Below, piece after piece: positions 1-64,000 of a DNA stretch of 64,000 nucleotides. A program made the position numbers and the translations under genes. Positions within the stretch are counted from its first letter, which is position 1, and every line of letters begins with the position of its first letter. Source of the stretch: Naegleria gruberi (lineage: Eukaryota); NCBI GenBank assembly GCA_000004985.1, contig GG738889.1; one strand, written 5' to 3'. The notes below the pieces were generated by a model. The model was not told the origin of the DNA. It worked only from the letters and a program-made list of their open reading frames with translations, and ran no database searches.

Positions 1-50
1 AAGCAGAGAGAACTTGCAAACACATTCCGATCAACTTTCAATCATAAAAA

Positions 51-698
51 ATGTGCCAATTTATCTTTGAGGATGATGACAAGGAATCACGTTCTGATTA
101 TGAATTTTCTAGAGAACGTAAAATATTAGGAAGCATTTGTAGTGTCGGATTTTGCTCTGTATATATTATATTATTTGCTGTAATTCTTGGTGTAAATATT
201 TCGTGGTCAACTCCACCAACATTGAATTGTTCGATATCGAGTGAATTGACAACAAGTTTATCAACACAAATATCACAAATTAATTTAAAAAGAAATATAT
301 TTAATCATTATATTGATATTTCGATAGATAATAATTTATTTGCAAAATTAAAAAGTCGTTCCGTCTTGGGATATCCAATGACAATAGATTTGACATCAAA
401 CAAGGATTCATCACTTGGTGATTCGTATGCTCTTGATGAAGTTGGAACAAGTGGTCATAATTTAACTATCCGTAATTGTAATGGTACTTTTATTGGAAAT
501 ATAAAACAACAATATGATTCTGTGTGGAGTGATTTCATCATTAATAATTTCAATTCTAGGCCAATAATGAAAATTACAGAAAAGAGACAAATCTCACCAA
601 AAGAATTTTATATTTATGATTATGATAATTCTAAAACTCTTATTGGAACTATTTCACAAAACCCAGCTGCTTGGGGAGACGGTATGTTTTTGATTTAA
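51..698 (+). CDS. hypothetical protein with N-terminal hydrophobic signal-anchor segment and N-glycosylation-rich ectodomain
   Basis: ATG-initiated 215-aa ORF with a hydrophobic stretch (ILFAVILGV) near the N-terminus and many N-x-S/T sites. No recognisable family. Convergent with PRMT1. Confidence 0.35.
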   Translation: MCQFIFEDDDKESRSDYEFSRERKILGSICSVGFCSVYIILFAVILGVNISWSTPPTLNCSISSELTTSLSTQISQINLKRNIFNHYIDISIDNNLFAKLKSRSVLGYPMTIDLTSNKDSSLGDSYALDEVGTSGHNLTIRNCNGTFIGNIKQQYDSVWSDFIINNFNSRPIMKITEKRQISPKEFYIYDYDNSKTLIGTISQNPAAWGDGMFLI

Positions 699-824
699 TA
701 TTTTGAAGTTTGACATTTTTAGAATGGACACTTTCTTTAAATTCAACAATTGTTTCAAAGAATGTTTCTATTGATAGAAGATTACTTTTATTCCTAGTTT
801 CATCTATTTCGTATTCAAAATAAA

Positions 825-1980
<1,156 letters not shown>

Positions 1981-2152
1981 TTTTTATTCTTTCAATTTTT
2001 ATTTTCTTCAAAGAATATGATGAATAATTTCATTTTCAATTATTGTTGAATGATGGTTGTTGGAGAGAATCTTTTGACAATGGATGATGCGAATCTTTGC
2101 TTTTTATCATGATTTCAATAAGTTTATTCAATAATTTTATAGAGATGTTGTT

Positions 2153-3256
2153 TCACAGTAGAATCATTCTAGATTTACTGATCACTTCTGTTGGGTGATG
2201 AATTACATGATTACTTGTTGCATTAGTTGATGTGTTACAAATTGTAGTTAGAGTTGTCGTATTATTGTGGCTGGTAATTGAGGTAACCTTATTTTCCATC
2301 AAGAGAGTTTTAAGATTCTTGCCTTGCATTTGAGCAATTTCCTTAGAATTGAAGTTAGAGAATCCCTTTGCAATTATCTTTCTACTGTTACAATCTCGAA
2401 TAGTAACAATGTCATCCCTTTCAAACTCGCCAATTAACTTGGTTATTCCACAAGCAAGAAGATTTTTACATCTTTGTGAAAGTGCAGAGGTGGCTCCTTG
2501 ATCAACCAGAATACTACCTTTTTCTTCACCTTTTCTTAATACCTCCAGAATGGAACAATTCATTGGATAATGCGATTCGAGAGCTCTCACATGATGAACC
2601 AGAGTGTCCACATAATGGTCCGATACAGGTAGGTATTCCTGTAACCTGTAGAGGTAATCTCTGTTTGGACCTGAATGGCCAAAAGCTCTCGCAATATGTT
2701 TTGATGAACAACAGATATTCTCTGGACCAATGAATGGACACTTCTTTGGCTGTTCTCTATTTACAAACGGATCAAAATAATAAACTATGGCATTCTGACA
2801 AACTGCAATCGTATCAGAAACGTAAACCTTAACACTGGTTTTCTGATAACCAGCAACCAATTCTCTATAATCTAAATCTTTCATCACTCGCTCAGCATTC
2901 TCAAATGATACCTTATAACAAGTTCCCCAAACTATTTCCTCGTCCATATCTTCACTTTTGGAATTGATATCATGTTGTAAAGATGATTTGTGAGCAAAAT
3001 TTTGATATTGACAAGAACAAATAGGCTTATTAGATTTTTCTTTCAGTACTTTCTGATAATCATTTTCTCTGATGATTGTAAGCGTTCTTCCTTCTTGATT
3101 TGGTTGTCCTCTATGGAATAAATCCTCCAACCAGAATCTTCTTCTGAATCCTTTGATAAAACCACTAAAAGAACTTTCATATTCAAATCCCGGCCTCCAA
3201 ATAACAGACCCATAGGCAAAGATAAACAACGGAGCATCAATATCACCCATACACAT
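2153..3256 (-). CDS. ChaC-like gamma-glutamylcyclotransferase with C-terminal PUA domain (fusion)
   Basis: The N-terminal half contains FIFAYGSVIW...RRRFW...RTLTIIRE and a conserved YRE glutamate, typical of the ChaC/GGCT fold. The C-terminal ILVDQGATSALSQRCKNLLACGITKLIGEFERDDIVTIRD...SKEIAQMQGK resembles the PUA domain found at the C-terminus of glutamate-5-kinase. It is a single continuous 367-aa ORF starting at ATG. Confidence 0.7.
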   Translation of the reverse strand: MCMGDIDAPLFIFAYGSVIWRPGFEYESSFSGFIKGFRRRFWLEDLFHRGQPNQEGRTLTIIRENDYQKVLKEKSNKPICSCQYQNFAHKSSLQHDINSKSEDMDEEIVWGTCYKVSFENAERVMKDLDYRELVAGYQKTSVKVYVSDTIAVCQNAIVYYFDPFVNREQPKKCPFIGPENICCSSKHIARAFGHSGPNRDYLYRLQEYLPVSDHYVDTLVHHVRALESHYPMNCSILEVLRKGEEKGSILVDQGATSALSQRCKNLLACGITKLIGEFERDDIVTIRDCNSRKIIAKGFSNFNSKEIAQMQGKNLKTLLMENKVTSITSHNNTTTLTTICNTSTNATSNHVIHHPTEVISKSRMILL

Positions 3257-3565
3257 GATGTTGCACTATTAATATATTGCTGGAGAGAAGTTGATCCTTT
3301 TTTTCGGTTTGAATTGTCTACTTATGATACTCATCGAAATGCATTTCCAAGCTTGCTTCAATTTCCATGGAAAAAGTCTAGACTAGGAACGGAAATATGG
3401 ATTTTCCAACTTGCTGTTTTTTTGAAGTAAAGAGATGTTTTCATAATGGAAGATTCACTCCTCATAACATTAAATACATTCTCCTTAAGTCCTCCTAAGG
3501 CAATTTTATTCTTTTAAATACCAAGTCAACATGTTTGTAATTTTATTAATTCTCAATTATTTAAA

Positions 3566-5122
3566 ATGTCTTCAAATCTTCCATGTGCAGAGATTATTTT
3601 GGAGGCTTGCAAAAAATTGAGTCACATTCTTGGTTCAAGCTTTGGTCCACTTGCTTTTCATAAATTAATTATTAATTATCATCACCATGTATTTTCGGAT
3701 GTAATTTATTCAAATGATGGAGCAACAATTATGGATTCACTTCCGATTGTTAATCCTATCGGAAGAATTTTATGTGATTTATCAAAATCTCAGGAGGAAC
3801 AAGCTGGAGATGGTACAACTGGTGTTGTTTTATTGTGTTGTGAATTGGTTAGAAATTGCTTGGAGGAATTACATTTAAAACAATTAATACCTTTGGATGT
3901 GATTTGCAGTAATTTATCTACTTTGAAAAATGTATGCAAAGAGACTTTTCTGACTATAATGCAGAGAGACAGGGTCATGATGCAACAATTTGTTACAAAT
4001 AATTGTGAAATTATTAATTTTATATGTAAAAATTCATTACAATCTAAGGAATTGAGATTTCATATTGAACATTTTAAAAGCATTTTAACTGAAGGATTTT
4101 CTAATGGAAATTCCATTCCTAAACATACTAAATTTCATATTATTGAGGGTGGCCAATTGAATGACAGTTTTGGATTTAACGGAATTTTTATGAATATTTC
4201 ACAATCTTCATTCTCAAAGAGATACGCCTATTCTAGTAGTTATTTGGATAAATTATCCAAGTGTAGATCAATATTATTGCTAAAGAGGCAAAATTTAGAA
4301 ATGAATCAAAAAGAAAAGCTATTTTGGAGAAGTTTATTTGAATTGGGAACCAGTAGTAGTGGAATAATAATTTTGATGGAGGGAGCATTCCCTTTTCATG
4401 ATATATTTTATAGTTCAGATTCTAATGTGCTGATATTTGATAAATTAAGCTCGAAACATTTGCAAAATATATCACATTCTCTAAATCTACCTTCAATTAT
4501 CCCAGTTGGATCAACCACCACAGTCGAGAATGAGGATCTCTATATTTTCGAGTCTTCTCCTAATTTTTCAATTTTTCAAAACGAGATTTTCATAACTATT
4601 CCTAATGTTTGTGACTTTTTTAATATTATTATTCGAGGGCCTTCCAATACTATTAATGAGGAATCCAAGAGGTCAATTAAGGATGCCTTCTATGTAATTA
4701 AAGGGTTTATCAATGAAAACAACTTTTTCAGTGCTTCCAATACATCAGAATTATGTGGAGGAGGATGTCACATTGAAATGAGTATATGGAGAGATGTCAG
4801 CAATTCCTCAGTACTGTCCAAAGGAATTTCAACAATATTTGCTGATAGCTTCTTATCAATAGTGAGATTTTTATTGCACTCGAGTGGATTCAAACATGAT
4901 TCAGAAATGATAATTTTACGATTGGCAAGTGAATATTCTAAAAATCCAAACTCTTTCTTTGGTATTGATCTTACCAATCAAGATTCACAAACTCCAATAA
5001 TTTCCAACATTATAGAAGCTCATATCATTGAAAATCTCAGAGTCAAGAAAATAATGATCGAGTTGGCCATTGAAACAGCCATAAATCTACTCAGAATCAA
5101 ATCAATTGATTTTACCAATTAA
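3566..5122 (+). CDS. divergent TCP-1/cpn60 (group II chaperonin, CCT-like) family protein
   Basis: The 518-aa ORF retains the LGP...NDGATI...GDGTT...GGG(C)xE signature spacing of the CCT apical and equatorial ATP-binding motifs. It is otherwise highly diverged from canonical CCT subunits. Confidence 0.55.
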   Translation: MSSNLPCAEIILEACKKLSHILGSSFGPLAFHKLIINYHHHVFSDVIYSNDGATIMDSLPIVNPIGRILCDLSKSQEEQAGDGTTGVVLLCCELVRNCLEELHLKQLIPLDVICSNLSTLKNVCKETFLTIMQRDRVMMQQFVTNNCEIINFICKNSLQSKELRFHIEHFKSILTEGFSNGNSIPKHTKFHIIEGGQLNDSFGFNGIFMNISQSSFSKRYAYSSSYLDKLSKCRSILLLKRQNLEMNQKEKLFWRSLFELGTSSSGIIILMEGAFPFHDIFYSSDSNVLIFDKLSSKHLQNISHSLNLPSIIPVGSTTTVENEDLYIFESSPNFSIFQNEIFITIPNVCDFFNIIIRGPSNTINEESKRSIKDAFYVIKGFINENNFFSASNTSELCGGGCHIEMSIWRDVSNSSVLSKGISTIFADSFLSIVRFLLHSSGFKHDSEMIILRLASEYSKNPNSFFGIDLTNQDSQTPIISNIIEAHIIENLRVKKIMIELAIETAINLLRIKSIDFTN

Positions 5123-5243
5123 ACAACAAGCTTTAAAATTGCTTCTAACAAAGGCAAGAAGTGTTTGGCGCCAAAAATTTAAAAAAAATAACCAAACAAC
5201 AATCTCACACAAAGGCTTGCATTCGCTGTTGGTGAAGTTGAAA

Positions 5244-6557
5244 ATGTCGTCATCGAAGCAACAAGAGACTAACAATACGGAACAAACACAACAACAAATG
5301 GAAACACAACAACAATATGATAATCAAGAGGAAGTTGAAATAGATGAGAGATCTTTGAAATGTAATGCTTTTATCATTGAATATATACTTTATAAAAAAG
5401 TTGATTATCTTGTAGAGGATTTGTTAAGAGAACTCCCATATGATCGCGATAATGTTAATCTTAGAACTAGATTAATTATAAGTCAATTGAATGGATTGTG
5501 GGAAGAAGTTGAACAGGAAGATAAAGTTGATGGTGATAGAATCGGATTTATTGTTAGTTCTGTGACTGCTTTACTAGGATTACTTGATGAGAGAAAACAA
5601 ACTTTTGCAGAATTTTTCCAAGAAGCAACCTTCTCCGCAGATGCTTATTCTAAAAAGATCAAGAAATGGTTGACCTCTTTCATTAATGCTGACACATATG
5701 AACTCAAATATCAATCACTTGAGGCTCTTGTCAAATATTTCAATATACTAGGAAATTATCTTGGTGAACCTAAGCTTTATTCATTGCTGAATCAACCAAA
5801 ACAAATCCAGGAGGAAACACAATCTAATGATGCTGTAATGAATGAACCACAAATACCACAAATCACTGTTGATTCACTTCCAGACGAGCCATGTACATAT
5901 TTAGGGCTTAAAAACACAGGAATTTCAACATCAGAAGAAACTACAATCTTTATAACAGAAAGACTTTTTAACGCTAGGAAACCATCAAAACCAATACCTC
6001 AGGTACCTGAGAAAGCACCAAGACAAGAAGAGCTTACTCAGCAACCTACTCAGCAAGTTGTTGCAGCCTCTACTCAATCTAATCAAGATGAACAAGCCAA
6101 GAAGAGAAAACCTACTGCTAATGCCAATAATTTAAAAAAGAAGAGGTTAATGGATAGTCAAAAGGATGCTAAAAGAGTTGTAATTATTAGGGAATTTGCT
6201 TCTTCTGAAGATGATGAAGATATTCCTATTACTCGTGCTTCTAAGCTACAAAGACCAAGATCTAAATCAGATACAAATGGTAAATCCAAGAAGAAATCTG
6301 TTTTTGAGGATTCTTCCAGTAGTGAAGAAGAAACTGAACGAGTTCTTTTCAAGCCACGTAAAAAATCAAAAGATACCAAGCAAAAGAAAGTATTTTGGAC
6401 TGATGATGAAGTTAACGCCTTACTTAAAGGTTTCAAGATGTATGGAACTCAGTGGGCAAGAATTTTAGCAGAATTCAAAAAGACTTTCCATCCCAACAGA
6501 GATAGTCTTAGTCTTCGTGACAAATACAGAAATATGGAAAAGTATGGTCAAATTTAA
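5244..6557 (+). CDS. Myb/SANT telobox-domain protein (TRF/Taz1/Tbf1-like putative telomeric dsDNA-binding factor)
   Basis: The C-terminus is WTDDEVNALLKGFKMYGTQWARILAEF...RDSLSLRDKYRNMEKYG, matching a single Myb repeat with the telobox LKDKWRN-type ending. The N-terminal region is helical. The first in-frame ATG is at 5244, which is the MSSSKQQ start, whereas the track ORF starts at an upstream non-ATG. Confidence 0.55.
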   Translation: MSSSKQQETNNTEQTQQQMETQQQYDNQEEVEIDERSLKCNAFIIEYILYKKVDYLVEDLLRELPYDRDNVNLRTRLIISQLNGLWEEVEQEDKVDGDRIGFIVSSVTALLGLLDERKQTFAEFFQEATFSADAYSKKIKKWLTSFINADTYELKYQSLEALVKYFNILGNYLGEPKLYSLLNQPKQIQEETQSNDAVMNEPQIPQITVDSLPDEPCTYLGLKNTGISTSEETTIFITERLFNARKPSKPIPQVPEKAPRQEELTQQPTQQVVAASTQSNQDEQAKKRKPTANANNLKKKRLMDSQKDAKRVVIIREFASSEDDEDIPITRASKLQRPRSKSDTNGKSKKKSVFEDSSSSEEETERVLFKPRKKSKDTKQKKVFWTDDEVNALLKGFKMYGTQWARILAEFKKTFHPNRDSLSLRDKYRNMEKYGQI

Positions 6558-6578
6558 GTTGTACATTTAATAAATAAT

Positions 6579-9037
6579 TTATTCTTCGTCATCGATAACA
6601 ATAGCATCTTCATCCTCTTCCTCTACTTTTTTCTTTGATCTTGATGAGCTTGCTTTCTTTGGTTTTTCTTCAGTTTTCTTTGGTCTTCCTCTTCTCTTTG
6701 GTTGTTCTTCTTCCTCTTCGTCTTCATCTACATCTAATGCTTTGAACTTGGCTTTCTTTGAAGCTGCTGCCTTTCCTCTTGTTTTCTTTGGCTTTTCTTC
6801 CTCTTCATCACTTTCGTTCTTCTTTCTTTTAGCTCCTCTCTTTTTTGGTTTTTCTTCCTCTTCATCACTGGCAACCTTCTTTTTTCTTCCTCTTGTCGTC
6901 TTTTTTGGTTTCTCTTCCGCAGCTTCTTCGTCGCTTACAACCTTCTTTTTTCTTCCTCTGGTTGTTTTCTTTGGTATCTCTTCTTCCTCTTCTTCACTTT
7001 CATTTTTCTTCTTTCTGCTTGTAGGTTTCTTCTTTTCGACAATTTCCTCTTCCTCAAGAATATCCTCTTCATCAGATTTGTCCTCAGATTTTGAAGCCTT
7101 AGAGAGCCTGTCAGACATTATTTTATCCTTATCCAAGTTCTCTTTGCTTTCTTCTCTATACTTTTGTAAATATTTCTCCAAATCAGATTCAGAAATGTCT
7201 TGATTGGCAAATTGTTTGAGATCAGACCACAATTTCTTTTGTTTTGACTTGATATCACTAGCAACAAAGTCATCAATGGCATGAGCTTCTTCCTTATCTA
7301 CAAAGTCAACAACAGAGTTTTGGAATTCAAATTCATTCAATACTAATAAACCATTAATATTAGTTTTTTTGGTGGATGTCTCTTTCAGGAAATGTGAAAC
7401 TAAATCTTCAATCTTGATACCATCAGTAAGAGCATCACTTGCAGCATCTGCAAATAGCTCACTATTATTATCATTATTCAAAATTGCATTAAGTAATTGT
7501 TCTTTGGATTTCTTTTTCTTACTCTTCTTTTTTCCCTTTTCCTCTTCAACTTCTTCATCCTCTTCCATGTTGTCCTCTTCCTTTGATGCCTTTTTCCTTG
7601 ATAATAAAAGCAAATCTGATGGGTTGGCAATCTTTCCAACAAAGTTTTGACCAAATCTTTGAGGATTGACAGTGGCATAACCACCACTGTAATCTACTCT
7701 GAGTCTGATAATTGGTAGATCTAATCCAGGATATTTCTTATAGTAGGCTTTGAGTTCTTTAATTGCTTCTTCATCCCCTTCAAAATTACTTAGTTTGTCT
7801 TCCTTAGCTTGTTTAATTAATTGATTTACGTGTTCTTTAAGGAAATCAGCAATTTCGTCTGGATTGTTCTTAATATGTTTCAAATCTTGTTCAAAATCAG
7901 AGAGAGAAATTGAATCAAATACGTAAGGTCTTACAGTTTTCAATGTAATTGGAATAACTCTGAATGAATCTTTGTAAATTTCCAAGATGGCAACCTTTTT
8001 TGGCTTAGCTTCTTGGTGTGTGTATGTAGTAGAAATAGAACTACCTGGTTGCATTACTTCAAATCCACCAGTAGCACTTTTTGTTGGAGTGATTTGTTGT
8101 TCATGTTCATGACCCCACACTACTAGATCAAAAAATCCTTTCAGCATACTTTCACTAATATTTCCTTTCTTTGTGTGATGTTGATTTCTATTTTGGTGAA
8201 TGGTCATCAAATTAAACCATTCATTTGAACCTTGACTATCTTCACCACTTGGTCTAAAGAATGTCACTTTCTGATTTTTAAATGTTTGATATAAACGTTC
8301 GTCTCTTATATAACCAAGTCCATAAAGTGCAAGTTTAGTTTCTCCTTTTTGTACTAAAATAGGTTTAACTTGAATATTATCCACAGTTTCACACTTTCCG
8401 AAATAATTTATCAAATTACATTGTGCAAGAACATCCAAAACACTGAGACTATTCTCTCCAGACCAAGCATCATGATTACCTAATGTTTTAATCATTGTCA
8501 TATAAATTATGAAAACTCATAAAATACAAACTTACCACTGATTGCAAAAATTGGAAGAGAAATATTAACATTAGGATCTTCATAATTTACAGTTCCTTCA
8601 GGATTTGATTTGAAATTTACAGATTGATCACTTAAAATTTGCAAAGGAACAGGCTTGTCACCAAAAACATATTTTCTCAGAATTGATATTGTCTTGTGAA
8701 GAGTATCACGAGAAGGCTTGTTATCATGGAAAAGATCACCTCCCTGTAACACAAAATCTACATTATATTTGTGACCATATTGAATAATCTCCTCAAAGAT
8801 GATAAAAGAGTCATCCTTTCTAACTGTATCACGTTCCAAGTATCCAACATGATTATCCGTTGTTATTAAAACTCTGAGAACATCCTTTTCATCAACATCT
8901 TGCTCATTAACACCACTTGATCCTTCTTCAACAGGTTTAATTCCTCCCTCTTCATCATCAACATAACTACGCTGTGATGAGAGACGGAAATTAGAGGCTT
9001 GTGAAGCTCCACTCTGTGTCCTAGGCATATTGTTCAA
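6579..9037 (-). CDS. MRE11: MRE11 double-strand break repair nuclease. Two exons at about 9037..8536 and 8479..6579.
   Basis: Exon 1 has phosphoesterase motifs I-III (TDNHVGY, GGDLFHDNKPSR) and ends ...PIFAISG with a GTAAGT donor. A 56-bp intron ends in CATTAG. Exon 2 begins NHDAWSG (motif IV, GNHD) and continues through the MRE11 capping domain. The long K/E-rich C-terminal tail carries basic repeats. Confidence 0.9.
6745..7060. repeat. imperfect tandem repeats (about 60-66 bp units) encoding the K/E-rich AT-hook-like tail of MRE11
   Basis: A repeated tcttcc/ttttttgg motif on the plus strand corresponds to reiterated EEKPKKTTRGRKKKV[A/V]SDEE peptides, plus one KRRGRPKK unit. Confidence 0.5.
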
Positions 9038-9332
9038 TATTTATATTATTATTTACAAATTAACCACACACACCCAGAGAGTTTTCTTCTTATTGGTGAT
9101 GAGTGAGGGTCGAATAGAAAATTCGCAATTTTTTTACAGTTTTAAAATCAAGGCTTTGCTGGAAAATTACAATTTGAAATCGATAGAGATGAACAATAAT
9201 CTAAAGAAGATATAATATTTAAAAAGTGTGTACTAATAACATTGTTATTTAATATTAATTGAGGCTCTATTCTATTTACTTTGAGAAAAAAAATTTAAAT
9301 GTTTATTAATCGAATGGTACTTTGAGAAAAAA

Positions 9333-10646
9333 ATGGAAAATCTTACACCACTACTTTTTGATTTTTCCGAAGATGATCCATATTCCGAAGATGATCCAGA
9401 AGAATATTGCACAACAATGGAAAGTAGTGATGTAATGGATGATATCATTTTCAGGCCAATAGTGAATCATCTTCCAAGAGAAATAATACTTGAAATTTTG
9501 AGCTTTTTCCGATTGGAAAATATTAATCCAGTTAATAATGAAAGTGAATTAATCAAGATGTGTTTTGGCAGATTTTCAAATGATAGTAGTATTGAGTGTT
9601 TGTTTAGATGGATTGATGTAGATGGTGTAGCCTGGAGGAAAATGGACAAGTATCCACAACAGATAATTCATCTATTACAATTAAATAACAGAGGTGCAGG
9701 AATTGAATTGAAACCAGTAATGTTTCGAATGATGGAAGAGAATATAGTGATGAAGGATTTCTTCTTTGATGCTGGAAGGTTTGATTTTTCGTTGGTGGAA
9801 TCATTGGAAATGAATTGCCAACAAATGGCGCTTGATCTCATTCAGAGAGCTCTACAAACTTTTACTTTTGTGAAAAGCATTGAAATTGAGATGAGTTATT
9901 CAGAAGCTTCATTGATTGAAATTGTACCCTTCTTATCAAATATGTCAAATTTGAAATTATTTGCTTTTCATTGTGATGATTTTGTTACATTCGATTTGTT
10001 AGAATTATCCAAAGTGACTCCACAATTGGAAGAGTTAAGAATTTCATCCTCTTCTTCCATACTCGCATGTCACCAAGCTGTTTCCAATTGGAAACATTTA
10101 AAACGACTTGAATGGGCATTTGTTTCGTATGATAATTTATTTTCTGGTTTTGATGAATCTGATAACTTTAATGAGGATGCCAGACTATTCTATGAAGTTC
10201 TCAACAAGTCATTAGTTGAGCATCTTAGTTTAAAATTGGAGAAATTGACAGATTTCTTTGAAATAACATCACCCTTATTGAAGGATCTGTCATTGAAGAA
10301 TTGCACTCTTTCACCTATGAATTATTCTAACATTCTCAAGATTGAAAAATTGGAAAGATTGACATTGATCAACTCTCATGACGAAATTATCAAACAAGCT
10401 CCTTATCACCTCAAAAATCTCAAATATTTATGCATTAGTGAGTGTGATTCAAAATCTCTTGAGTACATTAACAAAATAGCTTCACTTCAAACGATTGACT
10501 TTGTTTCTCCAAAATTCATGCCTAATCAACTCTCTATCTTTAATGGACATCCTTCCCTTGACAAAATTATAATTAAAGGAATCACATTTAAAAGAGAATT
10601 TTTCAGAGATCTAGAAAATATTGAAATCAAATTACAACAGCATTAA
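9333..10646 (+). CDS. F-box-like / leucine-rich-repeat protein
   Basis: ATG start. The N-terminal IFRPIVNHLPREIILEILSFF fits an F-box (LPxEI...IL). The remainder is repetitive L-rich segments (LxxLxLxxC) typical of FBXL-type LRRs. Confidence 0.45.
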   Translation: MENLTPLLFDFSEDDPYSEDDPEEYCTTMESSDVMDDIIFRPIVNHLPREIILEILSFFRLENINPVNNESELIKMCFGRFSNDSSIECLFRWIDVDGVAWRKMDKYPQQIIHLLQLNNRGAGIELKPVMFRMMEENIVMKDFFFDAGRFDFSLVESLEMNCQQMALDLIQRALQTFTFVKSIEIEMSYSEASLIEIVPFLSNMSNLKLFAFHCDDFVTFDLLELSKVTPQLEELRISSSSSILACHQAVSNWKHLKRLEWAFVSYDNLFSGFDESDNFNEDARLFYEVLNKSLVEHLSLKLEKLTDFFEITSPLLKDLSLKNCTLSPMNYSNILKIEKLERLTLINSHDEIIKQAPYHLKNLKYLCISECDSKSLEYINKIASLQTIDFVSPKFMPNQLSIFNGHPSLDKIIIKGITFKREFFRDLENIEIKLQQH

Positions 10647-11484
10647 TTTGTGATAGATATTTTCTTCTGTATTCTTTTTACGTATTTTACGTAAAAGATA
10701 GAGAACAATTTCAGATTCTTAGATTTTTGCAACTGAATAGTTTGTAATAGACTGATTTGATTACATTTGTTGAGCGAATGATGGAAAAGAAGGCCAGTTT
10801 AGTCCATTTTACTTCCACTTTAAGGAATTTTGATGATTATCGGATATGTATGTTTTCATATTTGAGCTCGAAATGATGATTACAATTTCATATGTGAAAC
10901 TGTCTTTTCAAATCAGAGGAGCCAAAATCATCTCAATTTGTAATAATTCTGTGCTAAATTGGAACGAAAACTAGTTTCATAGCATGACTCAAGATCTTTA
11001 TTTTCCAATCAATTAACACAACTGATTTACCAACATTGAATCATAACGAGAGTAGAATTTTTAGATGTTTTTTTGCACAAAGTGAATAATTATATTATTA
11101 AGCCATCAAGGATTATACATTTACTTACTTGGTTGCTGTCACTTGTTGTAAACAGCGTGAAGCGGTGTGTAAGTGAAAGAGCAGGTGTTACTTTTAAAAG
11201 AACTGGTTTTTAAAAATGGTCTCGATTTTCCAATTAGTGTTGTGTAAATTAATCTCAGACCTACATGAAATTGATCTTGGATTGCTGAGATAATGATTCG
11301 TTTTGTTTGAAATAGTTTTGATTGTGAAAAAGTGTCGCAAATATAGGTCAAACGAATACCAAAGCACCATTTATCCTGCCCCTTCGAATGTTTTTACTTT
11401 CGTTTATTGGATTGATGAAGTTAAATTCTGCAACTAAACATTAGCTGTCTGAATAGCGAAAAACAAATAGAAAAAACAAGATAA

Positions 11485-11982
11485 ATGAAAAATTGGACCA
11501 AAACAACCAGCAGAACAGTTTCCTTCATAGACGAAACTCAAAAGGTGAAGTCTAAAGTGGAGGGAAAGAATGTTGAACCAAAACTTAAAAAAAGATTGAG
11601 AAAAGACTTACAAAACAACAAATTGCTGAAGAATTACTTTGTGTTCCATAATGAAGATCCACAGGGTGATGTGTTTATTTACAAAGTTATCCAAGATCAA
11701 AAAGACGAAACTATTAGAAACCAAGATAAAGTAATCACACGCCACAAGATACCAGTTAAAGCAATGGACATAAATAATACTTCATCAACCAATCCACCTT
11801 TTCATCCAGGCAATCATTCAGATATTCTAAATATTGCAAGTTTCCTCTCCAGTATTCCATTACAATCAGTTGACCAGCTTGATAGAACAACCATTGCATC
11901 CTTGTTTGGGCTAGATGCTACTAATCATGAAACTACACATCTATCTTATTGTAATCAAGACAATGAATCCACTTTTTTATGA
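11485..11982 (+). CDS. hypothetical protein, possibly continuing into a second exon to about 12217
   Basis: ATG-initiated 165-aa ORF with a basic N-terminus. A candidate 42-bp intron (GTAATC...AACAG) at about 11947-11988 would join it in frame to the 11990-12217 ORF. No family recognised. Confidence 0.3.
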   Translation: MKNWTKTTSRTVSFIDETQKVKSKVEGKNVEPKLKKRLRKDLQNNKLLKNYFVFHNEDPQGDVFIYKVIQDQKDETIRNQDKVITRHKIPVKAMDINNTSSTNPPFHPGNHSDILNIASFLSSIPLQSVDQLDRTTIASLFGLDATNHETTHLSYCNQDNESTFL

Positions 11983-12172
11983 TTCTCAACAGTACTGTAA
12001 AAAAGCTTTCTCATTTGCAAGCATTCTTGAAACACAAATAAACCCTGACAATTATACTCCTGAAATGGTGGTCTTTGTTAACACTGGATTGACAATTATT
12101 AAGGTTTCATATTTTCAAGACATGGTTTTTATTATTACAATTCCTCTAGATCCACTTCATGCTTCCAAAGAA

Positions 12173-15100
12173 TTAGAATCTTGGTGGAGGTGGAGGAACA
12201 CTACCACCACCAAATGAAGGTGGAGGAGGAACACCTCCTGACATTGGTGAGGAAGGTGGAGGTGGAGGAACACTGCTTGCTCCACCAAATGAAGGTGGAG
12301 GTGGAGGCATAGAACCACCTGATGGTGGAGGTGGAGGTGGAGTATTCATCATATTTCCTCCCATTGTTGGGGATGAAGAATATGAGCTAGGACTGCTACT
12401 GTATGTATCCATAGATGGAGGTTGTGAAGTTGGAGTATGTTGTGAAGAACCACCAAATACTGATCCACGACTTCTGAAATTAGAAAATGATTGTTCATTG
12501 GTTGTGACAGTGGCAACAATTTTGACCTTTGTGAAATCTTCATCGGCTGGTGGTGCGTAATCATCTGGAGTATTGTCTGCAAGTGGATAGTAATTACGTA
12601 AGCAATTGAATACACGATTGTTAATGGAACGAACAATGTGTGCATTATTGAGGAATGGTTTCAATTTTTCAAAACCTTCCTTTGAAATATTGGAAATATT
12701 CAAAACGTGATCAGAAAAGTTGAAAGCATCAAATCTGAGTTGTTGTTGGAAGAGATAGACAATTGTAGAACCTCCCCAGAAGAAACCATCTCCAAAGACT
12801 TCAAAATCAGATGGTTCATTGGCAACTTCAGGTGGAATACAGAAAACAAATTGCAAAACACCCCACAAACGATAGAATTCCTTTGAAGAGTCCAACTTTT
12901 GCAAACGATCTGGTGGTGAAGTACCTTTCCATGATTCTCTAACGTTAGCAAGGAAACCACTCATTCTTTCCAAGAATTGTTTGAAGAGTGACAATAGTTC
13001 ACGTGGAGGTTGATACATTCTCATAGCTCTAGAAGCTTGTTCAGTAAGCTTCTTGGACAATTCTGGAGCGTGAATACTTTGTTGAACTTGTGGATCATTG
13101 ACGAATGAAGCAATAGTTGTGGCAAGTGGTGTTTGTTCAACATCCTTTCTAATATAATAATCAGAAAGTTTTTGCAACAAGAGTAAATCTTCTGACATCA
13201 TGTGTTCACTTGTTAAACCATAACGAGATGATTTACGTGCAAGACTATTCTTTTGGTGTTGTTGCTGTTGTTCTTGGAATTCAGCTTCATTTTCAATTTC
13301 TTCTTGTAACTTTTCAACTCTCTTTTGTTTGGCAGTCTTAGTGAGCGGCTTAATACCCAAGAATGGAGCAGAAGCAATATAGGTTGAAATATTTTGAGGC
13401 ATCATACTAGAATCGAGTAAGAGAAGGAAACAGATACAATTACCAATACTTCTAAAGGCGTGGAATACACCTCCCTTCAAATCATCATAATCAAGGAAAT
13501 CTCTGAATTGAGCAATGAAATATGAATAGACACCTATTAATTTGTAAGCAGCAGGTTGGAGTGTAATCTTTGGTGCAATGGCTTCCATCATAGCACCAAT
13601 GTATGGAGACATTTGATTGTACAACTTATCTTCAATATCAGTAATAACAGTTTCAATAATGAGGGCAAGAGATTCTTGACCAACCAATCTGATCAAAGTT
13701 TCAATGTGTGGACGACCGAAGAATTCCTTATATTGATCTAAAATTGGTGTGAATGCTTCAGAGAAACCAGCTGTTACAAATTGATGGAGAGCACGAGGCT
13801 TGTAACTTTCTCTCTTGTAGTCAATTTCACTGTATGTATATTTACTACGTACGAAACGATGGGTGACAGTGTTGAAACAGAAGTTAGGGAAGAAGTCCAT
13901 AATCAATTCTTCAATAATGTGTCTGGCAATACGACTTTCGAATGAAACCATACTGGTACAATCGTTGACTTCAGCAAAGACAGATTCGAAAGAGTCCAAA
14001 GCAAGGTGTTTAGATAAAAGTTGGTGAGTGATTTTAACACTTTCCAACATGATTTCCAATTCAACGATACCATTCAATTCTTGGGATTCGAATTTCTTGA
14101 TGAGAGCCAAAATGTTTTCTCTGATGTTTACGTTCATACGTTGGGTAATAATATAGTTCAAGTCAACATATCGACCAAGAATGTTAATGTGTTTCTGTAA
14201 GAGCAAAACGTCAAACTTGCTCTTGGTAAAGTTAAAGTTTGTCTTTACGAATTGATCCTTTTCTAATGGAACACGCAACTTGTTGTCAAGTAAAATACCA
14301 AGAGCAACAGATCTGTAGTGTTTGTAGATAGATTCACTCAATTTAAAGATCAATTGATCAAAGACCAAGTTAACTTCAGCTTCAATTTCATCATATAAGA
14401 ATCTACGCTTCAAAACAAACAATGCTCTATAAGCGGCATCATTGTAAATGTTAATTGGATAAATGATAGATTCCATCAAGGCACTGTTAGTTCTCTTCAA
14501 AATTTCTTCAGTAAGAATCCATGGCAATGACATTTCAATAGGGAACTGAATCTTCTTGGAAATTTCCAAATAGAATTCACGATACCACAAATCAGCCAAA
14601 TCAGCAGCACGTCTCAATGTGGTAGAGTAGGCCAACAAGTAATTCCAAGTGTAGGTCTTATTGTAGAATTCCTTGAAAGATTCGACATGGGAATCATTAA
14701 AGTCTTTCTTGGAGAAAATACCTGATTTTTGCATACCTGGACTTCTTTCACTGTACAAAGTGGAAATGATTGAACGAATCATGTGAAGTTGTGTGAAAGA
14801 TGGACCAACAATTCTCTTTGGATATTCCAAGGCAGCTTCACCCTTCTTCTTTGTTGGTTTGGTAATGTCTTGAGGTGGTTCATTGAGCCAGTCACCAGCC
14901 AAGTTTCTCAATTCCAAAACAGTTGGGAAGATTGGTCTTTGCTTGTTCTTTGTGTGATAGAGCATATCTTGTAAGTCAACTTGGATGAACTGTTGCAATT
15001 GGTAGTGAATTTCTGAACGAATCAAAGGAGCCATCAATGCATTTTGTTGTAACATGATATTTTCGAGACCCTTGATCATTGAAATGGCATCAACTAGAGC

Positions 15101-16728
15101 TGATCTTTCATCCTTGTCATAGTTGAAACGAACCACACGTTCATATTCAAGTATATCAACCTTTTGACTAGCATCAACAGCTTCATAACGTTGCTTTAAA
15201 GTTCTTGCTTGTTCATCATCAATTGGATGTGAGTATTTCCAAGCACATTGTTCCAAGATAGCGGTTGTCCAAGAGGCAATTAATTTCATACCTTGTTCAG
15301 TCATATCTTTAGCTTTTTCACGCATTGGTTGAGGAATAATTGTTAACAATTCTTGACTTGTTGGAGAATCCTTGATCAATTTCTTCATACGATTGATATG
15401 AAGTTTATAATTTTTAGTGAAATTTTGGAAATCAAATCTCATCTTTGGAATTTGATTAACAAGAAGGAATTGTTTTTGTAATTGTTCTTCTTCCTTTTGA
15501 GAGAGAGACCAATCCTTTTCTTGTAAATTTGGACAATTCTTTAAAACTGTCTTGATAGAGAATGTCATATCACCATATAATGGAATATTTGGATATGATT
15601 TGAAAATCTTGTTAAATCTACCCATACTGTTGGATCCAACTTTTCTCAAATAGTTATTCTTTGAAGTATCCTTGTTATCAATGAGATACATTCCAAATAC
15701 CAAAACACGAATTAATGTGTGTTTTTGATCACAGAACAAATATTGATGATCTTCAAAATTTTCAGAGCATCTTTCCATCAATAGAATGATAATATCTTCA
15801 TATCCAGCATTCTTTATCAGAGAATCTTTGAGACCAGAAATGATAGTATTATTGTTTGATAAGAAATTATAAAGAAGACCATATTCTTCACTCTTTGTAT
15901 CTAAGAAATTCAATTGTTCTTGTGTTAAACCTTCCTTGTCCATGAATTGAGCAGCACGTCTAACAGTTGACATGTCGTTGTTAATGGCTGCTTTCATGTT
16001 TTTGAGAGCATCCAACTTGAGGATTGTATCTAAAACACTAATCATATAATCAAACATGGTTTCACTAGGAATTTCCTTTCTCTTTTCATTAGCAGCCATT
16101 TCAATCATAATCTTTGTGAGTGTTTTGACGGTATTTGTGTGAAAAGCCATCAAATCACGAATCTTTTTAATTTCTGGTTCCAAAACATCGAAAAACTTTC
16201 TATATAATTCAGCCTTGTTTTCAGAATCTGCTTGAATTTGAGGAAGAGCACGTGAAATTGAACGATAAGTGTACAAGGTTTGAATAAAGTATTCACCAGT
16301 TTCTATTATTTCTTGCTATTATTATTGTAAGTGTTATTGTTAGTGATAGTGATGTTATTATTATAGTTGCGATATTTGATGGTTTTGTTGTTGTTATTCG
16401 AAATGGTGGAATCGAATAATATTTGTCATCAACAATTTGTGATTATTATATAATAAATAGTAAAATAAAGATCATAATTGTGAATGTAATATTAAATAGA
16501 AGCAGTGTGAGATTAGTCTAATCATGAGAACAAACCTACCAAAATTTGAATATGTTCAGCTTCTTTAGCAAAACGAGTAGTATAACCACAACGATCAGCA
16601 AAATTGAGTGGACTTGTAAAAGCACCAGTTTCGTAACTAATATAATCTGATGCTGCTTCAATGGTTGGCTGATTAGACTCAACCATGTAAGAGTTGAGTA
16701 CTTTCAATCGTTGCTTGGTATTGTCCAT
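12173..16728 (-). CDS. CYFIP: cytoplasmic FMR1-interacting protein (CYFIP/Sra-1/PIR121, WAVE/SCAR complex subunit). Two exons at about 16728..16540 and 16315..12173.
   Basis: Exon 1, MDNTKQ...NFADRCGYTTRFAKEAEHIQIL, aligns to the CYFIP N-terminus ([21 protein letters not shown]). A 224-bp intron (GTAGGT...AATAG) follows. Exon 2, QEIIETGEYFIQTLYTYRSISRALPQ..., aligns along the whole length of metazoan CYFIP1 and includes conserved blocks such as QFPIEMSLPWILTE and YDEIEAEVNL. It ends with a roughly 120-aa non-conserved Pro-rich tail. Confidence 0.9.
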
Positions 16729-17479
16729 TGTGTAGATGGAAGATTATTGAATAATATTGATGTACAATTTGATGGGATCTTCTTGTTGCGAAAAGCGCAG
16801 AGTAGAAATTTGGTGGGAAGGAAGAAGGGAAGGGATTTTTTTTTGTGATAGGTTAACTTGGGAATGACAGATGAATGTTTTGACAACTACTGTTCGTTGA
16901 TTGTTTTGTGCTGGAAGGTAAAATTGTGAACAAAAAATGTGTGAATTATTAAGAAGGGAATGTCATTTTGTGGTTATCTTTTCAATTTTATGAAATCAAT
17001 AATAATTGAAATTAGTACTTTAAAAATATTAATATTTCGTTCTCATTTGGTATTGATAATGATTAATATTTAGCATGTTTGATAGGGCCCAATTTGATCC
17101 TTTCTCATTCAATTTCGGGATGAAATATGGTGTAGGGACCGGAGGGCGAAAATAGTGTTGTTGTGATGAAGCAAATTCCATTTGGGGAAGATTTTAAGGT
17201 AGCAGAAAATTCACAACGTTAGAAACCAACATTTTTTTATGGTATGCCTTACTGTTTGTGTTGAGCGTCTTAAAGGAGAAGTAGCTGTTCCTTATTAAAT
17301 CCATGAAGGGTAGAATTTTTCTTGTTGCCCTTTACCTCCCGTATAAAATTTCCAGATCAATGTTTGATCAAAATCGCGAAGCTTTTTGGTTATGGGTTTT
17401 ATTGAAGTTTGATATCTGGGATCATTGGTTTTGATATTGAGTTTGCTAAGTGATGTACAGATTCTGGACCTGTGATTCA

Positions 17480-19240
17480 AAATAAAAAAATAAAAGGATC
17501 AAAACTGAGTACCAATGTAGACATCAAAACTTGATACCAAAATTGTTGTAAATAATTGATAATTTATTCAATTTTGACTTGTCAAAATTAACAAGTCGAA
17601 AATTTACAAGTTGAGGTAAGGAGAAATTACTACTCTTCACATCATGAAGTGATTCTATCTAATGATTAAACAATATGATTCAGACTTTTCGCATTCTATG
17701 AAATGATTCTATAGGATTGAGTTCTAATGAAAATAAACCATATGAATCATGTCCAATAATGAGATTCGTTCATATCCAAAATGAATCAATCCAATCCTAT
17801 TCATTTAATGATTTCCAATCAAACTTGAGAATGTAATTAACAATTAGTAAATTGAAAAGTTGACTTACAATGACCATTCACTTGTTGGAGATGATCTATC
17901 CAATAATGATTCTTCTCTTGATTTAATACAAGAACAATTACTTTACAAAATACAACAATTACTTACTAGTCATTATATATTGTCAATGCATTGATCCTTC
18001 TGATTGTTATTAATACAATTCAAATGTGAATGATTAACATTGCACTAATGATAAACCTACCTTACATGAATCAAGTCATTACATTGTTACATAATCTGAA
18101 ATACTTAAACTGCTGCGACCACTTTGATTATTAAATGTTGAGTGATATTATACTTACAAAAGAGTTCCACACATTTATCATGGTCAATATACTGTTATTG
18201 TTATATTATTGTTATTAGGAAATTGTACAGGAAAACCTACATTCTGATTGAAATAAATCTACACTTTACCAATTAAAATAGATCGTTTAAATTCTGATAT
18301 ATTAGTCATGATGATATTCTCATTTACTACTTACAGTGTTAATATTGAAGAGATGTATTTCTGAAAAGAGAACAAGTCTTAATAATTAATTATTCGTGAT
18401 ACTTACATTTAAGCAATTGAGAGTGGTATTTGTGCAACAATGAGGGTACAAACGTGTCGTCAAAGTTAGCAAGCAAAAAACACCAGGACCTTTGATAGCA
18501 GAGTTGCAACTTCCTACCCTCTGTGGTTTGATCTGATTCGGAAGCTGTTCTTGTTTTTGTTGTTGATGATGAATCGTCCTGTTGATCAACTATAATAATG
18601 ATGATGATCGGAATATCACAGGCTTAAATAAATACATACTAGTCGATTCATCCAATTCATATTAGTTCAAAACTACTATATCGATTTACCAATCCTTGAT
18701 TGTCCAATGTAAATACTATAGTTGAGCAACCTGTTACGCAATGATTTCCTTGTACGATACCTCCTCGAATACAAAGTAGTATGCCATTTTTTTAAGGTAA
18801 AAATAGCCTTTGATTTTACAAAGGGAATTGGCGGGATCTGACAACATTCTTAAATCTATTAAGGCCACTTGTCCCAACCTGCTAGCTGGCAACTACCAAG
18901 AAGTGTCGGAATTGTATTTGGCAATGCTGCAATCAATGTTGATGAAGATGATAACGTGTGGAGATCTTACTGTTGTTGATCCATAACTGTTGATAATGGT
19001 CATTTTGAGGATGATGATGAATGTTTGGATGAAGAGTGTGGCAAAGCATAACCTTCATAAATTGGAACAGTGGCAGGCACCATCACCAGAGTCCAAAACA
19101 ACACCAGTAGTTCAACTAGAAGCATACAAGGACAAGACAGCTTGAATAGCAACATACATAGCTGAAACTGAGAAGGTTTCAAAATACGTACAGGTAAGTG
19201 TGTCTAATTATCATTCATCTTCATACTGTGCTGTAGTAGG
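17480..19240 (-). other. putative unannotated multi-exon (non-coding or micro-exon) transcript in a long intergenic gap
   Basis: There are at least five exact GTAAGT donor consensi (ACTTAC on the plus strand) and several near-matches spaced about 95 bp apart between 17860 and 18410. One intron is a perfect GTAAGT...TTTTCAG, and a GTAAGA...TTGCAG intron lies near 18955-18998. A small hydrophobic ORF sits at 19000-19182. No long ORF is present. Confidence 0.2.
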
Positions 19241-19605
19241 ATTGTAATCTTACTCTTGAATAAAGCTCTTATTCTATCCACAAGAGTAAGGATTCAAAGT
19301 TGTTATTCAGCATGTTTTCAGTAGCAATGAATCAGGGAATTTTTCAGAGTCGAATTTTGATTCAGCTATTGGATCAAAACTCTCTATCAAATCAATTTGA
19401 TCCTCGAAAAATTTAATTCGGATCACAACTCAACATCAAATTGTTTATTTTTCAAAATTTGATATTGAGTTTTCACAAACTGACCATCAAAAATTTTATA
19501 CGGGACGCAGTATTATTAAGATTTAAAAAAAGGCTTTTTGGAATGACCAACAACGCTTTGAATAACAACAATACCAACACACTATTTTTAGCGAACACAC
19601 GGAAG

Positions 19606-22600
19606 ATGTGGTCGTCTTCAATGGTATATTGTGTTCTTATTTTAATGTTGATAATATACTTTATTGAGGCTACGGAATCAACAATAACGTGCAATAACAT
19701 TGATAGCAACTTGAGTAATGTTTGCTCAGGAAATGGAATTTGTATTTCCAATAATGTTTGTTCGTGTTATGTTGGTTTTGATGGAGCTGCTTGCGATACA
19801 CCAAGAACTATTCAGAATTTATTTGCAGGATACTCTGTCTTATCAAGAAATTCTTCAATATCATCCAACAAAATAATTAATTTATTTGGAAATGTTGCAA
19901 ACACTCCCTCATCGTCTCAACTCTATACTAATTTCAATATAACATCAGGTATTACACATGATGGAGATGTCTATGCTTCTCATTACATTAACCAAGCAGA
20001 ACAATACTTTAAACAATTAGACAACCTTCCTTGCGATTTTACTCTGAGATCATCTCCCCGTATTGGTAGAATTGAGGTTCGTTATGGAGGTGTTGGTTGT
20101 TTTGAGGCTGGTTGGACTGGTCCATCAACAGTGGTTATTAAGGGCTCTCAACGAGTAGTTTTCAAGATTAAGGGTAATTTCATTACCAATGAAATAACCT
20201 TTGCTCTCTCCAAATGTGCCTCAGAGAATAATATTTACTGGCTTGTGAATGGTAATACAAAGATAACTAACAATTTTAAGGGAATTCTGAAAACTGCTGG
20301 AAAGGTCGATATCACTAATGCTAACATTGATGGAACATTGTTCATTAATAATACCTCTGCGACTTTTACAAATGTAACCTTTGGACCTGTCTCCACATTT
20401 GATCCATATCAGTCATTAACTAACTCTGAGTGCTCTCTTTCTTCTTGTTATGGAATCCTTTCCAATGAAACATCTGTTTGTGCTGGTGTAGGTTTATGTT
20501 ACGATGACAATGCCTGTTTTTGTCCATTGGGATATGGACAAGATTGTTCATTACCTTTGTGTTATGGAGTGCTTCAAAACTCTGCTAGCGTATGTTCTGG
20601 CAACGGTAATTGTACAGGACCAGATACATGTGAATGCAAAGAAGGTCATCTGGGATTGAATTGTTCAATTTCTCTCCCACCTTGCTATGGAATTGGAAAT
20701 GATACCAGTCGCATTTGCTCAGGTGTTGGAAATTGTACATCGAAAGGAGTGTGCAGTTGCCCTGATGGATATGGATTTGATTGCTCAGTACCCATTTGTA
20801 ATGGAGTGCTTGCCTACAACAAAGCATGCAGTTCTCATGGTACATGTATTGCCCCTAACAGTTGCTCATGCTCATCTCATTATCATGGAGACAATTGTGA
20901 GCTTACTACATGTTTCGATATTCCATCAGATAATTCCACGACTTGTTCTGGAAATGGTGACTGTATAGATTACAATCGCTGTAGATGTTTTGATGGGTAT
21001 CAAGGAAGTGATTGTGGTCAGTTGACAACTACAATAATCTACGAAAATATCACAATCTATGAGAATGAAACCATATGGATTGAATATAACACCACAGAAT
21101 ATATCAATGAAACTATATATATTCGTCAAAATCAAACAGATGTAGTAATTGATGATGGTGCAATTATATTTACACCAAACCCTACAGGATCTAATCCAAT
21201 TACTTTCAACACAACTAGAGTCAATGTCACTATTATTACCTACTATAATGCAACCTCAAATTCTACTACCACAGTGACAACAACTACAACAACTGTTGTC
21301 GTGTATACCACAATAGTGTGTAGTAAATCCCTTAATTGTTCCAATCATGGAGAATGTAATTCCAATGGAGCTTGTACTTGCTATTCAAACTTTGATACTG
21401 GTTTTTGGTCAGGTTCTAGTTGTAACACTTGTAGAGATGGATTCCATGGTAATAATTGTGCTACAAAGGTTGTTGGACCTGCTTACATATCCAATGATTT
21501 CACAGGAGTTACGTTTTATCTTTATGCACCAAACTCTTACACAAGTAATCAAATAAGCTGCAACAAACTATTACATCCTGATGATATCAGTAGTAACATG
21601 TTTGGAGATGCAAGCAAAATACAATGTAGCTATGTAGATAGGGCTAGCTACTTGTTTATGATTACTTTTGGGTCTAATGATTATGTATTTAATGCTGGTG
21701 CGTCTAACTTACGTATTAACACTCATGTATTTGATCAGAGTGCAGGTTCTGCAGATTATCTTTCAATGATTATCAATCTACCACAAGGATTTTCTGGTCC
21801 AGTAGCCAAGATTTCAATGGCGTTTACTTCAACATACAGCTCTTGCGAAGAAATTGTAATTGATGGTTCAGGAAGTACTGCACCATATGGAGGTAGTCTT
21901 ACATATTACTGGACTTTGCTTAATGCAGCTACAATGCAGGTTTTATCGACAAACTTTGCAAATCAACCAAAAATTACTCTTCCAGCTTCATTAAGTTCTG
22001 GAAGTTACCAAGTATCTCTGAAAATTCAAGGTGAATTCTTACATCTTTCCAGTGCAGTAGTACACACAGGAACATTCACTAAAGCTCCAAAACCTGTTCC
22101 AGTAATAACTTTTTACAAAGGAAATACCCAGCTAAGGTATACTAATCAATTCCCATATACAATCAAAAAAGTAATCGAATCTCCTTGTAGAGACTCAAAT
22201 AATACAATAGTACGTTGGGAACAACTAAGCGGACCATCTATTGAGTACTCAGTGGACTCCTATAACAATCTATACATCCCAAAACTCAAAACATTTGGAA
22301 ACAATAACTATACATTTAAGGTATCCGCTTATTATACTGATGCAAATTATCAAGGTTCTAGTGATTTTGTTTTAATTACACAATCACCTCCTTTGAGTTT
22401 AGAACTTTATCAAGCTGAAGCAAAGACTGATCACTCGACTGTTGAGGTTATTTATTCAGACCCAGAATCTGCTTTAATCTCAAAAAGTGAAACATGGACT
22501 TGGTCTAGCTTGGATTATCAAGGACCAAGATTATATACATTTTTAACTACCCAATCCAATCAAAAATCTTCTAGTCTTTACTTGACATCCAATTATTTTG

Positions 22601-25038
22601 ATCCTGTGCCAGCAATGGTCACAATTCAATTAAGAATTGAAAAATCTGATGGTAGATTTGTACAAAAGTCTTCAATTGTTCGATTTGGTGCTGTTGCTCC
22701 TTCTTTCAACGTAATCAGTCAACAACCAAACACAGCTTACTTAAAACCAGGCTCTCCAATTACAATCCATTCATTGGTTTCTTCCTCTTCAACATCTGTG
22801 TTTGTTTCTTGGAGATTAAACAATGAAATGATTTCAACTACTAAGACAATAATTCAATCAAACTGGGGAAGACAAATTAATCAGGTTATGTTTGACACCT
22901 CAAATCTTGTGGATGGTACAACAAACACAATCACAGCAGTTGTTTCAGATTCAAGCACACAAGGAACAAGTACAACCACAATAGTTGTGCAAGTGGCTAA
23001 ACGTCCATCCCTTTGTGCATGTGATATTACTCCATCAGTTGGTATTGCTATGGAAACACAGTTTTCTTTCGGTTGTACTCAATGCAAAACAACCGACAAC
23101 AATGTTGACTATAATTATGGATTTATAGATGACAGGTCTGGAATGAAGGTGTCTCTGTATAAACTCGGAGAAGTATTTTCATCTACTTTACCAGCTCCAT
23201 TGAATGGAAATACCCTTACTTGTTATATTGACATAATTGATACTGTGACCGGAGGATCGGTTAACATGACAAAGAAAATAACAGTCAACAAACAATCAAC
23301 AACAAGCTTGTCTGAAATTCAAACCTTGGTAAAGTCTTGGACTGATACCGTAAATCAATACTTGAAAGACGGACAAATCAGTAAGAGTTTCTACATGACA
23401 GCAACTTTCCTAAGAACCGATACAGTGCTAGTTAGAGAAGCAATTAAGGTTCTTGCTTCAACTTCAAGAAGAGATATTGTTTGCTCTCATGGTGTTGAAG
23501 TATCTGGAGTTTGTAAATGTGCAGACGGTTATGTTGGTACTAACTGTGAGGTTCCAATATTTGGTTACAGTCAAAGCCAGTCTGTAAAATTAACAGCCTT
23601 TACAAACATTATTAAGCTTTCTAATTCATCTTATGACATCATCAATGATGAGTATTTTACTCTTTTAGTTTTCTCAATAGATTCTGTTTTGGAAAATTAT
23701 GAGTATCTAGAGAAGAAGACTGTTGGACAAGCCCTTGACACTCTGAACCTATACCTTACAAGTGTAGTTGCTATTGATGACTTTAACTTGCCAAACGGAG
23801 TAGAAATTCTTTTGAAAAACATTATTCAAAACACTTATATTTACGTCGTTGAAAAGCAAATGTTCACAGACCAAACAGAAAACTCAAAAAAGTTGCTTAT
23901 TCTCCTCACTTTAACAACAACTCTCATGTCAAGAACCATTTCTTATGGAAGTTCTTCTAGCGTATTCAAAACTCAATATTTTTCATATACAATGAATAAG
24001 TATTCAATTTACGATTTCCCTCCAATTGTGTCAGATAACTCAAGAATATGCCAAATTATTGTTGAAGGGCTGTTTTTCTCAAATGCAAAATCAACAAAAC
24101 TTTACAGACAACCATTTGGTTTTGTTATGACTGTGTCAGATGACGTTTTCCAATTAGGACCAACTATTGGATTGCAAAAATCAACTAAAGAAAACATTCA
24201 AGCAAGTTCCTCACTGGTTTCTCCTATTATGTCCTTATCATTTAATGGGTTGACTGCTCCTGTTGATTTTAATGGTATCATCTATATTCTTCCAATCAAC
24301 AAGACAACTACCTTTAAGATATTTGATCAAGGAACTTTTGATTATGTTGAATCTGTAACTGAATATACATGTAACTCTTTTAAGGATTCACCAGAAGCAA
24401 TTACCAAATGTAAGCTTGTTGAAATGAATGCAACCCACACAAAATGTAGTTGTTCTACCCTGGGTAATGTCTTTGTAATGGAAACCACAACAATTACAAA
24501 ATATTCCCTTACAATCTTTGTGATTATGGGAGCTTCTATTATTGTAATAGGTAGTGCTATAGTCACAATATTCTCATTCTGTTGCTGTTGTTGCCGTTGT
24601 GTTGTGATAGGAAGAAGAAGATTCTCTGAACGTCATAGCGAGGCAAAGATAGTTCGTGTTAAGCATGATGTTAGAGCAATGTTTTTGGAAAAACCAGGTA
24701 CAAATGACTTTGTTACAACAGAAAGAGTTCAACTAAGGAATGATAACAATAAGGTTACAAGAACTATTATAACTACAGACCCTCTCTTAGTTACAAATAA
24801 CACAAAGACAGTTGTTATGCAAAGCCCAAGAATGTACACAAAGGAAACAACCTATGTTACCAAAACTCATCATCACCAAGGAGGACAAACAGTTGTTTTT
24901 GATACACCTAGACCTGAAGTTGTCATAGCATCTCGCCCAAGGGTTCTTGAGGAAATTGTAACCAATCGACCAGTTGTTGTGAGAAGAAATCAAGTTCAAC
25001 CAATGGATGTTGAACTTGTTGAGAGAAGAAGATATTAA
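19606..25038 (+). CDS. large EGF/tenascin-like repeat type I transmembrane glycoprotein
   Basis: The likely start is at 19606 (MWSSSMVYCVLILMLIIYFIEA), which looks like a signal peptide. The track ORF starts upstream in frame at a non-coding Met. The mature protein has more than ten C-x-G-x-G-x-C...C-x-C-x-x-G-(F/Y)-x-G-x-x-C EGF-like modules and very many N-x-S/T sites. It also has a Thr-rich mucin-like stretch and a single TM (IFVIMGASIIVIGSAIVTIF) followed by a Cys-rich juxtamembrane and a short cytoplasmic tail. Confidence 0.8.
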   Translation: MWSSSMVYCVLILMLIIYFIEATESTITCNNIDSNLSNVCSGNGICISNNVCSCYVGFDGAACDTPRTIQNLFAGYSVLSRNSSISSNKIINLFGNVANTPSSSQLYTNFNITSGITHDGDVYASHYINQAEQYFKQLDNLPCDFTLRSSPRIGRIEVRYGGVGCFEAGWTGPSTVVIKGSQRVVFKIKGNFITNEITFALSKCASENNIYWLVNGNTKITNNFKGILKTAGKVDITNANIDGTLFINNTSATFTNVTFGPVSTFDPYQSLTNSECSLSSCYGILSNETSVCAGVGLCYDDNACFCPLGYGQDCSLPLCYGVLQNSASVCSGNGNCTGPDTCECKEGHLGLNCSISLPPCYGIGNDTSRICSGVGNCTSKGVCSCPDGYGFDCSVPICNGVLAYNKACSSHGTCIAPNSCSCSSHYHGDNCELTTCFDIPSDNSTTCSGNGDCIDYNRCRCFDGYQGSDCGQLTTTIIYENITIYENETIWIEYNTTEYINETIYIRQNQTDVVIDDGAIIFTPNPTGSNPITFNTTRVNVTIITYYNATSNSTTTVTTTTTTVVVYTTIVCSKSLNCSNHGECNSNGACTCYSNFDTGFWSGSSCNTCRDGFHGNNCATKVVGPAYISNDFTGVTFYLYAPNSYTSNQISCNKLLHPDDISSNMFGDASKIQCSYVDRASYLFMITFGSNDYVFNAGASNLRINTHVFDQSAGSADYLSMIINLPQGFSGPVAKISMAFTSTYSSCEEIVIDGSGSTAPYGGSLTYYWTLLNAATMQVLSTNFANQPKITLPASLSSGSYQVSLKIQGEFLHLSSAVVHTGTFTKAPKPVPVITFYKGNTQLRYTNQFPYTIKKVIESPCRDSNNTIVRWEQLSGPSIEYSVDSYNNLYIPKLKTFGNNNYTFKVSAYYTDANYQGSSDFVLITQSPPLSLELYQAEAKTDHSTVEVIYSDPESALISKSETWTWSSLDYQGPRLYTFLTTQSNQKSSSLYLTSNYFDPVPAMVTIQLRIEKSDGRFVQKSSIVRFGAVAPSFNVISQQPNTAYLKPGSPITIHSLVSSSSTSVFVSWRLNNEMISTTKTIIQSNWGRQINQVMFDTSNLVDGTTNTITAVVSDSSTQGTSTTTIVVQVAKRPSLCACDITPSVGIAMETQFSFGCTQCKTTDNNVDYNYGFIDDRSGMKVSLYKLGEVFSSTLPAPLNGNTLTCYIDIIDTVTGGSVNMTKKITVNKQSTTSLSEIQTLVKSWTDTVNQYLKDGQISKSFYMTATFLRTDTVLVREAIKVLASTSRRDIVCSHGVEVSGVCKCADGYVGTNCEVPIFGYSQSQSVKLTAFTNIIKLSNSSYDIINDEYFTLLVFSIDSVLENYEYLEKKTVGQALDTLNLYLTSVVAIDDFNLPNGVEILLKNIIQNTYIYVVEKQMFTDQTENSKKLLILLTLTTTLMSRTISYGSSSSVFKTQYFSYTMNKYSIYDFPPIVSDNSRICQIIVEGLFFSNAKSTKLYRQPFGFVMTVSDDVFQLGPTIGLQKSTKENIQASSSLVSPIMSLSFNGLTAPVDFNGIIYILPINKTTTFKIFDQGTFDYVESVTEYTCNSFKDSPEAITKCKLVEMNATHTKCSCSTLGNVFVMETTTITKYSLTIFVIMGASIIVIGSAIVTIFSFCCCCCRCVVIGRRRFSERHSEAKIVRVKHDVRAMFLEKPGTNDFVTTERVQLRNDNNKVTRTIITTDPLLVTNNTKTVVMQSPRMYTKETTYVTKTHHHQGGQTVVFDTPRPEVVIASRPRVLEEIVTNRPVVVRRNQVQPMDVELVERRRY

Positions 25039-25158
25039 GTTCTATTGATAAATTGATATTTTTTTCAAACTTTTTCTGTTGTGGCAACAATTTTAAACTA
25101 TTCCAATTATTATGAGACAAGAAGATCTTGTAAAAATCTATCTTCACATCATTAAAAA

Positions 25159-26571
25159 ATGCAACAAGAGGAAAACACATCTCTCCTTTCACACAATATT
25201 GATGAGTTACAATCCTTTCACACCAACACACCAAATCTATCATCATTAAATCATCAAAAAACACCCGATGAAGGAAATCCTGCCACCACGGAAGAAATAG
25301 AATCACTTTTACATCAAAATTTACCACCTCCTGGTAAATCATCAGCACTTGATGTTGTATTTAATATTAGTAATTGTACAATTGGAGCAGGCGTTTTAGC
25401 AATACCTTTTGCATTCCATCAAAGTGGAATTTTATTGGGATGTTTCATTTTGCTATTTGTTTGTGTCATTTCAACATTGACATCTCAGTTTCTGTTGAGG
25501 GCTTGTGAAATCTCAAAACAACCAACCTATAAGGAAATTGGTATGAAAGCTTTTAAGGGAAACAAGATTGCTGGCTTTATAATTGATATTTCAATGATTG
25601 TATTTTGTTTTGGAGTTATGCTTGGATATACTTCAATTGTTGGAGATTATTCATCAAGTTTATTTAAAACTATTTATTCTGATTATTATTGGCAAGGAGA
25701 AAATGTTAATTATGATAACATTCTATTCTCTAAAAACTTTAATAGCTTTTTATTAATGATAACTGTCATGTTACCTTTGAGTTGTTTCAAAAGAATTGGA
25801 TTTTTGTTTTTTACTTCCTATTTCACAATAGTTTGTGTATTGTATACTTTATTTGTCATAATGTATGGTTTCTTTTCAAAAGTTACAACACTTGATAAGA
25901 GAATTGACCATAGTATTACTTTATTTCAATCATGGGAAAGTTTTTCACAGGTTTTTGTTGCTTTTCCAGTTTTATTCTTTTCATTTGGTAATACTGTTAC
26001 ATTGATTCCAATTTATTACGAATTGAAAAATAAGAATCAGAGAACTATGACTCATGTCATTAATGGAGCTTCAGTTCTCTGTTTGATTTTCTATCTAATT
26101 ACTGGAATATTTGGTTATATTCAATTTGGAGATAATAGCATTAAGGAGAATATTCTAAACTCATTTAGAAAACACAATGTAATGGTAATATTCGCCAAAT
26201 TAGCAATGATTATTGTTTCTGTCATTTCCTATCCGCTTGTTCATTTCCCTGCAAGACAAAATGTTGAACAGCTATTATTCCCAAATAGACCATTTTCTTA
26301 TATTAGATGGATTATTGAGGCAGTTGTGTTTGCAACCTTAACCTTACTAGTTCTATTAATTCCTTTCGATTTGGTTACAATATTTGGAATAACTGGTGCC
26401 AGTGTTGGAATGATGGTCATGTTTATTTTCCCATGTGTATTCTATGCAATTCTTGAGACCAATAAGAAGAAGAGAGCTTTTGCTATTGTGGTTGCTTGTA
26501 TTTGCTTGATTTTAGGAGTAATTTCATCTGCTAGTGTTATTGCTGACTTTGTCCAGAAAATGTCTCAATAA
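25159..26571 (+). CDS. amino acid/auxin permease-family (Aa_trans, SLC36/38-like) transporter
   Basis: ATG start with about 11 predicted TM helices. A conserved N-terminal NxxNxxIGAGVLAIPFAF motif is characteristic of the AAAP family. Confidence 0.8.
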   Translation: MQQEENTSLLSHNIDELQSFHTNTPNLSSLNHQKTPDEGNPATTEEIESLLHQNLPPPGKSSALDVVFNISNCTIGAGVLAIPFAFHQSGILLGCFILLFVCVISTLTSQFLLRACEISKQPTYKEIGMKAFKGNKIAGFIIDISMIVFCFGVMLGYTSIVGDYSSSLFKTIYSDYYWQGENVNYDNILFSKNFNSFLLMITVMLPLSCFKRIGFLFFTSYFTIVCVLYTLFVIMYGFFSKVTTLDKRIDHSITLFQSWESFSQVFVAFPVLFFSFGNTVTLIPIYYELKNKNQRTMTHVINGASVLCLIFYLITGIFGYIQFGDNSIKENILNSFRKHNVMVIFAKLAMIIVSVISYPLVHFPARQNVEQLLFPNRPFSYIRWIIEAVVFATLTLLVLLIPFDLVTIFGITGASVGMMVMFIFPCVFYAILETNKKKRAFAIVVACICLILGVISSASVIADFVQKMSQ

Positions 26572-26688
26572 TTATTATTCTTCCAACAAGTACTTTGAGT
26601 CTAAACTATTTGATATTGGTGATGGAATCTAACTTCCCGCCAAAATTTTGAAATCCAAACGTTACGTTTAAAAACATTTTAAAAAAAA

Positions 26689-27810
26689 ATGTCCCAACAT
26701 AACTTTACCAACAGATTTGTTCCAGCCTCAAGCCTTTCTATTGGATCAGGAGCAAACAATACTATCAGCAGCAGCAGTAGCAGTGGTGCCTCTACCAATC
26801 GTCGCTCCTCCTTCTACTCCAACTCTGCCATGATGGCCAATAATTCATCATCACTCATAGGAAGTACAACAAATTCCTTTTCAAAGGCTACAAATAATGG
26901 TACTTCAGGACCACAACAACCACATGGATCGTCCACCTTGTTATTCTCTCATGCCAATAGAAGAGAAAGTTTTGGTGCTCCATCAAGACCAGGTGGATTT
27001 ACTCCAGGTTTGGGAGTTTCCCAATTGATTCATCATCAACATGGTGTAGGATCGAATAATAGTTCTGGTTTGATGAATAGTAGTGTTTCAGGTGCTATTA
27101 ATAATAATACTACTACTTTGAATACGAGTGGGTCAGGTGTATCATCTTCTATTGTTGTTGGGAATATTCTCAACAACACGAGTAATAGTGCTAGTAATAA
27201 TAACAACAATAGAAATTCATTGTCTGGTTCCTTCTCTCAACAAAATAGAAAGAGAGTTGCTCAAACAATGCTTCCACCTAGATCGATCAATACATTCCAC
27301 AATATTCTTGGTACATCTAGTTCACAAAAGGAAGATGTTCTTTCTCCAGAGGAAACAATTTGTAAAACTAATCCACTTGATGAAGCTTTGGTGAAGGAAA
27401 ATGCTGAATTAAAGAAGGAAAATGAAGATTTGAAACAACAATTACAAAAGTTGAAAGCTCAAATGATTGAGAGGGAAAAGGAAATGGTTGATAAGGAAGA
27501 TCAATTGAAAAAAGCACAATTTGCTAGTAAGGAGCTAACTGATTGTAAAAAGTATATTGAAAACATGTCACTTAAATTGATAGAATTAGGTGTTGATCCT
27601 AATACATTGAAGCAACATCCATCTAGCACTCTTTCATATGATTTGGTAAGTAATAATCTAATATCATATTTTCTAATGTTTTATTAGAGCAATATTCTTA
27701 TTGGTTCTTCTGTTGAGCTTGATGACTCTGTTAGAGAATTGGAAAATGTTCTCTTCAAGTATTCACCACTCTATTCCAAAACTTCAACTCTTATGCAATT
27801 GGAAGATTAA
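26689..27810 (+). CDS. Ser/Asn-rich protein with C-terminal coiled coil. Two exons at about 26689..27645 and 27688..27810.
   Basis: The 42-bp intron is GTAAGTAATAATC...TTTTATTAG and the phase is in frame (..YDL|SNILIGSS..). The coiled-coil heptads are ENAELKKENEDLKQQLQKLKAQMIEREKEM. No family assigned. Confidence 0.5.
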
Positions 27811-28405
27811 TTTCTGTCAAAAGAAGTTTACAAATCTATGATTCAACAACCTTGATAATGACTCAACTTTAAGACAATAGGTTGCAAAAACTGATTCACT
27901 TCACCCACCTTTTCAGTAATGTGCACGAGCTTAATGATAGACTATTCCTTGCATTTGAAAAAGTTGAATAATCCATTTCCAATTGGCTCTTGTTAACTGA
28001 GATATTAAAATGTTTATAATTTTTACATTAACTTGAAGCATTTACTAATCAATCCATCATTCTTAATCCAACTGCTTCACAAGTTGCATACTGGCGGCTG
28101 TAATAACTATTGTAAATTACTAGAGTTTCGTCTACATTCGTCATACAAGAAAAGTAATTTGCAAATAACAAGAAGCGCTAGGTTGGAAGATGAAGTAGTA
28201 TGGTCCATTGTTTTGGCACTACACTTGCTCATTCAGTATTTATAAAAAAATAAATATTTTAAATTGGTTTATTCTTGCTTTTCATGACTGTTCATAGAAT
28301 TCCATTCCTTCAAGAACTTTTGTCTTTCACTAACTGAAGAGTTGACTGAAACTATTCCAAGAACTTTTGGTAAAACAAGCTTTCTAATAGCAGAAAGAGT
28401 AAAGT

Positions 28406-29362
28406 CTAGTAAAATTGAATGAGTTTCAAATAATAAGAGAATAAAAACTTACTTTGTTCAAGAGATTTTCTATCTTCTTCACCCAAATAAATTTCAGCTA
28501 CATTCAATGTATTGTAAACTTGAGCCAAAGTTCCATAAATATGTTGCCAAAAATTACCAAGATGATAAGCTGGACTGAATTCTTCATAAGTATATTTGAA
28601 TCCAATGATAACAACTTGGAAATTCTTATCTTCTCTCAATACTTGTTCCATATCATCAAAGAAATAATTGTGGAACTTTAAAACACCTCTACCATTTGAA
28701 GTAACTGCTTCAGGGAAGACAACGACTGGTCCTCTGGAATATTTCTTAGCATCTCTAACAATTTCATGAAGAGGTTGACAATCCTTATGAAGATTATCAG
28801 TACTTTCACTAAATTGTCCAAACAAAGTATGATAAAGAGCTCCAAAAAATCCAAAAGGTTTCAATCCATAAATAACTTCACCATTTTCAATCTTACTCTT
28901 GACAGCCATTGCAAAAACTGGAGAATATTTGAAATTCAAATAAAAAAAATCAATATAAGAAACATAATTTGAAACAATCAAATCTCCATGAGCAATATCA
29001 GAAGGGACAGTCTTCTTATCCTTTCCTTCCAAATCAACTTGCTTACTCTTAACTCCACTAAATCCCAACAAGGTAAACAAAGCACATCCACAACACAAAA
29101 TACTTGCATAACGATGTAACAATCTCTTAATAAAACCAATCGGAATGATCATTGAAACATGTTGTACAGCAAAATATGGTATTAAAAAGATGCAAATTAA
29201 TAAAAACTTGATCAGGAATGGAACAGGTGAGATCAATGCTCTAAGAGGCTTTAAAACAAATTTTTGGAGTGTCGTCAAGTCTCGGAATGAATTTTTCTTT
29301 CGGTACGGAACAAAAGGATTGACGCCTGTGGCATCATCGGTAAACTTTTTAAATTTTTCCAT
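28406..29362 (-). CDS. PlsC/AGPAT-superfamily acyltransferase-like membrane protein (motif I His replaced)
   Basis: N-terminal TM helices. The protein contains LIVSNYVSYIDF, where canonical motif I is NHxSxxD, and FPEAVTSNGRG, which fits motif III FPEGT. A possible short 3' intron (GTAAGT...TTACTAG) near 28394-28440 is unverified. Confidence 0.5.
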   Translation of the reverse strand: MEKFKKFTDDATGVNPFVPYRKKNSFRDLTTLQKFVLKPLRALISPVPFLIKFLLICIFLIPYFAVQHVSMIIPIGFIKRLLHRYASILCCGCALFTLLGFSGVKSKQVDLEGKDKKTVPSDIAHGDLIVSNYVSYIDFFYLNFKYSPVFAMAVKSKIENGEVIYGLKPFGFFGALYHTLFGQFSESTDNLHKDCQPLHEIVRDAKKYSRGPVVVFPEAVTSNGRGVLKFHNYFFDDMEQVLREDKNFQVVIIGFKYTYEEFSPAYHLGNFWQHIYGTLAQVYNTLNVAEIYLGEEDRKSLEQSKFLFSYYLKLIQFY

Positions 29363-29611
29363 TTTTTTTTAAATTTAAAAATAAAAATTGATTACGTTTC
29401 AATTTTTTTAAAATTCCAACAACGAAATTAGCAAATCGAACAGAAAATGGAAGATTGCAAAGAATGTATTGAACTTTGAAAAGAATAAAGAAAAATTGAA
29501 CTGTTTCTTGACAGGTATTGTTTTCTAGACGGTGTTCGTTTTAACAATGAACGGTTCTTTTGATTTTCCCTTTAACTTGTCAATGTAACGTCAAAACAAA
29601 AGTTGAAAAAA

Positions 29612-30444
29612 ATGTCAGCAGATGAATATGGATCAGATAGTGGGTATGTTTTTAACACAATTAGGAATAAGTAAACAAACTATCAAATTTTTTAGTATAC
29701 CAACATTTAAAATCATTGTGATTGGTGACGTTTCCGTTGGTAAAACATCATTTGTATCAAGGTTTTGTGAAGGAGAATTCAAGGAAAGTTATCCATCATC
29801 AATTGGTGTTGATTTTAAATCAAAGGAAGTTAGAACAAATGATAATTCCAATGTAAAATTACAAATTTGGGATTTTAGTGCTGACATTTCTTCTAGATTC
29901 GTAACTGTTGCTAAACATTTTTATTCGGAAGCTCATGCTATTATTATTGTTTTTGATATTACTAATAAGGAATCTTTCCAAGATTTAGGTATGTGATTGT
30001 AATATTTACTGAAGAACGATTGAATATTTAACCATTTTTAATTCTTCTAATTGTGTTTGATATTTTCATCATTTTGTTTGAATATTATAATAACAATTTT
30101 CATCATTATCAATTTTTATATAATTTTTAATCTCTCAATGAATATTAGAATCTCACTGGTTAGGAGAATTACAACAACAAACTTTGAGAGAAAATCATGT
30201 AAAGATTTTAATTGGTAACAAATCAGATTTGGTTGAGAGAAGAGCTGTTTCTGATGCAACTTCACTCGCTAAGAAATATAATTGTGAATATATGGAAACA
30301 AGTGCCAAGAAAGGAGATAATATTGACAAGGCATTTTCTACACTTGCTCAAAATATTTACAATGCTTGGAAGAATGGAGGGTTCAAAGAAGAGGAATGGG
30401 CTGATGAAAAAGATTCCAAGAAAAAGAAGTGTACTTTACAATAA
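29612..30444 (+). CDS. Rab-family small GTPase with degenerate G3 motif. Three exons at about 29612..29643, 29696..29988 and 30149..30444.
   Basis: P-loop KIIVIGDVSVGKTS. NKxD is GNKSD and SAK is ETSAK. The C-terminal KKKKCTLQ is a prenylation-type Cys motif. Introns of 52 bp and 160 bp restore the canonical Rab spacing (ESFQDL|ESHWLGEL...ILIGNKSDL). The G3 box reads WDFSADISSRF instead of WDTAGQERF. Confidence 0.8.
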
Positions 30445-30489
30445 ATATATTTCCATTTTAAATATTATTGATATCTCTTATTTTACAAA

Positions 30490-32357
30490 TTATTTGAGAT
30501 CTTTTGAAGGATTTCTAGCCTCTTCTGGTAGAACACCTTCTTTAATCTTTTTGTCAATTCTAAAAAGAATGGAATTAATTACTGATTTACAAAGACCCTT
30601 TTGAGATGCTTCTGCTAATTGGAATCTTTCGGAAAGGTCATCTTGTGAAATATCATAAAGGATATCATACAGAATTTCTGCATAGATTTGATCTGTTGAA
30701 TTCGAAAGGGTATTATTTTGTGGTGTACTCGGTGAAGGTTTGCTTACTTCAAGTAATTGTTTTGGTGCCTTTTTGATGGTATTCATATTTTCTTCATCAT
30801 CATCTGAATCATCATCGTCATTATTGCCACCATCTGAATCATCATCTGAATCTGAATCATCTGAATCGTCACCAAAATCAAATTTCATCTTATTACCAGT
30901 TGATGGAGCAAGTTTGGTTGGAATGACATCTTCTTTTGCATTGTCTGAAATTTGTTGTACTGGTTTTTTCTTTTCTTTCACAGTTCCAAAATCCCATCCA
31001 TCGTTATCTTTTCTATTTACAATTGTTCCTTCTTCATCATCGTCATCATCTGAATCGTCTGATGAATCATCACTTGATGATGATTCAGAAGGATTTTTAG
31101 TATCCGTAATTGGCTTTACATAATTTAATTTGGCTTCAACTAGATCAAGAAGAGTAGAACTCTTCTTTGCATTCTTAATAAATTTGGTTTTAAGAAGATC
31201 TTTGGCGCTTGGTCTTGAACTTGGCTCTTTTTGTAAACATAACTCCACAAACTCTTTAAAATATTTTGATACTTTTGGATCATCTAATTTTGGTGCTGGT
31301 TCTTTTGGAATTTTTAATAAAGCTTGTAATGGCTTTAAGTGACTTAAAGGAGGAACTCCTTTGTACATTTCAATTGCTGTTATTCCTAAAGACCAAATAT
31401 CTGCTTTTTCTGTGTAACCTTGACGAACAATAACTTCTGGGGCCATATACTAAACGATTGTTAAACACAAATAATCTACTAATACATACATATGGGGTAC
31501 CAACAAATGTATATCTCTTTCTATTTCCCATGGTGTTTGTTAATTGTCCAGAAACTCCAAAGTCTTTTTATGATACTTGTTATCAAATAAATCTTTTCAA
31601 CACTTACCTCCGATTTTAATTTGACAATCTTTGGAGATCAAAATATTAGCACTTTTGATGTCTCTGTGAATTTTATCTTCTCCGTGCAAGTATTCCAATC
31701 CCTTTAATGTTTCTCTCATGATTACAGCAATATGTTTTTCTTCAAGACCCTTTGTTTCAGAAGAACCTCGTTGTTTTGATTGAATTTCCATAATATCTTG
31801 AATTGAACACAATAAAAGATCCATAATAATCCACAAAAAAGATCCATTGATAAAAGCTCCATAAACTTTAACTACATGTGGAGAGTTAGTACTCATCTGA
31901 ACGTGAACTTCTTTTTGAATATCCTCAATTTCATCCGTAGCCTCTTCAAGATCAATAATTTTGATAGCGATTGTCTCACCATTTAGCTTGTTGATTCCCT
32001 TCCTATTCAATAAAAAAAATTAAAACAATGTAATAGTGAATACAGTTATAATAAAAACAACAAACAATTAAAAACATACCAAACTTCACCAAAGGCACCT
32101 TCACCTATTTTTTCTATTTTTTCAATATTATCGGGAGAAAGTCTAGCCTCGGAGACTGATTCTCTCTTCATGGGTGAATTATTTTGATTATTTGGAGATG
32201 TGCTTAAAACAGCTGATGATGTCGATGAGAGACTGTTTGTATTGTTGGGTTGGATAGAAAGTTTTTCATTCTTTCTCAATGAAAATTGCGGCATTTTTTG
32301 TGTTGGACAAGCTATCAAAGTCTGAGACAAACAAGTTGCGCACTCGTCATCACTCAC
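30490..32357 (-). CDS. STE20-family (GCK-III / MST3-MST4-like) Ser/Thr protein kinase with acidic Asp/Ser-rich C-terminal tail. Four exons at about 32357..32080, 32002..31608, 31563..31490 and 31449..30490.
   Basis: GEGAFGEVW|KGINKLNGETIAIKIIDLEEATDEIEDIQKEV is nearly identical to the GCK-III signature. The HRDIKSANILI catalytic loop and the DFGVSGQLTNTMGNRKRYTFVGTPY|YMAPEV activation segment are split across tiny exons. All junctions have GT..AG with consistent phase. The track start is a GTG. The first in-frame ATG is about 32294 (MPQFSL), so the true 5' end is uncertain. Confidence 0.85.
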
Positions 32358-32584
32358 AGAGATTGATAACAGAGAGCACTTTTATGTTTCTTTATTATGA
32401 CGACAGATCATCACCACCAATGTAATCCTATTGTTATTGTTGTTTTTCATGAGAGAAGATCATTAAAGAACAGGTAACCATGATGATGAAGTGGATTGAC
32501 TATTTTTAAGATTGGAATTTACCTCCAAAATAGTTTACAGTATTGGTTTGATAGCGGTTAGAGAATTAAGTTTAAAAAAAATGA

Positions 32585-33295
32585 ATGAAAGCAACTCGAC
32601 AACTAACTACACTCCATCAGAGATTGAGAGTCAAAATAATGGCAAGTCCCCGAATGTTTAATTTGGAAAAAGTTAGTAAATATGCTGGAAAACCTGGATC
32701 AATAAGGAGTAATGCAATGAATTATGGAGTGGATAATACTGCCTTTACACATTCCGATATTCCCGAAAGAGCATTAGAAAAAAAGTTGGAAACTATTGAA
32801 ATTAAATTGAGGAATAGAGAAAATAGGTTGGTAGATTGTTTTGATTTTGATAACTTTTGAAGAAAACCTGAATGGAACTGTTCAACATTTACAAAAGAAG
32901 CTTCGGAAGAACGAGCTCTATTGAGGACACTTAGTAAGGATTATTATAAAGCTGACAAGGAAAAGAAAGAACGAGATGCAAACAAACCACCATCTAACTG
33001 GAATACAAGTACTTATTTTACGAAAAAAGAAACAAATGAACATGACGAAAAGAAACTTTCGAAATCTTTGAGAAATACTAAAAAAGTTATCTCTGAGGTT
33101 AATGCACCTTCGTTAATTGAAAGAGAAAAATTGAAAAAAGAACAAGAAATGAAGGATAGAGAAGAGGCAACCAGAATAACGATGAGAGAACACTTTTTAA
33201 ATTCACCTCCAGTTACTTTAGGTCTTGCTAAAAGATTATATGGAGATAAAGGTAAAGAGAGCACTGTAACATATGTAGTTAAAGATCTTGCTTGA
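32585..33295 (+). CDS. hypothetical small K/E-rich protein(s), possibly one two-exon gene
   Basis: Two same-frame ORFs (32585-32860 and 32921-33295, TTG at the second) are separated by one stop. No convincing intron could be placed and no homology recognised. Confidence 0.2.
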
Positions 33296-33370
33296 GTTTT
33301 TTAATTGAACTTGATTCAAATTTGTACAATAAATCGAAAAGCTAAAATCAAGGAAATAATAGAAAGGCTT

Positions 33371-33390
33371 TTGGCGCCAATATTTGGCGC
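33371..33390. promoter_or_regulatory. palindromic and tandem E2F-type sites (TTGGCGCCAA followed by TTTGGCGC) about 40 bp upstream of the cohesin SA start codon
   Basis: A GC-rich 10-bp perfect palindrome plus a TTTSSCGC match sit in otherwise AT-rich DNA. This resembles the overlapping inverted E2F sites of S-phase gene promoters. Confidence 0.4.
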
Positions 33391-33425
33391 TCAACATAAA
33401 ATTCACAATCAAAAAAAATAACAAA

Positions 33426-36400
33426 ATGGGTAGAACTCCACGTATTGCCAAGCGCAAAACATCAACAAAGAGAAAAAGAAAGGATGAGAGTGAAGATGAA
33501 CACGAATCTGATCAATCAGAAAATGAACAAGTAACTGTGGCCTCTGAACAAAGCGAAGATGAACAATCTGAAGCAGAGGAACCATCAGAACCATCATCAT
33601 CAGAAGACGAAGCCTTCCACGATGATGAAAAGGATGAGGATTTCGAGCCTCCAAAACCAAGAACATCAAGAAAGAAGTCTACAACAAAAAAGACAACAAC
33701 CAAGAAAAAGGATACAACAACAACAACACCTAGGAAGAAGAAACTTAAAACTGGTACATCAACAACAACAAAGAAAACAAAAACTAGTGGTGAATCTAAA
33801 GGAAAAAAGAAAGGATCAAAGAAAAAGGATGATATTATTGAAGAGGATATGGTTGTTGTAAATGAAGACAAGGATTCTATGTTTGCTTCTGTTAGAAAAG
33901 AAAGCTCAGCTATCAGAGAAATTGTTGACAACTGGCAAGAAAGCTTTGATTCTGATAAATCAAAGGCTACTGCTGAATTGTTGACATTTTTATTACACTC
34001 ATCAGGTGCAAAGGGTGAAACAGAATTTGCTGCAAAAAAACTTAAAGTTGTAGAATCATCAAAAATGGAAAAGGTTATTGATGATTTGATTGAAGAATTA
34101 CCAACTAGTCTGCAAGTTTATCCAATTATTAACAATCACCCATCTCTCAAACACTTTAGAAAGAACTTTGCTGATTTTTGGGATACTTTTGTTGATGTAA
34201 CAAAGGAAGGTTCACAACTTTATGAAAAGATTATTCAAGAAAAGTTTATGAATTGGCTTTTCTTAATGACATCATCTACTTGCAGAGCTTTGAGACATAC
34301 ATCAACATTGGCAGCATATCGTATTGCCTCTAGCGCCATTGATGCAAGAAGATCAGAGGCTAAAACATTGGCTAAACTTGAAAAACAAGCAAAGGCAGCC
34401 AAGAATAAGAAGAAGGAAACGGAATTGTTGGATCTGTGTGAAGAACATCAAGATAAGACAAACACTCTGGAGAAGATATGTAAAGATATCTTTTCGCAGA
34501 TTTTTGTTAAGAGATACAGAGATTCATGCCCAGATATTCGTGCTCTTTCTCTTTTACAAGGTGTTGAATGGGTTATTGGACTTCCAGAACAATTTTTAAA
34601 TGATTCTTCGTTAAAATTCTTTGGTTGGATGTTAAATGATACTGAAGAAAGTGTAAGAAAAGTTGCTGTCCAAGTTTTGGATAAAATTTACAGTAAGAAA
34701 GATTGGAAAGATCAATTGAACAATTTTACATTACAATTTTTACCAAGAATTATTTCAGTCACTCGTGATGTTTCAGTTTCAGTTTCTGTTGAAGGAATCA
34801 AACTTTTAACAACACTCCTCCAAAATGGTTACTTGAAAGCTAATCACATTGAGGAAGTTTCCAAACTTATGTTCAGTGAAGTTTCTAGCGTAAGATTTTA
34901 TGCTGCCAAGTTTGCGTATACACATATCAAATCTAAATCAGATTCATCTAAGTCCAAGAAATCCAAAAAGTCTGATGTCAGTTTGAAAGATGTTCTTGAA
35001 TTTGTTTCTGAATCTGTTGAAGAGTTTCCTATGGCTCCATATTATGTTGTAGATTCGTGGTGGAGTCTTGATAGTGATATTTTCAGAAGCTACAAGCAAA
35101 TTTGTCAAATGATCAATGATGAAGAAGGTGATGCTATAACATTAATCAAGATACTTAATGCCTCCATTCAAAAACTTAAGGGTTCTTTGAAGAGTGTGAC
35201 AAGTTCGTCAGATAATGTTAAAGTTAATACAAAATCTAAACTTACAACAAAAGAAGTAGAAGAAGAAGTTGAAGAAATTACAGGTATTTTAGCACCATAT
35301 CTTTCAGGATTGATTGATAAATACAGAACTGAACCTGAAATTGTTGCAGAGTTGATTGAAATTCCACAACATTTAGATATGGATAATTACGCTGAATCAC
35401 ATTTCACAAAACTTTTAAAGTCTCTTAAAGAAACATTGAACACAAATATTTCCCCAACAGTATATCTTCAAATTGCTAAAACATTCAAATATCTCATTAA
35501 GGATCATGAGGATTTCTCACTCAGATCAGAGGCTACTCTTCAATATAATGAGATAATCAGAGAAATGTCATCTCAACTCAAAGATGCTGTTCAAACACTT
35601 CACGAACAAGATGAACCAACAGCAGACGTGTTATCAACATTACACAGAATAAGAGCCTTTACAAAGGTTGTAGGAACTTCACAATTAATTGCTGATGAAG
35701 TTTTGTTTGAAGATATGAACATTATTTTAGAGTCAAAGATTTCAGAAATTGAAATGTCACAAAAGGATGATTCATCTAGTTCTGAAGAAGAAGTTGATGA
35801 AGTTACACCTATCATTATTGATATTATTCAAGATGATTTGTTCTGGACTCTAAAGGACTCATTGGAAGAAAAGGGTGAACCTAGAGCCAAACTTCAAAAG
35901 AAGTATCTAACTAAGCAAGAAAAGATTACAACTCCTCTTTTCTACGTATTAAAGAAAGGAAAGATTGGGTCTTCCATCATTTTACATTGTTTCAACCATT
36001 TAATGAATATTTACATGATTACATGTGCTGATAATGTTGGTTCTGATACACTTATTCCATTAACCACTAATGATAGAGTTGAAATTTTGAGAAGATTCTT
36101 CACCAAGTCAATGAAACATCTCACTAAGGAATATATTTTGAATAGTGTTTCTGATGAAGAAAATGTAGATGAAGACGAAAAGAAGAAGAAAGATGCTAAA
36201 ATCAAAGTAATCAATCAAACAGTTTCTGATCTTATTCTAGGATTATCAAGAGCTATTATCTGTAAGAGTTTACCAGATACTCTTATTCCAGATATTTTAT
36301 CATACTTTGTCAAGACCAAGATTCCTATTGTTGAGGATGTCATCAAAAAGTTCCACGCCGATATTAAACACCGTTTCGAATCCAAGTTATGGGAATATGA

Positions 36401-36995
36401 ATTTGGTGCTTTGAAGGTTTTACACAGTGCTTATCTCGATTATGTTGAACAAGAAGAAGAAAAATCAATCATCAAGAAAGCCAGCAAAGATTTGGAAGAG
36501 TTAGGCTCCAGAATCAGCAAATCTCACTTCCCTGGAAAAGATGTTAAACATTTGGAATCACTTGTTACTCATACCATCAACTTTATCTTTGATGATATTA
36601 ACCAATATCATTCATTCCTTACTGGTTTAATGAAATTCCGTTTCAAGGGTCTTTCGGACGCCAAGAGATCCGAATTTGTCAAATCAATCAACAGAAAACT
36701 TGACCAAATTGATGATATTGACAAAAAAGCAAAGGAAAATGTTGAATCATTCATTGAACTTTTGGAAGTAAAGAAGAAGAAGGGTGATGAAACAGAAGAC
36801 GAAAAGACTGACAATGAAAAGGATAAGATGGAAGACGAAGAAGAAGAAGAAGAAAAGAAAGATGAAGAGGAAGAAAAAGAGGAAGAAAAGAAAGATGACA
36901 AGATGGAAGATGATGACAATACTCAAATATCTGAAACTAAGGAAAATGAAGAAGATGAAGAATTAATCTCAAGCAAACCTAGATCCTCCCTTTAA
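33426..36995 (+). CDS. cohesin subunit SA/STAG/Scc3 (stromalin)
   Basis: The real ATG is at 33426 (MGRTPRIAKRK). The track ORF begins at an upstream TTG. The basic and acidic N-terminus is followed by the stromalin conserved domain FSQIFVKRYRDSCPDIRALSLLQGVEWVIGLPEQFLNDSSLKFFGWMLNDTEESVRKVAV, which matches the STAG SCD (HRYRD..IR...LNDSYLKY.GW). There is an acidic E/K-rich C-terminus. Confidence 0.8.
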   Translation: MGRTPRIAKRKTSTKRKRKDESEDEHESDQSENEQVTVASEQSEDEQSEAEEPSEPSSSEDEAFHDDEKDEDFEPPKPRTSRKKSTTKKTTTKKKDTTTTTPRKKKLKTGTSTTTKKTKTSGESKGKKKGSKKKDDIIEEDMVVVNEDKDSMFASVRKESSAIREIVDNWQESFDSDKSKATAELLTFLLHSSGAKGETEFAAKKLKVVESSKMEKVIDDLIEELPTSLQVYPIINNHPSLKHFRKNFADFWDTFVDVTKEGSQLYEKIIQEKFMNWLFLMTSSTCRALRHTSTLAAYRIASSAIDARRSEAKTLAKLEKQAKAAKNKKKETELLDLCEEHQDKTNTLEKICKDIFSQIFVKRYRDSCPDIRALSLLQGVEWVIGLPEQFLNDSSLKFFGWMLNDTEESVRKVAVQVLDKIYSKKDWKDQLNNFTLQFLPRIISVTRDVSVSVSVEGIKLLTTLLQNGYLKANHIEEVSKLMFSEVSSVRFYAAKFAYTHIKSKSDSSKSKKSKKSDVSLKDVLEFVSESVEEFPMAPYYVVDSWWSLDSDIFRSYKQICQMINDEEGDAITLIKILNASIQKLKGSLKSVTSSSDNVKVNTKSKLTTKEVEEEVEEITGILAPYLSGLIDKYRTEPEIVAELIEIPQHLDMDNYAESHFTKLLKSLKETLNTNISPTVYLQIAKTFKYLIKDHEDFSLRSEATLQYNEIIREMSSQLKDAVQTLHEQDEPTADVLSTLHRIRAFTKVVGTSQLIADEVLFEDMNIILESKISEIEMSQKDDSSSSEEEVDEVTPIIIDIIQDDLFWTLKDSLEEKGEPRAKLQKKYLTKQEKITTPLFYVLKKGKIGSSIILHCFNHLMNIYMITCADNVGSDTLIPLTTNDRVEILRRFFTKSMKHLTKEYILNSVSDEENVDEDEKKKKDAKIKVINQTVSDLILGLSRAIICKSLPDTLIPDILSYFVKTKIPIVEDVIKKFHADIKHRFESKLWEYEFGALKVLHSAYLDYVEQEEEKSIIKKASKDLEELGSRISKSHFPGKDVKHLESLVTHTINFIFDDINQYHSFLTGLMKFRFKGLSDAKRSEFVKSINRKLDQIDDIDKKAKENVESFIELLEVKKKKGDETEDEKTDNEKDKMEDEEEEEEKKDEEEEKEEEKKDDKMEDDDNTQISETKENEEDEELISSKPRSSL

Positions 36996-37476
36996 AATTT
37001 GTAAATTAAACACTTTATTTATTTGTATATAATTATTTCTTTGGACAACACTGATAGGTCAGTGAGGTGATAATTACTCAAATGTATCTAATTCTATTCT
37101 AATCATTTTTCCTTAATCAAAATCTTTTATTAGCACAAAAAGTCAGTCAATTAGAAGCGCTTTTCTAACCATGAGTGTTAACAAGTCAAGAATCACCGAT
37201 GTAAAAACACCTCACTTGACATTTCGTTCTTTTTGCAATGCGTTCCGACTCAAAAGCCCTCGCTCTCTTCGTGCGTTCTAACAAAATCCGTAGAAAAAGA
37301 CCGTTGGGGTTATTTTCATCATCGTCTTCCACTTAAATATTAGAAGAGGCCTTCGTTCTGTGCTCTAATCAAAAACAAAAAAAAGACTCAACAAGTAACT
37401 CTTCAGTGTTACATAACAGCAAGAACAAAGATATCCTTGATATCAAAACAACACAACACTCACTCGATACACAACA

Positions 37477-37740
37477 ATGAACTCTGTCCTTATTCCATCT
37501 AATACTTCTTCTTCAGCCAATAAGAAGTTGCATTCCAAGAAGCATTCACCTCTCTCAGAGAGAAGAACCTTCTCGAGTGAATTGACTGTAAATTTGAGCT
37601 TGGATAGAACTGCAATTGCCAGTCGTGCCAATCCAAAGAAGACCTTTCATATGTCTCAATATTATACAAGAGAAGAAATTGAAGAAATTTATTTTGATTG
37701 GTTGGCTACTACTGAATATATCAAACTCTATGAAGATTAA
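37477..37740 (+). CDS. small hypothetical protein (87 aa)
   Basis: ATG-initiated ORF preceded by a relatively GC-rich putative promoter/5'UTR. No family recognised. Confidence 0.3.
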   Translation: MNSVLIPSNTSSSANKKLHSKKHSPLSERRTFSSELTVNLSLDRTAIASRANPKKTFHMSQYYTREEIEEIYFDWLATTEYIKLYED

Positions 37741-38105
37741 GATTTCAAATAAGAAGATTATTTGAAAATAGTCAACGTGTCAGTTAAGGAATGAAAATGA
37801 ATTGGTTTGTGATTGGTAATGTCATCAAATGAAACGAAAATATTACAACTATTACTCAATTGAAATTATCAAATCACTTTGTAAATAGTAAATACCTCTT
37901 ACTTTTTAATAAGTTGTGTAGCTTTTCTTTGACAGCTCATTAAGCAAATTGCACCTTTTCAAGATCAACAGCCTACTCGTCAACTACAATCATAATTATG
38001 CCTCTACTTTCCTAATTTTTGAATTAACATTGTTGAACTGTACAGAATCATAATGATGAAGAAATAATTAGATAAATTACTCAAAAAAAATATTAAGGTT
38101 AAAAA

Positions 38106-39770
38106 ATGAAACAACCAAGACAAGAAACAGAGGAGGAATCAGACCTTGAAAAACCGCCAAAGGTTTTAAAAGTTGAAACTCTTCCCAAGCAAGTTGATGA
38201 GATCTCATCTTCGGTTCAAGTATTTAACAAATTTTTCAAAGAATGGTCTCTTAATCCAATGGAAGGGGATGTTATTCAATTTCTTTATAGAGGAAAGCAA
38301 TCTGGAATATTTAAGAGGCTGCAAACAAATCCATCCGAATCTTTATATCAAATCAATAACCTTCCAGAAATTGAGGATTTTTGCAAAAAATCATTTCAAA
38401 AAGTTTTTAAGAACAAGAAGGGGTTTTCCAAGTGTTATTCCCATATTTTCATTACTGGCATGGTGAGGAGTGGTAAAACTACAGTTGCAAGAGATATAAT
38501 TCCTTACCTATTTAGTAGAGAAGTTGGCATACCGTATCAGGTTAGGGTGGTCGATTTCTCTATTGAAACAATAGATAAAGATGAGACTCCTCAAAACTTT
38601 GCTCTATGTATAATTGCTGGATTAATTGATGAAAAGAATGTAACAATGTGTAATTGTATATCACCAAGTGGCAATCAGATTTTGGATTATTTGAACAGAA
38701 ATTCAGGCAGGATGCATTACTTTATATTAGACCATATTCAGTTGTGTGATCCACAGGCATTGAATGTTCTTAAAAAAGTATTCAAATTACCGTTGTTAAC
38801 AGGTTCAAATTTCATTAGTGTTTGGACTGGGAGTACACAAGCAGAACTATTCAGAAAATTGAAAATGATTTCCTCAAATGGGTATTCTTTTACTGATTGT
38901 TGCTTATCATTCAACATCCCACAAAGTAGTAACATTGATAACGTGAAGGAATTAGCAGCCTTTACTAATCACGTCTCGGAAAGGAAACTAATAGATAAGG
39001 CGCTTCTTGAGGTTATAAAAGCAAGTCAAGGATTTTGGAACTGTGGTCATATTGACCAAATATGCAAAGATATGATTGATGGAAATACTGTAGAGAAATC
39101 AATTGATATTCTTCTCAGCAAGATATTCACAATCTATGATCGTGATTTTTCTAATAGCAACCTTATTGAAAATTTATCTAAAAGTCAGGCTTTGGCATTG
39201 TTTAATACGAAACAATTCCCAAACAAATTCGATTCACAAGCAACCTCTATTTCAGGTATTTCGGATCTCTCATGTTTTTTCGATAACCTGTCTGGAGATT
39301 GTGCTTTTATTAGAGATTCCTATTTAGACGCCTACATTAGTCTAAAATATTCTTTTGGGAATGGAAAGTTAGTTAGTAAATTAATTGAATGGGAATCCAC
39401 CTTTGAACATGACTATCTGATTCTCTTCCCATTTATTTTACTCGGTGAATTCTTAAAGAACAACCCATGGCAAGGCACAAACATTGTTAAATCTTTAGGA
39501 TTGCATTGTGACAGCCACAATATTAACTTGGCAAAACATTTAAATAACGCATTTCTTGCAAAACACAAAAAGATTGTTATTAGTAAAAATATGGATGGTA
39601 TGGTAAAGGAGATTCTAATAGCAATTCGAAATATACTAAGTCATGACCACAAAGCCAGCCCACAGGTCCGTAAGACAATTGCAACATTTTGGTGCTCGAC
39701 TGGCAAACTTAGTACCCTCAAAGATAATGTGAGAAACCTGTATACTCAATCAGGCAACACTAATCAGTAG
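38106..39770 (+). CDS. P-loop NTPase-domain protein of unknown function
   Basis: Walker A is IFITGMVRSGKTTVARD. A Walker B-like HYFILDHIQ lies about 90 residues downstream. The C-terminal half is alpha-helical. No confident family assignment. Confidence 0.5.
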   Translation: MKQPRQETEEESDLEKPPKVLKVETLPKQVDEISSSVQVFNKFFKEWSLNPMEGDVIQFLYRGKQSGIFKRLQTNPSESLYQINNLPEIEDFCKKSFQKVFKNKKGFSKCYSHIFITGMVRSGKTTVARDIIPYLFSREVGIPYQVRVVDFSIETIDKDETPQNFALCIIAGLIDEKNVTMCNCISPSGNQILDYLNRNSGRMHYFILDHIQLCDPQALNVLKKVFKLPLLTGSNFISVWTGSTQAELFRKLKMISSNGYSFTDCCLSFNIPQSSNIDNVKELAAFTNHVSERKLIDKALLEVIKASQGFWNCGHIDQICKDMIDGNTVEKSIDILLSKIFTIYDRDFSNSNLIENLSKSQALALFNTKQFPNKFDSQATSISGISDLSCFFDNLSGDCAFIRDSYLDAYISLKYSFGNGKLVSKLIEWESTFEHDYLILFPFILLGEFLKNNPWQGTNIVKSLGLHCDSHNINLAKHLNNAFLAKHKKIVISKNMDGMVKEILIAIRNILSHDHKASPQVRKTIATFWCSTGKLSTLKDNVRNLYTQSGNTNQ

Positions 39771-39799
39771 ACAAACTGTCATTATCTACCTCTGGATTT

Positions 39800-42700
39800 T
39801 CAATCCTCTTCATCTGTTTCCCAATCATTGTCGCTATCTACCTCTGGATTTTCGTTATCATGGAGGAGAGGATAATTTGTGGCAATGCTAATTAATGCCA
39901 AGCAACAGTTTACAGTGTATTCATAAAAGATTTCTCCATCAACCTCAATTTCTCTATGTCGATATTGAGATCTATCCACTTGGAACGAGAAGGGCTCCAT
40001 CGAATGCAAAGTCTTTTTTGTGATATCCATGGATTCAGTGTTAAACTCAGAATTGGCGAATACTGCTTTGATGGTTATTGATTCTATACCATCTTGTCTC
40101 TCTTTGTAAGTAAATGAACAGAGTGATAGTCCAACACGTGATTTCTCTTTCAAGAGTTTGGTTTCTATTGATAATTGTTAAAATAATGCTTGAAATCTGC
40201 AATACTTACTTTGGGGATTGTCCATTGCTGTGAACCGAGGTGAGAATTTGACTCCAAATGCTTCAAATTGATCACTATAGCAGACCTTTCCAACATTTTC
40301 AGGTCTTAAGCGAAAGACAATTGTGTGTATTGAAATTGGAAATTCTGAAGCCATTCTGTGAATTAATGGAGGATAGTTTGTTGTAGACAATTCCTTTCTT
40401 CCTTTGTGGAATGACTCTATATCAACTTGATGATTTGCTATTGGTGTATCAGTAATTTGCTTCATTCCAATAAAGAATTTAAATATGAGAAATTCCTCAT
40501 CCCTTGTTGAGAATGGTTCAACATATTGCTTCTCTACAAATAACCCGTAACTCGAAAGTATCATGTCAAATTTACGAGAATATATTAGATAAGAACTAGC
40601 ATCCATGTCAAAATTTCTAATAGAAAATTCTATTCTAATTCTGTCGAATTGACCTGTTTCTTCATTATGATTAATTGTTGAATTGAGTGTCAAAAATATT
40701 GAACAATTTCCATAATCTTCGTCTTCATCTACAGGGAGAAATTCAACCATCCACTCATATCCACATTCAATAAAAGGGTCAGAGACATAAGTAGTATTGA
40801 AAGGGCCTGTCTTTGGAACCTTTACAGTTACTAGGTGAAGAGCGTGGTCTTTTTTGGAAATATTGGTTTTGGCATAATCCAATAAATCTTCGGTACTCAT
40901 TTGTCTCAACTCTTCTGTTGTGTTAGGTATTGATATTGGAAGTCCACTACTGGTATCACCAACAAAAATGGATTTTTTCTTTAAAATAGCTTCTAATGTT
41001 TTCTTGGATATCTTGAAAGGATTTTGATGAGTTAACAAATCTATAAAGTCTGAAATATAGGTAAATTCAGGGCAGTTGTCTGCAATCGTGTTAATTATAT
41101 TTACAAATAAATTTCCAGAGTAATGAGATATTTCTTTGTTTCCACTAAAGAATTCATTCAACAACCTTTGGACCAGATCTTTCAAGCAATCCTCATATTC
41201 TACATCAGTACCAACAGTTTCTAACAAACTGTCAAAATCATAAAAAAAAGAAAAGTCATTCAAATCTATCAAAATATTGGCCACTGTATAAAGACTTTGT
41301 TGCGATTCAATCGACCTTAAAACTTTTTTCAAAACCTTATTGTAAGACAAATCAAATGAAATCGATTTAGATTTCCATAATTGATCCAACATTTGGAAAA
41401 CTGAGTCTATGTCATCACGTTTCCATAACGAATCTGTATATGTGAATGTTATTAAAAATAATTTGAAAATCTCTGCACTCTCTGAATAATTAATTATCTT
41501 TTCTCCTGAATAATAGAAAAGTCTTTGAATTGCCAGGCTTGCATCTTTCATTTCTCGTACACTGATTCTTTGTTTGGTATAGGAAACAACTTGCTCAATG
41601 TTTTCATAATTAAGCTTTGGGTAAAACTTTCTACTCTCAGGATACGGGTGCTTAAAAATAATAGTTATCCTTGGATTATCATGTTCAAAACTAGAAAAAA
41701 TGGAACTAGTAATGGATGGATCATAACTATTTAGTAGTAGAGTTCTGCACCTTGTGAATTGCGAAAGATAATAAGTTGATTCAATAGTCAAAGCTTTTTC
41801 CTCGTTATATAGTATTTTGAGAATTTCCAATCTTTCTTTTAAATATGGTACTATGCCCTTGATAAAATCATCTTTGATTGAACAGCAGTTGAAAGATAAT
41901 GTTCTCAGATTTTCGGCAGAGAGCAGGGCTTCTAATAATCCATCTTCCAACCCCGTAAACTTAACATCCTCTCCACAAACAAATCCAATATTACCTAGTG
42001 ATTTTGGAAGTCTTAATTCGTTGAAATCTTGAATAGTTTCAGTCATTTCAATTTTTAGACTTGTCAAATTCACTAAATCTTTCAAATTTTTCAAATGATT
42101 ACGCGTTGGACTGTTAACGATAATATCCAGAAATTTTAACGATATTGGTAGAAAACCAATGCATGAGGTAAAAATAGATGATCCGTATACCTTTTCCAAA
42201 CTGTAACTTCTTAATTCTTCTAAACTACTGCTCACTGTACTCTCTGTTAATGACCCACTAAGCTTCAAAACATGTAAACTTTTCATAGAATCTTTCAAAA
42301 AAACAAATTGATTCTCTTCTGACAATTCCTTGTCGCACCATTTCAGTTTTTCCAAATTGCTACCCGTCATCAAGTTGATTAGAATTTCTTTGTAATTCTC
42401 TAAATTAAAACCACCAAAAATTGATACAGACTTTAAACTTAAATTGTTTAGACTCTCAATAAGTCTTTCATTTTTGATTTCTAATGAAGGATAATCCATA
42501 AAATCCAAGTGTAACGAAGTGAGTTTGTTGTGTCTAATTATAAATGTCAGTAGAGGATCGATTACAGCTGATGATTCTCCATCATTAAAGAATATTCTCA
42601 ACTTATCTAATGTTGGAATAAACAAAGACCTTTGTAAACTTTTAACCTTTGGATTATCTGTAAATGGCCAATAAATTCTAATCTTTTTCAAGCATGGGAA

Positions 42701-43551
42701 TGAGAAATCTGAAAAAACAGACAAGTATTTCCCTTCTAGGCTTAATGATTCATCAATAAACATTTTGAATTTCTCAATAATTTTAGAATAGCTAGACAAA
42801 ATAAATGAAACATCTTCATCATCTAGATTGGTTGCAAGAAAACTAAACTCCTTCAAATTAGGACTTGTGCGAACAATGTCTTGAATATTCTTTTGTGTGA
42901 GAGGGTAATTAATACTTAAGGACTCGAGAGACATTGGAAGCTCAATAATTGTCTCATTCATCTCAGTGTCTGAAATAGTCTCATTACTTTGTAGCTCAAG
43001 TGTCTTGAGATTATTAAACTCTTTAAACAGGTGAAAATATTCGCATTTCACATTGCTAAGCTCCATTACCTTTATAGAATGCAACAATTGACTTCCGTTC
43101 AAGATCCAATTAGCCATGAAACTACCAGTGCATTTCAAAGCATCGTCCAAATACAATTCTTCAATGGTAGTCAATCTACCAATCTCATACAATCCCACAT
43201 CTATCAATTTTAAAATATTTATCAATTTAATTATTAAAGTTAAGTTAAATATTAAAACCACATTAAAAACAACCTACCAGTTAGCAACAAAAAGTTAATT
43301 TCACCAAACGAAAACAAATCAATACATTTTAAATTTTTCAATTTGATCAAATAATTATCCACAACTTTTGTTAATTGATTATTATCGACCGAGACATGAA
43401 TGAAATACTTGGATTTTTTCTCTACTAAATAACACCAAATCCAGTCGGAGAAGATCTTTGAAACCAATCTCATAGGAAATAAGTAATCTTCATCTAGAAA
43501 ACACAACAAGTGATCCCGACACAATTCGAAAGGCAAATCCTGTAGCTTCAT
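39800..43551 (-). CDS. F-box / leucine-rich-repeat protein with C-terminal MATH(TRAF)-like domain(s). Three exons at about 43551..43278, 43200..40210 and 40164..39800.
   Basis: Exon 1, MKLQDLPFELCRDHLLCFLDEDYLFPMRLVSKIFSDWIW, is a clear F-box. Its GTAGGT donor is followed by a 77-bp intron. Exon 2 is about 1000 aa of LRRs, then a segment (YEWMVEFLP...CSIFLTL...) with MATH-like spacing. A 45-bp GTAAGT...CAATAG intron joins the last exon in phase. Confidence 0.65.
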
Positions 43552-43891
43552 TTTTTTATGTTTTAATTGTTGATATGATCACCATCACGATGTGATTTCC
43601 TAACCGATGTTCACTGGAATATTTAAGGTGAATGTAACATTTTTTCTCAATTTTTTTGAAATTATTGGAGGGAAAGAAGTAAGGGAAAAGTTTAATTGAA
43701 CCGAATTCATAATGGAAAAATTGCAAATTGTGATGGGAATCGGAAAGGTTGAAAACACAATAATTATTCTGAGAAGGAAAGTTTTATTACTACGATGGGC
43801 TCGTTTCAAATATTTAACAACGAAAATGAAATAACCAAAATAGCTTGGTTTGTGCAATGCACATTATAAAAATTTTCTTGATAATCTTAAT

Positions 43892-45829
43892 TTATTCTTC
43901 ATGCAAAGCAAAAGTATCTCGTTCTAACTCTCTAATGTAATCGAAATCACTAGCCTGTGGTTGCTTTTTGTTTTTCTTTTTAGTATCCTTATTTGATTGT
44001 TGAGATGATGCACTTGGTATTATTGACTCCTTTTTATCTTCTGTTGGTTTAACCTTAACACTTGGAGGATCAAAAGCAAGAATCAATGCAACATCGTCAC
44101 CTTTAAGAACACGTCTCAAAAGTTCGTTTGCAGCTCTGTAAACATCTGGTCTTGCATTCTTCTTTGTCATGTAGCCTCTCTTTCTTGCGTATGCTTCTGA
44201 AAGAGTCCAAGCTGACCATGAAATGTCATTTTCCAAATCGTATTCATCTTGTTTCAATTTTAAGAGTTTTACCAAGTCAACTCTTTCTGCTAAATATCTT
44301 ACAATACTGTATGGATCTCTAACTTGACTGATTGGATAAATACCTGAGAGAATCTGAAGAGCCTTAGAAGCACCAACAGCTGGGAAAACTAAACCAGGAC
44401 AATCACAGAATTGAATCATCTTATTCTTAGTTTCCAAATAAAGTGTTTGGACATGTTTAGTGTGTCCAGGAGTGTATGATGTGGAAACCACTTTCTTACC
44501 AGTGAGAGCATTGATAATACTGGATTTACCAACGTTTGGATGGCCAACAAAACCAATAACACAACCATCACATCTCTTATCAATATCTTGGTTTTCTTCT
44601 TCTTCCTCTTCTTCTTCTGATTCAGATTCTTCTTCTTTAATATTGCCCATTCTTCTTGCTTCTTTTTCCTTTCTAAGTTTTTTCTTCATTTTGAGTTTAG
44701 GTTTTGGAGTTGGTAATTCAATTTTATCACATTCACCAATCAGAGTATCAAAATCTTCACCAACCAGTTTGGAAATCCTCTCTTGTTCCTCTTCATTATC
44801 TCTCTTCAATTTGGCAATCTTGAATTCGTCATAGAGTTGTTTTGTTACTTGCCAAATCTGTTTAGCATAATCCTTTTCAATCTTTAATTCTTCCAATTTA
44901 AGTTCCTTACTCTTGGTCTTCTTTCCAGATCCTGTACCACGAGTAAAGAGACAAACTCTAACATTTGGATACTTTTCATTGAACCACCTTATCCATCGTT
45001 GCTGTTTATCCTTTGAAATCAAATCACACTTATTCAAAACGAGAATGAATGGCTTTTTCAATACATTGGAAACATATTCATACAATGATGGAGGGAAGTG
45101 AAACAGTGGATGTCTAATATCTGCAACTACAAAGAGAATATCTGATAATTCAATAGTTTTCCACAATTGCTTCCAAACATGAACGTTTTCTTCAAAGTAA
45201 TTCAAATCTTCTTCCTTATACTTTCCATTTAAAATCTGCTCTTTCAAGTATTTTTGGAAGTAGACTTCTTCTTGTCTTTCTACTTGTTCCTTTGTCATGC
45301 CAATCGAAATTGGAGGTCTGATTGGCATTGGAATCATTTCAAATCCTTCATTAACCTCAGCTTGCAATGATTTAAATTTACCAAATGTTGCCTTTCCCTT
45401 TAAATATGGATCCAAAGGTCGTAAACTTTCCATTCTTCTTTTCTGTACAGCTTCATCACTATCCTTTGCAAATTTTGTTTTTAGCTTAAATTCCGAAGTA
45501 ACCATGGAAGTATATTCTCTTGGTTTAATGGATTTTGCAGCTGATGAAGAGGATTCATCATCACTACTACTTTCACTATTGTCGGATTCTTCATCAACAA
45601 CAACATGTTCAGTCTCCTCATCTTCAATTCCCATTCTTTCCAAAGGATTAGCCTTTGGAATATTCATCTCAACTTCCTCCACATCATCATCTTCCTTTTC
45701 AAAGTTAACTTCCTTCCATTTTGACCAATCATACATATCATCCTTCTTTTCTGCATTTTCTCTTTTCTTTTTTCTCTTATCTTGAAGCTGTTGCTTCTTC
45801 TGTTGGGAACTGAATGGTTTCTTTGTCAT
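43892..45829 (-). CDS. LSG1: large-subunit GTPase 1 (LSG1, circularly permuted YlqF/RbgA-family GTPase)
   Basis: The permuted motif order is LNKCDL (G4), then VVADIRHPLFHFP (the DARxP box), then GFVGHPNVGKSSIIN (G1) and DCPGLVFP (G3). Acidic and basic low-complexity inserts are present. The likely start is MTKKPF at 45829. The track ORF extends to 45895. Confidence 0.85.
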   Translation of the reverse strand: MTKKPFSSQQKKQQLQDKRKKKRENAEKKDDMYDWSKWKEVNFEKEDDDVEEVEMNIPKANPLERMGIEDEETEHVVVDEESDNSESSSDDESSSSAAKSIKPREYTSMVTSEFKLKTKFAKDSDEAVQKRRMESLRPLDPYLKGKATFGKFKSLQAEVNEGFEMIPMPIRPPISIGMTKEQVERQEEVYFQKYLKEQILNGKYKEEDLNYFEENVHVWKQLWKTIELSDILFVVADIRHPLFHFPPSLYEYVSNVLKKPFILVLNKCDLISKDKQQRWIRWFNEKYPNVRVCLFTRGTGSGKKTKSKELKLEELKIEKDYAKQIWQVTKQLYDEFKIAKLKRDNEEEQERISKLVGEDFDTLIGECDKIELPTPKPKLKMKKKLRKEKEARRMGNIKEEESESEEEEEEEENQDIDKRCDGCVIGFVGHPNVGKSSIINALTGKKVVSTSYTPGHTKHVQTLYLETKNKMIQFCDCPGLVFPAVGASKALQILSGIYPISQVRDPYSIVRYLAERVDLVKLLKLKQDEYDLENDISWSAWTLSEAYARKRGYMTKKNARPDVYRAANELLRRVLKGDDVALILAFDPPSVKVKPTEDKKESIIPSASSQQSNKDTKKKNKKQPQASDFDYIRELERDTFALHEE

Positions 45830-45948
45830 TTTTTTGATATTTGAATATTTAAAAATAGAACATGATTTTTGGTCCTTTATCATTTTGAGGTTCAATTAGG
45901 GTACTATTAATATTTTGTAAAAGTTGAGAGAAATATTGATCAGCAAAT

Positions 45949-46659
45949 TTATTGAAGTAGATTTGCAAGACCTGCCAATCCAAGAAGAGACAATGCTGAA
46001 ACGGCAAATACAAGAGTTTGAGCACCCAATTTGAGTTTCAATGCAGTTTTGATTCCATAAATTGTGTGATATAAACCCAAGCTTAATAATAAGGCAGAGG
46101 GAATAAACCATGCGAATGGATTCACACCTTGTGGAATGAGTTGATCTGATGTGAGTGGATTCTTTGGTATGACTCTATTCACTGAAATATGAAGTGGTAA
46201 AATGGCAACCAATGCAAATCCTGAAAGACTTTGAAATTTCGAATAGCCATCTTGATTCCTCTGCACATTATTCAAACTTCTCTTAATACTGAGTGCAATA
46301 CTCGATCCCATATGAGTAAATAATGGACCCAACACCAACACTGCTTCAGTAATTGGTGAATATCTAAATATTCCTCTACTCCAATCTAAATATTCATCAT
46401 GTAACTCTGTATTCGCTACAATACTATTAACAGAATGAAGTGTTGTAAAAATTGAAAATATCAACCCAGAACAATGTTGAACTGTTCTCAGGGTTGACAT
46501 GGATGGCAACAAGTCAGATAATTTCCTTTTCAAATTAAAGTTACCATCATTAATTTGACTATTTAAATTAGAATTTGTTGTATTTCCCCGAGAGGATGAT
46601 GGCATGATCTTCGGAATGGAAGAAGCTACCGAGGATGACTTTGGAGGTGGTTGAGACAT
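45949..46659 (-). CDS. hypothetical multi-pass membrane protein
   Basis: The first in-frame ATG gives MSQPPPKSSS..., and several hydrophobic helices follow in the C-terminal half. The upstream part of the track ORF starts at a GTG. No family recognised. Confidence 0.4.
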   Translation of the reverse strand: MSQPPPKSSSVASSIPKIMPSSSRGNTTNSNLNSQINDGNFNLKRKLSDLLPSMSTLRTVQHCSGLIFSIFTTLHSVNSIVANTELHDEYLDWSRGIFRYSPITEAVLVLGPLFTHMGSSIALSIKRSLNNVQRNQDGYSKFQSLSGFALVAILPLHISVNRVIPKNPLTSDQLIPQGVNPFAWFIPSALLLSLGLYHTIYGIKTALKLKLGAQTLVFAVSALSLLGLAGLANLLQ

Positions 46660-46994
46660 TTTTTTTGATTGTTGTGAAACTTTGTTACTGTAAATGCGAA
46701 AAAACTCCTCAACAGAGGACAATTTCAAAGAAACCATTATTATCCTCATTGACCAATGTAAATGTCCTCTATTCAATTGAAACCTAGTACATTCATAATA
46801 TTTCATTGAGTTCACATATAGATAATCTGAATTATTTGAGGTTTAACAAAATAATGAATGTTAACACAACTACTAACCAACACATTTTTTTAAAACAATC
46901 TATTATCTTGGATATGAAACAACTTTTATTGGATTTCTACTTTCACTTGAAAGTAAATTAAAGTAAATTTAACATTATGTTGAATTTAAAATCT

Positions 46995-49217
46995 TTAAAC
47001 AATATCATCTTCTTCATTCATATCATCTTTGAACTTGGAATACTTTTGGAAGAAACCCTTCTTTTGTGAAATGGTATGATCGACATCTAACTCAATTTCT
47101 GTATCGGCAGGAGTTGTATCAAGAACTGGTCTTACAGGTTCTAAATTCTTATTTAAATTATCACTGGATCTATGAGGAATGTGTGGAGATGATGAAATCT
47201 TGACGTTTGAAGTTTGATTCTTAGTCATGTTGGTGAGGATTGGATTCATCCATTCCATATCTTTAGGCAAGAAGAAGGAATCTTCTTGAATAAATACTTG
47301 AGAAATAATTTCAATGAAATCCTTCTTGGTAATCTTGACGAATGACACATCCTTTACAATACGAACATCATAGTCTGGAATAAAGGTTTCTCTTGTAAGG
47401 GCTCTTTCACCAATAAAACTCCAAGGTCCCATTTCAGAAGTGAATTTTTCTTCACCAAAAACAGCCTCAAGTTTACCACTGAAAACAAGAGCAAAGAAAT
47501 CGCATTCCTTATTCTTTTCAATGAGGAGCAATTCTTGATCAGAAGTCTTCTTAATGTCAACAACTGCACATTTACCAAGGAGTCTATGCAAATATTCTTC
47601 AGGTAAAAGTCTGAAGGTAGCCATACTCTTCCACAAGTAGGAAGCTACAGCAACAACTTGCTTTGGAGTAAGTCTGTGGGTTCTTTCCAACTTGAGTAAT
47701 AAACTAGTAGAGTTTTGTGGTCTGTTAATCTTGGATTGATTAGTATTATCAACATAGATATCAGTTTCGTCTACAATTTCATCCTTAATAATTTCTTCAA
47801 TGATATCTTCAAGAGATACAATACCAACAATAGCATAGTATGGATCACCACCAGTTTCAGATTCTCTTGGTTCATGAACAATAGCAATGTGAGTTCTACC
47901 AGATTTGAAGGTCTTTAACATTTCATCACAATAAGTGTCAGGGAAAACTTTGAGAACCTCTCTTCCGTAGAATGTCAAAATTGTAGAAATTGGTAAGCAT
48001 TCATCAGGATTGACTAGAATCAAATCTTTAACGTAGAGCAAACCAACAATGTTATTCTTGTCACCCTTGAAAACAGGAATACGGGAGTGACCAGCTTGCC
48101 AAATACTTGTCATTGTTTCAACATCAAGTTTGTTATCAATATCCAACATGTAAACGTTTTCAAATTTTGTCATAATTTGACTGACAGGAATTCTGGCAAA
48201 TTCCAAAGCACCACCCAAAATTTTAGCTTCGTGTTCAGTCAAGTGGAAATTAGGATCGTGAGCCTTGGAGTGAATATTGACCAATTCCTTCAATTCGGTT
48301 CTCTTGTAGAGAGTACCATGGTCAGCTCCGAGAATCCAATCCAAAAGTTTACTGATTGGATAAGAAATGATGAAAGCAAGACCAATCAAGAACCAAACCA
48401 ACCAAAACAAAGTACCACCAATAGCAATACCATATCTAGAAATGACAGCTTGGGGAATAATTTCACCAAACAACAAAACGGCAGTAATACCTAACAAAAT
48501 GGCAACCCATTCAGGAACAAGCTTGTCCAAGAAAAGTGGAAGACATTCTACACACAAAGCATTCCACAACAACAAGGTAACCAACAATAAGTGGTGACGT
48601 TTCAAGATTGGTGCTAAACGAGCAGCATACTTTCTCTCTTTTTCGGTACCAGTTGATTTAAGAATATCCAATTGCATTGTATCAATGGAGAGCAAACCAA
48701 GTGTAAAACCAGACATTAAACCAGCACCCAAAATAAAGAAAATACTGGCACAAACGTTAATAACAATATCATACCAAGGCATATTCAAAATAGATTCTTC
48801 ATCATCTTTTTCTTCACCAGTATGAGAGGATCCATTAGTGTGATTATAGTAGTGGGCACAAACAGTAGGCCAATCGATTGTGCTATTATCATCAATACTG
48901 CTAGCAAAAACATTACTAAATCTTTTTGTTGTTGGGACGTAGCCTTCTACAAACATTGACGATGAATCAGACCAAGCGGCCACACTTTCATCATGTTGAA
49001 CATAATTTTCAAAAGAAAGAGTTGCCAAAGCAACCAAAATTAAAAGGGAAAGGGTAAAGACGAGCGAAAAACTCTTCTTTTTAATTTGTGGGGCCTTTCT
49101 GTTATCATTTACTGATAACATTCCGGATGTTACAGAAGGACGGTAGATTCCCTCCTTTTCATTATTCCCAAATTCACCCCAGAGGGAAGCATTGTGAGTT
49201 GTGAAGGTTTGTATCAT
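46995..49217 (-). CDS. CNNM/ACDP-type metal (Mg2+) transporter with DUF21/CorC_HlyC TM domain, CBS pair and cNMP-binding-like domain
   Basis: ATG start. The DUF21 signature LSIDTMQLDILKSTGTEKERKYAARLAPILKRHHLLLVTLLLWNA is followed by tandem CBS motifs and a C-terminal cyclic-nucleotide-binding-like fold. Confidence 0.85.
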   Translation of the reverse strand: MIQTFTTHNASLWGEFGNNEKEGIYRPSVTSGMLSVNDNRKAPQIKKKSFSLVFTLSLLILVALATLSFENYVQHDESVAAWSDSSSMFVEGYVPTTKRFSNVFASSIDDNSTIDWPTVCAHYYNHTNGSSHTGEEKDDEESILNMPWYDIVINVCASIFFILGAGLMSGFTLGLLSIDTMQLDILKSTGTEKERKYAARLAPILKRHHLLLVTLLLWNALCVECLPLFLDKLVPEWVAILLGITAVLLFGEIIPQAVISRYGIAIGGTLFWLVWFLIGLAFIISYPISKLLDWILGADHGTLYKRTELKELVNIHSKAHDPNFHLTEHEAKILGGALEFARIPVSQIMTKFENVYMLDIDNKLDVETMTSIWQAGHSRIPVFKGDKNNIVGLLYVKDLILVNPDECLPISTILTFYGREVLKVFPDTYCDEMLKTFKSGRTHIAIVHEPRESETGGDPYYAIVGIVSLEDIIEEIIKDEIVDETDIYVDNTNQSKINRPQNSTSLLLKLERTHRLTPKQVVAVASYLWKSMATFRLLPEEYLHRLLGKCAVVDIKKTSDQELLLIEKNKECDFFALVFSGKLEAVFGEEKFTSEMGPWSFIGERALTRETFIPDYDVRIVKDVSFVKITKKDFIEIISQVFIQEDSFFLPKDMEWMNPILTNMTKNQTSNVKISSSPHIPHRSSDNLNKNLEPVRPVLDTTPADTEIELDVDHTISQKKGFFQKYSKFKDDMNEEDDIV

Positions 49218-49608
49218 ACGACAGCAGCACTAAACTTGTGTTCTTTGTGTTGGGACCAACAAAAGTAAGCAGACAAGAAATTTTTTTTTGTTGAAGTTTT
49301 ATTTGCGCGCTTTTATGGACAGACAACGCTAATAAGAAAGATAGAAAACAAGGTGATGATGATGGGTTATTACTCAATCAAATACTAGTATCGGGATTCT
49401 ATCATGATTGTAAAGAAGATCTAATTTGCTTCCTATTGGATTTTACAAATCAAACATTTGTAAATTTTACAATTTTTTATGAACGTTGTATGATTGTTTT
49501 TAGAGTTCTTGAAACCGAAACTAGAACTCCTATCTTTTGCTAGAAGGCATTATTTATTGTAATGCAATTCAATTTGTTCCACTGCAGAAAAAAATATTTG
49601 AAAACCAA

Positions 49609-51093
49609 ATGATAACGTTTGCCCACACAAAGAAGAAGAATTTGTTGAATTTTAATGGTCCTTCCGTTGAGAGGCTCTTGAAAAAGATTGATCAAAAATT
49701 GGCTCACGAAACATCTTCAAATAATTTGAAAAGGCTCAAGAAATTATTGGTACGAAAGAGGACTCTTCAGAAGAATAGACGAAATATATTCGAAAAGTGT
49801 CCTCCAAAATTTGATCAACAAGACGAGCCAATGATTTCACACAATTCCACTTCTTCCTATCAATTTTACGATGACATTTGTTATGAAATATTGTCTTTTA
49901 TTGATGATTGGAAATTAATTTTGTTGACTTGTTCATTAATTTCGAAGCAGTGGTTGAATGTTGTGAGAGAAAGGGTGAAACTTTGTGTGGAATTTAAAAA
50001 TCCAATTGTCAGTAAGAAAACCATAAAATTAATGATGAATAGAGAGTGTTTAGAACAGTTTGAGTCGATGAATGTGAGAGGTATTTCAAGGTTACAGTTT
50101 TACAAGATTTTTGAAAAAACTAAACAATTGACTAAACTTGATATTGGTAAAAGTATAATATGGTTGGAAGGATTTAAAAGTATTACTGAATTGAAACATT
50201 TAAACTCGTTGGATATGAATAACATGGTTTTTATGGAGAAAGAATCTAAATTAGAGCTGTTAGAATCCATTAGTCAATTACACCAGCTGACCTGTCTGAA
50301 TATTAGTTCTAATAATGTTGGTTTTAATACATTCAAACCAATTGGAAACGTGAAACAGTTAACATATTTAGATGTCAGTTGGAATTATATTTCGGATGAG
50401 GGAGCAAAAGTTTTGAGTCAATTAAGTCAATTAACACATCTTAATGTTAATTGCACTATTATTGGAATTGAAGGAGCGAAATATATCAGTAAGTTAACTA
50501 AATTAAGAACACTTATTGCTGCAAGGAATAACTTTTGGATTGAGGGTTGCCAATATTTTAGTGAAATGGAACAATTGACTGCACTAGATGTTTCTCATAA
50601 TAGTATTGGCAATACTGGTATCAAATATCTATCTAAAATGAAACAATTGACTGAATTAAATATTAATGATAATGCTATCAATCAATTTGGAACAGAAGAA
50701 TCCAAATTAATTCGGGAGTTATCTCAATTAACAAAACTCTCTATTAGCTCAAATAATATTGGAATCGAAGGTGTAACAGCCATTTCTACAATGAGTCAAT
50801 TAAGAACACTCAACATATTTTTCAATAGGATTGGATTAGCTGGAGCCAAGTTAATAAGTGGAATGCAAAACCTGACTGTACTTGATATTTGTAATAATGA
50901 CATTGGTACAAACGGTGCTAAGGAAATTAGCAAAATGAAACAATTAACGAAACTAGATATTGCTAGAAATATGATTGGAAATGAAGGCGCAAAAGCACTC
51001 AAAAGCATGAAACAACTCAAATCACTTCGAAATACATTTAATAATATTATATGGAATGACGATGAAGACTTGAGTTTGGGCGAAATATTGTAG
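49609..51093 (+). CDS. F-box / RNI-type leucine-rich-repeat protein
   Basis: The first ATG is at 49609 (MITFAHTKKK) and the track start is a TTG. YDDICYEILSFIDDWKLILLTCSLISKQWLNVV is an F-box. It is followed by about 13 repeats of a 24-28-aa LxxLxxLxLxxNxIGxxGAKxL unit (ribonuclease-inhibitor-type LRR). Confidence 0.6.
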   Translation: MITFAHTKKKNLLNFNGPSVERLLKKIDQKLAHETSSNNLKRLKKLLVRKRTLQKNRRNIFEKCPPKFDQQDEPMISHNSTSSYQFYDDICYEILSFIDDWKLILLTCSLISKQWLNVVRERVKLCVEFKNPIVSKKTIKLMMNRECLEQFESMNVRGISRLQFYKIFEKTKQLTKLDIGKSIIWLEGFKSITELKHLNSLDMNNMVFMEKESKLELLESISQLHQLTCLNISSNNVGFNTFKPIGNVKQLTYLDVSWNYISDEGAKVLSQLSQLTHLNVNCTIIGIEGAKYISKLTKLRTLIAARNNFWIEGCQYFSEMEQLTALDVSHNSIGNTGIKYLSKMKQLTELNINDNAINQFGTEESKLIRELSQLTKLSISSNNIGIEGVTAISTMSQLRTLNIFFNRIGLAGAKLISGMQNLTVLDICNNDIGTNGAKEISKMKQLTKLDIARNMIGNEGAKALKSMKQLKSLRNTFNNIIWNDDEDLSLGEIL

Positions 51094-51096
51094 AAT

Positions 51097-52963
51097 TTAC
51101 TCTCTAAGTACGAATAGATCACCATAATTTTCAACCAGATATTTCCATTGCAAATCTGTTAATCCAATTCCTAATTGCAAAGTTTCACTTGTATTTCCAT
51201 GTAAGAATGCATGATGAAGGAAATCCATCTTTTCAAAGTTGACCATTCCTCTTGGTTGGCCCAAAATTCTAAAATTGATATCATTTAAAAAGTCATACTT
51301 CATCCAATTTGTCATTGAGAAGGTAATCCTTGCATCATCAATAATTACCTTATATCTGTCCATGTGTTCTTCATCGTGGTAGGATTTACTCATCTCTTGA
51401 ATAAATCTTTCAGTTGCCTTTTCAGTATTTTGTTCATTAACTTGCTTTCTAACTTGCATCACTAGCTCTGCAAGTGACATCTTTAGGATTTCGCTCTTCT
51501 TTTGAGAGATCCAAACATTCGAAAGAGGATTGCCAATATACATTTTAGTGTCATCTCTGATTGGAGGATAATTAAATCTAAAGTTGCATACCATTCTAAA
51601 GGAGAGAGTAGTTTCCCCTGGTTGACTTGGGTCTGCGTGAGCCATCATTGAAAAGAGAATTGCTGAAATAACATCATTGGTTGATACAATTGAATTGTTT
51701 GGAGTGGAATTTTTGATTTTCTGTTTGAGAATTTCTAATTGTTTTTTGGAAATGTTAATTCTTCTAGCTTTGGCTTTGTATTGACGAAGACAATTAATCA
51801 TGTTAAAGACATATTTGTGGAATTTGTAAAATTCCTGATGAGAATAGGTAATATTTGGACTAAAAAACAATTAATTACATCATGGTATCTATACTTACTC
51901 AATCTTTTCTTTTGGTAATATCAAGTTGACTCTTGACATGGTTGGTAATTGAGTTGGATTTTGTTGACATGTCATCTCAGCCCAAAATTTCATAAAAAAG
52001 TGTCCAACTTCAGCTCCACCAACAGAATGATTCAATGCAAGTGCAATAACAGGTACAATTCTTCCATTTTCCAATTTAAGAAATGAAATTTGTATTCTTG
52101 ACAATTCCTTTTCCGAATATGGTGATTTAATTTCTGGTTTAAATACCAATTCACTCTCCATTTCCAATAAATCGCTTTCATCCTCAACTTTTCCAACTTG
52201 CTTTTCAATAATTGCAACATTTAACATTGGATTTTCCACTACAATCTATTCGCACCTAAAGCAAGGATTAGGAAACGATTCTTTTTGGCTTGCTTTTCTC
52301 GTCGCACATGTTTTTTGTTTCACACTAATTTTTTGTTTTAGCTCATTTCTTGCTTTAGTATCTTTCTGAGGTGTGTAGTTTGTAGTGATGATAAATAACC
52401 AAAAATGGTTTCTGTCTCCCTTTTACCAAATTTCTCTCCTCTTCAGAAAGTAGAGCCAAATCCTTTTCATCCATTGGATTTAAATCTCTATATCTTCCTC
52501 CAACTGTTGGAAAATAGAAAAGAGTCCTTTCCAATCCTTCAATTAACATTTTTTCACACTCAACCAAATCTTCCTCATCAATTTCATTAAAATACACAGA
52601 ATATGGTACATAGGAAGTTCTAAATCTAGCATAGCCATCATTGAGAGTTAGAATTGTACATTTCTTTTGATACATTTCCAATAAATTCTCATCACAATTT
52701 TCCACATTTGGAATTTTTGAATGAACACTAACAATTTTCACTTTCTTTGATGGATATTCACTCGATTGTGAAAGTATCAGATCAGAAATACTAGTTTCAG
52801 GTTTGTAAGTTGCCATCTTCCAAACAGTATTCATCACCAACCAATCTAAAATATTGCTAAATGTCAATTGTCTAAACGTTCCTTGTTTTTTCCATAATGA
52901 CCACATCATGATCACTGCAATTGCTCCTCCGGTGAGGCAAACACCCAACACAACCAACAACAT
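51097..52963 (-). CDS. BAHD/HxxxD-type acyltransferase-family-like protein with N-terminal TM anchor. Three exons at about 52963..52427, 52245..51899 and 51859..51097.
   Basis: Exon 1 gives a TM helix plus ...LERTLFYFPTVGGRY, which matches the LxxxLxxFYPLAGRL block. Exon 2 contains LALNHSVGGAEVGHFFMKFW, which is the HxxxD(G) catalytic block with Asp replaced by Gly. The exon 2/3 junction is a GTAAGT...TTTTTTAG intron in phase. The exon 1/2 junction is tentative (GTAAAA donor). Confidence 0.45.
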
Positions 52964-53191
52964 GTGTGTTATGAATTTATTTTTTTTGACTTTGGAAATT
53001 GTGATTTTATTGAGCGAACAAATTATGTGAAATGGGAACGGACAAATAGTCGTTTAGAAAATCTTCTTAATAAACGTTGAAAATTATTATTGAGTATAAA
53101 GGTATGTATAGATCTAACGATTATTCCATCCTTAGTTTTTGATTCTTCACATGCCACGTTTCATAATTCATCCATCAAAAAATAGAAAAAA

Positions 53192-56100
53192 ATGATAACA
53201 CGTTATGTCATTGGAAAGGTGAAGGAAAGAATCAGTGAGAATAACAAGAAGAATCTAGAGGATACCTTTGCACGTTCCCGAAAGCAATTTCTTGAAGAAA
53301 AGGAACAAGCCAAGTCAAAAAGCAAAAAGAATGACAAGTCAATTGTCAAGAAGAAGGAACAGGCTGATGTTTCAATTATCGGATCAATTGATTCTGCATT
53401 GAAAGGAGCATGTTTTCCTGATCCTGATCCAAAGTTGAATGCTAATGTTTATGTTGATGATGTTGCACGTTTAAATATGACAAATGTCAAACGTGTTTTT
53501 CATGTCAGAAATGAGCAAGATATTCAAAGAGTTTTTGAGTATGCAAGAAGAATGAACTTTAAAGTATCAATGAGAGGTACCCAACACTGCATGGGTGGTC
53601 ATACCATTGCCAAAGATGGTTTAGTTATAGACACACGTAAATTACTAAAAATGGAATTTGATTCTCAAAGTGAAACTGTTAGAGTTGGAGCTGGTGTAAG
53701 ATGGAGTGATTTGATTTTCTATTTGAATCAGTTTGGTATGTCTCCTCACACAATGCAGAGTTATTCAACTTTTAGTGTGAGTGGAACTGTCAGTTGTAAT
53801 GCTCATGGAATTACAACTGATTTATGTTCACATGAAAGTGTATTAGAAATGAGAGTGGTGATGTGGGATGGAAGAATTGAGACGTGCACTCCAGATTCTG
53901 AATTATTCAAGTGTTGCATTGGTGGTTTTGGAATGTTTGGTTTCATTAGTGAACTCGTGTTAAAATGTGTTCCAAATCATCAAATATTTATGGAAATGAT
54001 TCAATGCAAGGCAAATGATTTCTTGGATTTTTATGAGAGAATTCTGCAGGATCCACAAAATGATATTAATATCAAATTGGCTCGTTTGGATATTTCCAAT
54101 TTTAATGATATTAACATTTTTGTGTTTAGAAAGAATTCAGATAGAAAAACTGTTTCAGATTTGCCACTCCATCCAAAGACAATGTCCATCCAAAGTCAAA
54201 TCATTTACAAGTGGTTAGCTCCAAGTGCAGGTTCTATTCGTTATTCAGTTGAACGTTTAACAGGAAGACCAGCTGATTGGTCTGTCGTTAATGATAGAAA
54301 TTTACTCATGTACGAAACTTCGACTCCTCTGGCTAAACTTTATTCTCCTCTATTCGATGTGAATGATACATTCATTTTACAGGAATACTTTGTACCACAT
54401 TCTAAATTCCAGGAATGGATCATGAGTGCTTCAAAAATCATTCAATCTCATCCATCTCATCTCAAACAATTCACACTTCTCAATATCACCATTCGTTATG
54501 TAAAGAAAGATAATTGTACATTCCTTCCGTATGGTAGACATGATGAGGGATCATTTGCATTCGTATTGTACTATAGAATGAAGTGTACTGATGAGGCAGA
54601 TAGAGAATTGGCAACACTTCATAATGATCTAGTTGAGGCCACTTTGAAATTGAATGGCATCTTTTATTTACCTTACAGACATCATTACAGTGATGAACAG
54701 TTGAAGAAAGCTTATCCAATGATTGATGATTTCTTTAAACTCAAAGCTAAATATGATCCTCGTGGAATGTTTGATTCATTGTGGTTTAATAGATATGGTA
54801 AACAGTATTTTGAAAAGTATGCGAATGAAAATTCTGATCACTCCATTGGTCAATCAACTGCAGATTTAGTTGGTAATAATAAGGAAGCAATAACAGAGCT
54901 AATTAAATCAGTTGAAACCAGACGAAATGATTCTTACCGTAAGGTATTCAATAATCCACAATTGAGGAAGCAATTTTATGAGGCATTCCTTGAACAAATT
55001 TTCAATGTCGAAAGCAAAGCAACCTTGGAAAATGTAATCTCATCAGCCATGTGGAATATCAAGTGCCAAGACGATAGTGATATCTACTCTTTCATTTTAC
55101 AAAAATTGTCAAAACAAGGATTAGTTTCAAATGTTTTGAAATTATGGAGAGGATCCAATCAAAACAGAAGTCAAAAGAAGGAACTATTGAGAGAAACTTC
55201 ATCCATTCTATCTAAAATTGGAAAGATGGGATCGATTAGAGATTATGTCTCAATTGGTGATAGTGGTAAAATGGTTTTGGCTTTTAAGGAATGTCTTGGA
55301 ATTGATGGAAATATCCACATTGTCAATGATAATGAACCATCTGATGAAAATATGGGTGTTTATATGGAGAGAGGTTCTTTGAAACCTGTTGGAAAGTTTG
55401 TGAAATTGAACTATTCTTGCCTTGATTTAGAAAGTTCATCGGCTGACATGGTTACAATGAATCAAGGTCTCCATCACATTCCACCTCAACATTTGCAATC
55501 TTTCCTTAAGGAAGTTTTCAGAATTTTGAGACCTGGAGGTATCTTTATTGTGAGAGAACACGATGCCACTCCAGAGCTCAAACCACTTCTTGACATAGCC
55601 CACAGTGTCTTTAATGCAGTGATGAATGTTGACATTCTCGATGAGAGAAATGAAGTCAGAGCATTCAGATCCATCTTGGAATGGCGTACAATTGTAGAAT
55701 CTGTTGGATTTTTAGATACAATGATTTATGAGATGGAACACGGAGATCCAACTCTAGATGAGATGATGGCTTTTTGTAAGTGTTCTGATCTCTCTCAAAT
55801 TTCAGAGGAATCTACTTCAGCCAAATCAACAAATCAATCTTCACTGCCACCAAAACAACTCAAGACAGCTCCTGAAGGAAGTACTTCAATGGGAATCGCT
55901 CTCACCATTGATGCACTACTTGCCAAAGTTCCAAACTTTGTGATTGAATTTTTCAGAAAGTTTGTCTCTTGGATTTTAGGATGGTTCAAAAAGATTCCAG
56001 GATTGATTGAAGATTTGAATCTATCCTCGATGGTAAAACCATTCATTGATCAGATATTGAATGAATATTGTAAACCAATTGAGGAATTCTTGGAAAAATT

Positions 56101-57655
56101 GGTTCCTCTCCTATTGGATGTGAAAATTAAGGAAGATGGTTTGGAAATTATTCCACCAGAATTATTCCTCCTCATTGAAGGTTTGTATAGGAAGAAGAAT
56201 AGAAGTGCTGTCGAATCATTAATTGTTGTGATTATTGACTCAATCACTGGATTGGTTCAAGAAAGAAACGAATCATCCAACAAGAATGAAACTATAACAA
56301 TTCCTTCAAAGGATGATGTTGATGTGAAGGAAGTTACTGAATTAATGAAAAAGCTATTCGAAAGAATGCCAGATTTGCTGAGTGAGGATAAATTGAAAAG
56401 GGGTGGATTAGGAAATATCACACCATTTGTTAAGGCCATCGCCATGATGACTCCAGAAGAAATGGCTCCTAAATTAGTTTCCTTCCTCGATATAATTTCA
56501 TGGAGTTTAATGAAAGAGCCACTCCTTGAGATTATTGAAAGTAAGAAGGAGATTCCACTCTCGATGGATAACATTTGCAAAGTTGGAAATCCTTGGAACA
56601 GATGCGCTTCTGCCTTCCTCAGTTCTCCAAATGTAAAGTTAAACAAGTATAGTGAAATTGGATGGTGGGCTCTTGGATTAACTCCAATTCTCAATTTGTG
56701 GAAAGAAGCTCAACAAGAAAGATGTAAACAAAATGAAAAGAATAGACCAACAAGAGGAATAGTCGATCAGCTGAGCACTTCTGCTGAAACTATGCTCGAA
56801 TCAGCTGTAGGCCTCTCATTCATGACTGGAGATCAATCCCAGCTCTCTAATTACCTTAAGGAGACAAACATTCTTAAAGTGAGTGAAGCTAATACCAATG
56901 TGGAATTTAATTGGTACAAATTGGTGGAATGGTTACAAGTGGATTATGTTCAAACATTTGGAAAATTCATGGAAAATACACCATGGTACAGATTTCCATT
57001 TATTGAATTCTTAAGAGTTTATTTCCAAACTCTATATGAAGAATTCAAAATTATCAACTCTGAATATGGATTTGATAAATCACTCATGAGCTCTGCATTT
57101 TTCACTGATTTGATTCCAGGAGTTGCCATGACTGTTTTGATGGGACAAATGCAAGCTCTTGCCATTCCTCTCAAAATGGGCTTGGGTGAAACAGCTTCCA
57201 AAGAGGTTGTTTCTGGACAAGTTGAAACTATTCTAATCACTCTCGTTGATGATAATCCAATGACATTTGTTTCAATTGACGACAGAATTATTTTTGAAAC
57301 CATTGTTCCAGGTCTATTCCAAATCACTGTACCAACCTACAAACCATTCTCAGATATTATCATGAAATTGGCAAGACAACTTCCAGAATCCAGTAGAATT
57401 TTGGCCATTTCTCATCATGAACAGATTCAACTTAGAGTCAAAACTCCAAGCAAAGAGGAAGTTCATAAAATGGCTTCCCTTGAAGGTTGCAATGTTAAAT
57501 TCACCTTTGAATTGCCAACGGATGGCACTGAACAATATTCACCTTCAATTTATTCATCTGTCGAAGTGAAAACTATTCATTTATTACAATTTATTAGAAC
57601 ATGTAATGAGCTTTCATTTGAAATTATTCAAATTTTTGATTTCTGTTCTGTTTAA
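53192..57655 (+). CDS. large multidomain protein with an N-terminal FAD-linked oxidase (PCMH-type FAD-binding, ALO/GLO-like) fused to a class I SAM-dependent methyltransferase-like domain and a roughly 600-aa C-terminal region
   Basis: ATG start with a continuous 1487-aa ORF. Residues about 80-250 are VKRVFHVRNEQDIQRVFEYARRMNFKVSMRGTQHCMGGH...VRVGAGVRWSDL, the FAD_binding_4 pattern. The oxidase module ends with the typical ...YDPRGMF motif near residue 530. Residues about 690-860 (LDLESSSADMVTMNQGLHHIPPQHLQSFLKEVFRILRPGGIFIV) match the methyltransferase type-11 post-I/II motifs. Confidence 0.7.
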   Translation: MITRYVIGKVKERISENNKKNLEDTFARSRKQFLEEKEQAKSKSKKNDKSIVKKKEQADVSIIGSIDSALKGACFPDPDPKLNANVYVDDVARLNMTNVKRVFHVRNEQDIQRVFEYARRMNFKVSMRGTQHCMGGHTIAKDGLVIDTRKLLKMEFDSQSETVRVGAGVRWSDLIFYLNQFGMSPHTMQSYSTFSVSGTVSCNAHGITTDLCSHESVLEMRVVMWDGRIETCTPDSELFKCCIGGFGMFGFISELVLKCVPNHQIFMEMIQCKANDFLDFYERILQDPQNDINIKLARLDISNFNDINIFVFRKNSDRKTVSDLPLHPKTMSIQSQIIYKWLAPSAGSIRYSVERLTGRPADWSVVNDRNLLMYETSTPLAKLYSPLFDVNDTFILQEYFVPHSKFQEWIMSASKIIQSHPSHLKQFTLLNITIRYVKKDNCTFLPYGRHDEGSFAFVLYYRMKCTDEADRELATLHNDLVEATLKLNGIFYLPYRHHYSDEQLKKAYPMIDDFFKLKAKYDPRGMFDSLWFNRYGKQYFEKYANENSDHSIGQSTADLVGNNKEAITELIKSVETRRNDSYRKVFNNPQLRKQFYEAFLEQIFNVESKATLENVISSAMWNIKCQDDSDIYSFILQKLSKQGLVSNVLKLWRGSNQNRSQKKELLRETSSILSKIGKMGSIRDYVSIGDSGKMVLAFKECLGIDGNIHIVNDNEPSDENMGVYMERGSLKPVGKFVKLNYSCLDLESSSADMVTMNQGLHHIPPQHLQSFLKEVFRILRPGGIFIVREHDATPELKPLLDIAHSVFNAVMNVDILDERNEVRAFRSILEWRTIVESVGFLDTMIYEMEHGDPTLDEMMAFCKCSDLSQISEESTSAKSTNQSSLPPKQLKTAPEGSTSMGIALTIDALLAKVPNFVIEFFRKFVSWILGWFKKIPGLIEDLNLSSMVKPFIDQILNEYCKPIEEFLEKLVPLLLDVKIKEDGLEIIPPELFLLIEGLYRKKNRSAVESLIVVIIDSITGLVQERNESSNKNETITIPSKDDVDVKEVTELMKKLFERMPDLLSEDKLKRGGLGNITPFVKAIAMMTPEEMAPKLVSFLDIISWSLMKEPLLEIIESKKEIPLSMDNICKVGNPWNRCASAFLSSPNVKLNKYSEIGWWALGLTPILNLWKEAQQERCKQNEKNRPTRGIVDQLSTSAETMLESAVGLSFMTGDQSQLSNYLKETNILKVSEANTNVEFNWYKLVEWLQVDYVQTFGKFMENTPWYRFPFIEFLRVYFQTLYEEFKIINSEYGFDKSLMSSAFFTDLIPGVAMTVLMGQMQALAIPLKMGLGETASKEVVSGQVETILITLVDDNPMTFVSIDDRIIFETIVPGLFQITVPTYKPFSDIIMKLARQLPESSRILAISHHEQIQLRVKTPSKEEVHKMASLEGCNVKFTFELPTDGTEQYSPSIYSSVEVKTIHLLQFIRTCNELSFEIIQIFDFCSV

Positions 57656-57664
57656 AATAATGCT

Positions 57665-58896
57665 CTATATATCAATTGAATCACTAATACCCTCCGATCT
57701 AACTAAAGAGGTTGGTTTGAAATTACTTTTCAAATATGCTTGATATTGTTCACAGAATTTACGATCATTTTCTCTATCAAAATCATAATCCAATTCATTT
57801 CTCATTAATTTCAAAAAATCTAAAGGAATATAGGTAATTTTGAATTCTGCAATCTTTAAGATGGACGCGTCTGACTTCATTGAGTAGATGTGAATAAATA
57901 CCTGAGTTGGATTTGAAAGCACAGCATCCTTCTTTTTTGTAACAAATTGAATGAATACTACTTTTTTGATTACCTTTGAAGTTTTCATTGCATTCCAAAC
58001 TCTTTCTTCGTTGATATTACCAGAAGCTGGCTTACAGTGAGGATTAAAGAAAGTAAGGTGCTCACTTTTTTGCATGAAAGTGGCAAGGTTTTCATGTCCA
58101 ATAAGTGGGTAAGCAAAAACCGTATGCTTAGATTGATTCCAATTGGCATGATTTGTGTGTAGGAATGTAACAAAACACAATTTTTCAAAGGCAGATTTGA
58201 AAGTGAAATTAATAGCATTGCTGGAATCTTTGCTTTGTATCCATGTAAGCTTTTTAACATTTTCCAAAATTGCTGATTGAAATGAATGAGAATGCATAAG
58301 ATCTTGTCTTACTATAATATTCTCAAATTTAACTCCAACATTGGTCATTTCTTCTATTATTTTCATATTTGCCATGTTTGGTAACAACTCTACACCAATA
58401 GCTTTAAAAGGTGGAGTTTTACCACCATTCAATTTAAACTTTCCTTGTGATAAATCCAATATAAAATTACAATTTAACATTGCCTCTCTCATTGAAGTTG
58501 TCATTCTACAAAGAGCATTCACAAATATTGGATCCAACAATCTATTAGAAAATGCAAAATCAAATATAATTCTCATACAATCATTGCTTATTGAAAGAAA
58601 AACCAAACTATCCAAACATTCCTTTAGGTTTTTGAAAATACATATTAAGATAAGCATAGTCTTTCAAAAAATCATACCTTTGTCTTTTCGTATCTTCTCA
58701 CATTGGAAAATGAAATTCTTGTTCTGGAATCTTCTTTCAATTTATGGAGTAGAGATTGTCTTTTACTTTCCAACTCTAATATTTGTTCATCGATTTGATA
58801 AAATTGCGTTTTAATGTCCTCGATATTATCTTCATCATTATTTGTTTTTAATTCCTTGTTCGGAATGTTTGCTTCTTCTTGTAGTTTTCTTTTCAT
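57665..58896 (-). CDS. hypothetical protein with N-terminal coiled coil. Two exons at about 58896..58678 and 58621..57665.
   Basis: ATG start. A 56-bp GTATGA...CCTAAAG intron is in phase (..EKTK|ECLDSL..). The C-terminal 320 aa has no recognised family. Confidence 0.45.
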
Positions 58897-59067
58897 TTTT
58901 TATTATTAATTAAAATAATGACATGATGTTGTGAATTTCTAGAAAATAGTGGCCGTTTGTTTATACGGATAAATGATATTAATGATATCATAGTCATCAT
59001 GTGGATAATTAATTAAGAATAATTAAATATTTAATTTTTTTTATAATAATTTTGAATTTGAAAAAAA

Positions 59068-60201
59068 ATGAAGTTTGCTGTTCTTCCTTCCCCATCATCA
59101 TCCAACAATAGTGAAAGAATCGGAGAGATTACTTTTGAAGAGTATCCTGATAAAAAGTTCTCTACACCAACTTATATTGTGCAAACAAGAAAGGGATCCG
59201 TGCCTTGCATTACTTGCGACCATTTTGATGAATTAATCGGAAATTTGTTTGCTGGTTCGAATGAAAGTGTTATTTTGAATATGAATTATTGGGATTTGAT
59301 GGAAAATCCAAGTTTAGAAATTTTGACCAAATACTTGGAAAAGAACCCAACCAAGACATTGAAAAATTATCTTCATCTTGAAAAATATCCATTCTTCCAA
59401 AGTATTAGAAATGTTGAATTCCCTTACCCAACAAGTAATGCAAATGAAAAGGGAATTTATGCCGATTTGGAAAAGGGTAGATCTAAATTCACTGATGCAG
59501 AATTTTGCAATCACACATTCAACATGTTTAAACCAGATATATTTATTGGAATTCACGATACAAACATCAAATGTAAAGTTAATGACTCTTTTGGAACATC
59601 AAAACAATTAAAAAGAGCCAAGACAAGCACTGAAAAGTGGGGAGAAACCTGCATAAAGAAGAGACAAGAACTTGTTGATAAGCAACAAACAGGCATTCCA
59701 GAAATGATTTATTCAGTTTTCTATGAAAGTGAAGAAATGACCTCACTCATACCAGAAGTTTTCCAAAATAACACTGACAATATCAAGGGTATTAATTTCG
59801 ACATTGGACACATGGACGATTTGGAGAAAATTGTTAAAATTAAGGAATCATTGAAGAATCAAAAATGTGATTTGGAAAAATTAGTATTCTTCATCTCTGG
59901 AAAGGATCATCCTTTGGAAGTTTTGGAATGTGTCAGTAGAGGTGTTGATATTTTTGATGGTATTTATCCATTCACTATTGCAGAAATGGGAATGGCTAGC
60001 ATGTATCCATTAGAATTACCAAATGATAATCCAGAAAAGGTGAAAATGACTATCAATTTGAGAGATCGTAATTTTGAAAAAGATTTCACACCTTTAGAAT
60101 CAACTTGTACATGTTTTACCTGTAGAAATCATACTAGAGGCTATATTCACCATCTCCTTAACACCCACGAAATGCTTGGTGATATTCTCCTTACCATGTA
60201 A
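59068..60201 (+). CDS. QTRT2: queuine tRNA-ribosyltransferase accessory subunit 2 (QTRT2/QTRTD1)
   Basis: The TGT fold is present, and the C-terminal zinc motif CTCFTCRNHTRGYIHHLL matches the CxCxxC...H motif of QTRT2. The catalytic Asp nucleophile context of QTRT1 was not found, which is consistent with the accessory subunit. Confidence 0.75.
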   Translation: MKFAVLPSPSSSNNSERIGEITFEEYPDKKFSTPTYIVQTRKGSVPCITCDHFDELIGNLFAGSNESVILNMNYWDLMENPSLEILTKYLEKNPTKTLKNYLHLEKYPFFQSIRNVEFPYPTSNANEKGIYADLEKGRSKFTDAEFCNHTFNMFKPDIFIGIHDTNIKCKVNDSFGTSKQLKRAKTSTEKWGETCIKKRQELVDKQQTGIPEMIYSVFYESEEMTSLIPEVFQNNTDNIKGINFDIGHMDDLEKIVKIKESLKNQKCDLEKLVFFISGKDHPLEVLECVSRGVDIFDGIYPFTIAEMGMASMYPLELPNDNPEKVKMTINLRDRNFEKDFTPLESTCTCFTCRNHTRGYIHHLLNTHEMLGDILLTM

Positions 60202-60704
60202 GTAATTTTTACAATTTCTCAAATTGAAATATTAACACAACATCAAAACAGCCACAACCTTCACAGATATCTTTTATTCTTCAAGAAGATGAGAGAATCC
60301 ATTCAACAAGGTACATTCGAACAATTCAAGACAAGATTTATTCAATCAGTCTCGATCTAAGCAATCATTCATACCGAATAAATGATAAAAGATTCTTCAA
60401 GATCACAGTACGTTACTCGTGATCAAATATTGGAAGGAATCATAGCTCTTTAAATCCAATGGATAACATCATATCCATCATAACCCGACTCATTCTTTTA
60501 GCTTCTAATTCTTTTTACATTCCTTCTCTCATACGTTTTCACTTCGTATTCAATTCTACAATGGCATCCATCACAAGACTGGAGAGATGACAACTTGTAA
60601 CGTTTATTTTTGTACCTACCAAAGCAAGCCAGATAGTGGCATACAAAACACTTCAAAAAATAACGGTGTGTTGGCGTTTAAAAATAAACCCGCTCTTTGC
60701 AAAA

Positions 60705-62087
60705 ATGCCTCAAACTCCCTCTCTTTTTTCTCTCTCTGCTTCTGAAGCAATTTTTAGAAGGTTTGTAGTACCAACCGACAAATTTTTCTTATCATCATCA
60801 TCATACAATTTAATTTATTAATTAATTAATCATTGAAACCAACACTTGAACAATTTATAATAATTATTATTATGATAGTGTTGAGTGGGATAAATACAAG
60901 GAGATCGTTGAGATTGGCTCAGGTGCATACGGGCGAGTTTTCTCTGCTGTAAACCGTCAAACAAATGAATTGGTAGCTATTAAAACCATCAAACTTGCCA
61001 ATGACGAAGAAGGTATTCCAATCTCTGTCATCAGAGAAATTACTCACCTTCGTTCTTTGAAACATGATAACATTGTTGGTCTTAGAGAGGTCTTTATCAA
61101 TGATGATGGTTGTACCCTTTGTATGGTGATGGAATATGTACCACATGATCTTTCTGGCATTGTTAACGGTTTGAATAACGTATTAGATGAGGCTTTCGTT
61201 AAGTCTGTTATGCAACAATTGCTTTCAGCTCTTGCTTGTATTCATGACAGTGGATCACTCCACTGCGATTTAAAAAGTATGATTCAACTTTATACTTTTA
61301 ATTCTAACAACGTTATATTACTTATGAATTCATAACAACCAACCGAATAATAGCATCTAACGTTTTCATACACGCCAATGGACAAGTAAAGCTTGGAGAT
61401 TTTAATCTGAGCAGAAAAGTACATCCTGAAGAATTTGGAGTTGTCCAACACTTTTCCAGAAACATCATTACTTTATGGTACAGACCACCAGAACTCTTGG
61501 TCGATCAATTTGGATCAAGTCGATATGGTCCAGAAGTTGACATGTGGAGCATGGGATGTATCTTTGCAGAATTGCTTTTAAGATCACCATTGTTCCCAGG
61601 CAACACTGAAGTCGAACAATTGTTCAAAATCATACAATTATTGGGTACAGCCAATCAACGTAATTGGCCTGATGCTTCTAAACATCAAACATATAGAGAT
61701 CACTTCTCCAACAAGGTAATCCCAAACACCTTGCGCTTAAAGTTTAAGGATTTTGCTGACTACAGTCCACAAATTGTAGACCTCCTCGAAAAACTTTTGA
61801 AATTGGACCCAAGAGAACGTATCTCTGCTAGAGAAGCACTTAAACATCCATGGTTTAATCAAGCACCATTACCAAAAGACACTAGTGTTATCCTTCCATC
61901 TTATTTAACTCCTTTCAATGAAAATTGGGTAAAACAACAAATCAAATTAAGACAAGAAGAAGCCGAAAAACAAAATCCAAAAAAAAGAAAAGAATACCCA
62001 AAGGCTTCTACATCCAGTTCATGTTATAATCATCACGAACTTGAAAACTCTTACTCTTCATGCAAGAAGAAAATTAAACAATACTAA
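60705..62087 (+). CDS. cyclin-dependent-kinase-like Ser/Thr kinase with atypical catalytic motifs. Three exons at about 60705..60760, 60889..61276 and 61354..62087.
   Basis: Exon 1 is MPQTPSLFSLSASEAIFR| with a GTTTGT donor, followed by a 128-bp intron. Exon 2 is SVEWDKYKEIVEIGSGAYGRVF..VAIK..PISVIREITHL (a PSTAIRE-like helix C) ...LHCDLK|. A 77-bp intron follows. Exon 3 is TSNVFI..KLGDFNLSRK...WYRPPELL plus a CMGC insert. HRD is replaced by HCD and DFG by DFN. Confidence 0.7.
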
Positions 62088-62126
62088 GAATATGCTATGG
62101 TTTTTTTTGTATTACAATTACATTGT

Positions 62127-63075
62127 TTATTCTTTTTGAATTTCTTCTAATGGTTGTTCAGATTGTTCTTCATTGGTTGTTGATTGATTCGAAAGTGGAG
62201 GAACAGGTGGCTGACCTGAGGAGGAAGCAATCTTTCTCTTTTTCATTGGGAAAATTTCATCTAAATTGGATTGTTCTGAGATAGAGCTTGTATTCAAATC
62301 AATGTCATCTCCCTGTGTATCCCAATCCTTTTGAGTTTGTTTTCTTTTGAGCTTAGCTTGATAGAGTGTTTCTCTCTTTTCATCATTTAGGTTTTCTGGT
62401 TTGACTGCTGTCAATTCCTCAGTAAGGTTTTTGTAATTTGAGGCAAATTTTTCTCTTTTTCCTCTATTTGTTAAAGACCTTATTGACTTTTCTGTATTAT
62501 CAAATGCATCACTTTGCAGTTCTTGTACAGTATTCTCTATTTGTTTCTCAATTTCTGTGGCAATTTCTGGATTTACATTGTGTTTGTATTCGGAATTAGT
62601 TCTGAAATGTGGATATAAATTACGATGAATCCAACACTTCATTTTACGTTTGATATCATCATGACCATCAATTTTTGATAATAATTCTGTTGTTGGTGGT
62701 ATTTCCTTTGAATTTGATAATATTCCTTCTATCAAAGTGGTAACATCTTTTTGTATGGCTTCACAAAGATCCTATCATCATCAAATACTATCAAAAATTC
62801 CGATAATATCAATCAATACCTACAGATGTTTCAAATTGTTCAAATAAACGATCACACCACTGATCAAAAAGTCCCTTTCGTAATATAGAATTTTCAACTT
62901 CTTGCAAAGTAACAGGTTTTGTACTAAATGGTGCTTTCAAGTCATCAATTTCCTCCGATGTAGTGGTATATTGCTTTTGCTTTTCCGTTTCTCTGTTATA
63001 TCTTTGATAATGTTTTTCCAAAGGATTTGATGAAGATCCTTGATGACTCGGAGCCTTGTTATTGTTGTTCAGCAT
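62127..63075 (-). CDS. hypothetical protein. Two exons at about 63075..62824 and 62771..62127.
   Basis: ATG start. A 52-bp GTAGGT...GATGATAG intron is in phase (..FETS|DLCEAIQKD..). It is divergently transcribed from MED21. No family recognised. Confidence 0.45.
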
Positions 63076-63159
63076 TATTTTTAAAAATTAAAATTAAAAA
63101 AAATTGAATTATTTATTAACGAGCTAAACACATTATCTTGTAACATTTTGAACAACAAT

Positions 63160-63603
63160 ATGAGTGATAAAATAACAAGTCTTCAAGATCAACTTTCTCT
63201 CATTTCTAGGGTTATGGTTGACTCTCTGGGTGTTTTACAGAGAGATGCTCCTCCATCCATAACAGATTATCAACTTAGAAATGGATTACCAATGGTTTCC
63301 GATACAACAAAAGCTGTTTGGACACCAGAGCAATTGAGAGAACAATCTGAAGAAGCAGGAAAGAATTTAGTAGCAGCTTGTTTAGAATTTGAGAAAATGT
63401 TAGATGAACTACCAACTTTAATACGATCGGAAGAGGATCAAACAAATAGATTGAAGGATTTCCAATCACAAAATGAAAATCAAACACATTTATTGAAACA
63501 AAAAATTGATTTAGCAGAGGATTATTTGCAAATAGTATCAAATTCAATTGAGGATATTACAAATAATAGATTACAAGTAAGACATCAGAGTAAAAAGAAA
63601 TAA
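63160..63603 (+). CDS. MED21: Mediator complex subunit 21 (MED21/Srb7)
   Basis: MSDKITSLQDQLSLISRVMVDSLGVLQRDAPPS matches the MED21 N-terminus (LTQLQD...IGVLQ...PP). The protein is about 147 aa and helical. The true ATG is at 63160, with the track ORF starting at an upstream TTG. Confidence 0.7.
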   Translation: MSDKITSLQDQLSLISRVMVDSLGVLQRDAPPSITDYQLRNGLPMVSDTTKAVWTPEQLREQSEEAGKNLVAACLEFEKMLDELPTLIRSEEDQTNRLKDFQSQNENQTHLLKQKIDLAEDYLQIVSNSIEDITNNRLQVRHQSKKK

Positions 63604-63849
63604 TTTATAAGACCAATGATAATTCCAAATAGTAGTAGTAATATTACAATAATAATTTACGGATTCAAAGATTAATACTATTTCACTGTAACACAATACG
63701 GAAATGAAATTGGAAATTTTACAAAATGGCTTCTTTTGAGGTAATTGATAATACAAATGTATTTTTCACATCTTCCCGCCAAAACCCTACCGCCTTTTCC
63801 GTATTAAAAATCTCCAAAATACAATTAATAAAAACACAATACAAAAAAA

Positions 63850-64000
63850 ATGAACAAACAAGTACTCGATAATGCCCTCTTAGCTTCTGCCCAAATCATT
63901 GAAAAGAGTTTGGATGAAAAGCTGAAGGAAATGGATGAAATGACCGATGATGATTATATGATGCTTAAACAAAAACGTATGAATGCCTTGAAACAAAAGA
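63850..64000 (+). CDS. thioredoxin-domain-containing protein 9 / phosducin-like protein 3 (TXNDC9/PhLP3)-like, 5' partial at window edge
   Basis: MNKQVLDNALLASAQIIEKSLDEKLKEMDEMTDDDYMMLKQKRMNALKQK resembles the N-terminal helical region of PhLP3/TXNDC9 (..LDxxDEDELERLKEKRLxALK). Confidence 0.45.
   Translation, partial: MNKQVLDNALLASAQIIEKSLDEKLKEMDEMTDDDYMMLKQKRMNALKQK

Follow-up and report, generated by a model that had tools for sequence, protein, structure and literature searches.

A ChaC-type gamma-glutamylcyclotransferase joined to a glutamate 5-kinase-type PUA domain in Naegleria gruberi and other eukaryotes

The stretch of Naegleria gruberi DNA analysed here (the window; 64,000 nucleotides of contig GG738889.1) contains a single gene that joins a standard, conventional ChaC enzyme core to a likewise standard PUA domain of the glutamate 5-kinase (G5K, ProB) type. 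The fusion is genuinely encoded by one gene, as opposed to being an artefact of a gene model, and it occurs in three or more eukaryotic supergroups. The ChaC-PUA protein represents an uncharacterised variant within a known family of enzymes, and the combination of domains is already found in public annotation; in the full-text literature on ChaC, PUA, Naegleria and Dictyostelium we found no description of such a protein. The reading that we prefer, with a probability of roughly 0.6, is that of an active glutathione-specific gamma-glutamylcyclotransferase that carries the complete PUA of ProB as a non-catalytic module for assembly and regulation or for docking.

The ChaC-PUA gene and its distribution

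The first-pass annotation of this DNA, made from the sequence alone, had described a single uninterrupted open reading frame (ORF) joining two domains. This was borne out by the ORF list and by reading of the DNA, which give an ORF of 367 amino acids without interruption and add the strand (minus), on which that annotation had been silent. Because an in-frame TAG precedes the start codon, the protein must begin with MCMGD. It shows 100% identity to an NCBI entry that is named “ChaC and PUA domain-containing protein [Naegleria gruberi]”. The gene is delimited as follows.

2153..3256, minus strand: complete ChaC-PUA coding sequence, 367 codons plus TGA (ORF reading; identity to the NCBI protein)
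3266..3268, minus strand: in-frame TAG, four codons 5' of the ATG (reading of the DNA sequence)

When 1.84 billion representatives were searched exhaustively with HMMER, 2130 matches were obtained at E ≤0.001, and 154 proteins, namely the best 150 of these 2130 together with NCBI homologues, were re-scanned with the ChaC and PUA halves separately. Of the 154 re-scanned proteins, 22 contain both ChaC and PUA, in the same order, and with clustering at 50% identity the architecture is represented by no fewer than 22 clusters, which extend down to 28% identity. A word-indexed homologue search gave 8 matches with the single protein and 32 with a profile, and missed the dictyostelids. The proposal of the first-pass annotation to look for the same architecture in other protist genomes was thus rewarded with about 22 divergent protein clusters, including ORFs from transcriptomes. 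Its view of the architecture as non-standard holds insofar as the combination is uncommon, but NCBI already names the protein as such.

All named members of the ChaC-PUA family are eukaryotes. They comprise the Heterolobosea Naegleria lovaniensis, N. fowleri and Willaertia magna, the dictyostelids Tieghemostelium lacteum, Dictyostelium purpureum and Synstelium polycarpum, and the pelagophyte Pelagomonas calceolata, the last with a marine cluster of 95 members. The amoebozoan host implied by the first-pass annotation was mistaken, as N. gruberi belongs to the Heterolobosea within Discoba; dictyostelid amoebozoans also carry the fusion. Two members were taken as complete ORFs from assembled transcriptomes (MMETSP, TRINITY) and provide direct evidence for a continuous transcript in relatives of N. 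gruberi. A further ChaC-PUA contig has genes for an LRR-PP2C protein, a DUF547 protein and Arf as neighbours, which is a eukaryotic context.

The two domains and their connection

The N-terminal half of the protein is a ChaC domain over virtually the entire length of the family profile. Pfam ChaC (PF04752) matches residues 11-225 with E=9.9e-38 and 130.4 bits (cut-off 21), and positions 2-175 of the 176 profile positions are covered. Its diagnostic elements are listed below.

2582..3226, minus strand: ChaC / gamma-glutamylcyclotransferase (GGCT) catalytic domain, residues 11-225 (PF04752; matches to human ChaC2 and yeast GCG1; Foldseek 6ky1)
3203..3214, minus strand: YGSV (Y15-V18), the YGSL-type substrate-binding motif of the GGCT fold (sequence and alignment; motif definition from PMC7022552)
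3086..3115, minus strand: H48-R49-G50...G56-R57, invariant in 21 aligned ChaC-PUA proteins
2861..2863, minus strand: Glu132 (GAA), the catalytic glutamate, which aligns with human ChaC2 Glu83 and is invariant in the family (PMC7022552)
2651..2680, minus strand: GHSGPNRDYL, residues 193-202, the C-terminal motif of the ChaC domain (structure-sequence matches and family alignment)

Sequence matches among solved structures are human ChaC2 (6K95, 6KY0 and 6KY1; E about 1e-16) and yeast GCG1 (5HWI, 5HWK). The register of E132 with ChaC2 Glu83 is unambiguous because the row of the E83Q mutant 6KY1 is part of the alignment. The GGCT fold is defined by the YGSL motif and the catalytic glutamate (ChaC2 Glu83 / GGCT Glu98), and in yeast ChaC, GGCT, GGACT and ChaC1 the position of ChaC2 Glu83 is, in strict conservation, that of the catalytic Glu (PMC7022552). 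The predicted structure is in accordance with this assignment: Foldseek places the N-terminal domain with ChaC2/GCG1 (6ky1_A, E=6.6e-17, target-normalised TM-score 0.85) and also matches GGCT 2rbh and 3cry, which confirms the GGCT fold in the model.

Conservation within the family points in the same direction. The alignment of 21 ChaC-PUA proteins has a mean column identity of only about 26%, yet H48, R49, G50, G56, R57, G111, R131, E132, Y137 and G193 are invariant, and the motif GxSGPNxDYL is nearly so, with S195, G196, N198, D200, Y201 and L202 at ≥90%. The retention of the catalytic residues despite such low identity argues for purifying selection and for an active enzyme rather than a pseudoenzyme. 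Human CHAC2 and yeast GCG1 share with the N. gruberi protein the fold, YGS(L/V), HRG…PGR, the catalytic Glu and GPSGxNxxYL. They are single-domain proteins of about 180-240 amino acids, whereas the N. gruberi protein adds a ProB-type PUA module of 120 amino acids, a Naegleria insert of 43 amino acids and a conserved Met-Cys N-terminal tail. A minor difference concerns ChaC2 Glu74, reported as important for activity, which is replaced by Arg123 with Glu122 adjacent to it.

The C-terminal half is a PUA domain whose closest relatives are those of glutamate 5-kinases. Pfam PUA (PF01472) matches residues 247-314 with E=8.6e-14 and 51.7 bits (cut-off 24.8), covering profile positions 1-66 of 74. The best NCBIfam match is proB (TIGR01027; positions 266-347 of 363), whereas archaeal stand-alone PUA models rank behind it; TIGR00451 and arCOG04150, both “putative RNA-binding protein”, match residues 236-318. 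Three elements make up the module.

2315..2518, minus strand: PUA domain core, residues 247-314, glutamate 5-kinase (ProB) type (PF01472, TIGR01027, G5K matches in the PDB, Foldseek)
2189..2290, minus strand: low-complexity loop rich in Thr, Asn and Ser inside the PUA module, residues 323-356 (alignments, model)
2156..2188, minus strand: C-terminal EVISKSRMILL, residues 357-367, equivalent to the last ProB strand ('vihRdnlvl'), which completes the PUA (alignments, model)

The only sequence matches in the PDB to residues 245-314 are glutamate 5-kinases (2J5T and 8ZPJ from E. coli, 4Q1T from Burkholderia). A search with a PUA-only profile retrieves C-terminal pieces of bacterial ProB proteins that bear the label glutamate 5-kinase, and one of these pieces includes the kinase domain; the same label is carried by the nearest PUA relatives outside ChaC proteins. 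A trimmed alignment shows the PUA of N. gruberi and the C-terminal region of bacterial ProB (E. coli, PDB 2J5T and 8ZPJ; TIGR01027) to be colinear across about 96 columns and to the last residue. The final strand reads 'EVIHRdNlvL' in ProB and 'EVISKSRMILL' in N. gruberi, the terminal 'HR' of ProB being replaced by 'SK' in the core ChaC-PUA clade. This colinearity through the final strand shows that the whole ProB PUA domain is present with the same C-terminal end.

Structural comparison leads to the same classification. The C-terminal domain of the model, with strands at 247-251, 271-275, 283-288, 294-299 and 364-366 and helices at 253-262 and 304-310, has the PUA fold, and Foldseek ranks the PUA of G5K first (E=2e-8), ahead of APE0525 (1ZS7/2CX0), the Ta1423-like 1Q7H, Cbf5, Nip7 and NSun6. 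The latter group shares the fold but matches more weakly (E=1e-5 to 1e-2). It consists of factors for RNA modification or ribosome biogenesis with documented or presumed RNA binding, none of which is joined to a GGCT-fold enzyme.

A remnant of a glutamate 5-kinase was considered and rejected: the Pfam scan of the protein gave no match to the amino-acid-kinase domain (PF00696), and its score of 57.3 bits against TIGR01027 lies far below the cut-off of 186. Given the missing PF00696, the protein is not a G5K and has only the PUA module in common with it. Common to ProB and ChaC-PUA is, in addition, the handling of gamma-glutamyl chemistry that ends in 5-oxoproline, and structure 2J5V represents, according to its title, G5K with glutamyl-5-phosphate and pyroglutamate.

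These results uphold both domain assignments of the first-pass annotation. The complete ChaC/GGCT catalytic domain and the C-terminal PUA of the ProB type are each supported by a profile HMM, sequences of solved structures and the predicted fold, so that the domain scan it had called for found the C-terminal module to be a PUA. All the motifs it had quoted are present in the ORF, namely FAYGSVIW (Y15-V18), FRRRFW, DLDYRE (E132) and ILVDQGATSALSQRCKNLLACGITKLIGEFERDDIVTIRD.

The AlphaFold2 (AF2) model was computed from the alignment of 21 sequences and has a mean pLDDT of 81.7; its pTM of 0.76 suggests that the ChaC and PUA domains pack against each other. Two further segments of the protein stand out in it.

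2519..2650, minus strand: helical linker, residues 203-246, with predicted helices at 198-208, 214-226 and 236-242 (AF2 model)
2936..3064, minus strand: insert found in Naegleria and Willaertia only, residues 65-107, including CSCQYQN (alignments, model)

The 43-residue insert is modelled with low confidence (pLDDT <50 at residues 89-101), and the loop 323-356, whose length differs between species, has a pLDDT <50 over most of its length. An interpretation of these two low-complexity inserts as unspliced introns was rejected, as neither breaks the reading frame. The amino acid sequence of the first is conserved across Naegleria species, which marks it as coding; beyond the second, the sequence resumes the conserved ProB-like C-terminus, and the conservation of EVISKSRMILL in frame documents a continuous reading frame to the end of the protein.

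Proposed function and competing readings

According to the preferred reading, the ChaC half of a most likely cytosolic enzyme would split glutathione into 5-oxoproline and Cys-Gly, with the YGSV motif holding the gamma-glutamyl moiety and Glu132 acting as general acid/base. We infer glutathione as the substrate by transfer from the family; its occurrence in N. fowleri is mentioned in a passage of PMC8296547 that cites Ondarza 2006. The helical linker would lead from the enzyme into an entire PUA module of the ProB C-terminus, which most likely stands outside catalysis. The PUA is probably a protein-protein module that would either determine the quaternary state of the enzyme, or its activity, or dock a partner.

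That the PUA serves assembly or regulation is suggested by analogy only. G5K without its PUA retains catalysis and inhibition by proline but loses the higher oligomers (PMC6099280), and cryo-EM of G5K revealed filaments and bundles that need the PUA, which also stabilises the regulatory loop (bioRxiv 10.1101/2024.09.19.614007). On the ChaC side, oligomeric state has been proposed to tune the enzymes, as ChaC1 forms dimers and tetramers and ChaC2 is mainly monomeric (PMC7022552). The analogy is not transferable residue by residue, because the interface residues of E. coli G5K involve the amino-acid-kinase domain; with this domain, the G5K surfaces contacted by the PUA in filaments are also missing from ChaC-PUA. 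A recent paper calls the function of the PUA in G5K “not well understood” (PMC11573504).

The main competitor holds that the PUA is an RNA-binding module, which would tether glutathione degradation to RNA or RNPs (tRNA, rRNA or mRNA, e.g. for localisation or translation feedback), or that the protein moonlights as an RNA-binding regulator. The PUA is classically an RNA-binding fold and binds RNA in most other contexts; the weaker matches of the model to archaeal PUA proteins, Cbf5, Nip7 and NSun6, and the hits to TIGR00451 and arCOG04150 described above, are in line with such a role. Moreover, E. coli ProB enriched for, and specifically bound, a tktA antisense RNA fragment, but this interaction was weak, with a Kd much greater than 10 uM, and its authors doubted the biological relevance (PMC10380284). 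Across the ChaC-PUA family the net charge of the PUA module ranges from -4 to +5 and is thus near neutral, without strong basic character. Most of the PUA positions that hardly vary are occupied by Gly, Ala or hydrophobic residues, which indicates that the most conserved positions are structural, and the functions shown for the G5K-type PUA are of the protein-protein kind. Taken together, the near-neutral charge, the structural nature of the conserved positions and the data on the PUA of G5K lead us to prefer assembly or regulation, itself a tentative proposal with somewhat less than even odds, to RNA binding, which we regard as rather unlikely.

A still less probable alternative, to which we give only a slim chance, is that the ChaC domain acts on another gamma-glutamyl substrate, such as trypanothione/glutathionylspermidine, gamma-Glu-Cys or a gamma-glutamylated macromolecule for which the PUA would select. 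It could draw on the lineage-specific insert (residues 65-107), which adjoins the loop gating the active site of ChaC2, and on Arg123 in place of ChaC2 Glu74, but the insert is missing from most ChaC-PUA members. Dictyostelids and pelagophytes share the architecture, and to our knowledge there is no report of trypanothione synthesis from either group, which also speaks against this alternative. N. fowleri is reported, in a passage of PMC8296547, to have trypanothione besides glutathione; the characterised ChaC enzymes are nevertheless specific for glutathione (PMC7022552).

The presence of the same PUA on a second, unrelated gamma-glutamyl/5-oxoproline enzyme provides an independent system in which the role of this domain in G5K can be tested, and the hosts of ChaC-PUA include culturable Naegleria and genetically manipulable dictyostelids. 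ChaC activity is otherwise controlled mainly at the transcriptional level (CHAC1). For glutathione biology, the preferred reading would, if true, describe a ChaC enzyme whose regulatory domain is part of the protein itself and whose N-terminus may be regulated as well.

Origin of the fusion, N-terminus and gene boundaries

The pelagophyte ChaC-PUA proteins are set apart from the clade of Naegleria and the dictyostelids in the trees of both domains. Neighbour-joining trees were calculated separately for the ChaC and PUA domains, the core clade being defined as the 19 non-pelagophyte sequences, and recovered the groups as follows.

ChaC-domain tree: core clade present in the point estimate apart from one intruding ChaC-only protein, bootstrap 17/100; pelagophytes 100/100; core plus pelagophytes 0/100
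PUA-domain tree: core clade monophyletic in the point estimate, 67/200; pelagophytes 197/200; core plus pelagophytes 19/200

The PUAs of the pelagophytes have a mean distance of 1.20 to bacterial ProB PUAs, compared with 1.63 to those of the core clade. This pattern may mean that ChaC acquired a ProB PUA twice independently, the second time in pelagophytes, with weak bootstraps for the core clade; the same picture could arise from the bias of the pelagophyte sequences towards Ala and GC.

The N-terminus of the core clade exhibits a conserved feature of its own.

3251..3256, minus strand: Met1-Cys2, conserved in the core ChaC-PUA clade, on a flexible tail (alignment, clade comparison, model)

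A Met-Cys start is found in 15 of 18 complete ChaC-PUA lineages versus three of 144 ChaC-only proteins among the matches listed, and in core-clade proteins it is located 9-12 residues ahead of the YGS motif. Residues 1-4 have a pLDDT <50 in the AF2 model, which characterises the N-terminal tail as flexible and accessible. The N. gruberi protein (MCMGD) has the sequence feature of the Cys/Arg N-degron, i.e. Met-Cys on an accessible tail, and judged from sequence the dipeptide could serve as a Cys N-degron, as a site of acylation or as a thiol that responds to redox state.

A broader scenario would combine these observations: the ProB-type PUA as a portable control module for gamma-glutamyl/5-oxoproline enzymes that was captured by ChaC more than once, with the Met-Cys of the core clade adding redox- or oxygen-dependent turnover via the Cys N-degron pathway. 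We consider this scenario speculative and unlikely as a whole. If true, the portable PUA would couple glutathione breakdown to a signal, be it a metabolite (proline, glutamate or 5-oxoproline), RNA or regulated self-assembly into filaments.

The weakest of the alternatives, that adjoining genes for ChaC and a small PUA protein, or an unrecognised intron, were read as one ORF through an error of annotation or assembly, can appeal to introns in Naegleria genes such as the neighbouring PRMT1 and to demonstrable mis-merging at this locus in gene models of N. fowleri, but it is effectively refuted by 1101 nt of ChaC-PUA ORF without a stop codon, by the order and frame kept in the ≥22 clusters down to 28% identity and in the complete MMETSP and TRINITY ORFs, by the last 11 residues that match the C-terminal strand of ProB in frame, and by the linker predicted as confident helices. 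The first-pass annotation had named two separate genes or a frame-changing intron as what would overturn its interpretation; the recurrence of the single-ORF architecture in about 22 clusters, transcriptome-assembly ORFs included, together with the in-frame ProB-like C-terminus excludes both.

The neighbours of ChaC-PUA in the window are ordinary eukaryotic housekeeping genes, among which no operon-like logic was seen. They include a Myb-domain protein, Mre11 and the two genes that flank ChaC-PUA.

825..about 1980, minus strand: type I protein arginine methyltransferase (PRMT1), with introns, directly downstream of ChaC-PUA on the same strand
3566..5122, divergent from ChaC-PUA: TCP-1/cpn60-family gene (neighbour annotation)

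In N. fowleri, a lethal pathogen that carries the orthologue, two independent annotations of 666 and 706 amino acids run ChaC-PUA into PRMT1 (…SRMILL followed directly by DRLLAEKMSQQQ…), and the genomic DNA shows a stop codon TAA that overlaps a donor-like site GTAAGT. N. gruberi reads CTGTGAAAC at the same position and has a spacer of about 170 nt to PRMT1, and in N. lovaniensis ChaC-PUA and PRMT1 are two separate gene models. The spacer in N. gruberi and the separate models in N. lovaniensis indicate that the merged gene model of N. fowleri is probably an annotation artefact, although a real read-through splice may exist in this species.

The Met-Cys N-terminus and lineage-specific inserts

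Three features of the ChaC-PUA reading frame lie on the minus strand:
3251..3256, minus strand, Met-Cys (MC) N-terminus, from alignment A1 of the ChaC-PUA proteins
2936..3064, minus strand, 43-aa insert in the ChaC domain, of low model confidence
2189..2290, minus strand, Thr/Asn/Ser-rich loop in the PUA module, lineage-specific and of low model confidence

In alignment A1, 15 of the 18 complete ChaC-PUA lineages start with MC or carry an internal MC at the same column, and the N-termini include MCMGD, MCQDF and MCEDM. The dipeptide is conserved 9-12 residues ahead of the YGS substrate-binding motif, and just three of the 144 ChaC-only proteins share this feature. The N-terminal tail of the N. 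gruberi protein is flexible in the predicted model (pLDDT <50). The conserved cysteine may serve as a Cys N-degron, be acylated or act as a redox-sensitive thiol. The 43-aa insert, which harbors a CSCQ(Y/H)QN motif, is present only in Naegleria and Willaertia. The PUA loop varies in length and is located directly ahead of the last PUA strand.

The pelagophyte ChaC-PUA proteins

The pelagophyte group (P0024 and P0176-P0178, from Pelagomonas calceolata and marine metagenomes) lacks the MC start and exhibits about 100 additional N-terminal residues. The ChaC tree and the PUA tree both place it apart from the core clade of non-pelagophyte members, and its PUA domains are nearer to those of bacterial ProB. 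The pelagophyte proteins may represent a second, independent fusion; alternatively, their separation in the trees may be a compositional artefact.

The junction of ChaC-PUA and PRMT1

The order of ChaC-PUA followed head-to-tail by the arginine methyltransferase gene PRMT1 is retained across Naegleria:
1980..2155, minus strand, ChaC-PUA/PRMT1 junction (2230..2370 of the N. fowleri locus L004)
825..1980, minus strand, gene for PRMT1, a type I protein arginine methyltransferase

The N. gruberi PRMT1, an orthologue of the N. fowleri enzyme of structures 6CU3 and 8DUR, is divided by at least two introns into exon pieces at about 1912..1980, 1668..1850 and 825..1598. Two independent N. fowleri annotations, KAF0974487.1 (666 aa) and CAG4716980.1 (706 aa), join both genes via a predicted bridging intron; its donor site, GTAAGT, shares bases with the TAA stop codon. 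N. gruberi reads CTGTGAAAC at the matching position, without such a donor, and its spacer is about 170 nt long. In N. lovaniensis the two genes are modelled separately. The N. fowleri merge is probably an annotation artefact.

Neighboring reading frames

3566..5122, plus strand, divergent TCP-1/cpn60-family protein (Pfam)
5106..6557, plus strand, Myb-domain protein containing a long stretch rich in acidic residues and Ser
6579..8501, minus strand, Mre11 homologue whose Lys/Glu-rich C-terminal tail is very long

The strong Pfam match of the TCP-1/cpn60-family frame is limited to residues 18-216. The Mre11 frame as listed begins within the phosphoesterase domain, and its 5' exon or exons must therefore be located upstream of an intron.

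What the first reader, a model, noticed from the sequence alone, without database searches (positions are those of the whole stretch)
3566..5122. Highly divergent CCT/TCP-1-family chaperonin paralog
The 518-aa protein keeps the hallmark group II chaperonin motifs in the right order (LGP, NDGATI, GDGTT and a GGG-x-E box near the C-terminus). Elsewhere it is too diverged to be one of the eight housekeeping CCT subunits. Divergent CCT-like proteins in other eukaryotes include the BBS6/10/12 chaperonin-like proteins and CCT8L-type paralogs. If the host organism lacks cilia, this would be an orphan CCT-like protein with unknown client specificity.
Basis: partly seen in the sequence, partly recalled or inferred. 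Interest (0 to 1): 0.5.

Follow-up and report, generated by a model that had tools for sequence, protein, structure and literature searches.

The report
Lid-truncated ninth CCT-like chaperonin, Naegleria
This Naegleria gruberi gene encodes a real, selectively maintained extra member of the CCT/thermosome chaperonin family that keeps its ATP-hydrolysis residues, has lost most of the built-in lid, belongs to none of the eight standard CCT subunits or the Bardet-Biedl chaperonins, and is an uncharacterised lineage-restricted family of moderate interest.

Summary
The ORF at 3566-5122(+) is real. It is NAEGRDRAFT_71184, a 518-aa "predicted protein" of the amoeboflagellate Naegleria gruberi. It is a genuine group II chaperonin: Pfam PF00118 E=1e-44, AlphaFold pLDDT 88, and TM 0.72-0.78 to all TRiC and thermosome subunits. 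It reaches only about 20% of any CCT equivalog cutoff.

With N. fowleri, N. lovaniensis, Willaertia and three metagenomic proteins it forms a clade with 99-100% bootstrap. The clade lies outside all recovered canonical CCT classes. Its sister group is unresolved.

It shows no affinity to MKKS, BBS10 or BBS12: bootstrap 1%, hhalign scores 0-60 against 218-258 for canonical classes. Unlike those proteins it keeps NDGAT, GDGTT, the sensor Lys and the catalytic Asp.

The Naegleria/Willaertia branch has cut the lid segment from 47 to 26-28 residues. It also lacks 10-25 N-terminal residues.

The locus is syntenic across Naegleria species. dN/dS is 0.15, yet the protein evolves much faster than neighbouring housekeeping genes.

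Best reading: an ATP-driven, non-encapsulating accessory chaperone, not a standard ring subunit. That mechanism is inferred, not shown. Whether N. gruberi has eight canonical CCTs could not be tested here.

The parts
3566..5122 (+). Complete single-exon CDS (518 aa plus stop) of the divergent CCT-like chaperonin NAEGRDRAFT_71184
   Evidence: ORF list. Identical to the database protein. Pfam PF00118 E=9.6e-45. AF2 pLDDT 87.7, pTM 0.87.
3257..3565 (.). 309-bp intergenic region shared with the divergently transcribed ChaC-PUA gene; presumed bidirectional promoter (inferred only)
   Evidence: Lies between ORF 2153..3256(-) and ORF 3566..5122(+). The same divergent arrangement is seen in N. fowleri and N. 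lovaniensis.
3638..3664 (+). Degenerate 'LGPxGxDK' nucleotide-pocket loop: SFGPLAFHK (second Gly to Ala, Asp to His)
   Evidence: Column comparison with 82 group II chaperonins. Willaertia, P0243 and P0386 keep G and D.
3713..3730 (+). NDGATI motif (Asp51), intact
   Evidence: Invariant column in the 87-sequence alignment.
3806..3820 (+). GDGTT P-loop (Asp82, Thr84, Thr85), intact
   Evidence: Invariant columns.
4037..4075 (+). LQSKELRFHIEHF: nucleotide-sensing-loop Lys161 followed by the family signature SK..RF..HF
   Evidence: K161 is invariant. The signature is shared with Willaertia, P0243 and P0386, and is absent from the human CCT1, CCT7 and BBS rows and the other divergent sequences shown.
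4286..4360 (+). Truncated apical lid: 25 residues (7-residue loop plus 14-residue helix) where canonical subunits have about 45 residues forming the helical protrusion
   Evidence: The anchor-to-anchor segment is 27 residues here. It is 47 in all canonical classes and thermosomes, and 80 of 88 non-family sequences fall within 45-50. AF2 places helix H248-261 between strands 233-240 and 266-272. P0243 has a 23-residue loop plus a 25-residue helix.
4667..4687 (+). KRSIKDA: 'RSxxDA' motif with the catalytic Asp373 (equivalent to Mm-cpn D386 / GroEL D398), intact
   Evidence: R369 and D373 are invariant in the 87-sequence alignment. The equivalence to D386/D398 comes from established knowledge of chaperonins.
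4754..4777 (+). CGGGCHIE: variant of the 'GGGAxE' nucleotide-binding turn, preceded by a 9-residue insertion relative to the otherwise 17-residue spacer
   Evidence: The DA>GGG spacer is 26 residues here and 17 in 77 of 88 non-family sequences.
5087..5119 (+). C-terminal LLRIKSIDFTN: the last equatorial strand is kept, with almost no C-terminal tail (8 residues from the LRI anchor)
   Evidence: Segment table. Canonical class medians are 8-38 residues, so this equals the delta median.

Best explanation
Shown:
- This is a functional gene for a ninth, non-canonical group II chaperonin paralog.
- The family has been found so far only in Naegleria (three species), Willaertia and a few environmental eukaryotes.
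- The protein keeps the three-domain CCT/thermosome fold and every residue known to be needed to bind and hydrolyse ATP.
- The Naegleria/Willaertia branch has deleted about 20 residues of the apical helical protrusion (the built-in lid). It lacks 10-25 N-terminal residues that in other group II chaperonins include the strand joining neighbouring subunits. It has acquired insertions at positions whose length is otherwise nearly fixed from archaea to humans.

Inferred mechanism:
- It still cycles through ATP-driven equatorial and intermediate domain movements.
- It cannot contribute a lid segment to a closed folding chamber.
- It therefore most likely acts as an ATP-regulated binding or assembly chaperone outside the standard eight-membered ring. 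It could work alone, in a small oligomer, or docked onto TRiC, on a restricted client set.
- This is broadly the way the BBS chaperonins work, but it arose independently and has a live ATPase site.
For: Identity and reality:
- ORF and database identity.
- Pfam E=9.6e-45.
- AF2 pLDDT 87.7.
- Foldseek TM 0.72-0.78 to all TRiC subunits and thermosomes, with no subunit preferred. Hits include the engineered lidless Mm-cpn 3izk_A, TM 0.78 normalised by target length.

Not a canonical subunit:
- All NCBIfam CCT equivalogs score 57-145 bits for the five Naegleria/Willaertia-branch proteins, against cutoffs of 456-800. Eta and alpha are nearly tied.
- The family is a clade at 99-100% bootstrap. Alpha, beta, delta, epsilon, eta and theta are recovered at 92-100%. 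No family+class grouping is ever recovered.

Functional gene:
- Synteny ChaC/PUA, CCT-like, Myb, Mre11 is shared with N. fowleri. N. lovaniensis shares the upstream PRMT-ChaC/PUA side.
- dN/dS is 0.15 at dS 0.90 for N. fowleri against N. lovaniensis.

Fast evolution:
- N. gruberi against N. fowleri/N. lovaniensis is 44-47% identical, against 75-82% for the neighbouring PRMT and Mre11.

ATP site:
- D51, D82, T84, T85, K161 and D373 lie in columns invariant across 87 sequences. E404 lies in a nearly invariant column. G399 and G400 are conserved within the family.

Lid and N-terminus:
- Lid segment 26-28 residues against 47. N-terminus 26-28 residues against class medians of 30-52. DA>GGG spacer 20-32 against 17.
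- Four species start at the same position, and in N. gruberi an upstream in-frame stop fixes the start.
- The basal members P0243 and P0386 still carry a 55-residue lid segment with a 25-residue helix, so the loss is secondary.
Against: - No experimental or expression data were accessible. Oligomeric state, ATPase activity, partners and clients are all inferred.
- The GP-loop changes in the genus Naegleria (Gly to Ala/Ser, Asp to His) and the Gly-to-Cys change in the GGG turn could weaken nucleotide binding.
- About half of the lid helix remains. The C-terminal strand and stem loop are kept, so incorporation into a ring is not excluded.
- I could not verify that N. gruberi encodes eight canonical CCT subunits. 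That rests on general knowledge that CCT1-8 are universal in eukaryotes.
- My distance-based trees lack power at deep nodes. They recover BBS monophyly at only 33% and the published BBS-CCT8 link at 7%.
Confidence: 0.5

Rival explanations
1. It is an alternative or substoichiometric TRiC ring subunit. It would swap in for a canonical subunit, for example during the amoeba-to-flagellate transition when tubulin is made in bulk, and produce a ring with a gap in its lid.
For: The equatorial domain, stem loop, C-terminal strand and ATP site are well conserved, and the model superposes on closed-state TRiC subunits. Specialised swap-in paralogs exist elsewhere, for example the testis-expressed CCT6B mentioned in PMC2846930.
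Against: Known swap-in paralogs are close copies of one subunit. This protein has no subunit affinity. It lacks the N-terminal strand and most of the lid. It has insertions at length-invariant positions. It evolves at 44-47% identity between congeners, which is unlike a protein locked into two fixed ring interfaces.
Confidence: 0.2
2. It is the functional counterpart, or an unrecognisably diverged ortholog, of the MKKS/BBS10/BBS12 chaperonin-like proteins, and helps assemble the BBSome when Naegleria builds flagella.
For: The host is flagellated (PMC3144413). BBS chaperonins are fast-evolving CCT offshoots, and candidate protist members have been reported (PMC2846930, PMC5534436, PMC10074162). 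With only the slowest family members in the tree, theta (the reported BBS parent lineage) is the most frequent sister at 40% in one setting. The family has an insertion at the same site as the large BBS10 insertion. My trees are too weak to recover even the BBS-CCT8 link.
Against: Family+BBS gets 1% bootstrap. ML distances to BBS proteins are 4.7-6.3 against 3.0-3.8 to canonical classes. hhalign scores are MKKS 3-60, BBS10 0-39 and BBS12 about 3, against 218-258 for canonical classes. Human MKKS, BBS10 and BBS12 have degenerate NDGAT and RSxxDA motifs, and MKKS and BBS12 also lack GDGTT (BBS10 has GDGAK). The family keeps them all. The theta signal drops to 4-24% in other settings, and theta is itself a long branch. 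A published HMM screen of 40 eukaryotes reported no non-metazoan BBS chaperonins other than in Mastigamoeba, Malawimonas and Dictyostelium (PMC10074162). Whether Naegleria was among the 40 species could not be read.
Confidence: 0.12
3. It is simply one of the eight ordinary CCT subunits (eta scores best) of a very divergent lineage.
For: CCT eta is the top NCBIfam model for all five proteins of the Naegleria/Willaertia branch. I could not check directly that Naegleria has a separate canonical eta.
Against: Eta scores are 113-145 bits against a cutoff of 669 and lead alpha by only 0.3-25 bits. In contrast, recognisable but very divergent canonical subunits in the same searches score 343-632 bits on their own model, with clear margins. 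Family+eta gets 0% bootstrap, and eta is the sister in only 5-10% of replicates. Neighbouring Naegleria housekeeping genes are 75-82% identical between species, so the lineage itself is not hyper-divergent. Of 88 non-family sequences, 80 keep a lid segment of 45-50 residues, including highly divergent canonical alpha and epsilon subunits.
Confidence: 0.03
4. It descends from an archaeal thermosome gene acquired by horizontal transfer, not from a CCT duplication.
For: A thermosome subset is the most frequent sister in three of four reduced trees, and across all four it is sister in 21-52% of replicates. The thermosome profile gives the top non-family hhalign score for the whole family, 381 against 357 for eta. 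Best BLAST class is 'thermosome' by 10-26 bits.
Against: The margins are trivial, and thermosomes are the short-branched centre of the tree, where long branches tend to attach. The thermosome profile is also the deepest of those compared (10 sequences). NCBIfam ranks eta and alpha above thermosome for every Naegleria/Willaertia member. All known hosts are eukaryotes, and the genes sit in ordinary eukaryotic contexts.
Confidence: 0.05
5. It is a decaying, functionless duplicate.
For: Rapid sequence evolution, skewed composition (Ala 2.7%, Ser plus Ile 25%), and loss of structural elements.
Against: The ORFs are intact at a syntenic locus in the three Naegleria species, and an intact ortholog exists in Willaertia at a different locus. 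dN/dS is 0.15. All catalytic residues are strictly retained, and 119 positions are invariant across the four orthologs.
Confidence: 0.03

Closest known systems
Canonical CCT/TRiC subunits CCT1-8 and archaeal thermosomes (group II chaperonins, Pfam PF00118)
   Same: Same three-domain fold (TM 0.72-0.78). Same order of nucleotide-binding motifs. All catalytic residues are retained: NDGAT Asp, GDGTT, sensor Lys, RSxxDA Asp. Overall length is similar.
   Different: It belongs to none of the orthologous classes that could be tested. The lid segment is 26-28 residues against 47. The N-terminal strand is missing. There are insertions at positions of fixed length, with DA>GGG at 26 against 17. It evolves several-fold faster than neighbouring housekeeping genes. 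Its taxonomic range is narrow, not universal.
MKKS/BBS6, BBS10 and BBS12 (chaperonin-like BBSome assembly factors)
   Same: They are also fast-evolving, non-canonical CCT-family paralogs with altered architecture. They are thought not to form CCT-like rings, and they occur in a ciliated organism (PMC2846930, PMC5534436). The family has an insertion at the site of the BBS10 insertion.
   Different: There is no phylogenetic or profile affinity. The human BBS proteins have lost NDGAT and the catalytic Asp, and MKKS and BBS12 have also lost GDGTT, while this family keeps them. The BBS proteins keep a full-length lid segment of 45-51 residues, while this protein has truncated it.
Engineered lidless group II chaperonin (Mm-cpn delta-lid, PDB 3izk)
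   Same: A group II subunit lacking the helical protrusion but with an intact ATP site. It is a Foldseek hit at rank 28 with TM 0.78 normalised by target length, level with the highest such values in the list. From my own knowledge of the chaperonin literature, lidless variants still hydrolyse ATP and bind substrate but cannot encapsulate or fold stringent clients.
   Different: That protein is a laboratory construct that still assembles into homo-oligomeric 16-mers. Here the truncation is natural and comes together with N-terminal truncation. The oligomeric state is unknown.
Other orphan CCT-like paralogs in protists (Dictyostelium 'BBS12-like' DDB_G0268902; Ceratiomyxa P0005)
   Same: They are lineage-restricted extra CCT-family proteins that fit no CCT class (PMC10074162).
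   Different: Ceratiomyxa P0005 does not group with this family (0% bootstrap) and is much less diverged. The Dictyostelium sequence could not be obtained for comparison.

Membership tests
Group II chaperonin superfamily (Cpn60_TCP1, PF00118) | Profile HMM match above the curated threshold | tested here: met
   153.6 bits against a gathering cutoff of 34.3, E=9.6e-45.
Group II chaperonin superfamily (Cpn60_TCP1, PF00118) | Equatorial, intermediate and apical three-domain fold | tested here: met
   AF2 pLDDT 87.7 and pTM 0.87. Foldseek gives probability 1.00 and TM 0.72-0.78 to TRiC and thermosome chains.
Group II chaperonin superfamily (Cpn60_TCP1, PF00118) | Nucleotide binding and hydrolysis residues (NDGAT Asp, GDGTT, sensor Lys, RSxxDA Asp, GGG turn) | tested here: met
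   D51, D82, T84, T85, K161 and D373 are invariant across 87 sequences, E404 is nearly invariant, and G399 and G400 are conserved within the family. Deviations: GP-loop G30A and D32H, and the third Gly of the GGG turn is Cys. Activity itself was not tested.
Group II chaperonin superfamily (Cpn60_TCP1, PF00118) | Built-in lid (apical helical protrusion) | tested here: not met
   The lid segment is 27 residues here against 47 in the canonical classes, and it is the shortest of 95 sequences. The AF2 model has a 14-residue helix here, against 25 in family member P0243.
Group II chaperonin superfamily (Cpn60_TCP1, PF00118) | Assembly into double rings of eight or nine subunits | not testable with these tools
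   Only indirect evidence is available: 10-25 N-terminal residues are missing, while the C-terminal strand is kept.
CCT1-8 orthologous subunit classes | Score above the NCBIfam equivalog cutoff for one subunit | tested here: not met
   The best model is eta at 136.5 bits against 669. All eight score 74-137 bits against cutoffs of 456-800. The orthologs behave the same way.
CCT1-8 orthologous subunit classes | Phylogenetic nesting inside one subunit clade | tested here: not met
   The family is a clade at 99-100%. Each multi-sequence class is recovered at 92-100%. Family+class gets 0% for all eight. Gamma and zeta were represented only by the human sequence.
CCT1-8 orthologous subunit classes | Exactly one gene per class in the genome, so this gene would have to fill a vacant class | not tested
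   No tool gave access to the N. gruberi proteome. The literature searches found nothing on this point.
BBS chaperonins (MKKS/BBS6, BBS10, BBS12) | Orthology to metazoan MKKS, BBS10 or BBS12 | tested here: not met
   Family+BBS gets 1% bootstrap, with distances of 4.7-6.3. hhalign scores are 0-60. Reference sequences were verified by exact look-up. Caveat: the method has low power at deep nodes.
BBS chaperonins (MKKS/BBS6, BBS10, BBS12) | Degenerate ATP-hydrolysis motifs and family-specific insertions | tested here: not met
   The human BBS proteins lack NDGAT and the catalytic Asp, and MKKS and BBS12 also lack GDGTT (BBS10 has GDGAK). This family keeps all of them. Only a small insertion at the BBS10 insertion site is shared by position.
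BBS chaperonins (MKKS/BBS6, BBS10, BBS12) | Role in BBSome assembly together with CCT subunits | not testable with these tools
   This needs expression and interaction data from Naegleria.
CCT8L (mammalian CCT8-derived retrogenes) | Recent derivation from CCT8 | tested here: not met
   Family+theta as an exclusive clade gets 0%. Theta is the sister in 4-40% of replicates depending on settings. CCT8L is mammal-specific according to PMC2846930. No CCT8L sequence was included in the analysis.

The most novel reading that the evidence does not exclude
A naturally lid-truncated but catalytically intact group II chaperonin has evolved in heterolobosean amoeboflagellates into a stand-alone, ATP-driven assembly factor. 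It would work on a specific cytoskeletal or flagellar complex, such as tubulin-rich structures or the BBSome, during the rapid amoeba-to-flagellate switch. That would make it an independent, convergent counterpart of the animal BBS chaperonins, and a natural experiment on what a CCT subunit can do without a closing chamber.
Probability: 0.15. Interest if true: 0.65.

Novelty: new variant of a known kind. Interest (0 to 1): 0.45.

Why it matters
CCT/TRiC is usually described as a fixed set of eight subunits. The only well-known departures are the animal BBS chaperonins and a few recent duplicates.

This gene shows that a protist lineage independently produced and kept a ninth CCT-like protein with an unusual combination of features. 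It has a live-looking ATPase site, a truncated lid and a truncated N-terminus. In that respect it resembles the engineered lidless chaperonins used to dissect the folding cycle.

The more conservative environmental relatives still carry a lid. The family therefore records the stepwise conversion of a ring subunit into something else.

If it proves to be induced during Naegleria's de novo basal-body and flagellum assembly, it would give a tractable handle on specialised chaperoning of cytoskeletal assembly. It would also be a convergent comparison for the BBS chaperonopathies. If not, it remains a modest addition to chaperonin diversity.

Tried and rejected
- I first misread the catalytic Asp as the residue before the invariant Glu in 'xDE..RS', which is E/K/Q/K in the family. 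That suggested lost hydrolysis. This was wrong: the column is only 40-49% Asp in canonical sequences, and the true catalytic Asp is in 'RSxxDA', which is invariant.
- I treated P0005 (Ceratiomyxa) as a possible bridge to a wider family. It is an orphan of its own: its nearest relatives are generic at about 31% identity, and it joins the family in 0% of bootstraps.
- A three-sequence MKKS/BBS10/BBS12 bait profile returned only mammalian MKKS. BBS10 and BBS12 were obtained instead by exact look-up.
- The afdb50 fold library was unavailable. Foldseek against the PDB does not discriminate between subunits.
- Literature searches found nothing on the gene IDs, on Naegleria BBS chaperonins, or on Naegleria CCT subunits. 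The Naegleria genome and differentiation papers are not held, and no supplements are held for PMC10074162.
- No ML tree program is installed. I used ML distances with neighbour-joining and bootstrap, which leaves deep nodes unresolved.
- The weak tree neighbours P0257 and P0376 (20% bootstrap) do not share the family signatures.
- The neighbouring genes (PRMT, ChaC-PUA, Myb, Mre11, CYFIP) give no functional hint.
Full report
**1. Observation**

The window has about 33% G+C. An ATG-initiated ORF at 3566..5122(+) encodes 518 aa. The protein is 100% identical over its full length to XP_002673596.1 / NAEGRDRAFT_71184 / UniProt D2VQD2, a "predicted protein" of Naegleria gruberi. An in-frame stop lies 17 codons upstream.

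It matches Pfam Cpn60_TCP1 at E=9.6e-45. The search of solved-structure sequences returned 111 hits, and all 60 listed are CCT or archaeal chaperonin chains.

NDGATI (residues 50-55) and GDGTT (81-85) are literal.

**2. Not one of CCT1-8**

All eight NCBIfam CCT equivalog models hit, but at 74-137 bits against cutoffs of 456-800. Eta is best at 136.5, followed by alpha at 111 and theta at 110.

The orthologs behave the same way, with eta and alpha almost tied. Very divergent but genuine canonical subunits from the same searches still score 343-632 bits on their own model, with clear margins.

**3. The family**

Sequence search finds orthologs in N. fowleri (47% identity), N. lovaniensis (44%) and Willaertia magna (36%). 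After these there is a cliff down to generic CCT and thermosome hits at 22-27% identity.

An exhaustive HMMER search of 1.84 billion representatives with the four-member profile adds three proteins:
- P0242, 550 bits, from a metagenome, Naegleria-like.
- P0243, 231 bits, on a 60.6-kb compact eukaryotic contig of 34-36% G+C.
- P0246, a fragment whose full-length form is P0386.

P0243 and P0386 share the family's idiosyncratic motifs: SKY[IV]RF..HF, SFPY, GPSD.IVQEI.RALHDA and GGGGNVE.NLW.

Ceratiomyxa P0005, the next hit, is a separate orphan CCT-like protein.

**4. Reference sequences**

- The eight CCTs are 100% identical over their full length to PDB chains of human TRiC.
- The three BBS proteins are exact database entries with the expected names.

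**5. Phylogeny**

No tree program is installed. I therefore computed ML pairwise distances using a Gonnet-derived rate matrix with gamma rates. The input was an L-INS-i alignment of 95 sequences and 511 columns. I then ran neighbour-joining with 100 bootstraps.
- The seven-member family is a clade at 99%. Its Naegleria+P0242+Willaertia core gets 100%.
- Beta, epsilon, eta and theta get 100%, and delta gets 95%.
- The family plus any single CCT class gets 0%. The family plus BBS gets 1%.
- Mean distances from family members are 3.0-3.8 substitutions/site to alpha, beta, gamma, delta, epsilon, eta and thermosomes. They are 3.4-4.0 to theta, 3.7-5.1 to zeta, 5.1-5.7 to MKKS, 4.7-5.1 to BBS10 and 5.7-6.3 to BBS12.

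In reduced datasets the family is monophyletic in 100% of replicates. These used two gamma shapes, with either all members or only the slowest two. The canonical classes are recovered at 92-100%. The sister group is unstable: a thermosome subset in 21-52% of replicates, theta 4-40%, delta 8-20%, alpha 7-17% and eta 5-10%.

Global hhalign agrees:
- The Naegleria core and P0243/P0386 are reciprocal best matches, at 404 and 437.
- For the core, delta, thermosome, eta, beta, alpha and epsilon follow at 218-258.
- MKKS scores 47-60, BBS10 at most 39, and BBS12 about 3.

Caveat: the same trees recover BBS monophyly at only 33% and BBS+theta at 7%. Deep nodes are therefore beyond this method, and gamma and zeta were represented only by the human sequence.

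**6. A functional gene**

N. gruberi and N. fowleri share the order PRMT, ChaC/PUA (divergent), CCT-like, Myb, Mre11. N. lovaniensis shares the upstream PRMT-ChaC/PUA side. Both N. fowleri and N. lovaniensis have an extra dynamin-family gene downstream of the CCT-like gene.

Nei-Gojobori dN/dS for N. fowleri against N. lovaniensis is 0.15, with dS 0.90 and 77% amino-acid identity over 536 codons.

The protein nevertheless evolves fast. N. gruberi against the other two species is 44-47% identical. The neighbours are 54-55% (ChaC-PUA), 75% (Mre11) and 80-82% (PRMT).

**7. Anatomy**

AlphaFold gives a confident three-domain model, with pLDDT 87.7 and pTM 0.87. Foldseek matches every TRiC subunit and thermosomes at TM 0.72-0.78 and 15-21% identity, with no preference. 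Hits include the engineered lidless Mm-cpn 3izk_A, at TM 0.78 normalised by target length.

Column-wise comparison shows that D51, D82, T84, T85, K161 and D373 lie in columns invariant across 87 group II sequences. E404 lies in a nearly invariant column. G399 and G400 are conserved within the family. D373 is the Asp of RSxxDA, equivalent to Mm-cpn D386 and GroEL D398 (my own knowledge).

There are two kinds of deviation:
- The GPxGxDK loop has Gly to Ala/Ser and Asp to His in the genus Naegleria. Willaertia, P0243 and P0386 keep both residues.
- The third Gly of the GGG turn is Cys.

Segment lengths between conserved anchors are nearly fixed from archaea to humans, but differ in this family.

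| Segment | Naegleria/Willaertia/P0242 | P0243/P0386 | Canonical classes and thermosomes | BBS proteins |
|---|---|---|---|---|
| Lid segment | 26-28 | 55 | 47 (80 of 88 non-family sequences at 45-50, minimum 34) | 45-51 |
| Residues before the GP motif | 26-28 | 35 or 51 | class medians 30-52 | 29-37 |
| DA>GGG spacer | 20-32 | 29-31 | 17 (77 of 88) | 17, or 186 in BBS10 |
| Tail after the last strand | 6-8 | 10-16 | 8-38 | 9-25 |

The short N-terminus is consistent across four species. The Willaertia gene model is additionally truncated by annotation.

In the models, N. gruberi has a 7-residue loop and a 14-residue helix between the flanking apical strands. P0243 has a 23-residue low-confidence loop and a 25-residue helix. 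The lid loss is therefore secondary within the family.

By contrast, human MKKS, BBS10 and BBS12 keep the lid length but have degenerate ATP motifs.

| Protein | NDGAT position | GDGTT position | RSxxDA position |
|---|---|---|---|
| MKKS | SQSSA | SDCGL | CQTA |
| BBS10 | RNGGR | GDGAK | LHGA |
| BBS12 | SSTVR | YRTGI | WTCA |

**8. Interpretation**

Shown:
- It is a selectively maintained, lineage-restricted ninth CCT-like paralog family.
- It lies outside CCT1-8 and outside the BBS group.
- It has an intact catalytic constellation and, in the Naegleria/Willaertia branch, a truncated lid and N-terminus.

Inferred:
- It still binds and hydrolyses ATP.
- It cannot supply a lid segment, and probably not the N-terminal inter-subunit strand.
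- It is therefore more likely an accessory, non-encapsulating chaperone or assembly factor than a stoichiometric ring subunit. It could act alone, in a small oligomer, or docked on TRiC.

Engineered lidless group II chaperonins retain ATPase activity and substrate binding but lose encapsulation. That statement comes from my own knowledge of the literature and was not checked here.

The rivals are a swap-in ring subunit, a convergent or unrecognisable BBS-type factor, an ordinary subunit of a divergent lineage, an acquired thermosome, and a decaying duplicate. Each is weighed in its own section.

**9. Literature**

BBS chaperonins are described as a fast-evolving offshoot of CCT8 that probably does not form rings (PMC2846930; PMC5534436). 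A 40-species screen found them mostly in metazoa, with candidates in Mastigamoeba, Malawimonas and Dictyostelium (PMC10074162).

No paper mentions this gene or a Naegleria CCT-like paralog. Naegleria forms basal bodies and flagella de novo (PMC3144413).

**10. Limits**

- I could not query the Naegleria proteome for the eight canonical CCTs.
- I could not access expression data.
- I could not run model-adequate ML phylogenetics.

**11. Verdict**

The finding is real, and correctly flagged as a divergent CCT paralog. The BBS and CCT8L analogy is not supported by sequence.

The distinctive and previously undescribed features are the intact ATPase site combined with the natural lid and N-terminal truncation, and the existence of lid-bearing relatives. 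I rate it a new variant of a known kind, with interest 0.45.

Noticed in passing
window 2153-3256 (-): The divergently transcribed upstream gene encodes a ChaC-like gamma-glutamylcyclotransferase domain fused to a PUA domain (Pfam). The fusion is conserved in N. lovaniensis. The N. fowleri gene model merges it further with the neighbouring PRMT, which is probably an annotation merge.
   Followed up: partly
window 5123-5243; L001 7918-10683; L003 4975-7632: N. fowleri and N. lovaniensis carry a Dynamin_N gene of about 920 aa immediately downstream of the CCT-like gene, and in N. fowleri it lies between that gene and Myb. In N. gruberi only about 120 nt separate the CCT-like stop from the likely Myb start, so this is a lineage-specific insertion or loss.
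   Followed up: no
window 5106-6557 (+): The ORF caller's TTG start overlaps the 3' end of the CCT-like gene. The real gene probably starts at the ATG near 5244. It encodes a Ser/Gln/Lys-rich protein with a C-terminal Myb/SANT domain and is only 33% identical to its N. fowleri ortholog.
   Followed up: partly
window 6579-9037 (-): Mre11 appears to be split over two adjacent ORFs (6579-8501 and 8507-9037), which suggests a short intron or a frameshift. The Mre11_DNA_bind domain is in the first ORF.
   Followed up: no
window 12173-16276 (-): A CYFIP/Sra1 homolog (SCAR/WAVE complex subunit, FragX_IP E=4e-245) with a proline-rich, FH1-like C-terminal tail. The tail hit is weak and below the Pfam cutoff.
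   Followed up: no
L004 5900-6000 (Willaertia magna): The deposited Willaertia ortholog (KAL9646722.1, 486 aa) starts at MKSSLGP. The in-frame upstream sequence IIQDVCVKLKNV matches the family's first helix and is preceded by stop codons, so the gene model is N-terminally truncated, probably by a missed intron.
   Followed up: partly
P0005 (Ceratiomyxa fruticulosa transcript, EukProt): This is another non-canonical CCT-like protein. Thermosome, eta and alpha all score about 280 bits and none reaches its cutoff. Its nearest relatives are generic at about 31% identity, and its lid segment is 40 residues. It is possibly related to the Dictyostelium 'BBS12-like' orphan reported in PMC10074162, but that could not be tested.
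   Followed up: partly
P0289/P0318/P0329/P0335; P0274/P0291/P0293/P0311/P0314; P0304/P0370/P0381: Several other well-supported clusters (71-88% bootstrap) of divergent group II chaperonins from metagenomes fit no CCT class. Extra CCT-like or thermosome-like lineages may therefore be commoner than the textbook eight.
   Followed up: no
P0245 (1057 aa), P0280 (1047 aa): P0245 matches the thermosome models as two full-length stretches in one polypeptide, at about 1110 bits in total. P0280 is of similar length and gave four matched stretches in the profile search, but it was not scanned against the family models.
   Followed up: no
L002 11761-15004 (metagenomic contig carrying P0243): The lid-bearing family member P0243 lies directly upstream of two called genes with KLRAQ and PPP1R21_C domains, which may be two parts of one PPP1R21-like gene, on a compact eukaryotic contig of 34-36% G+C. 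The organism is unidentified.
   Followed up: no

Follow-up and report, generated by a model that had tools for sequence, protein, structure and literature searches.

The CYFIP gene in the window

The window, a stretch of 64,000 nucleotides of the Naegleria gruberi contig GG738889.1 (assembly GCA_000004985.1) with a GC content of about 33%, contains a two-exon gene on its minus strand. From the reading of the sequence and a splice model, its product is a CYFIP/PirA/Sra1 orthologue of 1443 amino acids. The features of this gene are compiled in Table 1. The acceptor AG of the single intron is located at positions 16317-16316, exon 2 begins at 16315, and from there the minus-strand frame is free of stop codons down to the TAA at 12175-12173. 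The exon junction (...HIQIL/QEIIETGEYF) agrees with the annotated protein of N. lovaniensis, ...SIQVLQEINERGEAF. Moreover, the position of the intron is conserved, as shown by the gene call P0002 in the orthologous locus of a Logan assembly (L002), which reads through the equivalent intron.

The predicted product scored above the Pfam cut-offs both for FragX_IP (PF05994; 816.3 bits, E = 3.8e-245, cut-off 23.3) and for the CYRI/CYFIP Rac1-binding domain (CYRIA-B_Rac1-bd, PF07159; 27.5 bits, cut-off 23.1). The sole phmmer match in the PDB was 3p8c_A, the CYFIP1 chain of the WAVE regulatory complex (E = 2.1e-193), aligned in two blocks that pair residues 10-1072 of the Naegleria protein with chain residues 16-1052 and residues 1171-1310 with 1090-1230. 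Homology to the solved human CYFIP1 stops there, at query residue 1310 and chain residue 1230 of 1253. In the alignment to CYFIP1, the human A-site arginine R190 pairs with the arginine in '...vrRaaqf' of the Naegleria protein and human C179 pairs with an alanine. The original prediction, made from the DNA letters without database searches, had called the gene a CYFIP, an assignment that these matches bear out.

The best database match was the protein of N. lovaniensis, with 87% identity, and a neighbouring Mre11 gene is common to both loci. Identity and conserved neighbourhood show that the two genes are orthologous. The window gene is an ordinary, lineage-typical CYFIP orthologue; SCAR/WAVE complex subunits have been reported as encoded by Naegleria (PMC7594500), and the genes for the partner subunits Nap1, SCAR/WAVE, Abi and HSPC300 lie outside the window.

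Table 1. Features of the CYFIP gene in the window; residue numbers refer to the 1443-aa product.
Feature	Position	Strand	Remarks
Exon 1	16540..16728	-	ATG at 16728; 63 codons
Single intron	16316..16539	-	GTAGGT...AATAG, 224 nt; phase-0 donor and acceptor restore the frame
Exon 2, folded CYFIP body, residues 64-1319	12548..16315	-	FragX_IP and CYRIA-B_Rac1-bd matches; colinear with CYFIP1 3p8c_A to query residue 1310
Post-fold motif A-D-E-D-F-T-K-V-K-I-V-A-T-V, residues 1320-1333	12506..12547	-	kept in all heterolobosean orthologues
S/T/G-rich low-complexity linker, residues 1334-1388, ~55 residues	12341..12505	-	defined by composition
Polyproline module, residues 1389-1443	12176..12340	-	five runs; G/S-rich spacers of 5-8 residues
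Polyproline run P6, residues 1389-1394	12323-12340	-	CCACCT periodicity
Polyproline run P5, residues 1400-1404	12293-12307	-	CCACCT periodicity
Polyproline run P5, residues 1413-1417	12254-12268	-	CCACCT periodicity
Polyproline run P4, residues 1426-1429	12218-12229	-	CCACCT periodicity
Polyproline run P5 (terminal), residues 1437-1441	12182-12196	-	CCACCT periodicity
Stop codon TAA	12173..12175	-	two codons past the final polyproline run

Composition and layout of the C-terminal tail

Beyond the conserved fold, residues 1320-1443 (positions 12176-12547) form a tail of 124 residues, among them 31 prolines, 26 serines, 14 glycines and 9 threonines. An extension past the part homologous to the metazoan protein had been proposed at positions 12173-12560. 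It is real, with homology ending at residue 1310 and five polyproline runs lying in residues 1320-1443, and the coordinates were right to about 13 nt at the upstream edge. The accompanying description of five PPPPP(P) blocks was correct in the number of runs, but one of them consists of only four prolines. The five runs are preceded by T, M, V, V and V, respectively, and the chain ends with R-F, the two residues after the last run.

A 6-nt periodicity of the CCACCT type was detected exactly at the five runs, amounting to 2.5-3.2 copies per tract without any longer repeat unit. On these grounds, tandem-repeat expansion at the DNA level was rejected; the five blocks are thus not recent duplicates of one another. 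Among all ORFs of at least 100 aa in the six frames of the window, that of CYFIP is the only one with a run of four or more prolines (PPPP+), so the tail is not a chance or compositional effect. An antisense ORF of 100 aa on the plus strand (11915-12217), with the C-terminus ...WWRWRNTTTTK, arises from the proline codons read in reverse complement; it was set aside as a mechanical ORF and not a gene.

AlphaFold2 modelled the last 700 residues as helical, with a pTM of 0.62. In this model the final helix comprises residues 1278-1305. Because the pLDDT stays below 50 from residue 1321 to the end of the chain, the tail is predicted to be disordered from about that residue onward. Values were about 30-40 in the linker, and the post-fold motif also had a low pLDDT in the isolated fragment.

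Conservation of the tail among Naegleria genomes

Orthologous DNA was compared among four Naegleria genomes, that of the window and those represented by N. lovaniensis (L001), the Logan assembly (L002) and an ENA metagenome (L003). In all four the tail is free of stops in the CYFIP frame, whereas the other two frames contain 0-3 and 5-7 stops, and all four share the ending GVPPPPP[RK](G)[YF]-stop. The placement of the stop relative to the last run is identical in L001, L002 and L003. The linker is poorly alignable among the species and carries in-frame indels; even inside the genus there are wide differences in the number of tracts and the length of the linker.

Across the four genomes, Nei-Gojobori dN/dS ratios were 0.14-0.38 for the tail versus 0.01-0.15 for the fold, represented by its last ~340 codons. 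For L001 and L002, the sole unsaturated pair (dS 0.36-0.49), the ratio was 0.20 for the tail and 0.01 for the fold. These values indicate that purifying selection acts on the tail, though less strictly than on the fold, a pattern expected of functional regions that are disordered.

The donor consensus GT[AG]NGT does not occur between positions 12600 and 11990, an interval that includes the tail, and a convergent ORF extends to 11982, leaving only about 190 nt between it and the CYFIP stop. In addition, tails are present in transcript-derived orthologues, namely that of Pharyngomonas (TSA GECH01013563.1) and those on TRINITY contigs of Stygiella, Rigifila, Fabomonas and several protostelids.

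Distribution of the tail across eukaryotes

With the last 315 residues as the query, an exhaustive HMMER search returned 303 family members at E ≤ 0.001. The tail survey covered 124 representatives with homology to the end of the fold, drawn from 150 listed matches of these 303 and from 24 other homologues. Among the matches listed, at least one PPPP+ run stands in the C-terminal extension of 52 of the 124 representatives; 45 of these have two or more. Run-bearing sequences have a median extension of 100 residues, the rest one of 21. In 41 of the 52 tail-bearing representatives the chain stops 1-3 residues past the last run, and the same placement was found for 72 of 280 fetched sequences. In these 72, the run is most often followed by M (24), R (14) or F (6); R and K together account for 17, often in the form PPPPPPRD or PPPLPRD.

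The ten closest homologues, each of them heterolobosean or heterolobosean-like, all have a polyproline ending, and a terminal run was present in every heterolobosean orthologue found. Willaertia and Acrasis possess a single short terminal run only (...NIPPPPQL and ...DIPPPPPL), so the number of tracts is not strongly constrained. The CYFIP of Pharyngomonas has nine runs. The post-fold motif has the heterolobosean consensus [ED][DE]F.K.[KR][IV][IV][AS][ST]V; it reads EDFTKVKIVATV in the protein of the window and is recognisable as EQFI[IV]TTTVEE (EQFIVTTTVEE) in dictyostelids.

Carriers of the tail in Discoba are Naegleria, Willaertia, Acrasis, Pharyngomonas and the jakobid Stygiella. In Amoebozoa, carriers comprise Dictyostelium discoideum (PirA, Q6UK63), D. 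purpureum, Polysphondylium, Heterostelium, Acytostelium, Tieghemostelium, Physarum, Cochliopodium, Protostelium, Soliformovum, Cavostelium and Clastostelium, and weakly Balamuthia. Outside these two groups, the tail was found in CRuMs (Rigifila), ancyromonads (Fabomonas) and Rhodelphis. Many of the named carriers come from transcript assemblies.

The holozoan sequences examined, from Capsaspora, Monosiga, a sponge, Nematostella and vertebrates including fish, have no polyproline tail, in agreement with the original prediction, which set the extension apart from metazoan CYFIP. One further group of representatives ends ...FENTVSAFETLPQKG[AV] without a tail; presumably these are the plant PIR121 proteins.

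The tail had been taken for an unusual rewiring of actin-nucleation control, to be abandoned in favour of a lineage-typical trait if related species carried the same extension. The comparison with orthologues decided for the latter: relatives share the tail (N. lovaniensis, the two further Naegleria genomes, Willaertia, Acrasis and Pharyngomonas), as do D. discoideum PirA and many protist CYFIPs of several supergroups. Judging by these sequences, CYFIP normally has a polyproline tail in Heterolobosea and many other protist lineages, and the tail is not special to N. gruberi. Most simply, it would be an old feature that was lost in Holozoa and in plants, with the plant part depending on the PIR121 identity assumed above. 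Low-complexity proline tracts can emerge more than once, however, and independent gains may account for the pattern instead of a single ancient origin.

Comparison with known proline-rich regions

By sequence comparison, the closest counterpart of the Naegleria tail is the C-terminus of D. discoideum PirA/PIR121 (Q6UK63), the CYFIP subunit of the SCAR complex, the sequence of which has long been public. This protein belongs to the same family and overall length class, and past the fold it likewise has the post-fold motif, a low-complexity linker and then four polyproline runs. It ends ...FAPPPPPPFGMPPPPPM, with the last run one residue from the C-terminus. Dictyostelid orthologues are only ~35-38% identical to the Naegleria protein in the fold. 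The linker of PirA is Q-rich, whereas that of Naegleria is S/T-rich; its tracts are preceded by F, M, L or A instead of V, M or T, and its terminal residue is M instead of R-F.

The metazoan CYFIP1/Sra1 (PDB 3P8C, 4N78, 7USC-E) has a fold colinear with Naegleria residues 10-1310, including the conserved A-site R190. The human protein ends about 7 residues past the conserved ...CFQPP position, whereas the Naegleria protein extends for 124 residues, and the holozoan CYFIPs examined have zero polyproline runs compared with five in Naegleria.

Within the complex, the original prediction had regarded WAVE/SCAR as the normal source of polyproline, which is incomplete, as Abi also has a conserved polyproline tail (PMC3984289). 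For the proline-rich regions of SCAR/WAVE and Abi, binding of profilin-actin, SH3 and EVH1 domains and a requirement in protrusion are documented (PMC3984289, PMC5753033, bioRxiv 10.1101/2025.03.24.645090, bioRxiv 10.1101/2022.05.14.491902). Like these regions, the CYFIP tail is predicted to be disordered, is multivalent and is located on the same complex. It differs in belonging to another subunit and in having no WH2/VCA after the last tract. Published experimental deletions have left the CYFIP tail untouched.

The tail had also been described as FH1-like. The look is there, in the form of a sub-threshold match to Drf_FH1 (PF06346), which scored 29.9 bits for the isolated tail and 22.9 bits for the complete protein against a cut-off of 40. 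Formin FH1 regions share with it the repeated xPPPPPx tracts and short Gly/Ser/hydrophobic spacers, although the Naegleria tracts are shorter and the likeness is one of resemblance only. With this score below the cut-off and no FH2 domain found in the Naegleria CYFIP protein in the Pfam search, membership in the FH1 domain family was rejected. Nor does the tail have the make-up of a WASP-family proline-rich domain, as the chain ends with R-F after the last tract, without WH2, central and acidic (VCA) elements. By membership it thus belongs to neither class; its working mode may nevertheless be similar.

Proposed role of the tail

Our preferred reading, to which we give a probability of roughly 60% as a whole, is that this region encodes the genuine, translated C-terminus of a SCAR/WAVE subunit and that the tail serves as a multivalent polyproline docking arm for profilin-actin and/or SH3 domains. 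In the proposed layout, the last helix of the fold (ending at about residue 1305) would be followed by the short conserved motif, the disordered Ser/Thr/Gly-rich linker and the five polyproline tracts, making the tail a flexible ligand arm on CYFIP. Such an arm would supplement the proline-rich domains that SCAR/WAVE and Abi bring to the complex with further docking sites for profilin(-actin) and/or SH3/WW domains. More polyproline would thereby be concentrated locally at the membrane-bound complex, where tracts of this type pass profilin-actin to growing filament ends.

The runs of 4-6 prolines flanked by hydrophobic or Gly residues resemble profilin-type ligands, a likeness seen in the sequence alone, and tracts of this length are at the low end for profilin binding. 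The class I EVH1 (Ena/VASP) core [FLWY]PPPP is not matched by any of the five runs, given the residues that precede them. A class II SH3 core, PxxPx[RK], is present as P1437-P-P-P1440-P-R1442, a permissive pattern that is not conserved outside the genus and therefore counts as weak evidence.

Recent work provides the setting for this role. Most lamellipodial actin is delivered via profilin-polyproline contacts on membrane-associated polymerases including WAVE1 (bioRxiv 10.1101/2025.03.24.645090), and the WAVE regulatory complex drives protrusion without the VCA but not without proline-rich domains (bioRxiv 10.1101/2022.05.14.491902). In Dictyostelium cells lacking WASP and native Scar, a Scar without polyproline and VCA failed to rescue, with Abi and PirA untouched (bioRxiv 10.1101/2022.05.14.491902). 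As the tail-bearing PirA was intact in these cells, the CYFIP tail is not sufficient to drive protrusion. The tail would contribute to the feeding of profilin-actin without being sufficient alone.

Considerably less probable is a mainly regulatory tail that does not feed profilin-actin but offers a docking site to kinases and to adaptors with SH3 (or WW) domains, and that would recruit or tune the complex in the way suggested for Abi and its polyproline tail. The minimal class II core is matched in all four Naegleria genomes by PPPPPR/K just ahead of the terminal residue(s), a basic residue directly follows the terminal run in 17 of the 72 sequences ending in a tail, and the S/T-rich linker resembles a phosphorylation substrate. 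However, the basic residue is not conserved across lineages, its place being taken by M in 24 and by F in 6 of the 72 sequences, and the core is very permissive within any polyproline run.

It is improbable that the tail is a tolerated low-complexity sequence without specific function, a harmless product of slippage in proline codons (CCACCT repeats). The encoding of the tracts by short 6-nt repeats would fit such an origin, as would the wide variation in tract number and linker length within Naegleria, the near loss of the tail in Willaertia and Acrasis and a tail dN/dS several-fold above that of the fold. That ratio is well below 1, however, and a terminal polyproline run recurs in every heterolobosean sequence and in distant supergroups. 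Moreover, the last run is placed 1-3 residues from the C-terminus in 41 of 52 tail-bearing sequences, a position that neutral drift would not preserve.

The original prediction had allowed for an unrecognised 3′ intron, and a gene-model artefact in which such an intron or another stop removes part or all of the proline-rich region might be suspected because the gene does contain one intron and the 3′ end of the model derives solely from Naegleria genome sequence; it is nonetheless very unlikely, given the open frame and ending kept in four genomes, the dN/dS below 1 that indicates purifying selection, the lack of a donor-like site in the interval searched, the short distance to the convergent ORF and the transcript-borne tails of relatives.

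Implications for the SCAR/WAVE complex

For the N. gruberi window itself the tail carries little weight, being no peculiarity of this genome. The wider pattern is more useful, in that an extreme C-terminal polyproline tail is the common state of CYFIP in several supergroups, including the model D. discoideum. Full-text searches of the literature on PIR121/CYFIP/Sra1 found no description of a proline-rich tail; subscription papers, in which a prior description is possible, lay outside their reach. Recent work ascribes the central part in protrusion to the proline-rich domains of this complex instead of the VCA (bioRxiv 10.1101/2022.05.14.491902). We consider the pattern across eukaryotes a worthwhile lead that is directly testable in Dictyostelium.

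More tentatively, and with the odds rather against it, the tail could be an ancestral third proline-rich arm of SCAR/WAVE, present in the last common ancestor of Discoba, Amoebozoa, CRuMs, ancyromonads and Rhodelphis, lost toward animals and plants, and contributing directly to the delivery of profilin-actin. As part of the same tentative scenario, it would have been overlooked since the tail-less animal protein was the one studied in all structural and most functional work. If this were true, one arm would still have been present in the Dictyostelium experiments in which proline-rich domains were deleted. The conserved hydrophobic-PPPPPP-[M/R/F]-COOH ending may also be specifically recognised.

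The C-terminal ending of CYFIP

The last polyproline run lies 1–3 residues from the C-terminus in 41 of the 52 CYFIP representatives bearing a tail (a PPPP or longer run in the C-terminal extension), and such an ending occurs in 72 of the 280 family sequences retrieved, most commonly as hydrophobic-PPPPPP-M, -R or -F. Heterolobosea, dictyostelids, Fabomonas, Rigifila and Rhodelphis all include CYFIPs with an ending of this type. C-terminal polyproline is not known to have a reader.

A second tail flavour, found in amoebozoan and unnamed CYFIPs (e.g. P0192, P0194, P0204, P0052 and P0042), carries repeated APPPLPRD(D) units instead of pure polyproline, and these units frequently also form the very end of the protein. 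Their acidic-flanked, repeated sequence points to putative SH3/WW-type ligands in the lineages carrying them.

Directly behind the fold, the short strand-like motif EDFTKVKIVATV is kept throughout heterolobosean CYFIP; its dictyostelid counterpart, EQFIVTTTVEE, is still recognisable, and the sponge EPTFVMTT is perhaps another. AlphaFold2 confidence for the motif was low, with an isolated fragment modelled. The motif might dock on another subunit of the WAVE regulatory complex.

Public gene calls of CYFIP orthologues contain artefacts (P0002, also P0186 and P0282); P0002, from another Naegleria genome (L002), runs straight through the 5′ intron without loss of frame. Two models, that of Cavenderia fasciculata (1866 aa) and one from Dictyostelium discoideum (3249 aa), are apparently joined to adjacent genes, which obscures where these proteins really end.

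Genomic surroundings

Synteny with N. lovaniensis is kept in part. In both species CYFIP is followed downstream by Mre11; in the window two additional plus-strand ORFs stand between them, at 11485-11982 and at 9333-10646, the latter without a Pfam match. The amino-acid transporter is directly upstream of CYFIP in N. lovaniensis, whereas in the window the EGF/teneurin-like ORF intervenes. The mechanical ORF overlapping the CYFIP end was rejected as a gene, being the proline codons of the tail read antisense.

Coordinates of features
Feature	Position	Strand	Remark
Mre11	6582-8501	-	
Extra ORF	11485-11982	+	between CYFIP and Mre11
Mechanical ORF, 100 aa	11915-12217	+	antisense of CYFIP proline codons; ends ...WWRWRNTTTTK
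Last polyproline run and C-terminus of CYFIP	12176-12196		ending type compared across the family
Post-fold motif EDFTKVKIVATV	12506-12547	-	CYFIP residues 1320-1333
ORF, 1865 aa	19441-25038	+	EGF/teneurin-like and REJ domains
Amino-acid transporter	25159-26571	+	
ORF, 1203 aa	33384-36995	+	cohesin SCC3/STAG-like
ORF, 1487 aa	53192-57655	+	FAD_binding_4/ALO and methyltransferase domains
P0002, 1516 aa	L002 2367-6917		CYFIP orthologue gene call

Elsewhere in the window, a 1027-aa ORF (40178-43261, minus strand) had no Pfam match at E ≤ 1e-5. The FAD_binding_4/ALO domains of the 1487-aa ORF are arabinonolactone-oxidase-like, and their combination with a methyltransferase in one ORF is an unusual fusion.

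What the first reader, a model, noticed from the sequence alone, without database searches (positions are those of the whole stretch)
16900..19600. Anomalously long 2.7 kb non-coding gap with periodic GTAAGT donor signals, probably an unannotated spliced transcript
Elsewhere in the window intergenic spacers are 100-500 bp. Between the divergent CYFIP and EGF-repeat genes, however, there are 2.7 kb with no ORF longer than 70 aa. On the minus strand the hexamer GTAAGT (ACTTAC on plus) occurs at least five times exactly, at 17866, 17958, 18150, 18332 and 18403. Close variants (GTAAGG, GTAGGT) occur at 18054 and 18232. That gives a spacing of about 95 bp, whereas less than one exact occurrence is expected by chance in AT-rich DNA of this length. 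Several are followed 40-50 nt downstream by textbook acceptors, for example GTAAGTATCACG...TTCTCTTTTCAG and GTAAGATCTCC...GATTGCAG. The inferred exons are 25-50 nt and full of stop codons. This pattern fits a multi-exon non-coding RNA (for example a snoRNA-host-like or lncRNA gene) or a micro-exon gene. Two other sub-features are present. First, a tract at 17640-17830 carries about eight degenerate copies of (A)TGATTC/TGAATC every 20-30 bp. Second, a minus-strand ORF at 19000-19182 encodes a hydrophobic 60-aa peptide. A plus-strand GTAAGT...CTGTAG intron-like element at 19188-19238 may be a 5'-UTR intron of the EGF-repeat gene.
Basis: seen in the sequence. Interest (0 to 1): 0.6.

Follow-up and report, generated by a model that had tools for sequence, protein, structure and literature searches.

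The report
Splice-donor array in Naegleria non-coding gap
A 2.9 kb non-coding stretch of the Naegleria gruberi genome holds a dead fragment of an actin gene and a statistically real row of seven evenly spaced splice-donor motifs. These look like a chain of tiny introns in an unannotated non-coding transcript, but whether that transcript is made could not be tested here.

Summary
The window is Naegleria gruberi, not a dictyostelid. The gap (16729-19605) and the EGF-repeat gene lie between two genes that are direct neighbours in two other Naegleria genomes. The donor cluster is real. GTA[AG]G[TG] occurs 8 times on the minus strand in 17860-18410, against 0.29 expected (P about 1e-9). It never exceeded 5 in 300 dinucleotide shuffles. 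Spacing is regular, at 72-99 nt.

Each donor is followed by an AG 41-66 nt downstream. That length range and the base composition match confirmed introns of this window (39-77 nt). The mini-exons are 26-53 nt and closed in all frames. No spliced ORF beats shuffled controls, and no protein in 5.8 billion matches the region.

I rejected a micro-exon coding gene, a snoRNA host gene, mirtrons, a spliced-leader array and a tandem repeat.

The best reading is an unannotated, non-coding, multiply spliced minus-strand transcription unit, or its recent remains (confidence 0.45). No RNA or comparative data could be reached, so splicing is inferred, not shown. Interest is moderate.

The parts
16729..19605 (.). 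Non-coding gap between the CYFIP start codon and the annotated EGF-repeat gene start. It is the left part of a stretch of about 8.4 kb that is absent between the same neighbours in two other Naegleria genomes.
   Evidence: No ORF exceeds 68 aa. The six-frame Pfam scan finds only Actin. The six-frame composite query finds no protein at E<=1e-3 among 5.8 billion. Synteny: CYFIP and the Aa_trans gene are 450-575 bp apart in L001 and L002, but lie at 16728 and 25159 here.
19033..19204 (-). Actin pseudogene fragment (actin residues 118-175), with one in-frame stop and one frameshift.
   Evidence: tblastn E 1e-14, 67-83% identity. Pfam Actin E 8.5e-8. Frameshift-tolerant alignment scores 193 against 29-52 for shuffles and does not extend further.
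18361..18406 (-). Intron-like unit A, 46 nt: GTAAGTAT...TTCTCTTTTCAG.
   Evidence: It has 8 consecutive bases complementary to the canonical U1 5' end (read from the sequence).
18294..18334 (-). Intron-like unit B, 41 nt: GTAAGTAG...GACTAATATATCAG.
   Evidence: A CTAAT branch-point-like motif lies 13 nt before the AG.
18192..18240 (-). Intron-like unit C, 49 nt: GTAGGTTT...CCTAAT...AACAG.
18096..18157 (-). Intron-like unit D, 62 nt: GTAAGTAT...GTATTTCAG.
18000..18065 (-). Intron-like unit E, 66 nt: GTAAGGTAGGT...ATTAATAACAATCAG.
17917..17966 (-). Intron-like unit F, 50 nt: GTAAGTAA...TTAAATCAAG.
17824..17868 (-). Intron-like unit G, 45 nt: GTAAGTCA...TACTAAT...TCTCAAG.
19204..19253 (-). Further intron-like unit upstream on the same strand, 50 nt: GTAAGATT...GATAATTAG. 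Its 3' end falls exactly where the actin homology begins.
18927..18970 (-). Further intron-like unit, 44 nt: GTAAGATCTCC...GATTGCAG.
17640..17830 (.). Tract of degenerate short repeats rich in GA(A/T)TC, in both orientations.
   Evidence: 6 copies against 0.65 expected (P 6e-5), the densest in the window. Repeat families D7 and D10.
19371..19505 (+). Promoter-like module of the EGF-repeat gene. It holds copies of AAACTCAAYATCAAA / TTTGATATTGAGTTT in both orientations and GGATCAAAACT, and ends in AAATTTTATACGGGA 111 nt before the ATG at 19606.
17337..17541 (-). Second, outward-facing module with the same motifs. These include a perfect 15-nt copy of AAATTTTATACGGGA, 115 nt upstream of an ATG at 17232 that sits in the genome's typical A-rich start context. 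That ATG opens only a 12-codon ORF.
   Evidence: (I4, D1, D8).
19194..19238 (+). Plus-strand intron-like element, 45 nt: CAG|GTAAGTGT...CTGTAG. It lies antisense to the 5' edge of the actin relic. Its use is unknown.

Best explanation
The gap is non-coding DNA specific to the N. gruberi lineage at this position. Its minus strand carries a chain of at least seven very short spliceosomal-type introns, and probably nine. They are 41-66 nt long and are separated by non-coding mini-exons of 26-53 nt.

The most likely reading is an unannotated, multiply spliced, non-coding transcription unit. It would run from about 19300 to about 17550, starting next to the EGF-repeat gene's promoter module and heading away from that gene. 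It passes through a fragment of a dead actin gene, which would be one of its exons.

**Shown:** the motifs, their strand, their spacing, the match in intron size and composition, the absence of coding capacity, and the actin relic.

**Inferred:** that the region is transcribed, that U1 snRNP recognises these sites, and that the introns are removed. The motifs are kept although the about-90-nt units share no other similarity. That argues either for selection on the motifs or for independent origin. It argues against neutral decay of a repeat.
For: - **Clustering.** 8 donor-like motifs lie in 551 bp on one strand against 0.29 expected. The shuffle maximum is 5. Related loci reach at most 3.
- **Spacing.** The sites are evenly spaced (P about 5e-5).
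- **Extended U1 match.** 4 of the 7 GTAAGTA on the whole minus strand lie in the array. Two sites are GTAAGTAT, a full 8-nt match to the canonical U1 5' end.
- **Local intron size.** Confirmed introns of this window, which join long ORFs, are 39-77 nt with GTAAGT, GTAGGT or GTATGT donors. The candidates are 41-66 nt.
- **Composition.** Candidate introns are A .37, C .13, G .10, T .41. Real introns are A .36, C .12, G .09, T .43. The gap as a whole is 32% GC.
- **Branch points.** CTAAT-type motifs occur in 3 of 7 units (read from the sequence).
- **Same-strand extension.** Two more GTAAGA...AG units lie upstream on the same strand. One ends exactly at the edge of the actin homology.
- **Not a repeat.** Units are no more alike than random pieces, and there is no autocorrelation at lag about 95.
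- **Non-coding.**
Against: - No RNA evidence and no orthologous sequence could be obtained.
- The base before the donor is T in 6 of 7 sites, but G in most confirmed introns.
- The acceptors are CAG in 5 units and AAG in 2. Eight of the eleven introns inferred in this window end in TAG, three in AAG and none in CAG.
- AG dinucleotides are frequent in this AT-rich DNA, so an AG at 41-66 nt is weak evidence.
- No promoter specific to this unit was identified. Use of the EGF module in both directions is a guess.
- One intron per 90 nt is far denser than the genome average of 0.7 introns per gene (PMC8296547).
Confidence: 0.45

Rival explanations
1. Fossil splice sites. The array is the remains of a transcription unit that is no longer expressed, either a degenerated gene or its untranslated part. 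It would have been carried in with the EGF-repeat gene when this stretch arrived.
For: - The stretch is lineage-specific at this position.
- It contains another dead fragment, the actin relic.
- It contains two good start contexts (AAAAAAATG at 17232 and 18787) that open only 12- and 17-codon ORFs (D9, 57, 69).
- The two variant donors, GTAAGG and GTAGGT, are each one substitution away from GTAAGT.
Against: - The mini-exons are closed in all frames and match nothing. They were therefore never recently coding.
- Under neutral decay the hexamers should have degraded as much as the surrounding sequence, which shows no similarity between units.
Confidence: 0.2
2. Chance or a compositional by-product. 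One example would be decayed (GTAA)n / (TTAC)n microsatellite seeds in AT-rich junk DNA. In that case there is no function.
For: - Some sites read as GTAAGTAA or GTAAGTAGTAAA, which look like (GTAA)n.
- If all 4096 hexamers and all positions are tested, a cluster with a local P of about 3e-7 is expected in roughly one 64 kb window in seven (my estimate).
Against: - GTAAGT is a motif specified in advance.
- The degenerate pattern gives 8 sites, and no shuffle exceeds 5.
- The even spacing is an independent oddity.
- TRF finds no microsatellite at these sites.
Confidence: 0.12
3. A non-autonomous DNA transposon of about 2.17 kb (17337-19505). It would have 15-bp terminal inverted repeats and subterminal repeat motifs, and would carry captured host fragments, namely the actin piece and a stretch rich in introns.
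For: - A perfect 15-nt inverted repeat, TCCCGTATAAAATTT / AAATTTTATACGGGA, with 2139 nt between the arms (I4).
- Motifs shared just inside both ends (D1, D8).
- GAWTC repeats near both ends.
- A captured gene fragment.
Against: - No target-site duplication flanks the repeat (read).
- The two end regions do not align beyond the short motifs (score 79 against 57 +/- 8 for shuffles, maximum 86).
- There is no transposase homology and no other copy in the window.
- The repeat contains a TATA-like TTTATACGG that also lies 108 nt upstream of an unrelated gene's ATG. This points to a promoter element instead.
Confidence: 0.1
4. Plus-strand small RNA genes. The signals would be box C/D snoRNAs read on the other strand, where CTGA (the D box) is the reverse complement of the TCAG acceptors.
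For: - Weak Rfam C/D matches on the plus strand at 18300-18370 (22 bits, E 0.65) and 18562-18648 (20 bits, E 0.46).
- ATGATGA at 18308 and CTGA at 18361 lie 53 nt apart.
Against: - Both matches are far below their gathering scores of 50 and 38, and nothing reaches gathering score in the window.
- Only one unit has an intact C box. The others read ATGATTA, ATGATAA or GTGATAT and lack the second GA.
- There is no terminal stem.
- This reading gives no reason for ACTTAC to recur.
Confidence: 0.04
5. A protein-coding micro-exon gene on the minus strand.
For: The donor array and short introns. With very loose donors (GTANR) a 268-codon path exists on the minus strand.
Against: - That path uses implausible sites and removes the conserved core of the actin relic. 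Its product is nonsense.
- With realistic donors the best spliced ORF is 94-119 codons, within the range of shuffles.
- The product spliced at the seven units has stops in all frames.
- No homologue exists.
Confidence: 0.03

Closest known systems
Spliced long non-coding RNAs transcribed divergently from a protein-coding gene's promoter
   Same: Position next to, and pointing away from, a gene's promoter module. Canonical GT-AG intron signals. No coding capacity. Lineage-specific. Contains a pseudogene-derived piece.
   Different: About one intron per 90 nt, with 26-53-nt exons. That is extreme for any lncRNA, and especially for a genome averaging 0.7 introns per gene. Transcription has not been shown.
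Ordinary short spliceosomal introns of N. gruberi genes in this window (for example 51898-51860, 40209-40165 and 8535-8480)
   Same: Length of 39-77 nt. GTAAGT or GTAGGT donors followed by A/T. Base composition of about 21-23% GC. TTAAT or CTAAT-like motifs before the 3' end.
   Different: Real introns interrupt long ORFs, mostly have G before the donor, and mostly end in TAG. The candidates lie between non-coding mini-exons, have T before the donor, and end in CAG or AAG.
snoRNA host genes (non-coding exons with snoRNAs in the introns)
   Same: Non-coding exons and multiple introns.
   Different: The introns are 41-66 nt, contain no box C/D or H/ACA signature on the transcribed strand, and have no Rfam match.
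Processed or fragmentary actin pseudogenes
   Same: The segment 19204-19033 is clearly actin-derived and disabled.
   Different: Only 58 codons are present, bounded upstream by an acceptor-like TAG. The rest of the gap is unrelated to actin.
Spliced-leader RNA gene arrays of Euglenozoa (relatives of Heterolobosea within Discoba)
   Same: Tandem units, each with a short exon followed by a consensus 5' splice site.
   Different: The mini-exons here all differ from one another. No Sm-site motif follows the donors. The units are not sequence repeats.

Membership tests
U2-type GT-AG spliceosomal introns | 5' splice site matching the U1-complementary consensus (GTAAGT and close variants) | tested here: met
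   5 exact GTAAGT plus GTAAGG and GTAGGT. 4 of the 7 are GTAAGTA.
U2-type GT-AG spliceosomal introns | Length and base composition within the range of confirmed introns of the same genome | tested here: met
   41-66 nt against 39-77 nt. Composition is almost identical.
U2-type GT-AG spliceosomal introns | 3' splice site and exon-side context like confirmed local introns | tested here: inconclusive
   CAG in 5 and AAG in 2, against TAG in 8 of the 11 introns inferred locally, AAG in 3 and CAG in none. The base before the donor is T in 6 of 7, against mostly G. The reference set is small.
U2-type GT-AG spliceosomal introns | Removal from a transcript (junction reads) | not testable with these tools
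   No RNA data. N. gruberi contigs are not retrievable.
Protein-coding micro-exon gene | An open reading frame across the spliced exons, longer than chance | tested here: not met
snoRNA host gene | snoRNAs encoded in the introns on the host strand | tested here: not met
   No Rfam hit at gathering score. Weak hits lie only on the opposite strand. The introns are 66 nt or shorter.
Box C/D snoRNA (plus strand) | Intact C box (RUGAUGA) and D box (CUGA) with a terminal stem, scoring at family threshold | tested here: not met
   Best match is 22 bits against a gathering score of 50. One intact C box. No terminal stem (and the sequence).
Mirtron | The intron folds into a hairpin that pairs its two ends | tested here: not met
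   Folding energies lie within the range of shuffles, with z from -1.4 to +1.2, and no end-to-end hairpins.
Tandem repeat / minisatellite | Units similar to one another | tested here: not met
   TRF finds nothing. Unit-to-unit scores resemble random pieces. There is no autocorrelation peak at 90-100 nt.
Spliced-leader RNA gene array | Identical mini-exons and an Sm-binding site after the donor | tested here: not met
   The mini-exons differ. No RAU(4-6)GR motif recurs (read from the sequence).
TIR DNA transposon | Terminal inverted repeats flanked by a target-site duplication, with further copies elsewhere | tested here: inconclusive
   A 15-bp perfect inverted repeat is present. No target-site duplication. 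No other copy in the window. Genome-wide copy number is not testable here.
Actin pseudogene | Significant actin homology with disabling mutations | tested here: met
   E 1e-14, with one stop and one frameshift, covering aa 118-175 only.

The most novel reading that the evidence does not exclude
The array is a functional, phased row of consensus 5' splice sites in a lineage-specific non-coding RNA of an intron-poor protist. It could be an intron-dense transcript whose purpose is the act of splicing or the recruitment of U1 snRNP. That might stabilise or extend a divergent transcript, or mark the locus for RNA-based regulation of the neighbouring EGF-repeat gene. The about-90-nt phasing would then be maintained by selection.
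Probability: 0.1. Interest if true: 0.65.

Novelty: new member of a known kind. Interest (0 to 1): 0.35.

Why it matters
N. gruberi is a reference free-living heterolobosean with few introns (about 0.7 per gene), and I found no published catalogue of its non-coding RNAs in two literature searches. A transcript with seven to nine mini-introns in 1.4 kb would be an outlier for intron density. It would be a convenient natural substrate for studying intron-defined splicing of 40-60-nt introns and 26-53-nt exons in Discoba.

It would also show that stretches specific to one lineage can carry spliced non-coding units built partly from gene debris, here the actin fragment.

If the array is not transcribed, the finding is only an oddity in junk DNA. 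The practical gain then is the correction that the "peptide ORF" is an actin relic.

Tried and rejected
1. **Dictyostelid origin.** Rejected. CYFIP is 87% identical to N. lovaniensis, and the EGF-repeat ORF is 100% identical to a N. gruberi protein.
2. **Fetching the N. gruberi locus or a paralogue's locus for annotation.** Not on record.
3. **Orthologous region in relatives.** N. lovaniensis and a Logan Naegleria contig lack the whole stretch. Willaertia is not syntenic. The metagenome scan with the EGF protein gave only a distant hit.
4. **Hidden protein homology.** Pfam on six frames finds only Actin. The six-frame composite against 5.8 billion proteins finds nothing (the first attempt was too long). 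The EGF protein and all long ORFs of the window against the gap find nothing.
5. **Extension of the actin relic into the rest of the gap.** It does not extend.
6. **Spliced ORF search by dynamic programming with three levels of donor stringency.** No better than shuffles. The loose-donor path is an artefact of the donor enrichment.
7. **Structured RNA.** Nothing in Rfam. No tRNAs. The segment 18395-18560 folds worse than shuffles on both strands.
8. **Mirtrons.** Rejected.
9. **Tandem repeat or hidden periodicity.** Rejected.
10. **ACTTAC as a plus-strand branch point with plus-strand introns.** The plus strand lacks usable donors upstream of most sites (read).
11. **ACTTAC as the 5' end of U1-like genes.** No U1 match even at E<=10.
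12. **Direct repeats at the borders of the 8.4 kb stretch.** None found.
13. **Literature on Naegleria splice signals or non-coding RNAs.** Nothing specific was found. Only genome statistics were used.
Full report
**Source and setting.** The window has about 33% GC and is gene-dense. The large minus-strand ORF next to the finding is CYFIP. Its best matches are Naegleria lovaniensis (87%), an unnamed Naegleria contig from a Logan assembly (86%) and Willaertia magna (74%). The plus-strand ORF from 19606 is 100% identical over all 1810 residues to a "predicted protein [Naegleria gruberi]". The window is therefore N. gruberi, not a dictyostelid as the gene content first suggested. Published figures for this genome are 41 Mb, 33% GC, 1.7 exons per gene, 57.8% coding and a mean intron of 203 bp (PMC8296547).

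**The gap in context.** In N. lovaniensis (L001) and in the Logan contig (L002), CYFIP and an amino-acid transporter gene are divergent neighbours 450-575 bp apart. In the window the transporter gene is at 25159-26571. The gap and the EGF-repeat gene together, about 8.4 kb, are therefore present here and absent there. The EGF-repeat gene has no close orthologue. The best N. lovaniensis hit is 46% identical over 11% of the length, and the nearest N. gruberi paralogue is 35% identical. This makes a lineage-specific gain more likely than a loss in the others, but that is inference. A 46-nt block at 16839-16883 is conserved with L002 upstream of CYFIP (85%, E 7e-6). CYFIP's own control region is therefore proximal, and the odd material starts to the right of it.

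**Check of the observation.**
- ACTTAC occurs on the plus strand at 17863, 17961, 18152, 18329 and 18401.
- Against the rest of the same strand the expectation for 551 bp is 0.29, and 8 are seen (P about 9e-10).
- In 300 dinucleotide-preserving shuffles of the whole strand the largest cluster was 5, reached once, and usually 2-3.
- In 74 kb of related heterolobosean DNA the largest is 3.
- ACTTAC ranks 30th of 4096 hexamers for clustering in this window. The 25 strongest, which are the ones listed, are all low-complexity repeats, mostly inside coding ORFs.
- The gaps between sites (98, 99, 92, 83, 94, 72) are far more even than random placement gives (P about 5e-5).

**What it is not.**
- *Not a tandem repeat.* TRF finds nothing. 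The about-95-nt units are no more alike than random pieces. There is no autocorrelation peak near 95.
- *Not a coding gene.* With realistic donors and acceptors the best spliced ORF through the region is 94-119 codons, within the range for shuffled sequence. Joining the seven units gives stops in all three frames. A longer path with very loose donors is an artefact and yields nonsense.
- *No protein homology.* A six-frame Pfam scan finds only Actin. A six-frame composite of 16900-19340, with the actin piece masked, finds no protein at E<=1e-3 among 5.8 billion. That collection includes N. gruberi gene models.
- *Not a known RNA.* No Rfam family reaches gathering score anywhere in the window, and there are no tRNAs. 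The weak C/D-box matches lie on the opposite strand and far below threshold.
- *Not mirtrons.* The candidate introns do not fold as hairpins.
- *Not a structured RNA.* The GC-richer segment 18395-18560 folds worse than its shuffles on both strands.

**The actin relic.** The minus strand at 19204-19033 aligns to actin residues 118-175. Evidence is tblastn E 1e-14, Pfam Actin E 8.5e-8, and a frameshift-tolerant score of 193 against 29-52 for shuffles. It has one in-frame stop (SS*TTG for SGRTTG) and one frameshift, and the homology does not extend on either side. It is not a peptide gene.

**Why the minus-strand intron reading is the best one.** I derived a reference set of introns from the window itself. 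These are GT...AG intervals whose removal joins two long ORFs.
- They are 39-77 nt, with one of 224 nt in CYFIP.
- They start with GTAAGT, GTAGGT or GTATGT, usually followed by A or T.
- They are about 21% GC and rich in T.

Each of the seven donors in the gap is followed by an AG at 41-66 nt. The resulting units have the same composition as the reference introns (A .37, C .13, G .10, T .41 against A .36, C .12, G .09, T .43). The gap overall is 32% GC.

Four of the seven GTAAGTA on the whole minus strand lie in the array. Two sites are GTAAGTAT, which is complementary to eight bases of the canonical U1 5' end. Three units carry CTAAT before the 3' end.

Two further GTAAGA...AG units lie upstream on the same strand, at 19253-19204 and 18970-18927. 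The first ends exactly where the actin homology begins, as if the actin piece were used as an exon.

The alternative plus-strand readings fail.
- Read as branch points, the ACTTAC motifs lack usable donors upstream.
- Read as D boxes, the CTGA motifs lack intact C boxes in all but one unit (and the sequence).

**Reservations.**
- The exon base before the donor is T in six of seven sites, where the reference introns mostly have G.
- The acceptors are CAG or AAG, where eight of the eleven reference introns end in TAG and none in CAG. The reference set is small.
- An AG at the right distance is cheap in AT-rich DNA.
- An intron every 90 nt is more than ten times the density expected in this genome.
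- No RNA data and no orthologous sequence could be reached. Transcription and splicing are therefore inferences.

**Argument for function or recent function.** The motifs are intact or one substitution away from GTAAGT, while the sequence between them shows no trace of common ancestry. Neutral decay of a repeat would not leave that pattern.

**Edges of the gap.** Two short regions share several motifs. These are 17337-17541 and 19371-19505.
- The shared motifs are TTTGATATTGAGTTT and its reverse complement (six copies with up to 3 mismatches), GGATCAAAACT, and a perfect 15-nt AAATTTTATACGGGA that points outward at both ends.
- The core TTTATACGG occurs exactly three times in the window. Each copy lies 108-115 nt upstream of an ATG: the EGF-repeat gene start at 19606, an unrelated gene at 59068, and a minus-strand ATG at 17232 in the A-rich context typical of starts in this window. 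That last ATG opens only a 12-codon ORF.
- I therefore read the two regions as promoter-like modules rather than transposon ends.

The transposon rival has further problems. It lacks a target-site duplication. The two ends do not align beyond the motifs. There is no transposase and no other copy in the window.

That the right-hand module might fire in both directions and drive the minus-strand unit is a guess.

**The GA(A/T)TC tract.** The tract at 17640-17830 is real (6 against 0.65 expected). It consists of decayed short repeats (D7 and D10). I assign it no function.

**Verdict.** A multi-intron non-coding transcript on the minus strand is the best explanation (0.45). The rivals are:
- fossil splice sites of a dead unit (0.2);
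- chance or composition (0.12);
- a non-autonomous transposon carrying captured fragments (0.1, not exclusive of the best explanation);
- plus-strand snoRNAs (0.04);
- a coding micro-exon gene (0.03).

It would be a new member of a known kind, a spliced lncRNA, that is unusual in intron density. Interest is moderate until RNA evidence exists.

Noticed in passing
window 16729-25158: CYFIP and the amino-acid transporter gene are direct divergent neighbours (450-575 bp apart) in N. lovaniensis and in a Logan Naegleria contig. In N. gruberi about 8.4 kb lies between them: the gap plus a 1810-aa EGF/REJ-domain gene with no close orthologue.
   Followed up: partly
window 19495-19503 (+), 58960-58968 (+), 17339-17347 (-): The exact 9-mer TTTATACGG occurs three times in the window. 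Each copy lies 108-115 nt upstream of an ATG (19606, 59068 and 17232). It may be a core-promoter element of a subset of N. gruberi genes.
   Followed up: partly
window 9333, 25159, 26689, 29362 (-), 38106, 53192, 59068: Most confident start codons in the window are preceded by a run of 5-9 A (AAAAAAAATG). The annotated EGF-repeat start at 19606 (cacacggaagATG) and the in-frame upstream ATG at 19543 both lack this run.
   Followed up: no
window 17230-17244 and 18785-18799 (minus strand): Two copies of TACC(A/T)TAAAAAAATG (14 of 15 identical). Each is a textbook start context opening an ORF of only 12 or 17 codons. They could be dead gene starts or upstream ORFs of the putative transcript.
   Followed up: partly
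window 16839-16883: A 46-nt block about 110-155 nt upstream of the CYFIP ATG is 85% identical to the corresponding upstream region in the Logan Naegleria contig (L002 2149-2193). The rest of the intergenic DNA is not alignable. It may be a conserved CYFIP regulatory element.
   Followed up: no
window 17576-17597 and 17563-17568 (minus strand): A 7-bp-stem palindrome (GACTTGT...ACAAGTC) is followed at once by AATAAA. It lies just downstream of the last intron-like unit and the GAWTC tract. It is a possible 3' end of the putative minus-strand transcript.
   Followed up: no
window 10647-11484: A second ORF-free stretch of about 840 bp carries three GTA[AG]G[TG] donors on the minus strand (11128, 11264, 11611, the last lying just past the stretch inside the ORF 11485-11982) and one on the plus strand (11169). 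This is the next-largest donor cluster in the window. It was not examined.
   Followed up: no
window 51860-51898, 40165-40209: Introns inferred from ORF joining can be as short as 39 and 45 nt in this genome. That is well below the published mean of 203 bp for N. gruberi gene models.
   Followed up: partly

What the first reader, a model, noticed from the sequence alone, without database searches (positions are those of the whole stretch)
53192..57655. Giant fusion of a FAD-linked oxidase with a SAM-methyltransferase-like domain plus a 600-aa unknown tail
Residues about 60-530 form a complete vanillyl-alcohol-oxidase/ALO-type FAD-binding oxidoreductase. It has the PCMH FAD-binding domain and the C-terminal substrate domain ending ...YDPRGMF. 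It is followed in the same ORF by a region with class I methyltransferase motifs (LDLESSSADMVTMNQGLHHIPP...FRILRPGGIFIVREHD), and then by a long helical C-terminal region. An oxidase-methyltransferase didomain enzyme suggests a two-step tailoring activity on a single small-molecule substrate, for example oxidation followed by O- or N-methylation. I cannot place it in a described family from sequence alone.
Basis: partly seen in the sequence, partly recalled or inferred. Interest (0 to 1): 0.6.

Follow-up and report, generated by a model that had tools for sequence, protein, structure and literature searches.

The report
Widespread uncharacterised oxidase–methyltransferase-like three-module enzyme
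This is a real 1,487-residue Naegleria gene that joins a flavin oxidase, a methyltransferase-fold module and a previously undescribed end domain. The same three pieces lie side by side as separate genes in thousands of bacteria, so it is a member of a large enzyme system whose function nobody has worked out, not a one-off oddity.

Summary
The ORF (53192-57655, + strand, 1487 aa) is real and identical to the annotated Naegleria gruberi protein 'FAD linked oxidase'. The oxidase and methyltransferase-fold calls both hold up.

The '600-aa tail' has two parts:
- a helical insert found only in eukaryotic 'long' forms (aa ~902-1185);
- a universally conserved C-terminal domain (aa 1237-1487), modelled as a hydrophobic three-helix bundle plus two ACT-like βαββαβ units, with no close solved homologue.

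More than 200 proteins from protists, rotifers and giant viruses share the architecture. In bacteria the oxidase, the MTase-like module and the C-domain are adjacent genes or are fused in other combinations, usually with a small DUF805 membrane protein. This is Rosetta-stone evidence that the three modules work together at a membrane. No member has been characterised.

It is undercut by the bacterial stand-alone MTase-like proteins: 103 of 120 carry twin-arginine export signals yet keep the same invariant pocket, and no SAM pool is known outside the cytoplasm. The substrate is unknown. Scattered neighbours and fusions (GDPD, PAP2, LplT/Aas-like, lipases) hint at a phospholipid head group.

Verdict: uncharacterised family, a new variant of a known kind, moderately interesting.

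The parts
53192..53413 (+). N-terminal Lys/Ser/Glu-rich region (aa 1-74). It is not conserved and has no hydrophobic anchor.
   Evidence: Almost no homologue aligns to aa 1-50 and few to aa 51-75. Composition: 15 of 74 residues are Lys. Long forms lack an N-terminal hydrophobic segment (1 of 57 has one), unlike short forms.
53414..54826 (+). Module 1: VAO/PCMH-superfamily FAD oxidase/dehydrogenase (aa 75-545). The FAD_binding_4 match covers aa 101-232 and the ALO-type cap match aa 393-534.
   Evidence: Pfam. A profile of the domain against PDB gives GLDH 3e-31, DprE1 1e-27, CKX 2.5e-27 and xylitol oxidase 6.5e-24. There are many invariant residues, for example L396, E398, R435, D440, Y447, Y460, R462, Y495 and K518.
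53585..53587 (+). His132 codon: candidate covalent FAD attachment site, in the motif RGTQHCMGGH.
   Evidence: It aligns with the His of the GHS motif of cytokinin oxidase. It is His in 104 of 104 eukaryotic and viral homologues that cover the position. Bacterial homologues have Tyr or Phe there, as in GGGRYSMGGQ. That the CKX His is flavinylated is established knowledge, not tested here.
54881..55219 (+). Helical cap of module 2 (aa 564-676, six helices).
   Evidence: pLDDT is about 90-97 and the region is all-helical. It is conserved. It is included in the stand-alone bacterial MTase-like genes, which align to q567-864.
55244..55783 (+). Module 2 core: class I (Rossmann-like, seven-strand) methyltransferase fold (aa 685-864).
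- Non-canonical motif I: VSIGDSGK (aa 686-693).
- β2 acid: D713.
- GLHH: aa 759-762.
- REH: aa 788-790.
- Further conserved positions: AH..FN at aa 803-808, E821, R823, DPT at aa 852-854.
   Evidence: Pfam Methyltransf_11, _25 and Ubie_methyltran. AF2 strand order β1-β7. Foldseek top hit is Coq5 with SAM bound, E 1.4e-7. The invariant residues are shared by eukaryotes and bacteria.
55895..56746 (+). Long-form-specific all-helical insert (aa ~902-1185). It is flanked by low-confidence linkers at aa 868-907 and 1186-1236.
   Evidence: Present in 71 of the 105 homologues with a complete C-domain and absent from the 34 short forms. All-helical, pLDDT mostly 70-94. An HMM of the insert finds nothing in the bacterial loci. 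No Pfam match.
56900..57652 (+). Module 3: conserved C-terminal domain (aa 1237-1487). A hydrophobic three-helix bundle (aa 1243-1331, with the motifs EW..V and TPWYRFPF) is followed by two tandem βαββαβ (ACT/ferredoxin-like) units (aa 1344-1481). The protein ends ...QIFDF.
57653..57655 (+). Stop codon. The next ORF is convergent on the - strand and ends at 57665.

Best explanation
The ORF encodes the Naegleria gruberi member, a 'long form', of a large uncharacterised family of three-module flavoenzymes.

**Modules**
- Module 1 is a VAO/PCMH-superfamily FAD oxidase/dehydrogenase. It belongs to the clade that holds the aldonolactone oxidoreductases, DprE1, cytokinin oxidase and alditol oxidases. 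These enzymes oxidise a C-OH or C-N bond of a polar group.
- Module 2 is a UbiE/Coq5-like class I methyltransferase fold with its own helical cap and a strongly conserved His/Arg/Glu/Asp pocket.
- Module 3 is a new domain: a hydrophobic helical bundle followed by two ACT-like units.

**Shown.** The three modules form one functional unit. In bacteria they are encoded by adjacent genes or are fused in every other pairwise combination. They usually come with a small polytopic membrane protein (DUF805 or PLDc_N-like).

**Inferred.**
- The unit works at a membrane surface on an amphipathic small molecule. The most likely candidate is the polar head group of a (lyso)phospholipid or another lipid-linked polyol or sugar.
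- Module 1 oxidises the substrate and module 2 performs a second, coupled step on the same molecule.
- In the Naegleria protein there is no signal or anchor, and the SAM-contact aspartates D713 and (in most homologues) D740 are conserved.
- Module 3 would serve for membrane or ligand binding, or for regulation.
- The long-form helical insert replaces the N-terminal membrane anchor that short forms carry.

For: **Conservation.** 206 homologues in dictyostelids, Balamuthia, dinoflagellates, Perkinsus, Amoebophrya, diatoms, Bodo, Cymbomonas, bdelloid rotifers, Tupanvirus and Edafosvirus share the domain order.

**Rosetta-stone evidence in bacteria.**
- Oxidase-MTase fusion followed by a downstream C-domain gene, with DUF805 upstream: L002, L005, and L065-L071, where 6 of 6 look-ups showed it.
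- DUF805-oxidase, MTase and C-domain as three consecutive genes: L004, L041.
- DUF805-oxidase-MTase fusions: L009, L010, L022.
- Oxidase-C-domain fusions next to a stand-alone MTase-like gene: L020, L036, L049, L072-L074.
- A full oxidase-MTase-C-domain fusion inside a 3756-aa Elusimicrobia protein: L001.
- MTase-C-domain proteins of 530-600 aa.

**Membrane association.**
- DUF805 has three predicted transmembrane segments.
- The C-domain helices are hydrophobic.
- Short forms carry N-terminal anchors.

**Lipid hints.**
- GDPD-oxidase fusions: L011, L012.
- A PAP2 gene upstream of the oxidase in Gilliamella.
- An LplT/Aas-like MFS-acyltransferase upstream in L067, L069 and L070, and α/β-hydrolases downstream in L070 and L071.
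- A GDSL lipase upstream in L002.

**SAM contacts.** D713 is Asp in 97 of 120 homologues and position 740 is Asp in 89 of 120 (Asn in N. gruberi). These correspond to the Coq5/RquA aspartates that bind the SAM ribose and the adenine N6 (PMC9814641).
Against: - No member has been assayed, so the substrate is unknown.
- The lipid-related neighbours are not universal. Several come from related Proteobacteria and could reflect shared synteny.
- Many bacterial loci and several giant-virus contigs carry the oxidase alone, so module 1 can work without the others.
- Motif I is GxxG rather than GxGxG.
- The bacterial stand-alone MTase-like proteins have twin-arginine signals in 103 of 120 cases, and their oxidase partners have export signals. 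That places the same conserved pocket where no SAM pool is known. This argues that the core function of module 2 may not be methyl transfer.
- The topology of the operon type with DUF805, oxidase-MTase and C-domain is internally inconsistent: the C-domain has a signal peptide and the oxidase-MTase protein does not.
Confidence: 0.5

Rival explanations
1. Module 2 is not a turnover methyltransferase anywhere in the family. On this reading it is one of three things: a SAM-independent or metal-dependent catalytic domain; a domain that holds SAM or an adenosyl ligand as a tightly bound, non-consumed cofactor; or a substrate- or quinone-binding domain that serves the oxidase. The Naegleria enzyme would then carry out an oxidation plus a non-methylating second step, as RquA, LepI and RdmB do on the same fold.
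For: - 103 of the 120 closest stand-alone bacterial MTase-like proteins carry an RRx(x)ΦΦ twin-arginine motif. All keep the invariant pocket: G689, G692, D752, H761, H762, R788, H790, H804, N808, E821, R823, D852, T854. None has an acid at the β2 position 713, and 56 of 120 have D or E one residue later.
- Their oxidase-C-domain partners have cleavable-looking signals that end just before the conserved VNDVT start.
- Tat export is typical of proteins that fold around a cofactor in the cytoplasm (established knowledge).
- Motif I is non-canonical.
- There are weak sequence matches to RquA: E 3e-5 for L049 and 0.09 for the query. RquA is a membrane-associated MTase-fold enzyme with disrupted SAM motifs that does not methylate (PMC9814641).
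- RdmB, a hydroxylase on this fold, is among the Foldseek hits.
Against: - Eukaryotic members and most cytoplasmic-type bacterial fusions keep the β2 Asp and the adenine-contact Asp.
- The fold and the best structural matches are ordinary small-molecule methyltransferases with SAM or SAH bound.
- The signal predictions are motif-based. No SignalP or TatP run was possible.
Confidence: 0.3
2. It is a DprE1-like lipid-linked sugar oxidase. Module 1 would oxidise a polyprenyl-phosphate- or dolichol-phosphate-linked sugar to the keto sugar. Module 2 would then C- or O-methylate it, since a keto group activates the neighbouring carbon, or would hand it on for epimerisation.
For: - DprE1 is the best NCBIfam match of the bacterial oxidases (87-99 bits) and the second best of the query (64 bits).
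- DprE1 is among the top PDB profile hits at 1e-27.
- The system is membrane-associated, and DprE1 acts outside the cytoplasm. The latter is established knowledge, not checked here.
Against: - All scores are far below the DprE1 equivalog cut-off of 500.
- GLDH scores better in the PDB profile search.
- No DprE2-like reductase or glycosyltransferase recurs in the neighbourhoods.
Confidence: 0.08
3. It is an aldonolactone oxidase or dehydrogenase of ascorbate or erythroascorbate synthesis that happens to carry extra domains.
For: Pfam ALO match above its cut-off. TIGR01678 is the best NCBIfam hit. GLDH is the best PDB profile hit.
Against: - TIGR01678 scores 68 bits against a cut-off of 396.8. 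TIGR01676 (GLDH) scores 37.6 against 458.
- Only the FAD subdomain and the last helix align.
- The HWxK signature is not present anywhere in the protein.
- The obligate association with an MTase-like module, the C-domain and membrane proteins has no counterpart in ascorbate synthesis.
Confidence: 0.03
4. It is a gene-model or assembly artefact in which two or three neighbouring genes are read as one ORF.
For: None beyond the unusual length. No Naegleria transcript data could be consulted.
Against: - The frame is uninterrupted for 1487 codons in DNA with 33% G+C (P about 1e-50 by chance).
- The same order of modules appears in more than 100 proteins from unrelated eukaryotes, including transcriptome-derived complete ORFs.
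- It also appears in giant viruses (L057).
Confidence: 0.02

Closest known systems
DprE1 (decaprenylphosphoryl-β-D-ribose 2'-oxidase, VAO superfamily)
   Same: It has the PCMH-type FAD domain plus cap and acts at a membrane on a lipid-anchored polar group. The bacterial homologues share its non-covalent-type motif (GGGR[YF]S). It is among the best profile matches.
   Different: Scores are 64-99 bits against a cut-off of 500. The eukaryotic members have a His at the covalent-FAD position. DprE1 has no MTase-like module and no C-domain, and no DprE2 partner occurs here.
Aldonolactone oxidoreductases (GLDH, GULO, ALO) and alditol/xylitol oxidase
   Same: Best PDB profile hit is GLDH at 3e-31. The Pfam ALO cap domain matches above its cut-off. 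The C-terminal helix is similar...AYP.I..F...K..YDP.
   Different: The NCBIfam family cut-offs are missed by a factor of 5 to 10. There is no HWxK motif. The substrate-domain sequence cannot be aligned. These enzymes have no extra modules.
Cytokinin oxidase/dehydrogenase (CKX)
   Same: Best single-sequence PDB hit (LuCKX1.1, 1.2e-13). His132 aligns with the His of the CKX GHS motif.
   Different: Only the FAD subdomain aligns. There is no match to the cytokinin-binding cap. CKX is a secreted or vacuolar plant enzyme with no extra modules.
Coq5 / UbiE / MenG quinone C-methyltransferases
   Same: Best Foldseek hit is 4obw, yeast Coq5 with SAM bound. The Pfam Ubie_methyltran match is just above its cut-off at 25.9 against 20.1 bits. 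These enzymes act on membrane-embedded substrates.
   Different: TIGR01934 scores 21 bits against a cut-off of 158. Motif I is GxxG. The six-helix N-terminal cap is specific to this family, as is the invariant HH / R.H / H...N / E.R / D.T pocket.
RquA (rhodoquinone synthesis; MTase fold that transfers the SAM amino group; PMC9814641)
   Same: It is UbiE/Coq5-like, with disrupted canonical SAM motifs but retained ribose- and adenine-contact aspartates. It is a monotopic membrane protein found in bacteria and protists. It gives weak sequence matches.
   Different: Matches are far below its cut-off (12-24 bits against 175). RquA is a single-domain protein. No metal dependence has been tested here.
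MnmC (tRNA mnm5s2U synthesis), a bifunctional FAD oxidase plus SAM methyltransferase (PMC3527978)
   Same: A flavin oxidoreductase domain and a class I methyltransferase domain sit in one polypeptide and act one after the other on one substrate. In some organisms the two domains also occur as separate proteins.
   Different: Its FAD domain is of the DAO/glutathione-reductase type, not the VAO type. The domain order is reversed. The substrate is tRNA. It has no third domain and no membrane association. It is not homologous as a fusion.
PsoF (pseurotin pathway), a fused C-methyltransferase / flavin epoxidase (PMC7982431; PDB 6kjg)
   Same: It is a small-molecule tailoring enzyme that fuses an MTase to a flavoenzyme. 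Its MTase domain is among the Foldseek hits (ranks 22-47).
   Different: Its flavin part is a monooxygenase of another superfamily. It is specific to a fungal secondary-metabolite cluster. It has no C-domain.

Membership tests
VAO/PCMH FAD-linked oxidoreductase superfamily | PCMH-type FAD-binding domain (Pfam FAD_binding_4 above its gathering score) | tested here: met
   89.2 bits against a cut-off of 26.4, aa 101-232. 42 PDB relatives, all of this superfamily apart from one Coq5 methyltransferase match at aa 732-813.
VAO/PCMH FAD-linked oxidoreductase superfamily | Bound FAD, covalent or non-covalent | not testable with these tools
   His132 aligns with the His of the CKX GHS motif and is invariant in eukaryotic and viral members. 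Cofactor content needs the purified protein.
Sugar 1,4-lactone oxidases / GLDH (TIGR01678, TIGR01676) | Whole-protein score above the curated cut-off | tested here: not met
   68.1 against 396.8, and 37.6 against 458.25.
Sugar 1,4-lactone oxidases / GLDH | C-terminal HWxK signature. That this motif defines the family is recalled from the literature. | tested here: not met
   A regular-expression search for HW.K finds nothing in the 1487 aa. The corresponding conserved stretch reads GIFYLPYRHHY.
DprE1 (NF053785) | Equivalog score of at least 500 | tested here: not met
   63.8 bits for the query; 87-99 bits for the bacterial homologues.
Cytokinin oxidase/dehydrogenase | Cytokinin-binding cap domain in addition to the FAD domain | tested here: not met
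   No Pfam match other than FAD_binding_4 and ALO in aa 75-545. The PDB alignment to CKX ends at about aa 290-329.
Class I SAM-dependent methyltransferases | Seven-stranded Rossmann-like fold with the β1-β7 topology | tested here: met
   AF2 strands at segment residues 141-144, 164-168, 191-194, 207-212, 235-246, 296-304 and 312-319, with pLDDT >90. Foldseek probability 1.00 to many SAM- or SAH-bound MTases. Methyltransf_11 scores 35.9 against 21.2 bits.
Class I SAM-dependent methyltransferases | Motif I glycine-rich loop (D/E)xGxGxG | tested here: not met
   The sequence is VSIGDSGK, that is GxxG. There is no G.G.G anywhere in the protein. Bacteria have E(I/V)G(S/T)xGR. The loop is conserved but non-canonical.
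Class I SAM-dependent methyltransferases | Acidic residue at the end of β2 (ribose contact) and an acidic residue after β3 (adenine contact) | tested here: inconclusive
   D713 is present (Asp in 97 of 120). Position 740 is Asn in N. gruberi and Asp in 89 of 120. In the Tat-signal bacterial forms position 713 is S, T or A.
Class I SAM-dependent methyltransferases | Binds SAM and transfers a methyl group | not testable with these tools
   This needs a binding or activity assay. The export signals on the bacterial homologues cast doubt on it.
UbiE/COQ5 family | Family model above its cut-off | tested here: inconclusive
   Pfam PF01209 scores 25.9 against 20.1, covering a partial profile (positions 56-170 of 233). 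NCBIfam TIGR01934 scores 21.2 against 158 and is not met.
RquA (NF038261) | Equivalog score of at least 175 | tested here: not met
   12.5 bits for the query; 23.8 bits for L049.
ACT-domain regulatory modules (for the C-terminal βαββαβ pair) | βαββαβ fold with significant structural or sequence similarity to ACT domains | tested here: inconclusive

The most novel reading that the evidence does not exclude
The conserved 'methyltransferase' pocket is not a methyltransferase. On this reading the oxidase, the MTase-fold module, the C-domain and a small membrane protein form a previously unrecognised machine that modifies lipid head groups.
- In bacteria it works on the outer face of the cytoplasmic membrane. 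The MTase-fold subunit is exported already folded through the Tat pathway, perhaps carrying a bound adenosyl or SAM cofactor or a metal that is not consumed.
- The same machine was inherited or acquired by many protists and by giant viruses.
- Naegleria's long form would be a soluble or peripheral version in which a helical insert replaces the membrane anchor.
Probability: 0.2. Interest if true: 0.8.

Novelty: new variant of a known kind. Interest (0 to 1): 0.5.

Why it matters
The family is large.
- At least 206 eukaryotic and viral proteins share the architecture.
- The bacterial families are also large: at least 1,998 C-domain clusters and 1,542 stand-alone MTase-like clusters.

It spans bacteria, many protist supergroups and giant viruses, and it has no assigned function.

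The bacterial gene arrangements now define which pieces belong together. They also give tractable models, such as Rhodanobacter and Stenotrophobium, for finding the substrate.

Three outcomes are possible:
- If the lipid head-group idea is right, this would be a new and widespread membrane-lipid modification.
- If the exported MTase-fold subunit really works without a SAM supply, it would add a new non-canonical use of the methyltransferase fold.
- If it turns out to be an ordinary two-step tailoring enzyme, the value is mainly in annotation. The 'unknown tail' becomes a defined third domain, and hundreds of 'hypothetical proteins' are linked to a flavoenzyme system.

Tried and rejected
1. **Bacterial or viral origin of the window.** Rejected. 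The neighbours are eukaryotic housekeeping genes (CNNM, CYFIP, SCC3, Mre11, TCP-1), and the protein is identical to an N. gruberi entry.
2. **Ascorbate-pathway lactone oxidase, DprE1, CKX, UbiE or RquA membership.** All family cut-offs are missed.
4. **Literature.** Searches found no description of the family: FAD_binding_4 with Methyltransf_11; FAD-linked oxidase with methyltransferase and Naegleria; DUF805; and a broader combined search. A search for periplasmic Tat-signal SAM methyltransferases found no relevant precedent.
5. **Conserved operon partners beyond the core.** Housekeeping neighbours of the oxidase-only genes (ptsP, guaA/B, a PvdQ-like amidase) were uninformative. The neighbours of the three-module loci vary.
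6. **N-terminal extensions of some eukaryotic homologues.** They have no Pfam domain, and no DUF805 or GDPD.
7. **The long-form insert.** No Pfam match and no bacterial counterpart.
9. **A simple 'loss of the β2 acid' story for exported forms.** It is only half true: 56 of 120 have D or E one residue later.

Full report
**Observation.** The window is eukaryotic DNA with about 33% G+C. Its genes include a CNNM-type transporter, LRR proteins, a BAHD-type transferase split into fragments, CYFIP, cohesin SCC3, Mre11 and TCP-1. It has no tRNA genes. The ORF at 53192..57655 (+) is 1487 codons from ATG to stop. It is 100% identical to the database protein 'FAD linked oxidase [Naegleria gruberi]' on a 348-kb contig. 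At the window's composition a stop is expected every ~13 codons, so a 1487-codon open frame has a chance probability of about 1e-50.

Pfam finds three matches above their gathering scores:
- FAD_binding_4, aa 101-232, 89 bits;
- ALO, aa 393-534, 36 bits;
- Methyltransf_11, aa 724-787, 36 bits, with several sister MTase families and Ubie_methyltran also matching.

No NCBIfam family cut-off for the whole protein is reached:

| NCBIfam model | Score (bits) | Cut-off (bits) |
|---|---|---|
| Sugar 1,4-lactone oxidase (TIGR01678) | 68 | 397 |
| DprE1 (NF053785) | 64 | 500 |
| UbiE/MenG (TIGR01934) | 21 | 158 |
| RquA (NF038261) | 12.5 | 175 |

Against solved structures, the single sequence matches only the FAD subdomain of cytokinin oxidases, GLDH, xylitol oxidase and DprE1. 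A profile of the oxidase domain ranks GLDH at 3e-31, DprE1 at 1e-27, CKX at 2.5e-27 and xylitol oxidase at 6.5e-24. The domain is therefore a separate branch of that clade, not a member of any of these families. There is no HWxK motif. His132, in RGTQHCMGGH, aligns with the His of the CKX GHS motif. It is invariant in all 104 eukaryotic and viral homologues that cover it. Bacterial relatives have Tyr or Phe there.

**The family.** A search of 5.8 billion proteins returned 206 homologues. They share the same order of modules. They come from dictyostelids, Balamuthia, dinoflagellates, Perkinsus, Amoebophrya, diatoms, Bodo saltans, the green alga Cymbomonas, bdelloid rotifers, Tupanvirus and Edafosvirus. 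Several are complete ORFs from transcriptome assemblies, which argues against a gene-model artefact. Mapping the homologues on the query gives this layout:

| Residues | Status |
|---|---|
| 1-74 | Variable |
| 75-545 | Oxidase |
| 564-864 | Conserved block that holds the MTase fold |
| 864-1185 | Present in 'long' forms only (71 proteins) |
| 1186-1236 | Variable |
| 1237-1487 | Conserved in both long forms and 'short' forms (~1080 aa, 34 proteins) |

Invariant residues cluster in the MTase block: G689, D690, G692, G759, H761, H762, R788, H790, A803, H804, N808, E821, R823, F825, D852 and T854.

**Structure.**
- The AlphaFold2 model of aa 1225-1487 is confident: pLDDT 91.7, pTM 0.85. It shows three long helices, the second and third of them hydrophobic, followed by two βαββαβ units.
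- Foldseek gives tandem-ACT regulatory domains at E 3e-4 to 1e-2 with low TM-scores.
- The C-domain is therefore a new combination with no close solved relative.
- The model of aa 545-1487 (pLDDT 80.9) shows a six-helix cap and a canonical seven-strand class I fold at pLDDT >90. An all-helical insert follows at pLDDT 70-94, and then the same C-domain.
- Foldseek places the MTase module among small-molecule methyltransferases. Yeast Coq5 with SAM bound is first (1.4e-7), followed by Rv2258c, plant-type OMTs, PsoF and RdmB.
- By sequence profile the similarity to solved MTases is weak (E about 1e-4) and confined to β4-β5.

**Bacterial Rosetta stone.** A scan of one genome for each of 185,579 bacterial and archaeal species found 56 loci. 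ORF calling, clustering, BLAST and local HMMs, together with Pfam, show the three conserved modules in almost every combination:
- an oxidase-MTase fusion followed by a separate C-domain gene, with a DUF805 membrane-protein gene just upstream (Rhodanobacter L002/L003, L005);
- DUF805-oxidase, MTase and C-domain as three consecutive genes (Chitinophagales L004, L041);
- DUF805-oxidase-MTase fusions (L009, L010, L022);
- oxidase-C-domain fusions with a neighbouring stand-alone MTase-like gene (L020, L036, L049; also L025, L038, L052);
- a 3756-aa Elusimicrobia protein that holds an ATP-grasp domain plus oxidase, MTase and C-domain in the eukaryotic order (L001);
- GDPD-oxidase fusions (L011, L012);
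- about 30 oxidase-only genes.

The stand-alone MTase-like genes align to q567-864. A bacterial C-domain HMM hits the short eukaryotic and viral forms at 1e-28 to 1e-14, and hits Naegleria collinearly at 5e-7.

The bacterial families are large:
- at least 1,998 C-domain clusters, all 'hypothetical' and without a Pfam match;
- 1,542 stand-alone MTase-like clusters.

All six C-domain look-ups showed the operon DUF805, then FAD_binding_4-Methyltransf, then C-domain. All three MTase-like look-ups showed an adjacent ~810-aa oxidase-C-domain gene. Two of those three also had a small polytopic membrane ORF upstream.

A full phmmer scan of 1.84 billion representatives with the Naegleria C-domain found 301 proteins. 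In all of the listed hits the domain sits at the extreme C-terminus. The hits include a class of 530-600-aa MTase-C-domain proteins. Giant-virus contigs carry either the full short form (L057) or the oxidase alone.

**What this implies.** That the three modules act together is well supported. Several observations point to action at a membrane:
- the three-TM DUF805 partner or fusion;
- the hydrophobic C-domain helices;
- the N-terminal anchors of the short forms.

Long forms such as the Naegleria protein lack an anchor (1 of 57 has one) and carry the helical insert instead. The insert has no bacterial counterpart.

The substrate is not identified. The recurring hints are lipid-related:
- GDPD fusions;
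- a PAP2 gene next to the oxidase in Gilliamella;
- LplT/Aas-like MFS-acyltransferase genes upstream in three loci, and α/β-hydrolases downstream in two;
- a GDSL lipase in Rhodanobacter.

These fit oxidation of a polyol, sugar or amine head group of a (lyso)phospholipid or another lipid-linked molecule. They are not universal, and some may reflect shared ancestry of the loci.

**Is module 2 a methyltransferase?**

*Points in favour:*
- the fold;
- the SAM- or SAH-bound structural neighbours;
- retention in eukaryotes of D713 (97 of 120) and, in most, D740 (89 of 120; Asn in N. gruberi).

These are the positions that contact the SAM ribose and adenine in Coq5 and RquA (PMC9814641).

*Points against:*
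- Motif I is GxxG.
- 103 of the 120 closest stand-alone bacterial homologues start with a twin-arginine signal, for example LTRRELLKLAAAF. One of them, L049, also has a lipobox.
- Those bacterial proteins keep every invariant pocket residue but have S, T or A at position 713. 56 of the 120 have D or E one residue later.
- Their oxidase-C-domain partners carry signal peptides that end just before the conserved VNDVT start.
- Stand-alone C-domains carry signal or lipoprotein signals.

No SAM pool is known outside the cytoplasm, so at least this branch is unlikely to be a turnover methyltransferase. Tat export suggests a cofactor that is bound before export. RquA is a precedent for a UbiE-like, membrane-associated MTase fold with disrupted motifs and non-methyl chemistry. 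One topology puzzle remains. In the DUF805 operons the oxidase-MTase protein has no signal while the C-domain has one.

**Verdict.**
- The tail is now resolved into an insert plus a third conserved domain.
- The protein belongs to a large, uncharacterised, ancient three-module flavoenzyme system.
- For the Naegleria protein I favour a two-step reaction at a membrane surface on an amphipathic small molecule: oxidation, then a SAM-dependent transfer (confidence 0.5).
- The main rival is that module 2 does not methylate at all (0.3).
- The closest functional analogies are MnmC (PMC3527978) and PsoF (PMC7982431). The closest relatives by sequence are DprE1, GLDH and CKX for module 1, and Coq5, UbiE and RquA for module 2. 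Membership of each of these families was tested and not met.
- Novelty: a new variant of a known kind. Interest: 0.5.

Noticed in passing
L049:6846-7871(-), L020:9725-10858(-), L036:6903-7871(-), L039:2814-3773(-); P0356-P0475: Stand-alone bacterial MTase-fold homologues almost always begin with a twin-arginine (Tat) signal: 103 of 120. L049 also has a lipobox (LMAGC). An apparently exported SAM-methyltransferase fold is unusual, and a literature search found no relevant precedent.
   Followed up: partly
L001:15-11285(+): An Elusimicrobia MAG encodes a 3756-aa protein. It combines an ATP-grasp / L-amino-acid-ligase-like region (aa ~405-692) with the oxidase, the MTase-like module and a complete C-domain at its C-terminus.
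   Followed up: partly
L011:7056-9302(+), L012:6342-8627(+): In Candidatus Odyssella (an amoeba symbiont) and in a Bdellovibrionota MAG, the oxidase is fused to an N-terminal glycerophosphodiester phosphodiesterase (GDPD) domain.
   Followed up: partly
L002:7612-7977 / 7974-10241 / 10238-11302; L065-L071: Topology paradox. In the operons of the type DUF805, oxidase-MTase, C-domain, the C-domain protein has an N-terminal signal peptide but the oxidase-MTase protein has none. Yet the two are fused in eukaryotes and in L001. The DUF805 gene and the oxidase gene overlap by 4 nt in different frames.
   Followed up: no
L072:9478-9837(-), L074:9444-9818(-): Small ORFs of 119-124 aa with three or four predicted transmembrane segments lie directly upstream of the oxidase-C-domain genes. 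They carry a W..D.R.RG...W...LP.YL motif that resembles PLDc_N/DUF805. No Pfam hit is on record for them.
   Followed up: no
P0036: The Balamuthia mandrillaris orthologue (1605 aa) is named 'Accessory Sec system protein Asp3' in its source. This looks like a mis-annotation.
   Followed up: no
window 51097-51870(-) and 51895-52239(-): Just upstream of the finding, the ORF at 51097-51870 (-) matches only the middle of the BAHD-type 'Transferase family' profile (positions 214-376 of 434), so this is probably an intron-split gene. The adjacent - strand ORF at 51895-52239 was not scanned. This shows that the window does contain introns, while the 4.5-kb gene has none.
   Followed up: no
window 61497-62087(+): A 196-aa ORF matches only the C-terminal lobe of the protein-kinase domain (profile positions 171-263). 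It is probably one exon of a split gene.
   Followed up: no
window 19441-25038(+): A single 1865-aa ORF carries teneurin-type EGF repeats and a REJ (polycystin-1/sperm receptor) domain. This is a large surface-protein-like gene in an amoeboflagellate.
   Followed up: no
window 12173-16276(-): A CYFIP/Sra1 (FragX_IP) homologue of 1367 aa has a weak, sub-threshold match to a proline-rich FH1-like stretch at its C-terminus (aa 1279-1365).
   Followed up: no
L058-L060, L062, L063 (giant-virus contigs): Several giant-virus MAG contigs encode the oxidase module alone (447-496 aa, E down to 1e-183 against the eukaryotic oxidase HMM). No MTase-like or C-domain gene lies within the fetched flanks, which reach up to 8 kb on each side.
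   Followed up: partly
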